Assembly: GCA_020891255.1 (NCBI GenBank)
Contig: BQFW01000005.1
Location: 1,550,001 to 1,614,000, forward strand
Source of the DNA: Entomortierella parvispora E1425
Lineage: Eukaryota; Fungi; Mortierellomycota
Direction: 5' to 3'
Length of the DNA: 64,000 bases
Shown here: one piece after another, positions 1-64,000 of the stretch
Layout of the letters: the number at the start of each line of letters is the position of its first letter
How positions within the stretch are numbered: the first letter of the stretch is position 1
Notes under the pieces: model-generated
The model's database searches: none
What the model saw: only the letters and a program-made list of their open reading frames with translations
What the model was told of the DNA's origin: nothing
Translations under genes and position numbers: made by a program

Positions 1-587
1 CCATCCTTTTTATCGACAAGTGGGGACGACGCCCTGTTCTTTTAATTGGTTCTACGTTCATGGCTCTCTGGATGTTCCTCATTGGAGGCCTCATGGGCAA
101 GTTTGGTGAGCCTGCTATCCTTGGAAACAACACGACCACAACCTGGGCCATCCGCAACAACGACGCGGCTTCCCATGCTGTGATCGCTTGCTCTTACCTC
201 TTTGTCTGTTCCTTTGCCATTTCTTGGGGACCTGTCTCGTGGACTTATCCCGCCGAGATTTATCCTCTTCGCATTCGCTCCAAGGCCGTGTCCCTGTCCA
301 CTGCCTCGAACTGGGCCTTCAACTTTGCTCTTGCTTACGCTGTTCCCCCATTGCTCGAGAGCATTCAGTTTAGAACCTATTTCATTTTTGGGGCTTTCTG
401 TGTGGCTATGACGATCCACATTTTCTTCATGTTCCCAGAAACTAAGGGTCGCACTCTGGAGGAGATGGACGAGCTTTTCAATGCCGATGTCCCAGCCTGG
501 AAAACTCGCGCCTTGCCCATTTCCAAGGCCGAGTCTGATGTTGAACAGGTCATGGAGACAAAGTATGAGAAGGCTGAAGTGAGGTAG
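1..587 (+). CDS. MFS sugar porter (hexose transporter family), 3' part; 5' end lies outside the window
   Basis: Frame is open from base 3: IDKWGRRPVLLIG (loop motif), SWGPVSWTYPAEIYPLRIRSKA, and the C-terminal PETKGRTLEEMD signature. Stop TAG at 585-587. Confidence 0.95.
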   Translation, partial: ILFIDKWGRRPVLLIGSTFMALWMFLIGGLMGKFGEPAILGNNTTTTWAIRNNDAASHAVIACSYLFVCSFAISWGPVSWTYPAEIYPLRIRSKAVSLSTASNWAFNFALAYAVPPLLESIQFRTYFIFGAFCVAMTIHIFFMFPETKGRTLEEMDELFNADVPAWKTRALPISKAESDVEQVMETKYEKAEVR

Positions 588-884
588 TACCAAAGTATTA
601 CTAATAGCACTGAAAGTAAATAATACTCCAAACTTGCCCCTTCAACTTTTTGCAAGAGGAGTCGAAGGTCAATAACGTGCTACAAAGCATACATGGAACC
701 ATAGTCGTTAATAGTATTATTGGGCAAGTTGATGTGTCTACGCGTTTTTAGACTTCATCGTTTCTAGTGAACCCCTGATCAACAGGGTAATCTTCATCTA
801 TACGTCATAAGTCGTTTCCAGCGTTCGTTTGCTAACACCGTTGGCTCACTACACTTCATAGCTATCCTTGGCTAGGTCTCCACA

Positions 885-3237
885 TTATTTGCAGTCGTTG
901 TGAATAACATCAGATGTGACCTTTTGCGCGACTGCGTTGACGTTTCTCGAGTAATCACATCCGGCATTGTCTTTATACTTGAGCTGCGTCTTTTGGTTAG
1001 CGCTGCTCAAGGTCTCCGTGTTGGCGCCGTTCTCCCAGAAATAGCCGGATCCATTCTGTGTCTCGGCAAGGCTCGATCTAAAGCTCTTGCCACCACTGTG
1101 GTTGTTGATGGAGGTAGAGATTCCCAAATCAACAGTGGCCGTGATGTTGAAAGAGTTGTCGGCAAACTGAATAAAGGTGACGCGTCCCTGCGACGAAGCC
1201 GTGGATTGGCTGGCATCGGTAGTTGTCACTGGCTTGGGGTGCGAGTGGTGCTGGGACTCAGCCACATTATTCAAGACTTTGGTGGTCTTGCTCGTCACCT
1301 CAATTTTCTCTGACGTACGCTGAGTCCATGTAGCTATCAAAAGAAGAGCGCACAGTTTAGAAAAGAGAATCCTGGGTAGCAACAATAAAATAAAAAAAAT
1401 AAAAAAAGGACTTACAGATGTTGGTGTCGTTCAAATAAGTTTGACCGTTGTGGTATTCAACAGTTCCCTGAACAGTGGTTTCGACCCTGCCCTTGGACGA
1501 CTCTACCCATCCCTGGACAACAAACTTTCGTGAGCTGACAATATCAAATTGGGCATCCAGGGTCTTGTTGTTGACTTTTTCGTGGATCTTCAGAGTTGGC
1601 TCAGGTGCAATCGAGCGATGGGTAAGGCCACCCTTGGTTTGCTTGCTTGCATCGTCCAACCAAAGCTGAAGGTTGGCGTCAATGAACCAGTAGCTTCCAC
1701 TGTTAGCGACCTAGGGATATTGTAGTAGGTGAGGAGCAGTGGCAGGTGAATATTGTTAGAAGGTGGTGGGTCTCCTTAAAGGGGTCGAGAAGTGTAACAA
1801 AAAAAGATATTAATAATACGTACAGCAAGCGAAATATTATGAGATTTTCCGTCAACAAGACCGCCCACGAAGGGGGTGATGTCAAAGTAGTAGGGAGGCA
1901 GGTTGAAAGAGTGGATACCAGTGGAAGGTGTCCACAAAGTAGGGATCTAAATGTTCAAAGAGATTCCGTTTTCAGTTTTCGAACTTCAAAAAAAAAAAAA
2001 AAAAAGGGCAGAGGACGACGACGGAATCTCTACTTACAATGCCGCCTGTGTAAACGGTTGTGAACGGAACATGCACTCCCGACAACTGACCGTCAACAAA
2101 AACCTGAAGTTCACGGTAAGGACCTGTAAGACACCCAAAAAAACCTCCTGTCAGCGAATGGACTTCAGAGCAAAAAAAAAAGGAGGTTGCAGCAGATAAA
2201 TTTTTTTACCGCCGCCGCAAAGGGTGATGCTGGAGTTGCCTGCTAAGGCGACATAGTCGTTAGGGGGGTTCTATTTTCAATGAGGGAGGAAACAAATAAG
2301 TGATGCAGCTCTAAACATGTGAGCAGGAGAGAGAGGCAATGAACGAAAGCGACCGATAGCCTTACAGAGTACCAAAATTCGTCGCATCCATGTCCAGACG
2401 CATAGACTTCGACAACAGCGCGATAAGCATTGGAAGGCACTGTGACCGGAACGCTGGCCACGGCAGTTGGAGAGCTCAGCGTAAACCATCCCGCAGTGTT
2501 GTTGTTCGAGACCAGGGCAGAGATGGGAAGGACGACATCCGGAACCTGAGGACCAGCTGCAGGTGGGTTTTGTCTATTGGCCATCGTGAACGTTGCCGAG
2601 ACAGTGATGTTAAGTGTGGCATTGTAGACAGAGTTGTAAACGTTGTCCAGCTCCATGACAATTTCCTGGGAAGCCTTCAGTAGAGGCAGGATCGATGTAA
2701 TGTCCTTGGTTACACTCCATTCGATCCCAGCAAGCGTAGGTTCGGGGGTCGATGTACGGAGAACTTCGGCCTAACGGTGATGAAGAGAAGGACAGAGTCA
2801 TTAGAATGCATTGGAAGTCTGAAAAATTGCAATTGAGGCGAGAAAGCCAAACTAACCCCTCCGATCCAGATACCAGCGATGCGATCATACTGTCGGCCCC
2901 TCGCTTTTCCAACGAGCTCGAGTGTGACTCGTGCCCACTGAGAGGAGTCGCCGCACTTGCCCGACTTTGGGGGTTGATATGTTCCCACATAAGGTGTTCC
3001 GTAAGAGTTGGCAAAAATGTGCTCGAACAGCTGAACGGTGCAAGACTTAGTGCCATCCAGAGGCTTCAGAGGAACGTCAACCTCAAACGGCACCGAGACG
3101 TTGCTTTTTCTGACGGCATGGTTGAAATCGATGCTCTTTGAGTTCTGAACTGGCACGTGTGGTGGAAGCGGCGACGAACGATGCCCGAACGCGGTGGAGG
3201 CGGCGAGTAAAGCGAAGGCGGGCCAAGTAACACGCAT
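885..3237 (-). CDS. Secreted peptide-N4-(N-acetyl-beta-glucosaminyl)asparagine amidase A (PNGase A / acid PNGase family), multi-exon
   Basis: Signal peptide MRVTWPAFALLAASTAFG. Spliced motifs GRQYDRIAGIWIGG-AEVLRTSTPEP, WSVTKDIT, SGHGCDEFWY, GPYRELQVFVDG, YTGGI-DPYLW and FNLPPYYFDITPF are typical of the almond/Aspergillus PNGase A family. Confidence 0.9.
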
Positions 3238-5070
3238 TTTCGCTTAAAAGTTGAAGGGAAGGAAAGATGGAGTTTTGGAAGACAGAAAGACACCCTTTAT
3301 ATCTCAGTTTGGATTTCGTCCGATAACAGAATTTCTCACGCGAGACTCCAACTGGAGGTGCCAAGGCCAACTTTATTGTGTAGAGGGTAGCTGGATGAAT
3401 TGAGGTGAGGGTGGAAATGCGGTCCGTTGTCTAAGGCTATTTAGGCGCTCGCAAACAGAAGTGATTCAAAACAACGGGGCAGAAAAAGACAGGCTCAGAA
3501 AGCTCACTTTCTTAGAGAAAGAGAATGACAGAAGTTGACCTTTTTCAACTCGCAACAGCAAAAGTTGTCCATCTTTTCGCTCCATCTTTGTGTTCGTCCA
3601 ATTTATATACTTCAGGGCGGAAGGTATTGAGCCCAATCTGTCCCTTTTGCTCAGAAGGAGGGGGGTTCAAAGACACCGTTGAACTCTATGGCGACGTTTT
3701 CAGCTCAGGATTGGCGGAATGATCTAATACTCAATAGAAATGAGCCTCGAGAGAGGGAATGCCTCCCCCAAGGAGGAAAGCAACGGTTTTTCACAAATGA
3801 AAGCGTGCCTGCCCTATGAAAAAAATTAGCCGTGGCTCTTATTTGCTCTTCACTTCGCCCAAAGCAGGAGAATCTGTCGTGTCCATGTTGACAGGATTAA
3901 AGTTCATGGCCATGTTTACGACCAATCAGTCGACAGGATATTTCCCATCGTCTGGTGACAGTGGCAACGGCTCTGGCAAGTAGCATTCGGCACATATTCT
4001 TCTGCTCTACTGCTTCCAACGATATGCGTCTCGGTTGAGTTGATACAACATGACGTACGGTACATACTATACGTACTTACTGAATAGATCTTGAAGCCCT
4101 GGCAAAAGCATTTTAGGTATAGTCTGGCATAAAATCGGCCTATTACCATCGAAGAGGTTATTTGTAGTAATGCAGAGAAGGGCGTACCGTTGTTACATGG
4201 TGCTCAGCGGCGTTGAGAGAATCCTCTCTAGCCAATGAACCACAGGGGGGCCATTGTGCACACACGCAGACAAAAAGCCGACAGAAGAGCATCCAGCAGC
4301 TCTCATATCTTGTTCCAACTTGTTTCTTCCCTTCAGTCATTATTTATTTCCCTCATCTTCACTCGGTTGTTGCCGCGGGATTGGTATTCGCATCCCTGTG
4401 ACACTAAAAGCTCCACATGAACATCGTTCAGAATGGTCCAGCCTCGCTTGTCTAGATCCTTCCACCATACTGTCTGAGAGCCATTATGGGCCATATCAAG
4501 AGCACAAGCTCTTACAAATTTCCTATGTTATCAAGCTCCAGCGCCCTCTTCGTCTAGAGAGATATGTGAGGCTCTTCTCCATCATCTAGGGCTCGAGTCA
4601 CAAGTGCTAATGGTGAGAATGGGGTGGTTTGAGAGTTTGGGGATCTATCTCGAAATGGCTACTGCCTGCAATTCTTTGTATGGGCATTATGTACTGGAAT
4701 CTCCACTGAATGAAGTGTAGGAAAAGATGTCGTCCATTGTCACAGATTTTCTTCCTCTTTAAAGGAGATAAAGTCTGGCATAAAAAGAAAGATGGTGGGC
4801 GATGTTCCACTACGTGAAGGGGTATTAGGTAGCATCGCTGCACTTATGACCTGATCACCTTGCATATTGTAGTACATCATGTGTCAAGATGGAGTTGTCG
4901 TCCGCTGTGTTTGCAGACACGAATCCTCCGAGTGTGGCCAAAAAAAAAAAAAAGGTCCCTTGGTCGCTCTTGAGGCCCTGGAGACGCGTGCTAACGCAGC
5001 CCTTAATTGTGAATTTTGCAGATGACATGCGAGAGAATGCTGCATGCATGATAAACCCCAACCATGCACC

Positions 5071-6235
5071 ATGCTGGAATCACTCACTAACATAGAGTAC
5101 TGGAAGACATTTGTCCTCCCTACGACTTTCTCGCCGGAGCAGATCCCCGACCTCTCGTCCAAAGTTGCCATTGTCACTGGAGGCAACGCAGGGCTCGGGT
5201 ACGAGACCTCTCTAGCCTTGGCTGCTCATGGCGCGCACGTCTTTTTAGCTTGCCGGGACCAAGAAAAAGCCAACGAAGCAATAGAGCGACTGGAGCGCGA
5301 GCTAGCTGAGACTGCACCCCACATTCACCCCAGGATCGAATTCTTGTACTTGGATCTAGCAGATTTGAGATCTGTTGCTCGGTCAGCCAATCAGTTTTTA
5401 GCCAAAGGACTGCCGCTCAACATCCTTGTCAATAACGCAGGCGTGGGCTTGTCGCCTCCCAAGCTGAGCAGGGATGGCATCGAGCTCGTTTTTGCCGTGA
5501 ATCATATGGGGTAAGGAAATTGGTCACCTGGTCGTTCATGTCTCGATAGAGGGTAGAGGCAAGCAAACTCATATGGCTCTCATTAGTCACTTTCTTTTCA
5601 CGCAGCGGTTGTTGTCAAAGCTGATCGACTCCCAGCCATCTCGGATTGTCAACGTTAGTTCCATTGCTCACGAATTTCAGCTACCGCTGGGAGGCATTCA
5701 ATTCGGGACCATAGGACAAGCAGATGCAGAGTCTCCAGCCGTCAATTACAGCCGTTCCAAACTGGCCAATATCTTGTACACAAAGGCACTGTCACGGCGG
5801 CTACGAGCAGACGGTCATGACCGCGTCTTTGTGAATGCTGTCCATCCAGGCTATTGCCTCACAGCAATCGATGATGACAGTGAAAAGACATTGGGCAAGA
5901 TTCTTTCTACAGTTATCATAAAGACTCGCTCTTGGATGGGACGGTCGGCGTCTACAGGAGCAATCAGCCAGATCTACTGTGCATGTGCCAAGGAGATCGA
6001 GGACAAGCAGTTGTCAGGTCGCTATTTTGTGCCTGACGCACATGAACTCCGCCCAAGTAAGAAGCGTAGACAATCGCTCCCCCAAGCTGAAAGCCTCTAC
6101 TAACTATCTATAATTGATTCTTGAACTAAAATAGGTCCATATGCAATGAACAAAGAGCTGCAGGAGAGGCTGTTCAAGTACTCCGAGGATTTTATGGTCA
6201 AGAGGGGACTTCTGTCACATGAACCACGTATGTAA
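5071..6235 (+). CDS. Short-chain dehydrogenase/reductase (retinol dehydrogenase/WWOX-like), 3 exons
   Basis: TGGNAGLG Rossmann motif, NNAG, catalytic YSRSK, VNAVHPG. Introns start near 5512 and 6057. Last exon ends ...HEPRM-TAA at 6233-6235. Confidence 0.92.
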
Positions 6236-6287
6236 AATATAAATCGGCGGTGACTCCGTGTGTAAACTTTTTTATAGTAGTAGTGCC

Positions 6288-7848
6288 CTAGATTAAGTCG
6301 GTGACATTCATGGGCATCTCATCGATCTGCGTGCTGTAGTATTGTTCAATATCGCGCAAGATCTTGATGTCGTCTTGTGTGACAAAGTTGATGGCAACAC
6401 CTTTGCGACCGAAACGTCCAGAACGACCAATGCTAGAAAAAAAAAAGGAAAAAAGAGAGAGTTAGGACTTACTATTCGCTAGCATAAATCGGCAATCACT
6501 TTCTCAAAAACGTACCGATGGATGTAGTTCTCACGATTGCTTGGAAGATCATAGTTGACGACCAAAGAGACCTGCTGAACATCAATACCGCGGGCCCAAA
6601 CATCTGTAGTAATCAGTACTCGACTATGATAAGAGAGTAATGTACACACACTTGTCAGGGTCATTTCTTATAGACATCCAAAGGTCAAAAATACGATGGG
6701 ATGAGATAGGTCACTTACCTAGATCCTTGTCTAAACTCCTGCATAATTGCATCACGTTCCTTTTGAGGCATCTCTCCATGCATAGACGATACTGTGAAAT
6801 TGGCCTCCCTCATCTTGGTTGTCAACCAGTCCACCTTTCTGCGGGTATTGCAGAAGATGACAGCCTGTGTGATTGTCAACGTGTCGTAGAGATCGCAAAG
6901 GGTGTCAAACTTCCAGTCCTCTTTCTCAACAGCAACAAAGAACTGCTTGATTCCCTCCAACGTCAATTCATCACGTTTGACCAAGATACGAATAGGGTCC
7001 GTCATGAACTTGGAAGTCATTTCCAGCACATCATGAGGGAGAGTAGCGGACAAAATAACAACTTGAGTCGAAGGTGGCAAAAAGCGGTAGACATCGTAAA
7101 TCTGATCCTTGAATCCCTGGTTCAAAAGTTCATCAGCCTCATCCAGCACCATCATCTTGATATGGCGTGTCCTGAGGTTGCGGCGACGGATCATATCAAA
7201 GACACGACCAGGTGTTCCAACAACCACATGTTGACCGTGATCCAGCTGGCGAATATCTTCTCCGACGCTTGTTCCTCCAATACAGGCGTGACACTGGACG
7301 TTCATGTAGTCTCCCAAAGCCAGAATAACACTCTGGATTTGAATGGCCAATTCGCGGGTGGGAGCCAGAACCAAGGCTTGTGTCTCACGGATGGAAGTGT
7401 CGATCGATTGCAAAATTGAGATCGAGAATGTGGCGGTCTTTCCTGTTCCAGACTGAGCCTGTGCAATGACATCGCGTCCCTTGACAATGGGGTTAATGGC
7501 ACGCTGTTGGATGGCTGAAGGTCTCTCGAAGTCTACATAGAGCAAGTAGAGGGGTCAATATCCCATATATTCAAACAAGCATCAACGAAAAAAAAATTAA
7601 TGTTTGCTACGACTTACTGTACGCATACACGCCACGAAGTAAGTCGTCCTTCAAGCCGAGAGAGTCAAAAGTTGGCACAACTAGAGGCATAGATTTAGAT
7701 CGGTATCAAGAAACAAAAGGGGGGTCAACAGCTGCTCTATCGTAGATCTGCTACACATGACGATAGATTAGGTAATGACTCTACCCTTGACATCCTCGCT
7801 GGTCTCAAAGACGAGTTTCTCGTCTTGCTTGATGTTGATGCCGGCCAT
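6288..7848 (-). CDS. FAL1: DEAD-box RNA helicase eIF4A-III (exon junction complex core; Fal1)
   Basis: [46 protein letters not shown]. The segments [49 protein letters not shown] and C-terminal [12 protein letters not shown] match eIF4A-III rather than eIF4A1. Confidence 0.96.
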
Positions 7849-8381
7849 TGTTTGATTCCTGATGTCGAGGGTTGACTGGATGGATGGAATGTCAACTGTC
7901 CAATGTTCTCCTTTCTTTCAAATATCGTAACACATGCGCCAAGCAATGTTCCGGTGACGCTCGATCACATGACTTGTATAAGTCGGGGATTCCTATAGAG
8001 GCGCGTGCGTGCGTGCGCTGCAGCAGCCACAAGCGTGGAAATGGCACCCTGCACGCCTTTGTCGCACGGCCTGTTCAGCCTGTCCTTGACACCTGTTCAC
8101 TCTGCTCTGCCTGCATCCTGCCTACCTGTCTCTTTGTCTGCATCTCACGCTTCCTTTCTGCGCCTTGCCTGAATTGGTCCCATCCCCACCTTACGCAACA
8201 CCGCCACGCGGCTCTCTGAGTAGGCAATTCCATCTGTCCTTTTCTCCGCTTTGCCTACTTGGACGACTTTGCCAATTCCACCTTCGCCTCTTTCCTTCGT
8301 CACACCCATAAACCATTATTTTTATCCTCTGTCATATTTCAACCCTATCCCTTGACATTATTCTCCCTTTCTCGCTGACCT

Positions 8382-11300
8382 ATGCCGCCTTACACTGTCA
8401 CGACTTCAATGGACATGGATATCCCAAAGGCAGAGTGGGGAGACCTCTCCACTGAACTCCACAACATCCTTCCTTATGGCGATAGCCTTGCTCAAGAAGC
8501 CAGTAACATGTTGAGCAACATTGTGCACCATTTTGGGCTTTGCCTAAAGTCTGAGGACTGGGCCCCCGGAGCGATCTACTGGGCCAAACAACTAAGCGAG
8601 TATGAGTGTTGCTGATTTTGGCTACTTAGGCAGTGTCGTATATCTGGTGTAGAGAATGAAAGTTGGATTGGATCTGATCGATTCCGCTCCTCAAACGTAG
8701 ATATCTCGATCTAAAGTACACTCTCCCGAAGGAAACTCGTATCGCCTTTGCAAAGGTGTTTTGGGAGCTAACGATGGCTCCCGGTATGGACGCCACGATG
8801 GTGGAAGTCTGGGCACACTATTGCCGCCGATTGCTCAAGTAAGGATAGACAAGAGATGAACGTGGGTGCTTTGTGCGGACCTGCTTTCTACCTCCGTGAT
8901 ATTGAGTCCGAGAGTGACTGTCGGGCAGGCTGTCAGGTTTGATTTTGGTGGCAACATACTCACGTGTCCTTCTACGTTCGATTCATAGAAAAAAGGATCT
9001 GCTAGAAAGAGACGACTTGACCCTACCCTGGCGGCCCGCCTATGACCTCCTAGACAGGATTTTGTTTCCCAAGAACAGGCAAAGAGCACTACTATCGGAA
9101 TCGTATGGATGATTTGCTTTTTGTTGTCACAAAAAAAAACACTCTCTAAACCTTCTGCCACCTTCAATTTTGTTTCTACTTTCTATGACTGTTACCCTCT
9201 TTGCGTTGTCTCGCTCATCGCCCCATTTAATTTGATCCGCACGTCTATTCTTGATTTCACAATCATAGTAAGCGAATGGCCAAGGTCGTCCGCTTGATTG
9301 AGACCGCTCAAAGGTTCGGACTTCTCTGCCTGTGTAGCATTGATTTCTTGCAGGGCCACCACAGCTAACAAATAGACCACTTCTCTAGGTTCTTCTCACA
9401 AGAATCTGCGGACGAAATTCTGGAAGAATTTCTCCCAAAAATGACCACCAGTAATTTGCCTGAACTGCTGAAGGCGCAAACGTATCTTTGCACATTTTTG
9501 CCAACCGACATCGAGACAGGGAAGGATCCACGAGAGTGGATGCCTACTATTTTTAGAATTTGGTCCATGGCTGTGCGGTCGAGTGAGGTTGACCGCAATT
9601 TTCTATCGCTGATCGGTCGTGTTGCAGAGGACAACGTTGGCGTCAAGGACATGTTTACACAAGACCAGGTTCGCACAGTCTTCACTGCCGGTTTGTCTTC
9701 TCTAAACCTTCCAGTCGGCAAAGGGCAACGAACAAACGCAGTGGATTCTGAAGGAGGAACGTCACACAAGGCGGTTGGTAGAAACGATGTAAGTGGCATT
9801 TCTGCCGAGTAAGTCAGTTCACAAGAACGTCAGGGGTCATACTGCCGCAACTCATATGTTTATATCTGTCCATAGATGCGAATGACGTCCTTTGTGATGT
9901 TCATTGTGAACACAATCAATCCTGTCACAGAGAATGCTGCACCAAAGACCTCCACGCTGGCCCATTTACGAGATTTGATCCAGGCGATCGAGTCTTTCTT
10001 TCATCCCTCAAACTCTGGACCTTGGTCGCACGCGCTGGCCTTGTTCCTGCAGTCATTTGCATATGACTTCTTACAGAGGATGAAGCGAGGTAAGAGCATT
10101 CTTGGGCCGTCTTTAGTTGTGCACTGTCATGCTAGTGTCACTGACATTTCTGGATAATATAGAACAGGAAGTTGACTGCACCACACCCATGGAGCTTCGT
10201 CTTACACCAGAAATCAATGACAAGTTTGTGGACATAATCAAAGGCGTTGCATTCCTGTCAATGTTTTCAAAGGATCAAAGGGCTGTGGCACAAACACACA
10301 TGGCATTGCGATACTTGGCATGGATTTCTCCAAAGTTGATCCTCCCTGGTGTACTAGAGAGAGCCTATCCTTCCTTGGAATCTCTTACAGAGACTCATCG
10401 CACCACAAGCGTCATATCTGCACTTGGATCTCTGGCCGTGCCTCTACTGAATCCTCAACACTACCCGCAAGGCGGCAAACATCTCGCCCCTTTGTTGCAT
10501 CTGACAGTGCCGGGGGTGGATTTAAATGATCCAGTCAAGACTTGGTACACACTCATGTTCGTGTCGTCAATGATAGCTACAGTGCCTGTACGGGATTTGA
10601 CCACGACCGGTAGTGCTGGATTTCAATGGGGAGGAATGGACGAAGACATCATGGACTCGGACACTATGGTGGACATTGAAATGGAAGACGCTAATAGGAA
10701 GGCATCCACAGCCGACTTTGAGGAATGGGTCTTCAAGTTCCTTAGAAGGGCTATTGTCATGGTAAGTCGATTGTCTATATTCAGTACCAACGGGGCACTC
10801 GACATTGAACTAATGTTGACTCCTTGCTACCTTGCAGTTTGAAAATTATCCTGATGTGGGACAAGGCACCAAGAACACTGTTGAGAGTTCTGTCACGGGC
10901 ACTGTTTCGGTAAGAATGATAGCAAGCTTCGATGTTATTTGATGTCCCAGTTTCTAACATGAACATTTAGTATTGCTTCGAGGTTCTTTTCAGTCAATTG
11001 TCCAGGCAGCTGTACGACCGTACCACGAAACTTGTTATTGAGCTTGTGGAGTCCACGCCGTTGATCAATGCTTCCAAGGCCATGTCTGCTTTTGTGTCCT
11101 GCTGGGCAAGTGCAGATCGTGAGCACGCTATGGCCAAATTGTTTCCTATTCTGGACCGCCAGATTCGCGCAGAGCTCGAGCATGGCGCAAGCTCTGTACC
11201 CTCTTTGGCCTATTCTAATTTGCAACGCGACAGTTCCTTACATTACTACCAAGAGCTGCTAAACCAGCTGGTTCTTCGTTGCAACATTGTGGGCCATCGC

Positions 11301-14300
11301 GCGGAAATCTCTAGCCTGTTCAAGCTGATGCTTGATAAGTGTCAGGACCGCAGGGGATACAAGCTGGCTGCTAAGCTGATGCTTTCGTCTCTGCAGTCTC
11401 TGCTCTTTACCCATGTCCTTGATATCCGCTCACATGATACCAGTCAATGGGAAGATCAAGGTACGTGACAAAGGTACATCTGTGTTTGTATACTTCATAA
11501 GAACAGCCCACATTGACATATTCTACTTCCTTTAGAATTTATGTCCGAATCGCACAAGCACTGGGGTGCACTTGGAGAACCCGGGTGTGATGATCTGAAG
11601 TGGCACATTCCTTCGAACGAAGAAATCGACTTTGCCATTGAACTGATTGAAACCTTTCACGTTTCTTCCATGGAGCGTGCGCGAGAGCTTATGACATCGA
11701 CAGTGCTCGAGGGCAAGCAGTTATCTATCGAATTCTGTAAATCCATTACCACCATCAAGTCGTTCGTCACTGGTATGGTGACACTGGTCGACGATGACGG
11801 TGATAGCCCGATTTCCAGTGCAAGGTACACACACTCGCTGACAATTGTGATACGGTATCGCTTCTTTGACGCTTTAGCATTGTCTAACTTTAATCGTTTT
11901 ATTAGTCTTGGTGAAGACACAGCTTCCATTCAGCCTTTGAATCGCATCAACGTTGGGTACTGCCTCACAGACCGCAGTGATCCCAGAACCCAAAGGATCC
12001 GTGAGATTCGTGCTGCGACAGGCAACCTTCTCCATGACCTCATGGCGTATTTCCACACTAAGCGAGAAGACGACGTGGAGAACATCAAAGTCTTGGTGAA
12101 GGTATGTATCACGCATAGCTCTGGAAGTGGCGTTTCCTTGTTTTCTGACAATTCCTTTATATCCTTTATAGACTGCACGCGTGTTCCTCTCCAATCATGG
12201 TGTTGATGGAACTGTGTTTGATAACAACAAGAGAGGATACGAATTCCTGAAGCGAGCAATCACACTCCCTGGAAAGAAGAAGGAGTACCCCAGGCTGCTG
12301 CGGTGCAGACGAGCCGCCTTCCAGCACTTTTTGCGATGCAAAGTGAACTCATTCGGTCGCGCAAAGACTGAGCTGCATGACGCGCTGATCATGGATCTTG
12401 TTGACCTGTCCTTGAGTCAATACACGGACGTGAGAAAGTACGTCGTTTGCCATAGGTTACAGGTTCTTGACATTTTCCCATGTTCTTTTATTCTAACAGA
12501 TATATTTATTTGTATGTTTAGGAAGTCGCAACAAGCCCTTCTCCGAGCTATTCGGTGCTACCAGGGTGCCAAGAACCTGGTACTCCCTACATTGCTTAAG
12601 GCACTGGAGAGTTCAAGTAATGTCATGAGACGATAGTGCCTGTATTTTTTTGAATTCTGTTGACCGTATTAACATAATCTTTTTCATCATCAGACAAGGA
12701 TTATGAGCGGATGAAAGGTGCGCTATTCCTACTTAGTGCGAAAACCTTGGCTCTCCCTTGCCTCAGAGATTGGAGGTATGCACCAGAGTATGTCCTTCGA
12801 CTCTGCACAGCCCACCATGCCGACAAGGTACGTATTTATTTCTTGTTTGGTCAAAGTGAGACAAAAAATGAAGGACCCTAGCTAATACTCCATGTCTATT
12901 GCCTATTAGCCGAGCGTACAAACATTGGTCCGAAAGTGCTTCCTGGAATACATCATGAACATGACAAATATGTCGTTCAAGGTTTTGATCAATAGCGACT
13001 TTGCCAGCTCAATTCAGAACTTCGAGGTCACTCATGGTCTCCGAATGGACCCGGACACTCTGATCAGAGCCACGTCAAAGGCGAAAGGACGACGACTCGA
13101 CAACGTCAAAGCTTATGACAACCTTGTAGACACCTTGACCAGCCTGGTCCAGAACGAAGCTTTACATTGGCGATATCAGACGATGGCCATGAGTTTCTTG
13201 GAGCTTTACATGAGGCCCGAGATCCCTGCGAGCTTGGAGCTGACGCAGTTTGAGACTAAGAGTCTGCTGTCCGAGATGCCAATGGTCCGCAAGATTGCTC
13301 TATCTAGTTTAAGCATCATGATGGTCAATATGAAGATCCGAACATTCGGTCAGGGTGACGCTTACAGTCTTATCATTCGAAAGGCGACAAATCCTTTAAA
13401 GCATGTCGTGACTCTCCCAGAGACTATTCCAGACGACTTCACCTGGGAATACTTGAAGGCATCGGTTGCAGAGATTAACTATGATCATCCAGAATTGGGG
13501 TAAAGTTCTTGTTCCACTAGGCCATTGACATTTTGTAGGGCTTTGTTGCTAACTGATTGCTACCCTTGCTTAATAGACTGCTCGATGACTCTATAGCGAC
13601 TGGTTGGCTGGTGTGGCCAAAGTCATTCAAGGCATACTTGCCAAGAACGGACTCCTTTGTGATGCCCGATATCGATCTTGACTCGAGACCTGCTTACGAC
13701 CACCTAGAAAAATTCTTTGGAGAGTCATCCTTCTGGGAAAAGCAAATAGAGTTCATGGCTCAAGAACCTGTTCGAGGAGAACGCCATGATGCATTCAACA
13801 GCGAGCATGCTAGGTTTTTCAAGTCGATTTTCGGTCTGTGGGAGGACAAGTTCCTTGGAGTTGTCTCTCCAGCGATTACAGCTCTTTGTGCTAAATCCGA
13901 GGACAAGAACGCTCAAAGGACAGCTTCGGAGTTGATTGGAGGACTGATTCGAGGTAGTAAGCACTGGAAGAAGGGATCCCTGGACAGCATGTGGTCATGG
14001 CTGACACCTCTGTTGAAGAAGACATTCCAGCAATGCACTCCAGACTCGCTGGTCTATTGGGAGCGATTTGTAAAGTATTGCTGTCTCTTCCGTGATCCAC
14101 GACGTGTCTTGCCTCTGATCACTTTGATCTTCAACACGCCACTGGACAGGGATTCGACTGCTGCCTTCTCGGAATCTAAGAACCTGTTCTTCACGCGTGC
14201 AGTGCTTGTAAGCCTGTCATGGAGGGTGTCATTGCTGACACCTGTTCTACGAGAAGAGTGCCTGCGCCATATCACTCATCCTTACAAGCAGGTTCGCGAG

Positions 14301-15533
14301 ATCCTTGGGCATGTGATTAACGAACTTTTCCAATTGGCCCCACATCCATCGTACAAGAGCGTCAAGGAGTTACTGTCGGATCAGGCTAGACTATTGGATC
14401 AACCAAGCAGTATGGTGGAAGACTTGGACGAAAAGTCTGCCCATCAAGTCCAAATCTTGAAACAGAACCTTGCGTCCTGGAAAGAATCACACAGGCCCTC
14501 CATCCAAGGCGCGTCGGATTACAGCAATTCCAGCAAAACAGGTAAACAAACGCGATGTTTATGGTAGCCATTTTGTGTTTTCGGGTATTTCTTAAACTAA
14601 CCCGTACCCTCTCTGGTGTTTCATCATACAGTTCTAGCTTGGGTTTTCCAAGCTCTCTCCGGGTGGCGTGTTCAGGCCACATATGGAGTTATTCTCCCTT
14701 TGGTACCCGACTTGTTCTTGATGCAGGATGTTCCTGATGACCAGGATCTGCAGCAACTGGCCACACTGTCACTCCTGCAATTGGCAAGATTTGCGTACCC
14801 CGCAGACATGGTCCCAAAAGTTGTGGATATTCTCTGCAAGACTCTCAAAGAATCGGATAGCTGGCATGTGCGCAACAACGTGTTGCCAGTGGTGCAGATT
14901 TTCTTTTACACCAATCTGTTCTCCATGGACGTTCAGATGATGGTTCGCGTCATGGATGCAGTTTCGAGCATGCTCTTGGATACGCAGATCGAGGTGAGTT
15001 TGCATCGCAGAAGAGGTTAGATGGACATTGCGCTACTTCAAGTACGGCATCACTTACCATCGTTTATAAAAAAAATATGATAGGTTCGACAACTCGCTGC
15101 AACAACATTATCCGGAATTGTTCGTTGCTCTCAACGCGATGCGACTCAAGCCCTATTTAAGCACTTCAAACGACTGCTGCAGGATACACCACTTCCTGCT
15201 CGCAAAAAGAGAGATCGGACAACAGGGAAACCCAAGGAGAATGATCCGGAAGGATATAGCGACGCTCTTATCAAGCGTCACGCAGGCGTGCTGGGATTAT
15301 CGTCCTTGGTGGAGGCGTTCCCATACGACGTACCGGAATGGATGCCGGAGGTCTTGGTGTTCCTGTCCGGTTACTTTTCAGATCCACCTCCAATTTCAAC
15401 GACTGTAAAGAAGGTATTTGGTGATTTCAAGCGTACGCACCAGGATACATGGCATGAAGATTCCAAGCGATTCAGCCAGGAGGAGCTAGAGGTGTTGAGT
15501 GACATGCTTATCTCGCCTAGTTACTATGCTTAA
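8382..15533 (+). CDS. BLM10: Proteasome activator Blm10/PA200 (PSME4), many exons
   Basis: Long HEAT-like helical protein with PGVDLNDPVKT, AERLIRGSKHW-like ELIGGLIRGSKHW, HAGVLGLSSLVEAFPYDVPEWMP and FKRTHQDTW. It ends SPSYYA-stop, the HbYX/YYX proteasome gate-opening tail of Blm10/PA200. Confidence 0.95.
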
Positions 15534-15934
15534 AGAAAAAAGAAACGCGTATACATGGTCAGGTTACTTTTTATTAGAATAAATGATTGTAAAATTTCCC
15601 CAGGAGAATTGAGAATTCCCTTTGCAAAGACACATTAGTTCTGACCCAGACTGGACTCGAATACCGTGGCAACAGCTTTGTCCCTTTCAGTCCCTTCATT
15701 CTGTCTGAGCTCCGTTACCAGATGGCATTCCCAACTGTCCTCATAAGACAGGGCACAAGAGGAGCGCGGATAAGGCTGTGCCAACAGTCTATTGTATCAT
15801 CGGATCAGCAAGTGATGGCAGTCAGGTCAGACGAAAGTCTTTTATTCACTTTCCACTCTTTCCCACACCTCTTTCCTGGAAATCAGAGTCAGCAATCCCT
15901 ACCTCCCGACTTCAACTACTTGCGATTGCCCTCC

Positions 15935-17058
15935 ATGAAAGTTCTTTTCACTACTGTAGCCTGTGCTCTCCCTATTTTTGTGGCTACCCTCTTGACATTT
16001 TCAAGCGTCGTTCGTGCTGGTTCGTTCATCTTAATAGTCCAAAGGCGAGCGCGCCTAGTGTCTTATTTTCGCTAATAGTAAAGCGATTGCTGTGCTGTTT
16101 TATCTAATAGATCATGTCTTTTGGACCCTCCCCACAGCCAACAACACCAATATCTTCGCAGGTGTGTGCATTTGAATACGGGCATTCTTCAAAAAAGAAC
16201 GATCGTGGACTAATCAACCACTCGCGATCATTAAATCTCTAGGATGTCCCGTAGAATTAGGGTTCCGAGTGCAGTACTCGGACATGGCCATGCTTCAATG
16301 GGTGCAACTTCAGGTCCTTGCTGCGGATGACACCGTGTTGATCGAAGGACTTGATAACTCGACCCGGGAAAGTTGGGACTGTAAAGTGCCAAACATCCTT
16401 TCAACACAACGCACTATTCGCTGTCTCTCTCTTCACACGTTCACTCAACTCGCTTTTCCTTAACCGCCCATTGTTCTCGCATCCTTTAGTGAAACGCGCC
16501 AAGAATGTCACCTGGACCGTCCCTCATGACTGGGCCGAAGGAGATTACATCCTACGGGCCTTTGGCAATGGATCATACCCTTGCACTGAAAACGGCCACC
16601 GAACATTCTGTCAATTCCCGATGGAAGATCGAGAGACGATCCACTTGCATGTGCTGCCGGAAGGCCAAAGCTGTCCCCAATCACTTGTCCCTTCATCAGC
16701 CCCAACAGTTTCGTCACCGACCTCTTTGTCTGCGGTCGGATCTGAAGACGAAGACGCTCAGATCAAGAGTGACGGCGAAGAGGGATTTTCGACTCCGCTG
16801 CATATCCATATTGATCCTTCGGTTTTGGCTCTACTTCAACAACAAAACGAGGCTCGCCACGACAACCTCCCCACTTCTCGCACAGGATCCGGCTTGAATT
16901 CCACAAAGGCTATCGCACCAACAACAAACACGGCGGGCTCGGACCAAGGTCATGTGCAAGAAAAAAAGAAGACCCAAACTAGTGAGGCTTCAAAGGAGCT
17001 TCAGGCCAGTTTTCTGACCCTTGTAGGAGGTATCATGGCCTCGATGTTTGTTTGGTAA
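15935..17058 (+). CDS. Uncharacterised secreted, probably GPI-anchored protein with a beta-rich (Ig-like) N-terminal domain and an S/T-rich stalk
   Basis: Signal-like MKVLFTTVACALPIFVATLLTFSSVVRA. Spliced GCPVELGFRVQY...KNVTWTVPHDWAEGDYILRAFG with 4 Cys, a low-complexity S/T/P region and a hydrophobic C-terminus (ASFLTLVGGIMASMFVW). Splicing was inferred by eye. Confidence 0.7.
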
Positions 17059-17155
17059 AAAAAAAAAAAAAAAATGGCAAATAAAAAATCAACACTCCTC
17101 TCTACCGCCAAAAAGAAACAAAAGAGCAAGAGCTATTCCTTTTCCGATTGTTTCT

Positions 17156-18248
17156 TTATGGCAAATGTTGGAAGGTAAAAGGCTGAAGCTGAAGTAAGAG
17201 CTGACAGAGAGCTACGGACCTTGCTTGGACCTCTCGCGTCCAACTCAGCAAGTGGAGGAGATGATGTTCGTCGAGCTGCTCCCTATGACGCTTTGTCCCG
17301 CATTGGATCGAGTGATAGCGTCCAATCGCCGAAAGGATCTCGTCTGCTCCTTGTCCAATAGCTCTGATCTCGCCTATGGGACGAAGTTGTCATAAGCATG
17401 AGTGGAGTAAGGGTTACAAAAGTTAGAGCCTCGCTTCCCACAGAGATGTTTGGAGATCATAGCCGAGTGCGTTGCATTTACTTACTTTGAACCCTGGACA
17501 AGTTTACAGGTGGTAGTCGCGATCGACCTCGGCCTTTCGTATGTGGTCGAGCAAAGACTCTTGGGATCAACAGTGTCAAAGCATAGCCCACTGTAGCCGC
17601 GAACTTTGACGTGGTGGTAGCGGCGGACGTGGAGGTAGAAGTTCCCAACTGTCTTATTAAAACTTGAGGAAGAACCAGCTCAAGGATGCTGGAGCAATCC
17701 GCGAGAGTAGAAATGTTTTTGGAAAGGGACTTTTCCAAAAACTCAAGTCTGTCTGCGGTGGCCCTTGTTTCCTTTGGCTTTTGAAACACGCTACTGATGC
17801 TTCCATGATATGTCGCAGGGTCTTTTGCAAGCTCATCCGATAGTTGTTGTTGTTCACTCCTGTCATCCTTTCGATAAGCCTGAGGCGTGTCATTTTCGGC
17901 GAGAGGGATATTTCCGCTTGTACAGGAAGCTCTTCCGTGTTGTCTGCGATCGCCTTCTTCCTCAAGATGATCCCATTTGCGCTTACGGCTGAAGGTGATT
18001 CCGCTCTCAGGAGCGATTTTAGGTACTTTCAAATCTGCCATGGAATCGTGGGCAGAGGATCTGTTCAAACCATGTGCTGGTCCAGCAGAGAAGGGTGCTC
18101 TTGGCTGCTGTATGTGTCTTTGGTTCATCTCCTCCTTGATCTCAATAACCAGCCGCGAACAATCCAGGATAAGTTGAGGAAGGTCCTGGGCCGTGTCACT
18201 AAGTTCTCTGAACGTGGTTCGCCAGTATTCGTTGAGGGTGGTCTCCAT
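17156..18248 (-). CDS. Hypothetical spliced protein with an NLS-like RKRK motif
   Basis: The 256-aa ORF ends at a perfect GTAAGT donor (~17482). Splicing to the CCCATAG acceptor (~17375) continues in frame (SEIRAIGQGADEILSAIGRY...QHLP-TAA). A pyrimidine-rich leader lies upstream of the ATG. Confidence 0.55.
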
Positions 18249-18489
18249 CGGTGCACTTTGTGGATTGTCTTTGGAGAGGATTGATAGGGTGGACGGTGAG
18301 AAGATAGAAAAGGGGTATGAGAAGTTGGAAAAGCAAGACCGCTGGCCTTGTGAAAAAGATCAGCCAAAAAAGAGACTCGCGATCGCAGATGTATTTTCAG
18401 ATTCCTTTAGACATCTACGACGTTGAGCACCACCACCTACTACATGCATATTTGGTGTGCATTGTGCTAGAGGGTGATACTTTTGTTCA

Positions 18490-19047
18490 TTAGGGCCGAG
18501 TACGATACCACAGAAGCCGCTCTTGCGTCTTGTTATCAAGACCGGGGGTATAGGTATCCCGGGTGAGAATGTAGCAAGTATCACACATGTGGATAGTCCA
18601 GTGCGGGTCGAACTCGTATCCTGCATACACCATTTTTTGAGGCGTGTAGGCCTGCATTGGTGTAGGATGTCGCTTTGGCTTGTCCTTAGCCTCCGCCTTG
18701 CAATTTGCCATTTTGCAGCAATATTCACAGACATAAAGGCTCATCGCACACAAGTAGAGCATGTAACTCTTGGACTCTGGCATGCCACGGAGAGTACGAA
18801 GCCGCCGGTTATCCTCAGAATGCGCTATAGAGAACATACGCGACCACACCGACAGAGAGGACACAATCTTGTTGAAGGTTTTGTTGACGCTCGATAGGCG
18901 TGAGAGCTGAGACGGGTAGAGGAAACTGAATATTTTCTGCCAGACTTCAGGGGGAATGTGCTTGTCGAGTTGTTCGTTGATGGATCGGCGCGAAAGAGAT
19001 CGGCGCGAAAGGGATCGCTCATTGTCCATTGGAATCAGCAATGACAT
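18490..19047 (-). CDS. Short F-box protein with two CxxC pairs (paralog 1)
   Basis: F-box-like HIPPEVWQKIFSFLYPSQLSRLSSVNKTFNKIVSSLSVW, then ESKSYMLY, CEYC and CDTC. Clearly homologous to the ORF at 21468-21995. Confidence 0.8.
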   Translation of the reverse strand: MSLLIPMDNERSLSRRSLSRRSINEQLDKHIPPEVWQKIFSFLYPSQLSRLSSVNKTFNKIVSSLSVWSRMFSIAHSEDNRRLRTLRGMPESKSYMLYLCAMSLYVCEYCCKMANCKAEAKDKPKRHPTPMQAYTPQKMVYAGYEFDPHWTIHMCDTCYILTRDTYTPGLDNKTQERLLWYRTRP

Positions 19048-19202
19048 CTATTGTTGAGATTGAAGTGGGAGGGAACATGCAGAAGAGCATTGAACATGCG
19101 TGATTCTCACCATCGGGTTCCCCCCCCCCTTTTTTTTTCTTTTTTTTCTTTGTTCTTTCGGAGTATCGAATTAGTTTATTCTTTGGGTAAATAGAGGATC
19201 AC

Positions 19203-19897
19203 CTACAAGCTCATCATCGCCGCAACGAAAGTAAGAGCCACGAGTGCAGCACTCTTTGCTGGAATAGAGGCAGCTCCAGAGCCGGTAGGAGCAGGTGCGA
19301 CCCCAGAGGATGAAGTCGTGGCATCGTTGTTGTTCACACACTGGGACTGATCGAATCCGGGTGCAGATGTGACAAGAACAACATCGGCGCATTGGTACAA
19401 AGGACCATCGCCACCGTTATAGATGAGCTGGATGGTAGCGTTCGCATTGTTTGCGGCTCCATTGAACGAAGAGAGGTTAAGAGGGAAACAGCCATGTCCA
19501 GGGTGGTTCATCGACGTGGAGTTGGCGGGCGTGCTGGCAGCAGCAGTAAAGTCAGCAGCGGCAGGGTTTGATCCCAAGACGACGTTGATCTGGAGAGTGG
19601 ATGAAGGATGGACGGACAGAATCTCCACAAAACCATTTGCTACTCACGTTTTAACATCCAAGAATGGCTTTTGCGTTAGTAATCAAAGATCAAAAGTTTG
19701 TTGCATGCCAATGCGAGATTCGAAGACTTACTCAGAGGGAACTGGGTACGGTTTGACAAGGCATTGAAACCGCCGCAAGGACCAGTGGGCTCGGCGTCAT
19801 CGTTGAAACCTCTTGAAGCGGGATAGGTGAGGATAAAATGAGCCGAGGCTGCAGAGCTGCAGAGGAGAGCGGCGGCGAGGGTAGCGGCAAATTTCAT
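19203..19897 (-). CDS. LPMO-like copper-binding protein, X325/Bim1 family, GPI-anchored; 2 exons (intron 19640-19731)
   Basis: 19-aa signal peptide followed by His1 (HFILTYPASRGF...PCGG). Second His in SVHP (mature H47), GGDGPLYQCADV (mature D114), 4 Cys, S/T/A/P linker and hydrophobic GPI signal. Confidence 0.88.
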
Positions 19898-19987
19898 GAT
19901 GCGGAGGACTGGAGGGTAAGGAATGGAGGAGTAAAAGGAAGTAAGAAGAAAGAAGAAAGAAAAAGGAAAATGCGAGGGGAAGGGGAG

Positions 19988-20187
19988 CTGTCATAAATCT
20001 GTCAAGAAAACGGGGACCCTTTCGGTTGTGACCTGTTTACCCGAGGCAACGACATTTTCACAAACCGAGGGCGCAAAAATTGGCAGATGGGAAATCAAAC
20101 TCCGCCATATCTGTTGTATTCTTGACAGCTGTCAAAACCACGCCTGTCATTTGGTCTAGATCATCCATTGACAGTTGACAGCTGTCC
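19988..20187. promoter_or_regulatory. Cluster of TGACAG/CTGTCA motifs, including a 14-bp perfect palindrome, upstream of the X325/Bim1-like gene
   Basis: Seven exact 6-mers at 19988, 19999, 20123, 20129, 20144, 20169 and 20176. Palindrome TTGACAGCTGTCAA at 20122-20135 and a near-copy at 20175-20187. Confidence 0.5.
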
Positions 20188-21467
20188 GATCCTCTGCTTG
20201 TCTGCTCTTTTACTCCACGTGCGGTACGTCTTGTGGGGTCCTCAACGGCCTAGAGCAAAGTTGATAGTCATTGGAGTTCGCCCCATCGCCTCTTTTCTTC
20301 TCTGAGTGCGCGGCCCATCGCTGTCAGACGTGCGCCGCCCCACAAAGCGTGAACGCTATGGCCCGAATGACGCAAAGTCAATTCCCGTGGGCCGTCATGA
20401 TGCCCCTTACCACTTGCTTTTTGCTGCCCCAATGAGGCCTCTACTGAAGAAATCGATATCATCAGCAATTCCCCAGGAAAGTGGCGACACCCAGCCCTAA
20501 GCACCCCAGCGGCACGGCAATTGCCCAGAAAAGACCACTCTTCCAGCGGCTTTCCAACAGCTGCCCCAAAATGGAAGAGGATACTCGCTGCAAGTACAAC
20601 CTCTTCTCGCCAAGATGCGTGGATAATCTCCCGCAAGACTAAACTCTCCCTTTTTGCTTGTTTGTGCAGAAGTGGGCACAGGTGCCCTTGAATTTCAAAG
20701 AGAGTTCCACCAATGGACAGTTGTCGCTGATTTTCGTGGTCACGTCTTTCTGAGTGTGAATGTACCTCAGCGGTTTTGATCGATAAACGGGGGCGAGGGG
20801 ACGTCAGGCATCTCTTTCCCAGGGTAATCGGTATGTACCTGTCACCCGTTCCATCCTCGGGTCTGTTTGGCAGTTTGCTAAATAGCCACTGTTTGCCTAG
20901 AAACAGTTCACCTGTCGCACACCAAAGTAAGTGCCAGTGCCTAGACTACAGGGTTTGCGGAGAATAACTTGCCAGCGTCATCCAGTGATAGAACTCGTCC
21001 TTGACTGGAGAAAGATCACGTCGGATCGCTGAGCTCGCTATGTTCTTACTGAACAGAAGTGGTCCCTGTACGAGGTAGGTTGGATAAGAGTAAAAGAGTG
21101 TGTTCTTCAGCTCAAGTACGACAATCCTACAAAGGGCCTGGTTACGGCACTAATGCTTATTGCCAAGCCAGAAAATAGCGACTAAGATCCGTGATAGGGG
21201 ATTTTTCAAGCGTTTCCATGTATCGAGCAAGAACGAGTTTGAGCTAACAGGACGAGGAGAATGAGCAAAATGATCAGGCCGCGAAAGAAAGGAGGACAAA
21301 AAGACGAGGGAGACGAAGAAGGTGGAGATAGTAAGGATGAGGATGGAATGACCTTGAGGAGAAGAAAAGCGACAAAGGATGTTCAAAAATAGATGCTTTC
21401 TATATTTTAGGGAAAATGAATGTTCATCGCTTTTGGAGCTTCATCCATATTGCCGACAAAAAATCAT

Positions 21468-21995
21468 TCAGGGCTGCTTTCTGTACCAATGGATCCGTTC
21501 CCTCGTCCTGTAATCCAGGGCTCGAGTCCAATCATCAGGGATGGAGTTTCGACAGCTTTGACACATACTGATTTCCCAGTTTGGATTGAGCTCTTCACCC
21601 TCGTACAGGTGTCCCGGTCTGTTCATCGTTGGCATAGGTGCCAGCGCTCGAGCCGGTCGCATACAACCGGACCCATAGCGCCGGATAGGAGGCATGCCAA
21701 AGCAAGATTCACAGACGTAAATGCTGACAGCACACATATAAAGCATATAGCTCTTGGACTCGGACATATTGCTGAGCGCACGCAGGTGGACCATGTCGCC
21801 CTGCGAATTGTTATCCACGCTGTGAGCTTTTTTGAATATGCGGGACCAGATCGACAGAGAGGATACGATCGCATTGAAGTTCTTGTTGACCATTGAGAGG
21901 CGAGAGAGTTGGGACGGGTAAAGGCCCTCGAAGATTCGTTGCCAAATCTCGAGAGGAATACGTTCATCGAGAGGGGGTCCCTTGATGGCGCTCAT
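21468..21995 (-). CDS. Short F-box protein with two CxxC pairs (paralog 2)
   Basis: RIPLEIWQRIFEGLYPSQLSRLSMVNKNFNAIVSSLSIW, ESKSYMLY, CESC and CQSC. Ends WYRKQP-stop, at the position homologous to paralog 1 (WYRTRP-stop). Confidence 0.8.
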   Translation of the reverse strand: MSAIKGPPLDERIPLEIWQRIFEGLYPSQLSRLSMVNKNFNAIVSSLSIWSRIFKKAHSVDNNSQGDMVHLRALSNMSESKSYMLYMCAVSIYVCESCFGMPPIRRYGSGCMRPARALAPMPTMNRPGHLYEGEELNPNWEISMCQSCRNSIPDDWTRALDYRTRERIHWYRKQP

Positions 21996-22324
21996 AATGT
22001 AAAATGATGATGTAATTTGGAGGATGGTCTGGAGGAAAAAAAAGAAAGAAGGAAAAGAGCAAAAGCCAGATGTTTTTGCCCCTGCTCGAATTGGGCGGTG
22101 TCAAGAGCAATAGAGTAATAAAAGAAAGGAATTCGAACAGGTTGTACAAAAGTCGCAAGGTCAGCCCCGAGAGCGTTGACTCGTAAAAGCCTAGAACAGT
22201 AGCATGCAGTAATATGAGAAGATACGAGTAAAAGGCGTTTAATTTCGGCGTTGCGGTTACAATGGAAGGACGAAGTCCATCCCATCATTTTTTTTAGGTG
22301 GAGAGATTCATGCAGAAAAGATCC

Positions 22325-25300
22325 TTAGTTGGAATCCTTATCAGACAATACGGCAGCAAATGAAAAGGGCTCGAAAGCATAACCGGTTCCTTGATAGAAC
22401 TTGTTGTTGAACTCAACCCAGTGCAAACGCAGTGCATGCAGAAAAGCTGAAAGACCCTCCATTCCGATCAAAATTCCGATAGTGAGGGTGAACCAGAGAG
22501 AGAACATGAAAATGGTCATAATCGCGCCAATAGCTCCGCCGAACTTCCAGGCCATGCCCAATGTCATAGACCACAGCACCTCAGACAACTGAGCGTGGGC
22601 TAGCGACAAAGCCCAAAGACGCAAATATGAGGCAGTGTTGGAAATACAACCGAGGCAGAAATCGATCGTGTGGATAACCTGATGAATCAGTTCTTCCGAG
22701 AACTCAAACTCTTCGCCATGCTCTCCTTCATGCTCCTCGGCTACAACGGCGCCTCCAGCTTCATCCGATTGATTGCTGTCGGTACTGATGCGAACGTGGT
22801 GTTCTGAAGGAAGATGGTATCCCATTGAGCGAGCCTTGTTGTGTTCCCACTTGAGATAGTATGGCTTCAAAAACAGCATCCAGGGAATACAGATAAATGC
22901 CAAAAGAACCAACAATCCTTGTACAAAGCCCTGTATAAAAAACATTTAAAGGTTAACGATAACACCCAACGATGAAAATAAAAAAAGAAAAATCAGTAGC
23001 TCATTTACCTGTCCTGGGTAGAGCTTATCGCCCTCATTAACCTTGCCAGGGCTCAAAAACATGTAGATCATGGTGTTAAGCAAACTTGGAGGAGAGTTAC
23101 GGATTGAATGACCGGCGGCATCAGTCTCATTCCAGTCCACAGTCCACTTGTAGGTGATCATCATAATAAGATAACCAAACAAACACTGCATAAATAGCAT
23201 CTGGGGAATGAATCCACCAATGATATCAATGGGTTTGCGGAAGAACTTTGCGTTGTAGTAGACCATACAGATTCCGAATGACATATGGATAACTCCGAGG
23301 ATGACCGACATCTTCATCTTGTAAGAGTTGGTGAAAAGTAAGTAGTTTTCGGTTCCGTGCCATGCGTAATCAATACCAAAAGGATAGGTGTGCCCATTGG
23401 GTTGAGCGATAACCGCGTCTCCGGTCTTGTAGCCTTCAGGGAGAGTGAATACCCATCCAGTCTGGAAGAATGGCAGGACACGGGAGAAAATATCGTTGTA
23501 CATCATTCCAGTGAAGATCGAGAAGGCACCCATAAGAAGGATGATGTAGCGACCTCCGTACACCATACCAAACATCTAGACAATTAAATAGCAAAAAAAA
23601 AAAAAAAAAGGTCAGTATTCACAAAAAAAAATATGGCCGACAGCTACTGTCCACCAATAAGTCTTACCTCTCCATCAACACTGGCAAGCTTGCGTTCATT
23701 CAGCACAAGCCAAACTCCGGCTAGAAAGACCAAGAAACCATGGCCAACATCTCCGAACATGACGGCGAACAGGAAGGGGAAGGAGATCACAGTGAACAGA
23801 CCGGGGTTCACCTCACGGTAGCGAGCCATACCATAGGCGTCCACAATGGCCTGGAACCCAGCAGTGAACTTGTTGGTCTTGTGGTACGTTGGAGGCTCTT
23901 TGTGAGTGCGAAGCTCATTCAAGATGGAAGGCACCATCGATCCAGAGCGTTCGGTCACGCCGCGAAGAGCAGTCTGGATGGTGTTGATTTCGTTGGTTGG
24001 GCACCAACCCTCGGCAATCAGACACTTGCGATTGATATCGTAGTTGAACTGATTCATGGTGTGGTAAGTTGCCTTTTCCTTCTTGACAATTGTCATCCAT
24101 GCAGTCAAATTTTCGGAGATGCGCATCAACTCCTGTCGACGGGTTTGGGTAGTGTTGACAAGCACAGAGTTGAATTCCTCAATGTGTCGGAGGACATCCA
24201 GAAGTGCCTCACGGCGACGATCAGAGGATGAGTCAATCGGGTACAAAGTCGCTCCCAAAGACTCGGCGATCTTCTTGATCTTTGCAAGAATCTCCTTACC
24301 GTGGGCAAAGATGATGAACACATTCTTCTCCACAACTGCATCAGTAGAGGGGTCGACAATAGGCTCCTCAATTTCAGCTGTGTTCATGTACAAGTTTCCA
24401 CGGAGCGAGCGCCAAAGGATTCGCTCGAATGTCTGCATCTTGTGGCGAGGGATCACACCAGTGACATTGCCAAGGGTGAGGCCTGCATTCTGAGCCTCCT
24501 GGGAAGGGCCAGTCTCCAAATCATCCAGAAGAGGGACGCTTGGCTCGTCGAAAGATTGACGGATATCATCTTGGTGAGAAGCGGCCTGTCGTAGAGAGGA
24601 TACAGGCTCGACGTTAGTAAAAAATGAAAATGCGCCTCTTGAGCTTTACTTGAAAATTACGAGGGATTCAAAGTGGAAGAATCATACCTCCTGGAAGAAG
24701 TCAGCGGTCTCACGCAAGACATGCTTGAGCTCAATGAGCTCCAAGGACCGGCGCTCCATATTCTCGCGCGAGTTGTTCATTTGCTGCAAACGATTCTCGT
24801 GCTCGGAAAGGCGTTCCTCAAGGTCGTCCAACTCCTGGCGTGAGCGGGCGCGGGACAGGTAGTTTGTGGGGATTGATGCGCGGATGGGGATCTCTGCCTT
24901 CTCAATTTGGGAGGTGAAGAAGCCTACGGAGGAAAGGGGGTCGACGGTAAGTATTTCTGTGTAGCGTGCACCCCCAAAGTCAACGTGACACCTCAGATGG
25001 ACGAGGGCTAAGACGACACTGCTGACAGAGTCAAGGATGGGAGGGTCAACACTTACGCAGCTGGCGCTCCATCTCATCAAAGCGTCTGATTTCACCGACA
25101 AAGGCGCGCTGGAAGGCATTCACATCGGGGTTAAGCTAGTAGCAGAACATCAACGATAGGGCGTTGGGCATTGTCGCGTTAGTCATCTGAGCACTTCGAT
25201 TTCCTAGCATTTTCGCTCTCTCTCATTCTTACATCGCGAAACTGTACGAGACCAAGCTCACCAAGCTCTGAGACGGTGGGCTGGGCTACTTCGGCAGGGA

Positions 25301-25355
25301 TATACAGCTGGATCAGCGACATTTCCTCCGAACGGAAGAACGTGGACTCTGACAT
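22325..25355 (-). CDS. VPH1: V-type proton ATPase V0 subunit a (Vph1-like)
   Basis: Starts MSESTFFRSEEMSLIQLYIP...[38 protein letters not shown]. Contains YREVNPG, FPFLFAVMFGDVGHG, SYKMKMS, SNTASYLRLWALSLAHAQLS (essential Arg) and LRLHWVEFNNKFY. Confidence 0.97.
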
Positions 25356-26139
25356 TGTGGTGTTAATCCAGTGTTGTGAGTAAGAAATGGGATAGATACA
25401 AAAAGGTACAGGAATTAGCGCGTGGAATCCCTCTTTTCGCGATCAAGACGATGAAGGCGAAGGGGGTGGAGAGGGAAAGAGAGGGCTGTCGAGTCGTTAA
25501 GGGAGGGAAAGAGCTGCGACAAGAACAAGGGTAGGGACAGGAACAAGGGACAAATCAACTGGGTCATGGACCATGCGACGGCATGACATGCAGTGACTTA
25601 TTGTTAAACATGCGATTGTCGACTTTCCTTAACGTCACCGTATTTTTTGGATGCGTGGGTAAGAATTGCAATGTATTGCCAGGAGGTCGATCCAGGTCAA
25701 GACAAACTATTGTCGTTGCTCTGTCAACAACTAGAGAACGATTGTCAATCGCCAGCTCGCCGCATTCCTTCAGCTAGCAGCCGCGTATCTCACAAGTTTT
25801 GAGCAATTATCGCGGCAGGAGGGCTCAGATGATGTGACTAGTGCATAAGATGCGTCTATTTGATTGCGTGGCGATCGTTGATACCGATGCTATGACGATG
25901 AAATGCTGGGGGTCGCTATGTGCTTTCGTGTCGCGCTGATTAAGATATGGCTTGCGAGTGGCGGGGAAGCGGTATAATTTCCTAAACTGTGGTGGACTTG
26001 CGCGCGGAGACTCTTTAGTAGTTGAGCGGGGTCATGTCACTATCGTCTCATGGATAAAATAGCTTAGTATCAGAAGGATAGACAAAAAGTAAACTCGATC
26101 AAACAAGTTTCGATTGTTTGCATGTCTCCATAGCGTTTT

Positions 26140-26655
26140 TGTCAAGTTCTTGGTTAGGAATTTAACATACAGCCTTGTCCACATTCTCTGGTTAAAGAAT
26201 GTTACAAAGCGCCGGCCCTAGTGGAACAGCTTTTTCACTACTTGTGCAACGAGGCAGGAAAATGTTTTATTGTTGAGTTCGTGAGAATTCAACATACAGC
26301 CTCTGCACATGCGCGAGCATGTCAGAAACACCGGCCCTAGTGGGACAGCTTTTCATTTTCCCCCAGATGTCATTGCTGCGACAAAATGCAACCAAAACGA
26401 AACTTATCTCTTCTCTCGATGTTCATTCGGCGCAGTACCTTCCTCGTATTGCTGCCTTAGCCTCCATCCACAACCACAACACAAAGGTGAAGGGTTGCGC
26501 TAGAGACACCACCCAGAGTCGGGAAAGCTTTTCATCGATTTCGCAATTGAAGCAGAAAATGTTTTATTGTTGAGTTCGTGAGAATTCAACATACAGCCCC
26601 CGCACATGCGCGAGCATGTCGGAAACACCGGCCCTAGTGGGACAGCTTTTCATTT
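26140..26655 (+). repeat. Tandem array of ~95-nt double-hairpin units (3 clear copies, 1 possible diverged copy); candidate structured ncRNA or non-autonomous element
   Basis: Copies start at 26140, 26271 and 26568. Copies 2 and 3 differ at only 3 positions over the core, and stems are kept by compensatory changes. All three share the tail CCGGCCCTAGTGGRACAGCTTTT. Confidence 0.85.
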
Positions 26656-26840
26656 CCCCCTAATGTCAATCGCTGCGAAGAGGGTAGAAGGCCAACGGGG
26701 AAGAGGGCATACATTACCTTGGTGAAGAAGATCAGCAAAGGGAAATTTCACACCAACTCACTGTCTTCTTGTGAAGTTGTGACTGCATTTATTTCATATG
26801 TACATGTGGCATAAGTGCCAAGACAGCACCACGCTCATTC

Positions 26841-27631
26841 TTACTCCAAGGCAATGGATCCTTGAGTGCCATAGCGAGCAAAAAGTGCCACGCCAACAGC
26901 CAGCACGGCTGCCAACCCCCAAGAGACGTTGGTGAAGATAAAGGAAGGACCATAGTGATGATAAGCAAACATGGCCGAGTTCTGAGTGGTATGGGCGATC
27001 AAACCCATGGCGACGATTTGAAGACCAGCTATGGAAGAAGAAGGAGGGGCGATCAGTAGGCTGGGCTATGAACGTTGCAAGTCAGTCGATCCAAGAAAGA
27101 ACTTGTGATGAATTTCCTAGTGTCTTTACCGAAAATGCCAACGGGTCCAAGAACGTACTTCCAGCCGTTGGCGAGCCAGCGATCACCAGTATAGAGTACA
27201 GTTCCCAAAAGCGCAAAGACCCAAAGACCAACGATCGATGAGGCTACAGCCACTCCGGCAGCGACACGCCACTCCAGGCAGAGGTTCACCCAACGACCCG
27301 ATTTTTCGCCAAAAGAGCTCTTGTCATGATCACAGTCACCCCAAGACTTTTGAGGGAATCGTCGGCAGTCGCCTGTGAGGGTCGAACACTTTTGAAAGAG
27401 TCCATAGTTGGCCTCCGTGTGGTAGGGCTCAGGGCCCTTGAACTGGACCCTTTCGGATATATAAAAAAAAAAAGAAGGTCAGCTGTAAGTTACAGTGGAG
27501 AGACATGGCAAGGATTAAACTTCACATCAACGCAGCTCCTACCACTTTGGCTCAAAGAGCGAGGCGAGCTGGAAGCCAAAAATGACCAAAAAGATGGCCG
27601 TAATGGCGATGTAGGCGTTACGGGTAGGCAT
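26841..27631 (-). CDS. Claudin/PMP22/Sur7-PalI-like four-pass membrane protein, 3 exons
   Basis: Spliced MPTRNAYIAITAIFLVIFGFQLASLFEPK-W-VQFKGPEPYHTEANY-GLFQKCSTLTGDC fits W-x15-GL[WF]-x2-C-x6-C. Four hydrophobic segments; stop TAA at 26841-26843. Confidence 0.75.
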
Positions 27632-28266
27632 GGTGAGAGAAGGGAGATTGAATGTCAATAGGATGTGGGAATGAAAGAATGAAAGAATGAATGACGAGAG
27701 AAAAAGTGAGCACAGAACAAAAGGGAGAGGTTGAAAAGAAAAGAAAAAAAAGAAGTCTGTTGAGAAGAGGGCCTAAAAAGCACCGTGCATGCATGAGAAC
27801 GGAAGAACCGCGCGGCTGCGAGTGGCGCACGGGATTGCGATCATGATGACGGGGTCCCAGCCTGCCCTGCACCTGGTGACGGATCAGTCGCGTGACAGGC
27901 TGTGTTTCCCCCAGCGCGCTGCGCCTGGAGTGCGCTTGGGCGTGTTTCGACCACCGTACTTTTTTTTCATTCTTTTCTTCTGTGCTTCTTCTGGTGGGCG
28001 TCGTAAGAGAACTCTTACGCGTGGAAGCTTGTCATCGAGGACGCGTCGTCCATAGCCATGCGCTCGGACGTGTTCATAGTCCATGGTCCTTCAGAATCGC
28101 TCAAAAACTAACAGCCGTTGTCTTCTTGGCAGAGAAGGTCAGCTTGGGTGGGCTGTTGCACTGCCTCTTGGCATCGCTTCATTTAAGGAAAAGTCTGCTC
28201 TTGTTTCTTTTGCTCCATTTGAACTTTTCTTTCCCTCTCCGCCATCCTTTATACCCACATTTCGTC

Positions 28267-29404
28267 ATGAAAGGCAATACACCATGGGCCGCTGTCGAAC
28301 AAGAGCCAGCACCCCCATCATACAACACCCTCCCTCAGGTCCAGACACCAGTTCAGTACGAAACACCAGTCCGAGCCAACTCTGTCTCTTCTGTCGGTCA
28401 AACGAGGCCAAGAACATTGGAGTCCAGTGCCAGTTCGGGATCGTTCACTGAAAGCAACTCATATCACCACCAGCAAGCCAGTAGCTTGGGCACCATCACA
28501 GACCAAACCATGGCCCTACCCGCACCAACGACTTCGGCCTCCTTCACCCATAAGAACGTCAGGATCAGTACTGTGGCCCTTGCAGGAAAAGACAAGATCC
28601 GACTCATCGGAACACCTGCATACCTAACACCTGAACTTCGCATCGCCATCCAGTCGAGCTGGGGCACAATCCAGCGTGAATCCAGTTATGGGGGTTCGCA
28701 TGAGTTCAAGCTGCAAGGCAACCCCTGGGGTGCTTCTCCAGGACCAGACCTGGTGCGATCTCAAAGACTAATTCTAGCAATCTTGGAGGCAATGGCCCGA
28801 TTGGGCTGGGATCTGGTCCTCTCCACAGATATTTCCCAGAGACAGCGCGACCAGGATACACTCTATTTTGAGCAAAATGCGACCTTTGCCAGCGACGATG
28901 CCAACAGTGGAGATGGCACGAAAGCCCCTTCAAGAACCGCCAACGTGGAAATGTTTGCGGTCTGCTTCCACAAATCGGACAAGATCAGAGTATTGGCAAT
29001 GGCTATCCCGCAAACTCAGAAGGTGACAGCTCTGGTGAAGCAGGCTGTTGCTTCGCAGTGGAAGTACAAGTATGACGATGCAAAGAGCCGATTTTTAGTG
29101 CGGTGGGCTATTTTTTTTCAGAATTGTGCACTGACCTTGATTTGGACGTTTTCTTTCGCTTTTGGTGTATAGAATCCAGCGGGAGCGCGACTACTGTGGT
29201 GTTTTCGAGCTCAAGCTTCAAGGAAACCCGTTCTGGTCTGGTGGCGAAGAGTTTGTGCAAGGCCGCATGGTCCTGGCGCAGATGCTAGCCAACTTCCGAG
29301 CGGAGGGATACCGTGTGTACGGGTCTGTTTGCATTGGACCCGGAAGCGAAGACGACCAGGTTGACTTCTGGATCTTCCGTCGAGCAGACCTGTTCTGGGG
29401 ATAG
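28267..29404 (+). CDS. Uncharacterised protein with an N-terminal PPxY motif and two tandem alpha/beta repeats
   Basis: APPSY in a disordered N-terminus. Repeat 1: DKIRLIG...W.TIQRE..YGG.HEFKLQGNPW...GW...STD. Repeat 2 (across an intron ending ~29172): DKIRVLA...WKYKIQRERDYCGVFELKLQGNPFW...GYRVYGSV. Confidence 0.8.
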
Positions 29405-29835
29405 TCTAGGGCAGGTGGACACGGCGCCGGGTTCTAATAAAAAAGAAAAGAGCACATGCTGCCCATTTGCAATACATACGTTATACAGCAAGGCTGTGCC
29501 ATCTTAAGGGTGTACCCCGGGGGTGTGCGCCCTCTACTGATGATGCATGCCACGAACACATGCCTTTGTTCATTCATCCCCGCAAGGTCAACACGGATGG
29601 ACACCTAGACCACGCCTGTGCTTTTTCTCTTTCCCCTCCCCTCGACCAAACACACGCATCCACTCACCATCCACCGTCCGCCCATTGGAGCCTATTTTTA
29701 ACCAGAGGTAGTCTAGCGTCATCCCTTGATTGATGCCTGAACAGATCGTTCTTTGTTCCAAGCCCGCCCACTTGAATGCATGTCTAACCATTGGTCTCTC
29801 TCTGAACACGAACAATCTAACTCTAGAACCAAGGC

Positions 29836-32800
29836 ATGTTCTCATCTTTCAAGGACAAGCTCAATACGGGTTTGACCTCGATTCAGGAGAAGGGAGTCGC
29901 CGCCGCCAACGCCGCCGCCACAGCCGCTGCCGCTGCAGCCGAAGCTGCCAACAAAGCCGCCAACTCTGGATCCAATAGCCCTGCACAGCGACCCTCAAGC
30001 GACCATGCCTCAAGCTCGCACTATCCCGACCATCCGCTTCAGGACCCCTTGAATGTCTCATCGCCAGGTGGACCTGGCTCCCCCCAAAGGAGCAGCATTG
30101 GAGGCGGAGGATCCGCCACGTCGCTGTTCAGAAGGTCGCTGCAAACACCGCGAAAGTCGGCTGATCTGATCAGCTTTGGATCGTCCCCTCCGTCTACACC
30201 ACAGCAGTCATCCTCCTCCACAGGAACTGGAAATGCAGGCGTATCAAGAAAGTTGTTGACCATGGTGAGGCAACTGACCTTGGACCCCATGCAGGAGAAA
30301 CCAGATCCACTGCAGCTAGAACAGGTCAGGTCCACAGAGCCAGGCGGTGCAGAGATGACAGATACTCTAGTGGAAAAGCTGGAGAGACTGCAGCGTTATG
30401 AGGCCCGATTCCCAGGTATGATCTGAAGAACTCTTCCAGAACATCATTTTTTCTGGTTCATGAACAATACGCTGACGGCTTTGTGCTCTAGACCTCGCCA
30501 CGGCATTCAAGAGATTGATCAGGGAGAAACTCGCCATCGAGGCTGTCTTGAAAGCGTCGACGCCCATCGAGGACCTATCGGATGTGGAAGCGTTGGAGGC
30601 ACATCTGAAGAACATGTCGTACAAAAGCGAGGTAAAAGCCATAAAAAAAGATGAGCACTTGTGTTGCGCGAGGTCTAGTTGTACTCATTTTTTTTTTTTT
30701 TGCTCTTTCCATTAGGTGTCGATGCAAGAAATTAAACGTTTGAACGACGAACTTCGAGGTAAGGGCTTTTTTTACTTAGAGATGAATGTGCGTTGGGTCA
30801 TACAGATCGATCTGCTATTTACGATGTTTCTTGATTGATATCAAATAGATGCCACTAAGCTGAAGGAAGTGCATGTTCTGGAATCGTCATCGCAGTCTGA
30901 AATGATCGAGAATCTACAAGATCAGCTCGCTACAAAGACAAAGGTAAGGCGCAGTAGCAGGCCGCTGGTGGCAATCAAAATTGTTGAACGTTTTTCTAAT
31001 GTATGATAAATTCATCGCCGGTGTGTAGGAGATCGAGACTCTTCAAAAGGCGGAGCAAAAGCTCGACCAAAAGGATGAGGCTAGCGCAACAATAGCTAGA
31101 CAACAGGAGCGCATAGTGGAACTTGAAGGCCAGATCCAGAACTTGGAAATGCAGCTGTCCTCAACCTCGTCCACATCGTCCACAGTAGACCCCCTTTCAG
31201 CATCAGTTTCAGCCCCTGAGACAACCGCGGGCTCTTCTACGCAAGGCTCAGGATCTAGTTCTCCAACTCTCAAGGAGAAAAAGGTCTCTGCCAAGGAACA
31301 GAAAAAGAAAGATGTGGCGCTGCGGGAACTTATGACTCGATTGGAGGCTGTTATGAAGGAGAAGAAGCAAGCCCAGCAGGAGCAGGAGCAGGCCGAGGTC
31401 AAACTTTTGCAGCTTCAACTTGATCTGGACAAGGAGGTAAAGGTCAAGAAAGAGATGGTGGAGAAGTTGGACGAGCTTCAAAAGAAGGTGGGAGAAATGG
31501 AAGAGAAGGAGCATGTCCAACAGGGAGCCACCAAGAAGAACAACAAGAATAAGAAGTCTGCGGCCGCCACCAGCAAGGGTGCATCCGAAAGCTCTTCCAA
31601 GGACTCCGAGGCTGTTTCCACCTCTGACGACACCGCAACCGAATCGACTGACAATAACAATGCCAAGCTGGAGTTGGCATTGAAGGCCGCTACCTTGGAA
31701 GCCAGCGAAGCTCATGAAAGGCTGTCCAAATCACAGTCAGAGGCAGAGGCAGCCCAGCAGCGTGAGGCAGAGGCGAAGCAGGCTAGGGACGATGCTCTGC
31801 AGAGGGAGGCCGAGGCAATCAATAAGGAGTCGGAAGCCCTCCAGGCCAAATTGGATGCCGAGACATCCCTTAAAACGGCACAGGATTCCTTGTCAGCGCT
31901 TCAGACATCCAGTCAACACTCTGTCAAAGAAATTAAAATTGCAAAGGCGCAAATCAAGGAACTTCAAAAACTGGAGGGAGCACTCTTGGAAACCAAGGAA
32001 CATCTGTCAAAGGCACAAAAAGAGATCGAATCAACCCGCAAGGAGAGAGAGGAGGCCCAACTCCTGTTGAACGAACAGGTCGCAAAGTCCAAAGAAATTG
32101 AAGAGCGTCTGGAGAAGGAGGCAAAGGCTGCAGAGATTCTTCAGGTCAAGAGTCAGAAGCTTCTGGAGGAACGAGAGGAGGAGTTGAAGCGACTTCAGGA
32201 GGAAAAGCAGGTGTTGCAGCAAGAGATTGAATCTCTAAAGAACAGTCAGAACGATGCTAGCGATTCTGCTAAGAAGACGTCGCAAGAGCTCATTCAGTTG
32301 CAGGATGAACTTGCCGAAAAGGAAACCACTCTGTCAACATTGACTCAGGAACTCAAGGACTTGAAAGAGCAATTGAACACCAGCACCGACCTTTCTGAGC
32401 AAGTAGCTGCCCTTACGACACAGGTGACCGAGAAAGAGGCGCAAATTGAGGTTGATCGAGAGAAGATTGTAGCGGCCACAGCCGAGATGGAGCTTCTTCG
32501 TACCGCAACCAAAGAAGCTGAACAAAGAATCCAGGATCTCCAGCTTGCCAAGGACGAGCTTCAGAAGGAGCTGGAGGGCAAAATTTCAGAGGGGGCCACC
32601 CAGCTGGAAGCAAAGACACAGGAAGCAGACGACCTGCAAAGCGTGGTCGACGAGCTCAACCAGGAGAAGGACGAAATATTGTCGAAACTGGCTGTTGTAC
32701 AGGAGAAGGAGCAGATTCGAACGAACAAAATCCAGTCTCTTGAGGATGAATTATTGGCAGTTAGAAAAGAGCTAGAAATCGCATCTGCTTCTGCGGCTGT

Positions 32801-35800
32801 CGCGGCTACAGAGGCATCAAAGGCGTCTGCAAGCGAACCTGCAAATGCTGAAACTCCAAGCGGTGGCGCTGATGGAGCAGCTGACGTGGAGCAACTGAGA
32901 ACCAAGGTCAAAGAGCTCGAAGCTGAGATCGTGAGTCTGAACCATGTTCCATCTAAGAACGCGCAGAAGAAGCTTCGTCAAGAGTTGAACCAGACAAAGG
33001 CCGCAAAGCAAGCTGCGGAGGCCTTGGTAGTGACTTTGAAGGCGGAGCTCGAAAGTGCGCTCGCAACTCCATCCGCTGGTTCGGGTGCAAGTGCCGAGCG
33101 CGAGGAGGCCATCGAATCATCATCCTTCAAGAATGACGAAGCTGTGACAGAGTTGAAGACAAAGATATCAGAGCAAGAACAAGTCATTAAGGACAAGGAT
33201 GTCGCATTAGCCGAATTGAAATCGCAGCTGGACAAGGAAGTTGAGCGTCACCAATCAACCCAGGATCGCATTTTGCAGCTCGAGACCTCGGCCGCAGAGA
33301 AGGCGACGGATGTTGAGAAAGCAAAATCGGAACTTGAGGCCAAGCGCCGCGACAGCGAAGAGGCTGTCCAGAAGCTGGCCGAAGCTCGCGAAAAGGAGGC
33401 GACTTTGACTGCATCGTTGGAGAAAATCCAAAAGCAAGTGGTAGAAACTGCCGCCACGACTGAACATATGCGAGAGGCTCTGTTGAAGCAAGTAGAAAAT
33501 CTGGAAGAAGAGAAGAAGCAATTGGTCGAAAGCAAACAGAGATTCGAAAATGCCGAAAAGGAGGCCCAAAAGTCGACTCGGGAAAATCAAGAGAGCCTTG
33601 AGCAAGATCTGGTTATCTTGCGCAAAGAAAAGTCAGAGTTGGAGGCGCGAGTTGAGGAGCAAACAGAATTGCTTGCCAAGGAGCAATCTCAAGCCCAGAC
33701 TGCGATGGGCGAAACTGCATCTATTCTTGAGGCTGCACGCAAGAGGGAAGATGAGGCCATTGCTCGCGCTGAAGCATTGACGAAGGAGCGTGACGAGGTT
33801 TCCGAAAAGGTCCAGGGACTTGAAAAGCAGATCAAGATTTTGGAGTCATCCAAGAAAGGAGACGCGGAAACATTGGCCAGTCAAATCGAGACACTTCGTC
33901 AGGAGCAGGATGTACTTCAGAAGAAGTTGTCTGCAGCACAGTCTGAAATTAAGACTACTACAGAGTCCAAAGAAAAAGCATTGGCTGAATGGCAAGCACA
34001 GAAGACTACACTCTTGGAGGAAAGGGACCAGGCTCTTGGCAAGCTTACAACTGCAGAAGCCGCACTCAAACAAGCGGAGGAGAGCGAGGCCGATAAGACG
34101 CAGGCTACGGAGAAGCTGGACCTATTGACAAAGGAGTTGGATGACAAGACTGCAAAGCTGGAAGCCTTGGAACAGCAGCTGAAAACTATTCAGTCATCTA
34201 CCGCCGGCGAGACTAAAGCTTTGGAAGACCAGGTTCAAAATCTTACCAGCGAGAGAACTGCATTGGAGACTCAGGTCCAGGATGCCCGAGCACAGTACGA
34301 GGAATCCGCGAAACTTCTCAAAGTACTTGAGGATGATCTCCAACAACAAAAGTCCGCCAGAACCGAGGCTCAGGAGAAGGTTGCAGAATTGCAATCCAAG
34401 GTACAGTCGCTCACTATGAAGGACCGCGATACAAAGGAGGCCCTGGCTCTTGCCAAATCTACGATTCACCAGCGGGATGAGGACCTGGAGCTTTCCCGAA
34501 AGACCAAGGCTGAGGACGAGGACAAACTGCAAAAGTCAATGACCTTACTCAAGACAACTCGCAAGCAGATTCTGAGACTCGAGAAGGAGAAGCAGGAGGT
34601 GAGCGAGGAATTGGAGCAGTGCAAGGTCCAGATGGCCAAGGTCAACCAAGAAGCCAAGACGGCTAGTCAGCGCATGACTGCCCAGCAAGCAACAATGAGC
34701 AGCGATTTGGCCCGCCTTCAAGCAGTCCAAACCAAGATGGTACAGGACAAGGAGAAACTCATTCAGGAGAAGGAGCAGGTCTTTGACCAGTTGCAGATGA
34801 AGCAGGCTGAGTTTGAGTCATCGCAGACGTCGCTGGAGAATGTTGAGCACGAAATGCGCGAATACCGACATCAATTGGAGGAGGCTCGTGATCGAGTCAC
34901 CATGCTGGAGGAGGAGGCGACCCTTGCTAAGCGGTTGGCCGATTCCAAGGTGGCAGAGTCGGAAGGATTGAAGCGCAAGACTACAGAACTGGAGAAGAAG
35001 CTGGATCAAGTTCAGGCCATGATGAAGACAAGGAATGACTCGCACCGGGCTGTCCTCGAAAACCTGCAGCAGGAGATTGAGGAGACAAAGGAGACTCTGG
35101 GTCTGGAAGTTAGCCAGTTGAAGACCACGGTTGAAGAAAAGGAGAGCGCGATCAAGGTGCTGGAGCAGCAAGAAAGGGAGCGTACGTCAAAGCTGGATGA
35201 CCTGCAGACTGCCCACAGCACACACACTGCTGCCTTGCAGTCATTGCAGGAAGATGTTGAAGAGTTGAAGACTCAAAAGCGTAATTTGGAGCTCGAGCTG
35301 GTAAGACTGCATCCGTGGGGAAGTTGCCTTGTTTGGATTTTAATCAGAGTGCGGGTTTTAACATGCGTTATTGTCATATGGTTTTGTGATTCTAGCAACA
35401 CTTCAAGGAACTCGAGTCCATTTTGGCCAATGAGAAGGCTAACCACGAGAGATTTGTGGAGGACTCCAAGATGCGCGAGGGCCATCTCCGCACGTTGAAC
35501 AAGACGTTGAAGGAGGAAGTGCGAAAGCTTCACCAGAAGCATGGCGGTCCAGGATCACCTACACCTCAAACACCGGGCGGACCATTCACTCCAGGAGGCA
35601 ACTACCCCCAGACTCCAGGAGGACCAGGAGCAAATTCTGTACAGCAGACACCTTACCAGCATGCACACAACAACAGTCTCAGTGGTCGTGTCACCTCTCC
35701 AGGGTCGACACCGCCTGGAACGCCTCACTTTGGACGTATTCTGCAGCAACAACAACAGCAACAGTCTTCGCAAGATGACGACGTGAATGTGGAGTATTTG

Positions 35801-36015
35801 AAGAACGTCCTGTTGAATTTCATGGAACACAAGGATCGTCGGGTATGTGCTCTCCACCTTTTTGAGTTAAGAAACGTTTTTCCAAAGGTTTGTGCAACGA
35901 CTAACATTTTTTTTCCTTCCATTTTTTTTTTACCCAGCAACAACTTGTACCTGTAGTCGCTCAGGTCCTCAAGCTTACACCGGATGAAACCAAGCGCCTG
36001 TCGAGAGGAGCCTAG
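29836..36015 (+). CDS. GRIP-domain golgin (Imh1/golgin-97/GCC-like), very long coiled coil
   Basis: One exon of more than 4 kb encodes E/K/Q/L-rich heptads. C-terminal DVNVEYLKNVLLNFMEHKDRR-QQLVPVVAQVLKLTPDETKRL is a GRIP domain with the conserved Tyr. Stop TAG at 36013-36015. Confidence 0.9.
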
Positions 36016-36158
36016 ACGCGACATGGGCGATAATACCTCCAATCCGACCATACAATCATACCGAACTTTAGACAAAGCAAAAAATAAATCAACTATCAAG
36101 TATCAACAGTACAAAATATTTGTAGGGGTCTTGAAGCGAATTTTTATTCATCGTGGTA

Positions 36159-37739
36159 TCATACCGACGGTCCAGTCACTGTCATAATCACATGCGTTCC
36201 TTGCGCAGATCCCGATCCCGAGCTGGAACTGGATGCACCAGACACAATAGATGATAACTCGTATCCAGCCGCCATACTAGCAGGTACAGACTCTTCTGCA
36301 TCACGCGCGGCCCTTGACCCTTCCGATGGGCCATTGGCAGCAATCAACCTAAGTTCTGCTTTCTTGGCTCTCGCAAACTCCCAGAGTGACTGTACTACAA
36401 TCAAGCCTCCGAGAGTCAACATAAAGTAGGAGAGCCACGTGTACTCTGCAATAGACCTCAGAGAGGACAACGACGCTGGTGAAGACGATCCTCCCGCGCC
36501 ACCCGAGGTAGGCGGGGTAACATATCCAGTATCCTGGTCCATCTCATCCTCTGATCCATCTTGAGTCCTGAAACTGCCAGTCATCATTTGAAAGCCCATT
36601 GAGATGAATGTGAGTCCCAGTCCAGTCTTTGATCCATTCTTTGTCGCATGAGACGTGTGCAACAAATAGGTGAGGAAAAACCCAACAAACTGGAAGCTCA
36701 TTGAGACTATTACATAAAGGTAAAGTTTTGGAGAGCAATATAACGGTCAGTACCGGGAGGGAACATATTTGGTCAAGTTGAGAAAGAGTGAAAAATGGTG
36801 GACACTTACTGATGACATTCCACATGAATCCAAACATGCCTCCAACTGGCAACCCTTCGATTAAGAGGTCATCCTCATCATAGCCAGAGGCCATCAGCGT
36901 CGACTCGTAATACGCAGGGGATACATCCAGCGCGGCAGATTTATACGACTAAATGAGACAATACGGGAAATTAAGTACCAGCACATGGTGGAAGATAATA
37001 TTGGCATCAAAATTAGATCTTACCGGTGGGAGTTCCTCCTCCACAGGCCGCTCAACTCGAGGCTTTGCAGACAAATTGGAAAATACACCGTCCATGGTTG
37101 ATTGTATCATCCGCCTCGCTTCTGTGCCAGGTCGTTGACGCCCTGTGATGCGAGCCAAAAACGAAACGTTGGTTGTCCTGGCCCCGGTGTTACGTGGAGC
37201 TGACTGGCTCTGTGTGCGACTGGGAGTGGAAGGATATGGTGACGAGGACGAGGAGGAAGAGGATGCCTCGGGTGCTATCGAGATCTCGTCTTCATCGGGG
37301 TATACAGCACGACGAGGTGCAGAGGCTGTGGAAGGTCCTCCCGTGGAGGAAGACGACTGCAACATGACACTATCTTCCTGAGCGTCCTCAAAGTCGTCGT
37401 CCTCATCCGGCTGGGCATTCAAAGCAGCGTAGCCTCCAGCATGTGAAGATGAGGGACCATGGCGCGAGCTCGACTGAACAGCGGTGGGACCCTGAGACTC
37501 TGCTGCAGGAATCTATTTTGGGAAGTAAAAGAGTCCGCCAGCGGTGAGATGGATGCCAAAGAAGAGCCTCTCTCGATAACACCCTCGATCGGGTATTGGT
37601 ATCGATTGTCCCAGAATGCTGCCATCCTCATGAAGGTCACCCAGTGCGGTGTCTCGGCAACCTTTCCATTGCCTCATGCCTGCAGACCGATGAAAGCGTT
37701 GCTTTGCCTCACCTGAGCATAGGAATGAGCCCGATTCAT
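36159..37739 (-). CDS. BSD2: Bsd2/NDFIP-like Rsp5(Nedd4) adaptor membrane protein (DUF2370-type)
   Basis: Spliced MNRAHSYAQ-IPAAES..., DGVFSNLSAKP, LPP-SY (PPxY), SPAYYEST, LIEGLPVGGMFGFMWN, SMSFQFVGFFLTYLLHTSHATKNGS..GLGLT, with three TM segments. Confidence 0.85.
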
Positions 37740-38760
37740 GATGGGGCAGTGTCAATGAGGTGGTGGGGGATGACTGGGCGGGAAGAGTAATGGAATGGGA
37801 CGAATTAAAGAAAGGGCAGGGCGGCAACACACACAAGAGAGGGCAGGGTCAGGGGTCGTGAGCTGCGAATGCTGAAGAGAACGAGAGAAGAGAAAGTGGG
37901 CCCATGCGTGGACAGCAAAGGACATGACATGCTCACTCAGGGACGGTACAAGTACGTCACGTGCCTTCATCATGCGGATCGCGTATGAGTGGGGTTTTTT
38001 TATCTTTTTCTCTCTCGGCTTGGAAACAACCATGCAGCTCGCCATTGGACACTGCAATCTCCCGTACTGAAACATGAATATTTGAACTATCGTCTTCCGC
38101 TCTAGACTTTGGATACTCCCATTCCTGTGGCAATGCACGCGCTTTCAACTTTCCACCTGGATGTCGAAAGGAAAAACAAAAAAGCCAACTCAAATCCGTA
38201 CCGTCAGGCTTCGTAAACATGCCTGGTGAAGAACCACCACGCCTCTTGCAGCAGTTGCAGCGGTGACAGCCAGTAAGCACGTCTAATATTGACAGCAACG
38301 AGGAGCAGCAGAGTCTTGCAGGGTACTACTGAAATGTTAGAAAATAAAAGTCAGACAACGCGTCTGAGTGCGCTCGAGGAAGAGTCTTTGTTTCTACCTT
38401 TGCGTGCAGCGAAAACATCGATCAAACCTCATTGGTCTTCTGTAGCCAGGGCAGGTCACGGTGATAAAAAAATGACATGCGATGAACATTGTAACCTTCT
38501 TCTTCTCTCCGAATCAGTCTCGGGTTGCAATATTGATGCCGAAGGATCAATATTGCTGGAGGAAAAAAAAGTCATACTATAAATTGACAGGTTCCAAGGT
38601 GTCCGAGACTCGATCTCCACTGGCCGATACATATCACGACACAATGCCTTTTGTGCCACGCCCATCTCAAAAACCCGACTTTGAGACGCGCCCTTATCAC
38701 TCGGTATGGGAGCGCTGACGGCGCATCTTTTGCAACGCAAGCTTCCCGTGGTCCATACAC

Positions 38761-39722
38761 TTGACGGCGGCCCAAAAATCACTTTACTTGGGGACCCAAC
38801 GACGTGGATACCTTTGCGGATCGACGCATAATAAGTACAAAAGTAGTTTTATAGATATATATTTATTGGAGGCCATGCTGGCTCACTCATACGGCACCAT
38901 TGTTTTGGATGACCTCCCTCTCTACAGAGAACTAGACAGGACGACATGCGGCAAGGTCTTTGAGACATCTGCGCCCCTCATGGCAACTTGCAGGCGCATT
39001 GATCCAGTCCTATGGTGCACGTGCGTTTGAGGACCCTCACGAGAGAACCCACTGTCGGCCATTATGCTGTGGTATCGGTGATGGACGAGAACATCAGAAA
39101 AATCATCATTGCCAGCGACAAATGGCAGGCTCTGGTGACATCTTCCGTCTTGCTGGACACAGGGGAAGTGGTGGTGGGACTACATTCCAAGGGTTTTACC
39201 CCATATAGCCGCTCCAAAGTGTGGATTCGTGCCAATATCAATGACAATATTGTCGTGGAGCGACACCTGCGCTCCAAGTTTCATGATGCAAAGACGTTTT
39301 TGAAGTGTGCCGGGGTCTTTCACCTTTTTCAAAGGCACTCCTTCTTGCCAGTAACCCTGGCAACTCTCTTTAAACATCTTGTTTCGAGCTCTCCCAGTGG
39401 GGCTAAGTCGTTGGCCCACTTGTTCTACACGTTGTACGATTTAAGCAAGGCTATGGTCGCGGAGGCGATCGCGGCCCTCCCACCCCGTCATCGCGCAATC
39501 ACAGAATTGACTGCCCTCTTGGAGAAGGTCTCAGGGGCAGAAGAAGAACAGGACCGCGTCCTGGTAACTCTGCAGATGAGTCATCACCTCCGGGCACTTG
39601 CTGTGTTTCTGCCTACGACGATCACAGAAATCAACCATTCAGCAGTGCAGACGGCCCTGCAGAAAAGGATAGGGAAGATCCCCAGCCAGATAATTCCTAT
39701 CAACTCTGACCTAGTCTTTTGA
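38761..39722 (+). pseudogene. Orphan coding region split by an apparent frameshift near 39010 (pseudogene or unrecognised gene)
   Basis: An 89-aa ORF overlaps a 236-aa ORF in another frame. Both read as globular protein sequence, but I recognised no motif. Confidence 0.35.
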
Positions 39723-40711
39723 ATCCTACCCAACTTATTACATGAAGGTGAAAAGACAACCAACTGTAGTTTCATCACAGCACTCCGAAGTCCAAGGTCG
39801 CCACCCCCACGTCTTTTCCCCGGCTTTTTTTTTTTTTTTTTTTTTTGTCAACAGAGTTTTCAAAGAAGAACTTCGAGCGGAAGAGGGATGGCCTGATCAG
39901 TCTCCCCTCACAAACGAACCTCATCTAGAAGTCGGTACTTCCACCTCAGTTAGTGTCGATCAACATCCTGCAGCACATCCTCTTCACAAGTGAGGAATTC
40001 CCGTGTTCCCACAAGTTGATGTCCCGAGATGTTGTCCTCCTGGTCCTAAGTTAACGATTATGATGATTCTCATTCTTTCAGCTAGCAAGGGTGAGGGACC
40101 TGTAAATTACCCCCGTAGCTTGTTTTCCACATTATTCTGCAATAACAAACACTTGGCATCTATCTGTCTATGTGCAGAGCTTCTGTGCCCAAGAGAATCA
40201 AAAAGTGACTCTCTCCGGAAATCGGCTTTTTTCTTATAAAAAAAAAAAAAAAAAAAAAAAATGAACACGAACCATGGGAGGTAATACCACTCAGCAATCC
40301 TCTCAACTATTGGCATGGAGAGGTAGTAACATCTTCGTCGAGGCTTCCTTGTGCTCAGCAACAGAAGAGCACGCAAGGAAACGCGAGCTGCCGAGTAAAA
40401 AAAAAAAGGTACGAAAAAATGTATGAGAGAGTGATTTTTTCCTACTTTCGTTCTTGTTTGTGAATTACGATGAAGATACACGTCGGTAGTGGCTCCTTGA
40501 TCAAAAAAAAAGAAGTGCTTAGTGGTGATGCAGAAGAATGGGTTGTTGACGACGGTGGTTGAGTGATGAAATGGACTATGGAACTATGGAACTATGGAGT
40601 TGAAGAAACTTAAAAAGTGCCACTGCTGGTTCAGCGGTGGCTTGTATTGCCAAGGGAAATAACGATTCTTTATTTCCACGCACAGTGGAGTGTCATCACA
40701 TCGCCCTCCTC

Positions 40712-40740
40712 CGCATCATCTCGCATCATCTCGCATCATC
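40712..40740. repeat. 10-bp tandem repeat (TCGCATCATC x3) in the SRP72 leader
   Basis: cgcatcatc-tcgcatcatc-tcgcatcatc read directly from the sequence. Confidence 0.8.
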
Positions 40741-40765
40741 AACCCTTTCCCCATCCCAATCCAAC

Positions 40766-43100
40766 ATGTCCCACATCCAACAGCTCTTTGGTGAGCTCGA
40801 GCGCCATGTCAAGCGGGAGGAACACGAAAAAGTCCTTACAATCAGCGACAAGAGTAATGAAAATTGATCACCATCATCCTTCAATCTTTAATGAATGTTC
40901 GATAGTCATGCTGACGATCGCCCTTGTCTCTTCATGTTTGTAGTCTTGGCGCTGGACCCCAAGGATAAAGACGCCTTGCACTGCAAAGCCATCACTTTGA
41001 TCCGACTCGAGCGCTACACCGACGTCTTGTCTCTTTTGAACCGCCAGCTCCAAGGCCAGTTCGTGTTTGAGAAGGCGTACTGTTTGTACAGGACCAATCA
41101 GCTCACGGATGGCGCCCTCTTGATCGAGAACAGGCGCAAGGAGCTTTTGAGCCAGGGCGAGCCACTTCCTTGGGACTTGCGTCACCTTGAAGCTCAGATG
41201 CTTTACAGAATGGAAAAGTACCAGGAGTGCATTGCCCTTTACGCAGGAATGCTCCGGGACACGGATCAAAACGACGAAGGATACAACGACATCTTGACAA
41301 ACTTCAATGCGTGCAAGGCTGCCGTCCTCTACTCGGGAGAGCGTCTTGATGATAAGGTATTGTATACCTTTTGAGCATCAATTGAAAGAGATTTCACGAG
41401 AAGTTATAGAGAGGCGTGTTACTAACGCGACTTGTGAATAATAGTGGAAGATCCAGGATGTGACCAAGACCACCTACGAGCTTAGCTTCAACTCTGCTTG
41501 CGCCAGAATCGCCACCGGTGAGTACACTCAAGCCTTGTCGCTTTTGGAGGAAGCCACGTTGCTTTGCAGAGAGGCACTTTCGGATTATGACGAGGATGAG
41601 GTTGAGCAGGAAATGGCAATCATTGTCGTTCAGACTGCCTATGTCTACCAGCTCCTTGGACGCTTGGACAAGGCTCGCGAGTTGTACAACTCTGTCCTCA
41701 AGATCAAGTAAGTAGCAACCTTCCAGTCGACGGAATTGTGCTGTAATATCTCGAGGTTCTTTACTTATCACTGTGCTATTGTATTGTCTAGGGCGTTGGA
41801 GGTTACCGTTCCCGCTGTTGCGGCCAACAATTTGGTGGCCATTCAGAAGGAGGAGGATCTCTTTGATTCCTCAAAGAAGATCAAGACGGCCACTACAAAG
41901 GCGCTCGGCGTGAAGTTCTTCTCTTCTCAGAAGCGAACCATTGCCATGAACGAGCTTTTGCTGAACCTGTATCAAAACAAGTTTGCTGCATGCCGTGACT
42001 CTACCCGCCAGCTTCTCAAGTCTCAGCCCGATAACGATGCTCTCTACTTGATCTTGGCGGCTACTATGCACAAGCAGAAGAAGACTGCGAAAGCATTGGA
42101 GGAGCTCTTGGAGTTTGCTCAGACCCGCCCAGAGTCGATCGCAATCCAGTTTGCCATCATTCAGTTGAGGTTGCTGGACGGACAAGATTACACTGCCGCC
42201 ATCGAGTCTTTGGCTCGGTTCTTGAAGGGTTTGCCCAAGAAGGAGCAGCACCGTCCCGGTTTCGTGGCATTGTTGGTGTGGCTCTATGGCCAGGCTGGTC
42301 AAGGAGAGAAGGGTGCTGAGCTGTTGACCGAGGCTAGTGCTCAATGGGCCAAGGATAACAATGAGTCCACCATGCCTTTGGCTCTTCTGAGACAGACTGC
42401 TGCGTTCAAGTTGCGATCCCACCGCTACAAGGATGCAGCCAAGGATTACGAGGAGTTGGTTCGAGCCGATCCTTCGGATCCTTCAAGTATCGCAGGCCTG
42501 ATTATGGCCTATTCTGAATTCGAGCCTGCCTTGGCTGAGAAGTACGGCGCGTCTCTTCCCGAGATGAGAAAGGACTTGATGAAGGCCCTTGACGTGGAGT
42601 CTCTGGAGAAGGTTGTTCCCGGACTGAAGCGAGAGTATGTTTCAGTTGAAAACATGGGACGTAGAGCCGATGGTGCTGTCGGGTCAAGTGCGTCAGTCAG
42701 AGGACCCGGGTCTAGACCCCGTAGGTCAGGAGCACGCAAGCCTACGAAGAGAAAGCCCATTCTGCCTATTGGTATGGACCCTGCAGCCTATCCAGGCTCA
42801 CCAGACCCCGAGAGATGGTTGTCGAAGCGCGATCGCGCCGCAGCTCGTTTGGCGCGCGCTCGCAAGACTGGTGGAGGATCCAAGAAGGATATGGGCAAGG
42901 GAGCCCAAGGCATGACACTGGAGGGCGGCGGAGTGGGGGGTACTGGAAGTGCTCGTATCGCAGGCAGAGAGTTGCCAGCTGCACCTGTGCGTGAAGCACC
43001 AGCTGTAGTCGAGGAGGTGGTGGATGTGGCGGCGATCGCCAAGGCCAAAAGCTCTAGCAGCAGCAAGAAGAAGAAAGGCAAGGGCAAGGGTAAATGGTAG
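40766..43100 (+). CDS. SRP72: Signal recognition particle subunit SRP72
   Basis: N-terminal TPRs (ALHCKAITLIRLERY, FEKAYCLYRTN, HLEAQMLYRMEKY, YELSFNSAC), the SRP-RNA-binding PDPERWLSKRDR, GAQG, and a basic KKKKGKGKGKW tail. Confidence 0.95.
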
Positions 43101-43256
43101 TAGACCTCGTGCAAAATCATTGTCCAGGTGGACAAAGAATAAATAAACGGATGAATTTAATTTCCCACATGGCAAGAGACCTGGCGCCCAGGGGAGATCC
43201 AGACGACACAGGAACGATGATGATCCAGCGTCTCTGTGAGGCTGGATAAAAGGGGG

Positions 43257-43432
43257 CCAATCCGCGCATGCGAGCCCCACGCGCGATTGGCTGCAGACCA
43301 CATAGGACTCGAAATGAAACGAGACTGGCGTGTGGACGGGCCAATCACGCGCTGGATTCAGCCACAGCCAGGGTCCCCTTGGGCTCATGCCCCGTCGTGG
43401 CGCCAATGAGCTGCAGATCACACCCCGCCAAT
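43257..43432. promoter_or_regulatory. Five CCAAT boxes in ~175 bp upstream of the ADAM gene
   Basis: CCAAT at 43257, 43341, 43403 and 43428, plus ATTGG at 43286. GC-rich context with CACGCG/GCGCATGCG. Confidence 0.5.
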
Positions 43433-43707
43433 GGCGGCTGCTTCGGGCACCGTGCGGGCGAGCCAGCAGTCAGTCGTCGCCAGAGGGGACATCCGTTCTC
43501 CCGGATGTTTTTCTTCTGTCTTCTACTTCTTCAAAGTGCAATGTTTCTCGGCCTTCTCTTTCCTCATTATTTCTGTCTTACTTGCACATTCACATCCACA
43601 CTCCTGCGCTTGCCCTTCTTTATTCTGTCATACCAACCCTCTACCCCTATACCCCCATTCCCCCCCGATTCCCTCAAGACGAGTTAATTTTTTTTTTCAC
43701 TGAAGTC

Positions 43708-46700
43708 ATGACTGTTCGTGCTAGCTTTTGTTTGCTGGCTGTTCTCGCCATGCTGTCTCTCTCGAGTACCACATCCGCCCACTCACCAGCATGGCCTTCA
43801 ATTGCATACTCAGAGACCATCCAATCTCTGCACCATGATATTCTCCCTCGCTCTCTGCTTTCCTCAAGCAGCAGCCACATCTCTGTGTTGAGCAAACGCA
43901 GTGAACGGGCTCCCTCAAAAGCGATAAACATCGTACAAAGGGGCGACCGTGTCCGACTCGAATTCTCGGCTTTCAATTCTACTTTTTTTCTCCATCTGGA
44001 GCCCAATAACGACTTGGTTCACCCAAACCTGGATCTCTCTGGTCATGAAGACCTGAGCTCTGTTCAAGATATCAAGGCGTTCAAAGGATTCGTCGTCCAA
44101 GACGAAGACACTTCCCTTCGCAAGTGGAACCGAGATCTTACCACATCTGCTGCAGAGGGGGCATCCCACACATACGAGCACAGGCTTTACGAGGAAGGCG
44201 TTCTAGGCTGGGCTCGTATGATGATTGAGCATGACGCCAACAGGTAAGTGAACCTCCCCCCTCCAAAAAAAAGTCTTCAATTGCCAATCTCTTTCTAATG
44301 AGTACTGACTAACCTTTCTCTTTTCTAGTGACAAAATGGTCTTGCGTGGTGCTTTCACCGACGGCTCAACCACCTATCATGTCACCTCTCGACAACACTA
44401 TCATGTTCAGAAGCGCTCAGACGATCACTCCCCTTCAAGTTCAGCCCCTGCAGACGGGGAGCTGGTCATCTACAGAGACTCGGATATTTTCAAGCACAAA
44501 CTCAAACAGGGCGATCACGATGAACCTCTCTCAACATGCGGCTCCACCGGGCCATCCTATGCATCTCCAGAACAACACCACGGGTACTATTACCCACCTG
44601 ATTTGACAGCACCTGTGCCGATGGGAGGTGCAGGGAGTGTCTTTGAGATGGGGATGCCCTTCCGGAAACGAGACGATGTCACGGTGAAAGTGGCTGGACC
44701 AAACCCAGTACCCACAGGATGCCCTGCCTCCAGGATGGTCAACTACATGGGTGTTGCAGCGGATTGCGTCTATGTCCGATCCTATGGCGGTCTTGAAAAT
44801 GCTCGCAAACAGATTTTGGCCGACTTCAACACCGCTTCTGCCATCTACGAGTCCACATTCAATGTGGCCTTGGGGCTCAATGCACTTCAGATCGAGTCCA
44901 TGAACTGCCCAACTATTCCCGTCCAAGATACTTTCTGGAATCAGGAGTGCACCAACAATTACACCATCACTGACCGTCTGAGTGACTTTTCCTACTGGCG
45001 CGGCCAGGATGGTAGGAGCACGGACGGAAACGGACTGTGGCATTTGGTGACTGGTTGCAATTCTGGATCCATTATCGGTATAGCATGGACACAAGCTCTG
45101 TGCCAGACCACTGCCATCGCCCAAGGATCACAATATACTGCCGGCGTCGCCGTGTCCTCGATCTCTCCAAATTCGTGGATGGTGGTCGCCCACGAAGTTG
45201 GACATGGTTTCGGAGCTAACCACGATTGCACAGCCAGCACTTGTGTTTCTGCGGCTGCCATTCAAGCGGCTGCCTGCTGCCCCCTGTCTGGGACCCAGTG
45301 TAATGCCGGTGACCATTATATCATGAACCCAGCCGAGCAGACTGCGACATCGATCTTCTCTCCCTGCAGTATTAATGCTATTTGTAGCAACATTGGTTCG
45401 CCTTCTGGATCTTGTTTGCAACCCGCTGGAGCCAAGGTTACCCAGTCTTTGAGCCTCAATGTCTGCGGTAACGGTATTAAGGAAGCGGGAGAGCAATGTG
45501 ATTGTGGCTCTCCAGACGAGTGCGCCAAGGACCCTTGCTGCGACGGCACAACCTGCACGTTTAAGGGCAATGCTGTCTGCGATGATCTCAACGATGATTG
45601 CTGCAACAACTGTCAGCTCGCCCCCGCAGGCATGGTTTGCCGATCTGCCATCTCGGACTGCGACATTGCCGAGACGTGCTCCGGCAACTCAACGACTTGT
45701 CCTCCAGATGTCCGTATCCCCAACTTGACAAGTTGCCAGATCCTTGCTGTTGGTGCCAACAACCGGACTGTGGTTCAGGGACAGGGTCAGTGCGCCAATG
45801 GCATTTGCACTTCTCGCGACTTGCAATGTGCCCAACAGGATCGACCAGGCATCACAGGGCAATGCACCGCTATGAAGTCAGGATGCGCGATGCTCTGTAA
45901 TGACCCCTCTGGTGCTGCCAACTCTTGTATGCAGATCCCAGGTGTCAACTTTGTTGATGGCTCACCTTGTGGCAACTCCAACGAGGGCATGTGTGTGAAC
46001 GGGGACTGCGTCCTTCCTGGAGGCTGGGCAAGAAACAATCTCCAGATCCTGATCCCAGTGATCTGTGCAATCGTGGTCATTTGTGGAGGTGGTGTCGGGC
46101 TAGGCATCTTTTGTCATCGTCGCATGGCCAAGAAGAGAGTGTTGTTGGGCAAGATCAAGGAGCAGTCTCTGGGTTTGCCCGAACCTTCGACTGGCAAGGA
46201 TGGCAAGGAGGGTGCAGATGTTCCTCGCTGGATGGTCACAGAAAACCGTCGCCAGTCGGCCACAGGCTTGTCGACTTCGGCCGCGACCCTAATGTCCAGA
46301 AGGCCGTCCTCTTCCCAAGCAATCTCCCGAAGGACCTCTCTCTCGGCCCAACATATCCTTGGACAAGAGGACGACGCAGGAACCAGCCAAGGCATCGATC
46401 TCTCCAACACGAGCGCGGCTCAGCAGCAGCTCTATTATCAGTACTGTCAGGCTCAGGCTCAAGCCCAAGGTCAGACAGCGGGAGAGACCCAAGAGCCGGT
46501 GCTCGTTCCACCTCAAAATGTTCATGCTTACCCATACACGTACATGACCCAACATCGGTTGGAGCACGAGCACAACTCGCCTTTCCTCTACCAGTTGGAA
46601 TCACCACCCTTGCCGGGATTACAATCACCTGCCCCGGCTTACTCTCCTTTCGGAGGTGAAGGACAAGCGGGCCGCTTCCCTGATGCTGAATACCACAGCG

Positions 46701-46741
46701 ACCAACAAAATCGCCCCGGACATCCCCAATCTCAACAATAA
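43708..46741 (+). CDS. ADAM-family (disintegrin and metalloprotease) type I membrane protease; 1 intron (~44244-44328)
   Basis: Signal peptide, prodomain with LSTCG cysteine-switch-like motif, zinc motif HEVGHGFGANHD, Met-turn YIMNP, disintegrin CGNGIKEAGEQCDCG...CRSAISDCDIAETC, Cys-rich domain, TM segment (ILIPVICAIVVICGGGVGLGIF) and cytoplasmic tail. Confidence 0.95.
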
Positions 46742-46841
46742 GATCCATCTCCATTTTTCACTCGTAGATACATTGCTCTGTACATTTTCAATAACAAGCT
46801 TTGTTGCACTTTTATTTATGGAATTGTCAGAGTCTCCAGGT

Positions 46842-47743
46842 TCACTCCACAGCGACAGAATTGAATGGATGGAAATACTCCCATTCGCCCTCCTTCCATA
46901 CATCCAAAGCCGCAATTGTTTTCACGACCTTGGTAATGGGAGACTTTTCATCAATCGTCACGTCCATCTTTTCCAGGACTCGGACCCAGTTCACCAGGAC
47001 GAGATCGGCCAGAGAGATCTTGTCTCCGATGTAATGACCATTGTTTCCGTTCTTGTTCAACCAGCGTTCATGGCAAGCCAAAAACTGGGGCCAGAGCTTT
47101 GAAAAGGCAGACTCAGGATCCTTGGAGACCTCTGCCAACTTGCTACTGAAGCAATGCGTCATCAACTCGAGGTAGATATTGAGGCCAATGGATTTGATCG
47201 TCGCGGCCTCGGAGGGCGAGGAGCCTAGGAAGCCAAACTTCTCGGCAAGATAGTGCTACGATGGGATGTAGACGGTCAAGGGATAGAAACGTCAATTGAA
47301 AGCGAAAGGTATCGGATGGTGATACAGTACTCCCTTTTTTTTTATGGGGCACTCTTGACGTTCAAAAAGAGTACAGGAGTGAGGGGGGGGGGGGTCTTTT
47401 TTTTTTTACCTCAATGGCAATGGCTTCACCCAGCTCAAAGGTCGTTCCGTCAGCACGATGTTCGATGAGGACAGGGACGTGGCCAAAAGGATAATCGGCC
47501 CTATTGGCAGCGACATCTGGCATCGTGACGAATTCATTCTTGTACTTTGCTCCAGCCAAGTGGAGCAGCATGCGAGTAAGACCTTTCAAAGAAGCAAAGT
47601 TGTTGTTTTCGGTCAGTTGTGTCAACTCAATTGACAAGTCACAAAGGAGAGAGAGAAAGCAGAGAAGTTTTACCAGAACGGCCATGCAAGGGCATGTACT
47701 TGACGACATAGGTCGAGTCATCTTTTGTCTGAGGAATAGACAT
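46842..47743 (-). CDS. Glutathione S-transferase (sigma/Tyr-type-like), multi-exon
   Basis: Spliced MSIPQTKDDSTYVVKYMPLHGRSG-LTRMLLHLAG, PFGHVPVL, LGEAIAI..RYLAEKFGFLG, and C-domain GHYIGDKISLADL. Confidence 0.88.
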
Positions 47744-48540
47744 TGTCGGTGTTTTGAAATTGCCGTGAGAGAAATATAAATGGGAAGTAAGTGAGAACAG
47801 GAGAGGGATGTGAGAAGAAAAAAAGGGTTGGCAAGTGAGTGGAGAAGCACTGCGAACGGGCCCTCTTTTAAAACGTGTTCATTTGGAGGCAATGGACGGC
47901 AAACGAGCGCCGTTGGAAAAAACAAAAAAACACAAAACAAAAAAAGACTGTCCTCTCCGCAGTTGAAGCTCACGCTGGCCATGGTCCAGTAGAAATCCAC
48001 AGACTTATGCTAGTTGTCGCATTATGGAGGATGAAGCGTGAACGGCGCGTATGGGTGACCACTGTCCAATCAGTGGCAAAGGACGTGTAGCTCTCCCAAA
48101 GAATATAGCGCGTGGCACGACGGCTTTGCAGCACTCTAGACTGGAAAAGATCCCACCCTCCTACACCCCACCCACCCTCTCAATCTCCCACTTTCCCTTC
48201 GTCCTCCACTCCCATTCGTGTCGAGATAGTACTTTTGGTTTCAATAGCGACGGCGGACACCTGTCTTTTTGAGAGAGCCTATGCCCTGCTTTTACACTGG
48301 GCTGAAATCGTCGAGGGAGGAAACCAAGAAAATAAATCTGAGGATTCAGTCACGTGGTAATTGATTCTGATTCTGAGCTGAGCTCAGAATCGACAGCGCG
48401 ACTTTGGATGCACCAGCGATCATTGACTGGTCAGGAGGGTCTGACAGTGGACGAGTGAGTGCACTCCTGACAGGGCCTTGCCAACGGACAAATGGCGCGT
48501 TGTTGCAGATGGACGGTCCTGAAGCAAAGTGATCGATAGG

Positions 48541-48703
48541 GATGGTGAGGAGAGGAGAGGAGAGGAGAAAGAGATGAGCAGGGAAGGTAGAAAGATAGAG
48601 AGAGATGGAGAGAGAGAGAGAGATAGACAGATAGAGAGAAGAGAGAGAAGAGAGAGTAAAAGACGAAGCATGGAAACTTGGAAACAAAAGAAGGCAAAGA
48701 ACC

Positions 48704-48734
<31 letters not shown>

Positions 48735-48825
48735 GCGTCCCCCCCCGCCTCCGCCACACAGGGACTGCATGCATCCATTCATCCCGCTCGCACTCCCCAC
48801 AGACACACACACACACACACACACC
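48541..48825. repeat. Microsatellite block: (GA)n, A28 and (CA)n in the GST/Med12 divergent intergenic region
   Basis: Imperfect GA/GGAGA runs at ~48545-48655, 28 consecutive A at 48704-48731, and (CA)n at ~48801-48822. Confidence 0.9.
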
Positions 48826-49170
48826 ACATACATCTCATCCTCCCCCATCCATCTCATCCCATCTCTCAAACACATCCTCCCACCCTTCTTCTGACTGGTG
48901 TCATTCCCCTTCTTTCTTCCTCTCGCATTACCCGGAATCTGCCCGTCCATCGCTGCTTTCCATCACACTGTGCTGTCTTCTGCATGTCCATCAGTTTCAA
49001 AGTTAACGGCCCGGTGTCCTTATCTTGATCGCCCCTTTCATCAGGCCGTGCGGACCAGCCTCAGCAGACGGTTCATCATCTCCCCGTCATCCGCCTACTG
49101 CCATCGCCATCCATAGTCCACCCCCACAACTTATCTCCTCTCGCGATCAGACCCCATCCATCACTGCATA

Positions 49171-52100
49171 ATGTCAAAATACACAGGTAATCTGTCCATA
49201 TGCATGTCTGTCATTTTACGCGAGCGCTTGGCTGCGCGTGCTAATCCCATGACAAGAGATCCACCTGGTGTTTTCTCTTTCGACTGTCGGCCCTGATTAC
49301 CCCTGCCTCTGCGACTAATGTTACCTCTTCTCCTTTCTGATCTGCATAGGGCATGCAGCGAATCACCCCCGAGGAGCATTCCCACAATTGAACAACCATG
49401 GGGGCAATTATCCGCCCGGATCAGGCGGCGGACCAGGAGGCAATGTACCTGGAATGCCTAACCAAGGCGTACAGCCTCCTCCAACGCGCATAGGATTCTC
49501 AACAGGACGCAATACCGTACCACCACCCATGGGCTATCACCCAGGAGGCGTTGGCGGCATGAACAGTAGCGGGAATCCCCAGGGAGGAAATCCTGGATAT
49601 GGCAACACCTTTGCGACCTCCTCGGGCATGCCATACGCCAACAGTCTTGGCGTGAGCAATATGGGCAATAATGCTGGCGGTGGTATTAATAATGTCGGCA
49701 ACCCGAATCAATTGCCATTTGGACATCCTTCACAACAGACTACACCGACGCATTCACCCTACGCATCTTCACCTTCGTCATCCTATGCAAACTCGGGCAA
49801 GAATCATGCTTCTACACCGTTGCGCCGTTACATCTTGTTACCGCCTCCGAAACAGCGAAAGCTCCACAGGAGCAGTGATCTGGGTAATTAGAGTCGATAA
49901 AAGCATCAACTCAGCCGCAGGAGTGGATTATGACTGGAAAGGTGAAGCGGCAATATTAATCGTATGTATCTGCTGGATCAATACGACATTAGGATTTCCT
50001 GGAGTTTTCCCACAAAAGCCAGGGCAGGATGAGGATCAGATGACCCCAAGCAACGTCAAAACCGGCTACATCGATAAGGGCATTATTCAGGTAATGGTCA
50101 ATGACAGTTATTCATGAAGCGGTGCCATTTGAACAAAATCGACCTGGATTTCTAAAGAAAATACCGTCAACTCCTCTTATAGAATGAAACTGTATCAGCC
50201 CAGGGAATCTTGGCAGATGGTCTGCAGGATCCAAAAAAGCTGCACGATCTGGGATCGTTTATGGTTGACGTCTTGAAAAAAAGACAAGAGTCCAGCAGGA
50301 TTAAAGGGTATGGCTGTGGTTGCACTGAACTTATTTTTGACGATATCAACACATGTTAACCATTAATCCGAAACCGTTTAGACCCAGCACGTTCAGGCCC
50401 CCGAGCCGAGCAACACTCAATGATCAAAAGAAAGAGCAGTGGCTTACGGACCTTTCAGGAACAACCTCCCTTCGACGACTCTCCAAGAGCGTACCACATG
50501 GATTCAAATCGGACAAGTTATTGGATACATTGGCTCAACGTCAAGTACCGTTACTGCGCGCGTCTTGGTATATCAAAATAGTGGCGCTCAGCGAAATGCA
50601 GGCTCAGAGAGGCAGGACTTCTTCTACCCAAAATCAATACTCGACCGACTGGACCATGACCGTCAATATGTTTCTCAAAAAGCAACTACTCGAGATCAAT
50701 CCCCATTCGACAGCAAAACCCGCTGCGTCTTCCCTCAACCCAGCTGGCGGAGCACAGGTCATAAAGCCATGGGCAAGCGAGGAGGCCAAAGAGAAGTGGG
50801 AGTCAAAATGGCGATACTCGGTCATGTTGACGAAATGGCAGTATAATGAGGGGTTGCTGGATCACCGCCATTTTCTGCGCGCTACAGTGGAGCAGTTGTC
50901 GACTCTTGGGTTTGAGCAGGTAGCTCTTTTGCTCAGCCTGATTTCAATGTTTTTGTCAGAGTATGCACGGTCCAGACTTTTGATGCGACTCTTGATCGAG
51001 GGACTCTTAAATACCCTTCAGGCGGTAAGTATTGAGCTGAGCGAATTGTAAGAAAACTAGCTTCAATCCATCAAATGAAGTATTCAAAGTGCTAACAGCA
51101 GTGACTTTCTCTAGGTCCAAAGCCTTCCATCATATAATCAAACCGTTTTTCGATACACGTATCTTGAACTGGAGCTCAAAAGGATGCTGCAGGTACGTCT
51201 GGTTGAGTCTTGAAATGTGGTTATCCTTTTATCATGGCGGCTTTGCTAACCTGGAGCAACACGATATGGTTACTAGTCTATATTTCTATCTACTCCAGAT
51301 ATGTTTGTGATTCCAAAAGCATGGGCGATCCACTCCACCTTGCTACAAAATGTGCTTTTGCACGATGTACAGTCAAGTGTACACAAGCCTGCAGTCTTTC
51401 CTAATGTCGGATCGGTTCTGGAGTCACACTACAACATGATTCAGGCCCGTGTTCGAGTATTCACCAACTTGACTTCATCAGGAGTGGATACTCCTGGGAG
51501 GAAAACTTGTCATGGCTGCAATGTAGATGTAAGAAGCCGAGCGCGTCTTTTTTGTTTTTGGAGACAAATAATTAATAGTAACACGGTCCATTTTTGTCAT
51601 TGATAGATTTTGGATAAATTCGACAGGACATCGGATCTGGAGCAGGTCGCTTATGACTTTTTTTCAGATCAAACGGGCGAGGGATATGCAGAGTCCTCGG
51701 CATCAGCACCGATATCTCCTTTGAAGTCAACTTTTCCTCTTTCTGATGCAGGAGGTCTCGCCAACGTCGCAGGTGTTTCCACCTCTATTACACCATCTAC
51801 ATCATCACAACGTCAAGAAGCTGAATGGAAATCTCGCGTACATACCCTATGTGAATGGGCCATCACTAATTCGCGCCATGGACACCACCGTGTTTATCTC
51901 GTTGGGACGCTGCTGAGCATCTGGAAAGAGTCCCCCTCATTGCCGCCACACATGCTGAGTGATTCTGATAAGTCATCTCGTCTTCAATCGGCTCTTATCG
52001 AGTTCTTGGATAGCTTCAATGGCACGACCATGGATACCCAACAAAACTCACAACATCATCATCATCAGTCTTCGGGGAGCGAGGATACTCTGGAAGCTAT

Positions 52101-55100
52101 GACAAGGCTCTTTGGGAACTTGATCCACGAACGACTCTTTTCGTATCAGCAATATCTTCAACGACTGATAGCTCGAGGAGACATGAGACCAAGCAAGAGG
52201 AACCAGGAATCCACATTGCGGCATTTGAAGTATCTGCAGTCGTTCCCTTTGCACAAGGGCGCTCAGCCGTATCAACTGAACCAGAGGAGAGTGGTCTTGT
52301 TTGGAGTCAACGGGGACGACGATTATGATCGAGAGTGCTTCGAGATGATTACAGCTCAGATCAGGACAAAACTGCCGTTCATGTTTTCACCGGAATGTAA
52401 GGACTTATACTGCGACACGATGTTGGGTAGGATTGAATGACAAAGCTTTGCTTTGACTTACCTTATATTATTTTTGAATTTATAGCCGCCAATATGACTG
52501 TTCCAGTGGATGACTCCTCCAGGGACACTGGGGACCTTGCGATGGCGTTGCCAGTTCAGTTGACAGAGCTCATTCTTTCGTCAAGCCGATTCTGTCAACT
52601 GCGAGTGACATCCCAATGGCTTCTGGAGACTGTCAAGTCTTATGTCGTCAAGCACATTCCAATCGGAGAGGACAATTGGAGGGTTATGACTTCGCCTGGC
52701 TCGTCGCTCCTAAATGGCCGACAATTCGCGACAGTGGTGAACGTAATGGAGATCGCTAGCGACTTTTATTCGCTCTTTGAGATGTGTACTTGGCTGATGG
52801 AGCACACAATCGATAAGACCCTCTTGACATATGTAGTCAATGTGGCCAAGAAACACCATATGGTCTGGGCATCCATGAATGTTCAAACAAAATTTGCTCA
52901 GGACATCCTTGCCAAGGTAGGCACTGGGAGGATAAGGCGTAAAGAAATTATATGGCGTATCAAATTGTTCCAGTTATTGAACCTCTGCCTTCCTCTATAA
53001 TAGCACTATCAGCTGCAAAGCAAAAATATTTTAATCAAGGCCTTGCCACTGTTCTTGGCACAAGAGGCTGTCAATGTACCTGAGGATATCCGTCAGCAGA
53101 TGGAGGACGATCTCCTTGTTTCGAAATCCATTGGCGGAGCAAATGCCGTCATCCCAAGTTACTTCCACGAGTTGCAGCAGTTGGTCAGAGATCCATCACC
53201 CTCAGCTGTCTCCAACGCTGCATCTGTGCTTCACTCCAAGTACGGTGGTCATTCTCACTGGCCACTTCGACTTTTTGATGGTTGCATCAATGCGTTACAA
53301 AAACTGGATGCTTCGGCGTGGTCCTCAGGAATGGATGTATCCTTGGATGGACTTTCTCCTGATCAGGCGTTACAGCAACAACTGAAAGCTTCTCGTCTAT
53401 ATGCGGAACTCTTGGTCGAGATGGCTGAACGATTGGGCACAGGCTGCATGAATGAAGTGGTACTCTCTTGGCTCCGATTGCACGACGGGGATTGGATGGC
53501 TGACGTTTTCGGCGCTTCGTCAACAGCTCCAACATCGGAGGATTCACCTGTGGTACGGGATGAGCGGCCGACGTGGTTCCTTTCGTTCATGGTCCAGTTG
53601 GTAATCAAGGGCTTTTGCTCAATCGAGGTCTTGGTACAAAACATGTGCGGAGCGATGTTGACGAAGGTAGCAAGCTCTATCCGACCATCTTCCTTTCTGG
53701 CAGAACACGGAGGAGATATTCTCCATGGCCAGGGGTCCCAACAATCGCAGAGTCAGCAACACCAGCACCAAGAGGAGGACGAGGAAGAGCCGGATGAAAC
53801 ACTCGGTCATTCTGCCATTCCAGACGATGCTACATTACGGTTATGTCGCACTATGGTGTCGTTGCTACGACTCTTGCTCCTGGAGGATCCTGCATCCAAC
53901 CCTAGATCAAGCCACCATCACCACCACAGTTTAAGCGTTGGGCAGGACATGGATCGACCAAATCTTCAACTGACTATTGCCGAGATCCATGCATTACAGA
54001 CTCAGAGATACTCAAGATTGATGACAGGATCGGCTACCACTGCTTCGGCTGACATCGATACCGCGATGACAGGGGATGGAGATGCGGGAACTACGGCCGC
54101 GGCTGACAAGACAATGGCCATGATGCTGATTCAGTTCCAGATTTGCCGGGATTTGGTGTGGATTGAATCATGCCTTCCCTTAAATCATCGCGTGCTACAT
54201 GAGATCCAGGAGTATCGCAAGGACTGGGCTTTCTCAGCAGATTGGCTCAGAGAGCAATGCTTGTCCAATGTCGATGGGGCCTACCAGATGTTGCTGCAGA
54301 CTCGCCATAGCAAGACAGGTACTCAGTCAGCCGACGGGCAGGATCAACAGCCAGAGACGAAGGGACCATTGTCGTCTTCAGCCAAAAGAAGAACCAGGAA
54401 GAGAATTGAAATTGTAGACCGAAAGATGATGGAGACATTCCAGATGCTTGTGGCCGAGAATCAGGAGAGTCAACTCTTGCTAATGGACACGTACGGAATG
54501 GACTCTATGACTCCACTGACACCCAACATGATTCACCAACGAACATTACGGAGTATCTTTAACAGAGTCGATCGCTGGATTTTCGATCGATGTAAGGTCG
54601 AGTTTTGGCTGCTGCTTGATAATGTCATGATGATGGAGCGACAGGACAAGGGACGCCGTCTCTTGAATAACGGCTCTGGTGGAAATGGCATGGCCTCTAC
54701 GCTTACTTCTGTTGGCTCTGGATCTGATGGAGTTGGATCTCGGGGTGGACTTTTAGGGGACGAGACATCGACTCAGAGTTCTGGCCCCGATAGCTTGATG
54801 ATGGAAGGTGTGGAGCAGCAGCATCAGCAAAAGGCACACCAACAACGGTCTTTGGTTGATGGCGAGGATGGCCTTGATACCTCCATGGACGGTTCACTGA
54901 GGTCCCACAGCGACAGTCTGCATCAGCTGATCCACATTTTCTTCCAAGAGTTTGTTCTTTCAGAAACCGCGGACAAGGAGCTACTGGGGCGGATGCTGGT
55001 TGGTTTGCGCAAAGACGTTGTGGAAGAGGTAACAGTGGAAATACGATACAATTTCCTCGACATGATGCATGGTCAATTCTCCAGACGCAGTCGACTAACA

Positions 55101-58100
55101 ATTTTCAATGACACTATTCTAGTTTATTCGCTATGGATATGGCTTACTAGCTGGAGATTCAAGCTCGAGTGAATTCCCGTACAGTGTCATGATTGTGCAG
55201 CGTCCAGTCAGCAGTGTCGATTATACAACAATCGTGGCCAACTTTCACCATGTCATGGAGGTTTTGATCAAGGAGAACCAGCCTGGCCTTTCCTTGGTAT
55301 CAGACGATGGACAATCAGGAAGCGGAACAACAAGTGTGGCAACACCTTCGGCCTCCGCTTCGACACCTTCGGCCAACCCCGTCGTCTCGGTCGTTGATCC
55401 AACCGGTGCAACTCTGCAAGGACTGGATGCGGCGCAACTGGAGAGCAGGATTAGCTATGCAAAGAGCCTGCTCTGGCAACTCAAGAGATTCGAAGACCGG
55501 ATCAATGTCTTTGATGTTATGCATGCGATCGGAGTCTCTTTTGAGGATGCGAAGAAGGTGGTCAAGGAATCGGAGGGTGGAGCATCAGGTGCAAGTGGCA
55601 TAGGCAACGCCTCTGATATGGAAGACGTTCTTCTGACTGCCTCCATGCAAAGGCACCGGACGCCTCAGAGTGGCGAACAAACACACCGCTCTTACCGTCC
55701 TGATGATATCGACTCCAGTTCAATATATGGATCACATGGCCATTCTCATCTCGACCATCATAATCAACACTTACAGCAAGGCTCTCAACAGCAACAACAA
55801 CAGCGACACACCTCAGCATTCAGTGGCTCAAACACTGCCTCTACAGTGTCTAGCGAGATTCACTTGATTGATCTTCGAACCAGTCTTTGCCTTCGACTTC
55901 GTCTTTTGGTTCCATTACTGCCAGTGATTCTCCAGCATCGGTCCGCAAGCGCTTGTGACCTGTCAACCTATGTCATCCGTTTAACAAATCTGTTGGTCTC
56001 TTCAGTGATCCACGGTCATGGCTCAGAGGAAAGGCTCTTTGAGTTTTGTTTGGACATGGTTTCCTGCCTGATGGATGAGGTCCTTCTACTCTCTACTGGC
56101 GGTGGCAGTTCAGGCGATGGAGCGGAATCCAAGGCCATCCGAAACGACATTTTGAACAAGCTCAGGACAGGGTTTCCTCAGATGACGAGCTCGATCCCAA
56201 CAGTGTTTGCTAGTCGTATCTTCAGGATCCTGCCGTTCCAGCAGCATAATGTGTATTTTACCAGTCTGAGGATCGCCTCCGGACCCAACGGACTAGAAGA
56301 ACCCGCCACGGGCCTCACACCAGCGACTGCCTCCAATGGTGGACTGAAGAGCTCTACTGGTCCCCAGTCTGTGCCCGTTGTGGCCAAAGAAATCATTCCG
56401 CGTCCTTGGGATTGGCTCGAGGATTGCGTGGGGGATGTGGACCAAAATGCCTCGCAGCAGAGTCAACTTTCAGTACAGCAGCCCTCAGCATCTCAGCAAG
56501 TCAGTCCAGCTGGGCTTGGATTGGGTTTGTCGGAGTCGACACCGTCCATGAGCAATGGCGATTCAATGACTCCGGGAATGAGTGGCTCGACCTCTACGCC
56601 AGTGGCGTCCAATGCTGGCGGCGTCTTTGGAGGGTCATCTGCGGCGTCAGCTGCGCCAAGTGAGAATCTGAACGACACGTCCATCTCCCTTACATTCTTT
56701 GGTGCCAAACAGATCCGAAAGTCCAATGATGGCACCACCTACGAAAAGCAGTTCCGACTGGGACACGGAGGTGGTGAGGATGAGCTTCGATTGATCCAGG
56801 AAGAAGAACAGCAGAGGCCCGACCACTACAACCATTCTCATCAGCAGCAGTTGTTGATTCTGCAGCACCAGCAGAGGCAGCAAGAAATTCTTCTAAGACA
56901 GAAATTGCAAGAGGAAGAAGAAGCCCGACAGGAAGCGTTGAGACTGCAACAGCTGCAACAGCAGGCACACCTTCAGCTACAGCCTCAACAACCAGCAGTC
57001 TCCAGTGTTGGTGGTGCATCGTCAGTTTCCTCATCCATCTCGGTGGTCCCGCCCTTGCCAGTCCAGCACGATATCTTTTCAGAGCTAGAGAACGATGGAG
57101 ATTTGGATCCGATGTCTTGGGAAAATAGCAATGCTAGCAACTCTGGTGGTACGACCATGCTACATCTCCCAGGCTCTGGAGGGTCTTCGTCCGGCGTCCA
57201 GGTATCGCTACCTGGGATGGACTTGGGGCTTACCAGCGGTAGCAGCAACTCTGGATTGGTGCTGGAGGAGGGTGAAGTCATTGAAGGTAATATATTCCAG
57301 GATCCCATAGCTTCGACGGTCAGCTCCGCCACTACGACTGCGCCCTTGATCTCGACACCAACGACAAGTTCAGCATCTGCCTCCAAAGGAGCATCGGTCG
57401 TGACAGCCTCGCCTGCGAAGGGTGCTAGTGCCAGCAATACAACTGCGTCCACTGCATCTTCATCAACTGTATCAGTGCCGGCACCAGCTCCCCCAGCCAA
57501 GAAGCGAGCTTCGACTAGTAAATCTAAAAGCTCAGGAGGATCAAAGGCCAGCAAAGCCGCAGCAGCAGCCGCTGCGGCCGCAGCTGCGGCTTCTGGGGCA
57601 TCTGCATCGTCTACTGCTCCTCCTGTATCAGCACCAGCTCCTGCGCCCATTCCTGTTCCTATTTCTGTCCCAGCACCTGCCCCAGCACCTGCCCCAGCAC
57701 CTACCCCAGCTACAAAACCGTCGAAAAGCCGAAGCAAGAAAGCTGTCGCGGCAGCAGCAGCAGCAGCAGCAGCGGCGGCGGCCTCCTTGAGCACGACCGC
57801 ACCTACTAGCACTGCAGCTGTTGCTGTGCCCATGACCACTTCGGGCTCCAATAGCGGACCAGCGAACGTTACGAGTATGGCTGTATCGTCTACCATTGCG
57901 GGCTCTGTTGCCGCGTCCGCCCCTCTTCAACAACAGCAGCAGGCTGCAGTTCAACAGCAACCATTTCAGCAACAGTTTATTCCACAGCAATCGGTGCAGG
58001 GATTCACTGGTGCCACTCAGCAGCAGCTTCGGATGCCTGGCGTGGGAGTCGGAAACGTGAGTAACGGACCCATGTCGCTTGCTTTGCCCCCTCAAGGCAT

Positions 58101-58143
58101 GGGTATGGGCATGAATATTCCTCAACAGCCTCAGCAGCAGCAA

Positions 58144-58175
<32 letters not shown>

Positions 58176-58608
58176 ACTTCTTATGAATCTCAATCTCATG
58201 AGACAGAATGCGGCCGCTGCTACTAGTGCTGGTGGAGGACTGGCCGGAGTGGCTATGATGGGTGGTCAAGGTCAGCAACAGCTGTTTCAGCAGCAGCACT
58301 TGCAACAACCGCAGCAGCACTTTCAACTTTCGCACCAGCAGCAGCAACAACCGCAAGGTCAACAACTGACAATGTTACAGCAGCGCCAACAGCAGCAACA
58401 GCTCCATCAGCCTCAGTTCAATGTGCGGGGCATGTTGCCGGGTCAACAGCAGCAGCAACAGCACCAACTACAGCAGCAGCAGCAACAGCAACAGCAACAA
58501 CCGATGTATATGGATCCCAATGTATTCCAGTTCCAACAACCGCAGCAAGGCCAAGGTCAGCAGCCACAGCAACAACAGCAACCAGGAGGGCAGAATTACT
58601 TTCAATAA
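49171..58608 (+). CDS. MED12: Mediator kinase-module subunit Med12 (Srb8) with a long Q/A/S-rich C-terminus
   Basis: Med12 domain FRPPSRATLNDQKKEQWLTDL...LRRLSKSVPHGFK...LAQRQVPLLRASWYIKIV, then WQYNEGLLDHRHFL, LCEWAIT..RHG.HRVY, LFGNLIHERLFSYQQYLQRLIARGD and SLCLRLRLLVPLLPVI. Start exon ATGTCAAAATACACAG is in phase with ORF 49388. Confidence 0.92.
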
Positions 58609-59005
58609 CTAAGTCATTCAGAACGATGACGACAGGAGAGCACTTCTCGACCTTGCCGAGTATTGTACAATATCAAAGAACATAATAAAAACGAAAATAG
58701 GAAGAGAAAGAGAGAAGGTACAACTGAAGAGCGCCTTGTCTTGGACGCGTTTATGGCAACGGATGTGCTTTGGATGGCTGTCATTGATGGCAATGTCTGA
58801 ATATGTACCTATAGACCGCCTTTTGTTTCGTGAATTTTTTTATTTTTTTTTTGCCTTTGTTTGTTGCCCTGTTCTTGGGTCTTGTCCTTCCTCTTCTTTT
58901 GTTTCCCCATATCTCTCTCTTTCATCTTCTTCTCTCCTTACACCATTATACCACACAGCCTCACAAGCAAAGCAGACTCACCGACTGACTCGCCCTTGAC
59001 TCCCG

Positions 59006-60064
59006 ATGGCTTCTCCACTCCCTACCACTAAGAACAACCTCTCCAACTATGCTCCGTCTACCGATCAAGTAGTGCGTGAGGTCGACATTGCCCACAGCCC
59101 GACCATGCCCTCCGTAGAGACTGTTGGATCGACACTTTCCGAGCCATCTGCTGTGGACGACTACAGGAGCGACAACGAAGAGAGCGAGAGTGAGGAGAAC
59201 GACAGCTCTGATGGCCTCCAAAGCAGTGATCCCAGCAATGATGGATCGACTGTGGGTGCTTTGATGCCCGATCCTTTCATGGAGCTTCTTCAGTCGATGA
59301 ATCGCCTGACGCTGAACCGACTGGACTTGGGAGAGTACGACCGAGGTGAACGACGGCTGATTGACCAAGAGAGATGTCGTCGAAAGGCGCTGGGTCCAGT
59401 CCTGCCGGTGACGGTGGCGGCTGCAGAAAGGAAGAAGAGGAAGCGGGCCCGCAGGAACCAGAGGCGAGCTGTGAGAGCCGAGTACGATGGTCGTCATCTT
59501 CATGAACATTTGGTCATGGCCCTGGAGGAGGAGGACGGCGATGGCATTCCTGCGTATGACCTTGTCTACGACTCGGATTTGGGAGACACCACCCCCAGGG
59601 TCCACTATGGCAATCGAGAGAACAAGGCCCTCTTTCTCTGCTACGCTTGCCGACCGACCAGACGACAGCAAGATGAGCAGAGGAGGGCAGTCAGCACAAA
59701 GAGAATCCCGCGGGTGTGGACCTCGTCTGTGGTCTTTACAGAGTATTGGCTCGTCTCGCACGACACGGATCCTATCGATTCCACACCAACCCCAACTGAC
59801 ACGGCCGACACGGCCGACACGACGCGGTACCGGGTGGTGATCCATGCCCAAAAATGCCGTTGCTGCGAGCGGTACATCAAGCCCAAGCTGATGCCGAAAA
59901 AGTTTGTCCACAAGACTATCCAGGCGTTCAACTTGTGGACGGGAAGGCGAAATTGGGTCCACGATGCAGCGGACGATTACTTGAACTTGCATCGATCTGT
60001 GGGACAGCACGATTCTACGCGATGCCATGGATGCGAAATCGGAAGATGCCGTCGCTTGTGTTAA
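59006..60064 (+). CDS. Intronless 3CxxC-type zinc-binding domain protein (zf-3CxxC; RTP/ZAR1-like fold)
   Basis: LFLCYAC...VWTSSVV...YRVVIHAQKCRCC...HDSTRCHGCEIGRC gives three CxxC plus HxxxxC. The N-terminus is acidic and disordered, with basic RKKRKRARR. Confidence 0.8.
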   Translation: MASPLPTTKNNLSNYAPSTDQVVREVDIAHSPTMPSVETVGSTLSEPSAVDDYRSDNEESESEENDSSDGLQSSDPSNDGSTVGALMPDPFMELLQSMNRLTLNRLDLGEYDRGERRLIDQERCRRKALGPVLPVTVAAAERKKRKRARRNQRRAVRAEYDGRHLHEHLVMALEEEDGDGIPAYDLVYDSDLGDTTPRVHYGNRENKALFLCYACRPTRRQQDEQRRAVSTKRIPRVWTSSVVFTEYWLVSHDTDPIDSTPTPTDTADTADTTRYRVVIHAQKCRCCERYIKPKLMPKKFVHKTIQAFNLWTGRRNWVHDAADDYLNLHRSVGQHDSTRCHGCEIGRCRRLC

Positions 60065-61160
60065 ACGGCTGGCCATGGACGTGCTCGCGCTGATTCAGGG
60101 GAAAAAACTCCTTTGTGAGACGCTTTTTTGGGTCGCAAAACTTATGCTCTTTCCTCTTTTAGTCAATGGGTGTCAAGATGTCAAATAAAAGAGGCATGGC
60201 AGCACAACAATGATCAAGAAGGACCAAAAATTTGACGACAACATGACATTCTCGTCAACGAAAGACAGGCAGGCAGGCGCGCAATGGATTTCTGGGCGCG
60301 TTGCTGCGGTGTGGATAACAAGGACTTTGTCTTGGGGGGTAGGACAGGGCCAGGCTCGCAGAACAAACGAGCTTGCGTGCGCCTTGCGTGCGAATGAAGG
60401 GGGTGGAGTTCTTTGACTTCTTTATTTTTTTGTGATTTTCTTTTATATTGGCCTACGAGGTGTGCGTTCTCCATTGAGGTGGAGCCTCTAGGCGGCGGTT
60501 ATTCATTGTTTTCTATCTTTGTTCCTTGTTCCTTGTATTCTTGACGCGAGTTCCCTTTCCACTTGCTTCAACTTGTGGGGCGAGTCAGTCACTGTGATTG
60601 GCGAAGGCAAGCTCGCCGTGGAGTTCTGATCAGTGCACTGGCTGTCAGTGCGAGAGTCAAGAAGAAAGAGTAACGTTCCAAAGCTGTGGGAGTCAAGGTG
60701 GAGTCGCAAGTTGCGATACGAGGGAAACAATGTAAGCAAGAGTCATTTTTTCATTGGCAGAACCTTTAACTACGACTCCTCAGCTGCTTTACCGGGTGTC
60801 GCTGAAATTTCTTGCATACGAGCACAACCCCAACTCAATGCTTGTCAACGATAAGCTGCGATGACAAGGAAACAATAATGAGTGAGAGTCATTTTTCATC
60901 ATCGGCGAAACCATAGAACGACGCTTGGTCATAGACATTGTTGCCTTTGTTCTGGTGTGGGAAGTTGATGGAGGGACATGGGGAGCAAGGATGGGCGAGG
61001 ATGAAAAACAAGCAAGAACAAAACAAACATTGTACCCTCTGCTCCAATGTTTGCGGGACGCATTGAGTTTATGCCTGTGGTCATAGAAAAAGCTAGTGGA
61101 GGCGGGTGTTCTTGTATACAATGACGTGGATGTCGTAGATCCGAACTAAATCGAAGCAGG

Positions 61161-61632
61161 TGTCACGAATCTAGCTTAGGTTCTAGAACACGTCTGTCAC
61201 GAATCCAGCTCGGATATTCCCCCACGCGTTCGTAGTATCTCTGCCCTATGCCATCTCCCGCGTTCTAGACCGTGGCCTGGAATTTAGACTAGTACTTCTC
61301 CGCACCAATCCCTGTCTGCCCATCCTTTGGGCCTTACTCATAGCTCGCGTTAGTGCAAGGCCTTCATCAACAACGCCATTCTAGCACCCATTCATAGGTA
61401 CATCTCTCTGTCATCATCCATCTTGTCGATAATCACATTCCATCTGGTTCTGTTTTGCTCTTCTCTGACCCTTCATCATCGCCTATAACCATTGCGGAAC
61501 TTACCCGCCCCTAGTGTATAAACTCCTTCGTAGCCCTCAGTCTGCAATTCACAATTTACATTAAAGCCTACTTGTTTCTACCTTCCTTTCCTTGCAACCC
61601 ACCTTCACAGTACGTGTCTGATCGTGATATCA
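61161..61632 (+). mobile_element. Possible degenerate solo LTR or small TIR element
   Basis: Starts TGTCACGAATC (twice, at 61161 and 61195). TATAAA at ~61518, ATTAAA at ~61560, end ...GATCGTGATATCA (imperfect inverse of the start) followed by GA-TGGTAT. No target-site duplication found. Confidence 0.3.
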
Positions 61633-61993
61633 GATGGTATTTCGTGAAACAGCGCACAATTAACAAAAATATCGGTCAACAGACGGAAAAGATATCTTGG
61701 ATGTTTATTTCTTCATCCAGAAAGCATTTCTTTATGTCTGCTCGCTATTTACGCTATTTGTTTCTCCTCATCTCCTCTTTCCGGGAAAGGATGTGAATCC
61801 ACCTCGTGGTCATTAGTAGATTCGCCCATTGGAGATCATCAGTACCATACTAAGTGAAAGAGAGGAAAGTGACCAGCGAGTGTTAAAGTAATGTCGAAGA
61901 GAAGGGTTCCCTTGAATTAGTCCAGGCGGAGCGATTCTTACCTTTGTTGCCAGGTTGATCATTGTTGAACGATGTCCATTGTCACGTAAATAT

Positions 61994-62506
61994 TTAACAT
62001 CTTGGGCCAGAGCAATCGCAAGTCTGGAACATCCGGGATACCCGCTTGTAAAAGGCTTGTGAATCAATAGTCCCCTGGAACACATGTCCATTACTGTATT
62101 TGTATTGAGTCACAGATGCTGCGAAGCTGGGGACAACACGACTCATCCCATCGTGAATTTGACTCAGTGCTTGCGTGCTCTGCTTAGTTCCATCGACAGT
62201 TCCAACTTCTTGCTGGCCTGATTTCATGGTTTCCTCGACGGTTTCCTTGCGCTGCCAACACCTTGTCCTGGCGCATGCATATGCACAAATTGCCAAACCA
62301 CACATTGCAACCACTCCGAGCGCGCACCAAATCGACGCCACACAGACGGGACTGGCTGTGAATATGGGGCCCGCACAAGCCGTTATCGCGGCGGCTGCAT
62401 CTCCGGCTGGATTCTGAACGGACGATGGAATTTCGGACCATCCCAACGGAGGAAGCATTTGAGCGTCATCCCAGGTGCCATAGCAGGTGAGTCCGGGAGC
62501 GGCCAT
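61994..62506 (-). CDS. Hypothetical small protein with a Cys-rich hydrophobic segment (may be a gene relic)
   Basis: 170-aa ORF containing ITACAGPIFTASPVCVASIWCALGVVAMCGLAICAYAC followed by a polar helical stretch. No family recognised. Confidence 0.35.
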   Translation of the reverse strand: MAAPGLTCYGTWDDAQMLPPLGWSEIPSSVQNPAGDAAAAITACAGPIFTASPVCVASIWCALGVVAMCGLAICAYACARTRCWQRKETVEETMKSGQQEVGTVDGTKQSTQALSQIHDGMSRVVPSFAASVTQYKYSNGHVFQGTIDSQAFYKRVSRMFQTCDCSGPRC

Positions 62507-63143
62507 TGAGGTGTTTCAGTCCGACGTTTCAAAGTCATCCAGCGCTCTCGGCAGAGCAGCGGTGATGTTGAACAGGGTTGATGCAGGTAAGATTACCTTG
62601 ATAATCAGAACTAATAACTTCATAGATGTGTGCTTTGAAAGTGGGAGTGATATATAATACTGTAAGTATCCACCGAGGAAGAGGGGACACCTGCGAATCG
62701 CAAGGAATGATTGTCTGGAGAGGTTTTTGGTTACCTTGTTGGATGAAGAGAAAGTTGATAGGGATTTTTTTTATTTTTTATTTTTTTTTTGGGAAGCGAT
62801 TTCCTTCCCTATTTATGCAGTATTTGTATCCGAGAGGTTTTCGTCAATGAAATTCGAGCTCCAATACGATTGAATCCATATCATTTTCCGATGGCTAACA
62901 AAGAGGCACGATCTCATGCGACGACTTTTCCATGTATCACAGGAAGGGCGCAATTCTTTCCGTCCAGAAAATCCAAGTCGTCTCTTGAAATTAGACAACC
63001 TATTCACCTCAACGCTTTGAACTACGCTAGAAATGATGGCTGTTAGAGACTGTATCGTATCGCCTGTCAACGTTACATATCCACTTCCCGGTAAACTCTC
63101 ATGAATTGCGCCCTACTCGCAAGTAGCGAAAATCAAAACAGAG

Positions 63144-63997
63144 ACGCATTTAGTTGTGACCAAAAATGGAAGTCGCCTTGAGCATGCTGGAAGGATTTGA
63201 AGACCGTTGGGACTCATGACTGAACCAGTTGCGGTGTGGCATCAAGCATTTTCCTACCTTTTGCATATCCAGTCCATTAACCTATTATACTCCCACGCAC
63301 CGCGCCCAAGCATGGTCGCAAAATGTACACGCACAAACAAAAACGCATTCAGTTGTGACCAAAAATGTCAAGTCGTCTCTCCGATGAGCATGTTGGGGGG
63401 ATTTGAAGACCGCTGAGACCCATGACTGAACTAATAGTGGTGTGGTATTGTCACGGTCGGACGGCAGAAACAGGATGATGGATGTGGAAAGGAATAAACT
63501 TTAATGTATACTGTGAGTTGGAGACTGGGGGACTATGACGTCGCGTGTATGGGTTTTATACTGGCAGGCGGGCGATTCCCTCATCGGTTATGAATGGTCC
63601 AGAGGAGAACGAGATAGAAGATAGAAGGCAGAGGTCGTTCTGGTCAAGGTAACCGAGTAAGAAACCATTGCGCGAGGATTGGAGGAAGATGTGTACATGG
63701 GCAGGGCTACATCCGAGGGCAGAGGCGGCAGGGGCATTGAGGTGACGAGAGAGATCATAGATGCAGCCAAGGTCAACTAGGCGTAGGCGAACAGGGATTG
63801 GTGTATGGGGATATTGGTCGGGGGTTTGAGGTGTTGGTCCAATGAGCCCTAGGCAGGGCACACTGGGAAAGGCGCGTTTTTTTTTTTTTTTTTTTTTTTT
63901 TACCGGGGAACAGTCTAGGTTCGCGACAGGTATCGGCATTTTCCTACATGTTGCATACCTGTCCATTGAACCAAGCATACTCCCACGCACCGCGCCC
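63144..63997. repeat. Degenerate direct repeats (~200-bp period plus a 690-bp-offset copy)
   Basis: 63144-63241 matches 63343-63448 (shared AGTTGTGACCAAAAATG, GGATTTGAAGACCG, CATGACTGAAC). 63246-63307 matches 63936-63997 (shared GCATTTTCCTAC and the 21-mer ATACTCCCACGCACCGCGCCC). Confidence 0.8.
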
Positions 63998-64000
63998 GCT

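Follow-up and report, generated by a model that had tools for sequence, protein, structure and literature searches.

An array of hairpin-forming modules in the nuclear genome of Entomortierella parvispora strain E1425 keeps its stems paired through substitution and lies in a lineage-specific insertion between two genes. Compensated variation in the stems, free variation in the loops and an invariant linker and tail support the presence of a constrained fold. The array is read here, plausibly but tentatively, as a lineage-specific and probably mobile or captured repeat that would depend on its structure and act as a minus-strand RNA or as single-stranded DNA. The locus was analyzed within a window of 64,000 nucleotides (positions 1,550,001 to 1,614,000 of the 1.9-Mb nuclear contig BQFW01000005.1, forward strand), and the array occupies about positions 1,576,136-1,576,653 of that contig. 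All further coordinates are positions in the window. No gene is annotated over the array. The features referred to below are as follows.

22325-25355, minus strand: coding sequence of V-ATPase subunit a (gene model)
25650-26780 (about), no strand assigned: lineage-specific segment of ~1.13 kb that carries the array, borders uncertain by ~5 nt
25822-25868, no strand assigned: 47-nt island in the insertion, present on two different contigs of strain X3
26136-26238, minus strand: unit 1, the most diverged complete module, with plus-strand loops of 8 nt that contain TGGTTA
26267-26356, minus strand: unit 2, whose minus strand forms three hairpins: one in the tail, a bulged central one of 13 bp, and one of 10 bp that contains a single A.C mismatch
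26420-26538 (about), minus strand: unit X, tentatively a degenerate fourth module, in which stem sequences differ and the three-hairpin layout is kept on the minus strand
26564-26653, minus strand: unit 3, a close copy of unit 2 and part of a 124-nt repeat (94% identity)
26788-26793, minus strand: AAUAAA signal of the gene for a 198-aa membrane protein, read from the sequence, 48 nt past the stop codon
26841-27631, minus strand: coding sequence of the 198-aa membrane protein (gene model), stop codon at 26841-26843

Comparison with relatives shows the array-bearing segment to be a derived insertion, specific to the E. parvispora E1425 lineage. The segment is missing from an orthologous metagenome contig (L003; about 80% nucleotide identity), on which window positions 23055-25649 and 26830-29398 map to neighbouring positions. 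Contigs of three strains with the same species label (X4, X6 and X9) skip the segment, with only the expected flanking letters between, and in the outgroup Gryganskiella cystojenkinii (L012) gene order is kept, the two genes are ~435 bp apart and no unit is present, which brings the related genomes that lack the segment to five, outgroup genus included. In the closest strain, X3, the flanks differ by about 5-9% (gaps counted), 971 unalignable letters (<80% alike) stand in the segment's place, opposite window positions 25869-26776, and homology resumes at the same right border. No contig from the X3, X4, X6 or X9 assemblies aligned to 25939-26719 at 80% likeness, gaps of this kind being no proof of absence. 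The 47-nt island at 25822-25868 is found on two X3 contigs, both at single-copy depth, and at least that piece is therefore repeated in the X3 genome. On the minus strand the island reads as a small hairpin followed at once by CTAG and T.

The insertion lies ~300 nt ahead of the start codon of V-ATPase subunit a and starts 8-12 nt beyond the AAUAAA of the membrane-protein gene, so the cleavage site of the membrane-protein transcript may now fall in inserted DNA. Its GC content is 0.469, and its start reads TC on the minus strand. Neither terminal inverted repeats nor recognisable transposon ends were found in it, and its borders show no convincing target-site duplication, only a doubtful one of 7-8 nt. 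Solo LTR, hAT and MULE identities were rejected on these grounds together with the lack of TG..CA ends. Outside the array the inserted DNA does not fold with unusual stability (z -0.8 to +1.8). No transposon or Fanzor proteins were found in the window, the remainder of which consists of ordinary genes. One protein encoded nearby matches EMPS_03956 of Entomortierella parvispora at 100% identity. In Podila minutissima (L005, positions 7321-12187), the place upstream of V-ATPase subunit a is taken by SRP68, on the opposite strand, instead of the small membrane-protein gene; the Entomortierella/Gryganskiella gene order is therefore not common to all Mortierellaceae.

The location of the array in a lineage-specific insertion argues against a conserved host ncRNA gene, and for genome annotation it should not be entered as one. 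The divergence among the units bears on when they arose. Strains without the insertion differ from E1425 in the flanks by about 12-20%. Divergence among the units ranges from 25% to over 40%; unit 1 departs from unit 2 at 24% of stem positions and has replaced loops besides, and unit X differs far more. Duplication in place after insertion would be expected to leave units no more diverged than the flanks. Since they are more diverged, the array probably reached this site with its units already different, as a copy of a source elsewhere, and it would be at that source that selection acted on the fold.

Direct reading bore out every sequence detail of the tandem hairpin units given in the sequence-only reading, including their positions, loops, linker and tail. 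The three complete units each contain two plus-strand hairpins with common linker and tail motifs. Hairpin 1 is at 26271-26294 in unit 2 and 26568-26591 in unit 3, with a variant at 26140-26167 in unit 1. The plus-strand linker AACATACAGCC and the block CCGGCCCTAGTGGRACAGCTTTT are unchanged in units 1-3, as is the plus-strand tail CCGGCCCTAGTGGRACAGC, which is followed by T4-5 in each; the tail pattern has 3 matches in the window against 0 expected (100 shuffles). Units 2 and 3 are enclosed in a 124-nt direct repeat (26258-26381 and 26555-26678; 90-94% identity). In the alignment the units also share some 35 nt of leader ahead of hairpin 1; they are therefore modules of about 120-150 nt that follow one another head to tail without a break. 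Tandem Repeats Finder, for which the units are too diverged, left the array unreported.

Unit X occupies the interval from unit 2 to unit 3. The tail of unit X (26502-26535) has 79% identity to that of unit 2 (26324-26356), and positions 26446-26535 score 13.6 bits with the minus-strand covariance model; it is counted as a fourth module tentatively. Unit 1 scores 51.2 bits with the plus-strand model and 56.7 bits with the minus-strand model.

Retention of pairing was assessed on both strands. The plus-strand structure has 22 pairs; 97% of its cells are paired, and both partners have changed in 5 pairs. Its observed covariation score, computed on an alignment fitted to the covariance model, was reached by 0 of 500 shuffles. 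The minus-strand structure has 29 pairs in three abutting hairpins, and 100% of its 87 cells are paired, the structure being derived from the same 3-4 sequences' own folds and the alignment fitted to the model. Changes on one side number 5, all 5 via G-U, and 5 further pairs are changed on both sides. When partners in this structure were slid by 1-3 columns as a control, pairing fell to 37-46%. Fourteen stem bases differ between units 1 and 2, yet all 29 minus-strand pairs are intact; in a neutral simulation, 29 of 29 pairs were kept through 14 substitutions in <=1e-4 of trials at any transition bias.

Units 2 and 3 have three core differences, at alignment columns 36, 38 and 58. Columns 38 and 58 pair mutually, so that two of the three differences make up the exchange of T-A for C-G in hairpin 2 that had been described before. 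All three fall in minus-strand stems with pairing kept (p = 0.01-0.1); the third turns U-A into U-G when read on the minus strand and T-A into C.A when read on the plus strand. Conservation is higher in the single-stranded linker and tail than in the stems. Selection on structure, which had been proposed from the letters of the array, is supported by the retained pairing, the simulation and the shuffles.

The same proposal had placed the structure on the plus strand, possibly as a Pol III-type RNA, and this call is probably wrong. On the minus strand all units, unit X included, fold into three abutting hairpins, and it is only on this strand that the tail forms the third hairpin. G-U pairs number 4-6 per unit on the minus strand versus 1 on the plus strand, and hairpin 2 is lengthened by 3-4 pairs, G-U among them, on the minus strand only. 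Both tail substitutions specific to unit 1 keep minus-strand pairs, and one of them breaks a plus-strand pair. Transversion-type mismatches inside the minus-strand helices are limited to one conserved U.C, and at least 7 positions that pair on the minus strand are C.A on the plus strand. Unit 1 folds at -30.0 kcal/mol (z = -3.39) on the minus strand and at -21.8 kcal/mol (z = -0.84) on the plus strand, and unit X at -38.4 kcal/mol (minus, z only -1.1) versus -27.1 kcal/mol (plus). For units 2 and 3 the plus-strand folds reach z = -3.1 and z = -3.6, respectively. The GNRA loops GTGA and GCGA cap the hairpins of units 2 and 3 on the plus strand only. Four pairs down from the loop of hairpin 1, every one of the four units has a position that reads G-U on the plus strand and A.C on the minus; this plus-strand G-U is kept even in unit X, despite a wholly different lower stem. 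The strand signals are therefore in real conflict, the GNRA loops and the hairpin 1 G-U favouring the plus strand and the other G-U pairs the minus strand, and this conflict is unexplained. The minus strand is the more likely folding strand.

Known RNA families and further copies were searched for. A scan of the window at gathering thresholds against Rfam 15, whose families include snRNAs, snoRNAs, SRP RNA and ribozymes, returned zero matches. At E up to 10, over the region and over the array alone, nothing credible was returned and no match fell on units 1-3; the sole match inside the array was C/D-box sR47 on unit X, which scored a weak 13.8 bits where the cut-off is 40. The window contains no tRNA according to ARAGORN. 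Judged by eye, hairpin 1 contains a stretch resembling a B box that agrees at ~5 of the 9 specified positions and is lost in unit 1, and no conserved A or B box or upstream TATA was seen in the units. H/ACA snoRNAs have two ~60-nt hairpins with pseudouridylation pockets, an ANANNA hinge and an ACA 3 nt from the 3' end. An H/ACA identity was rejected, the hairpins here being 24-28 nt long without an internal pocket and no linker register fitting ANANNA; an ACAGCU before the T-run is the only ACA-box-like feature of the units. C/D, tRNA-SINE and ribozyme identities were rejected on inspection for absence of their features. The ARAGORN and Rfam results and the inspection agree with the previous judgement by eye that the units fit no tRNA, H/ACA or C/D RNA and no hammerhead or HDV core.

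Covariance models of both strands, run with filters off, found no further copy in the 64-kb window or in ~133 kb of other loci, related ones included. In JGI metagenomes, GTDB genomes and IMG/VR, the 18-base tail motif produced nothing beyond isolated chance matches that lacked hairpins, all at <=12.5 bits in the covariance models, an outcome that argues against an origin in a bacterial endosymbiont. An ORF read across a unit was used as a query for copies called as spurious genes and returned zero candidates, and an exact look-up of a second array ORF gave no record. RIP-like hypermutation was rejected, its indices being equal to the window background. A mitochondrial origin (NUMT) was also rejected, as the GC content is wrong and no rRNA, tRNA or mitochondrial match was found. 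A literature search for nuclear hairpin elements or Helitrons in Mortierellaceae found none. As regards mobility, the relatives show a presence/absence difference, and no second locus was found in the window, the ~133 kb or the motif scans.

Taken as a structure-dependent repeat, the module would fold as a single strand of minus polarity into a 7-bp tail hairpin, a 13-bp bulged central hairpin and a 10-bp hairpin with the conserved A.C. The hairpins would be joined by invariant unpaired minus-strand motifs, UGAAAAGCUGU on the 5' side and GGCUGUAUGU as the linker. Because the array appears to have diverged before arrival, the module would most likely be selfish, either a non-autonomous mobile element or a captured satellite-like piece, and its fold may be needed for its own propagation or handling. 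It would have arrived by transposition or capture and would then have multiplied on the spot through tandem duplication. The simplest acting form would be an RNA read in the direction of both flanking genes. This account is consistent with stem substitutions that keep minus-strand pairing, with the three-hairpin layout shared by unit X, with the derived state of the insertion (absent from L003, X4, X6, X9 and L012) and with the repetition of part of it in X3. Several observations count against it: no second locus was found in the window, in the ~133 kb of other loci or by motif scanning of the metagenome, bacterial and viral sets; terminal inverted repeats, a clear target-site duplication and recognisable ends are all lacking in the insertion; the GNRA loops of units 2 and 3 and the hairpin 1 G-U exist on the plus strand only; and the structure came from the same sequences, with the alignment fitted to it. 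A more specific version, in which the module would be the first example seen of an undescribed nuclear family of three-hairpin, minus-polarity RNAs in Mortierellaceae that mobile DNA carries and multiplies, is rather improbable. Such an RNA could be, for example, an orphan scaffold for an RNA-guided nuclease or an RNA handled by a retroelement.

Other explanations were weighed against the same evidence. The units could be a decaying local duplication under no functional selection, consisting of DNA palindromes whose covariation reflects a small sample and template-switch correction of quasi-palindromes. Template switching in quasi-palindromes is an established mutational mechanism, and this explanation suits an array of only four copies at a single locus in a single lineage, the degeneracy and weak fold of unit X (z -1.1), strand signals at odds between GNRA loops and G-U pairs, and a structure and alignment derived from the same sequences. 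It is nonetheless judged unlikely: it has to accommodate 29 of 29 pairs kept despite 14 stem changes (<=1e-4 of neutral simulations) and single-stranded linker and tail sequences more conserved than the stems, and palindrome correction does not predict non-Watson-Crick positions that are all of transition type and strongly strand-biased. Single-strandedness could alternatively reside in DNA, with the hairpins belonging to a minus-oriented rolling-circle (Helitron-type) or other HUH-type element and read by a transposase on the transferred strand. Helitrons insert at A^T, begin with 5' TC and end in a hairpin ~10-12 nt before CTRR. The sequence-only reading had raised Helitron or Helentron termini, and the resemblance holds insofar as units 1-3 read on the plus strand as a GC-rich hairpin, 11 nt, CTAG and T; strand-specific hairpins that tolerate G-T and an insertion without inverted repeats or a clear target duplication also agree with it. 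The resemblance fails in that homology runs 13 nt past CTAG in units 1-3 and unit X keeps its pairing with CTAG lost. Comparison of the empty site in L003 with the filled site shows neither an A^T junction nor a CTRR end at either border on either strand, the minus-strand TC start being the only part that fits. The dispersed copies with sharp CTAG ends that would mark such an element were not found in the window, the ~133 kb of other loci or the motif scans, and folds under DNA parameters are weak (-11 to -17 kcal/mol). A rolling-circle origin is accordingly considered a distinctly unlikely explanation.

Two further explanations give the array a role at its present site or as a gene. Small plus-strand RNA genes of ~90 nt, possibly Pol III-type, with two GNRA-capped hairpins and a T-run terminator, would account for the GNRA loops on both hairpins of units 2 and 3, for the G-U of hairpin 1 in all four units, for the T4-5 run after each unit and for the plus-strand z-scores of units 2 and 3 (-3.1 and -3.6). 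They would leave unit 1 poorly folded (z = -0.84), and the plus strand has C.A at no fewer than 7 positions paired on the minus strand. Fungal Pol III terminates poorly at T4, and the runs here are only T4-5; with no conserved A or B box or TATA by eye, no Rfam match and a locus missing in close relatives, genes of this type are very unlikely. An equally doubtful proposal, very improbable in our assessment, is that the array, which follows the poly(A) signal of the membrane-protein gene and precedes the V-ATPase promoter, is a co-opted cis-acting RNA or DNA element that serves 3'-end formation, read-through or insulation between the two tandem genes. The insertion 8-12 nt past the AAUAAA of the upstream gene, the orientation of the modules along both flanking genes and an AAUAAA on the minus strand directly after hairpin 1 in units 2 and 3 are in keeping with this proposal, whereas relatives manage without the insertion and unit divergence seems to predate it.

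Among known systems, the closest in form are the double-hairpin or repetitive hairpin-forming elements of Allomyces, zygomycete and sponge mitochondrial DNA (PMC2800124). As in the array, these are short non-coding units of consecutive hairpins, arranged in tandem and inserted between genes, that vary between close relatives and carry complementary stem substitutions. The likeness that had been drawn to them is sustained as an analogy and not as an identity: the array is nuclear, between nuclear genes, with a GC content of 47% versus 24% for the E1425 mitochondrial genome (PMC8759367). Unlike the mitochondrial elements, its units have three hairpins and long invariant single-stranded motifs, and it is known from one locus so far. 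The tandem ~130-nt monomers, the fold that outlasts sequence and the quick turnover between strains recall structured satellites and the 3' stem-loop modules of SINEs and LINEs. The array differs from these in having four units only and no poly(A) or simple-repeat tail, target duplication or Pol III boxes. Fanzor omega-RNAs derive from the 3' end of a Fanzor gene or from a transposon end and continue into a variable guide. Several abutting hairpins, conserved single-stranded joints, restriction to one strand and association with mobile DNA are shared with Fanzor and TnpB omega-RNA scaffolds; in contrast to these, no Fanzor or transposon protein is present in the window, and the spacers between units are mutually homologous and not variable guides.

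If the fold is truly selected, the array would be a nuclear counterpart of hairpin-forming mobile repeats that have until now been mainly organellar. Because the insertion is young and the corresponding sites are empty in sister strains, how it arose and spread can be tested directly. Much in its interpretation depends on the strand call, since the plus strand would give a two-hairpin GNRA RNA and the minus strand a three-hairpin, G-U-rich RNA, and only the minus strand fits all four units.

The hexamer TGGTTA occurs in both loops of unit 1 (26140-26200), and both loops of units 2 and 3 are GNRA, as had been noted from the sequence. The two loops of one unit thus change in parallel, which is accounted for by none of the explanations above; a common ligand for both loops is one possible cause. 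Elsewhere in the window, three long plus-strand ORFs at 31116-35498, 53043-55172 and 55189-58608 (1460, 709 and 1139 aa, respectively) have no Pfam match at E 1e-5. An ADAM-like gene at 43330-46741 (plus strand) combines a reprolysin propeptide with M12B metalloprotease and disintegrin domains.
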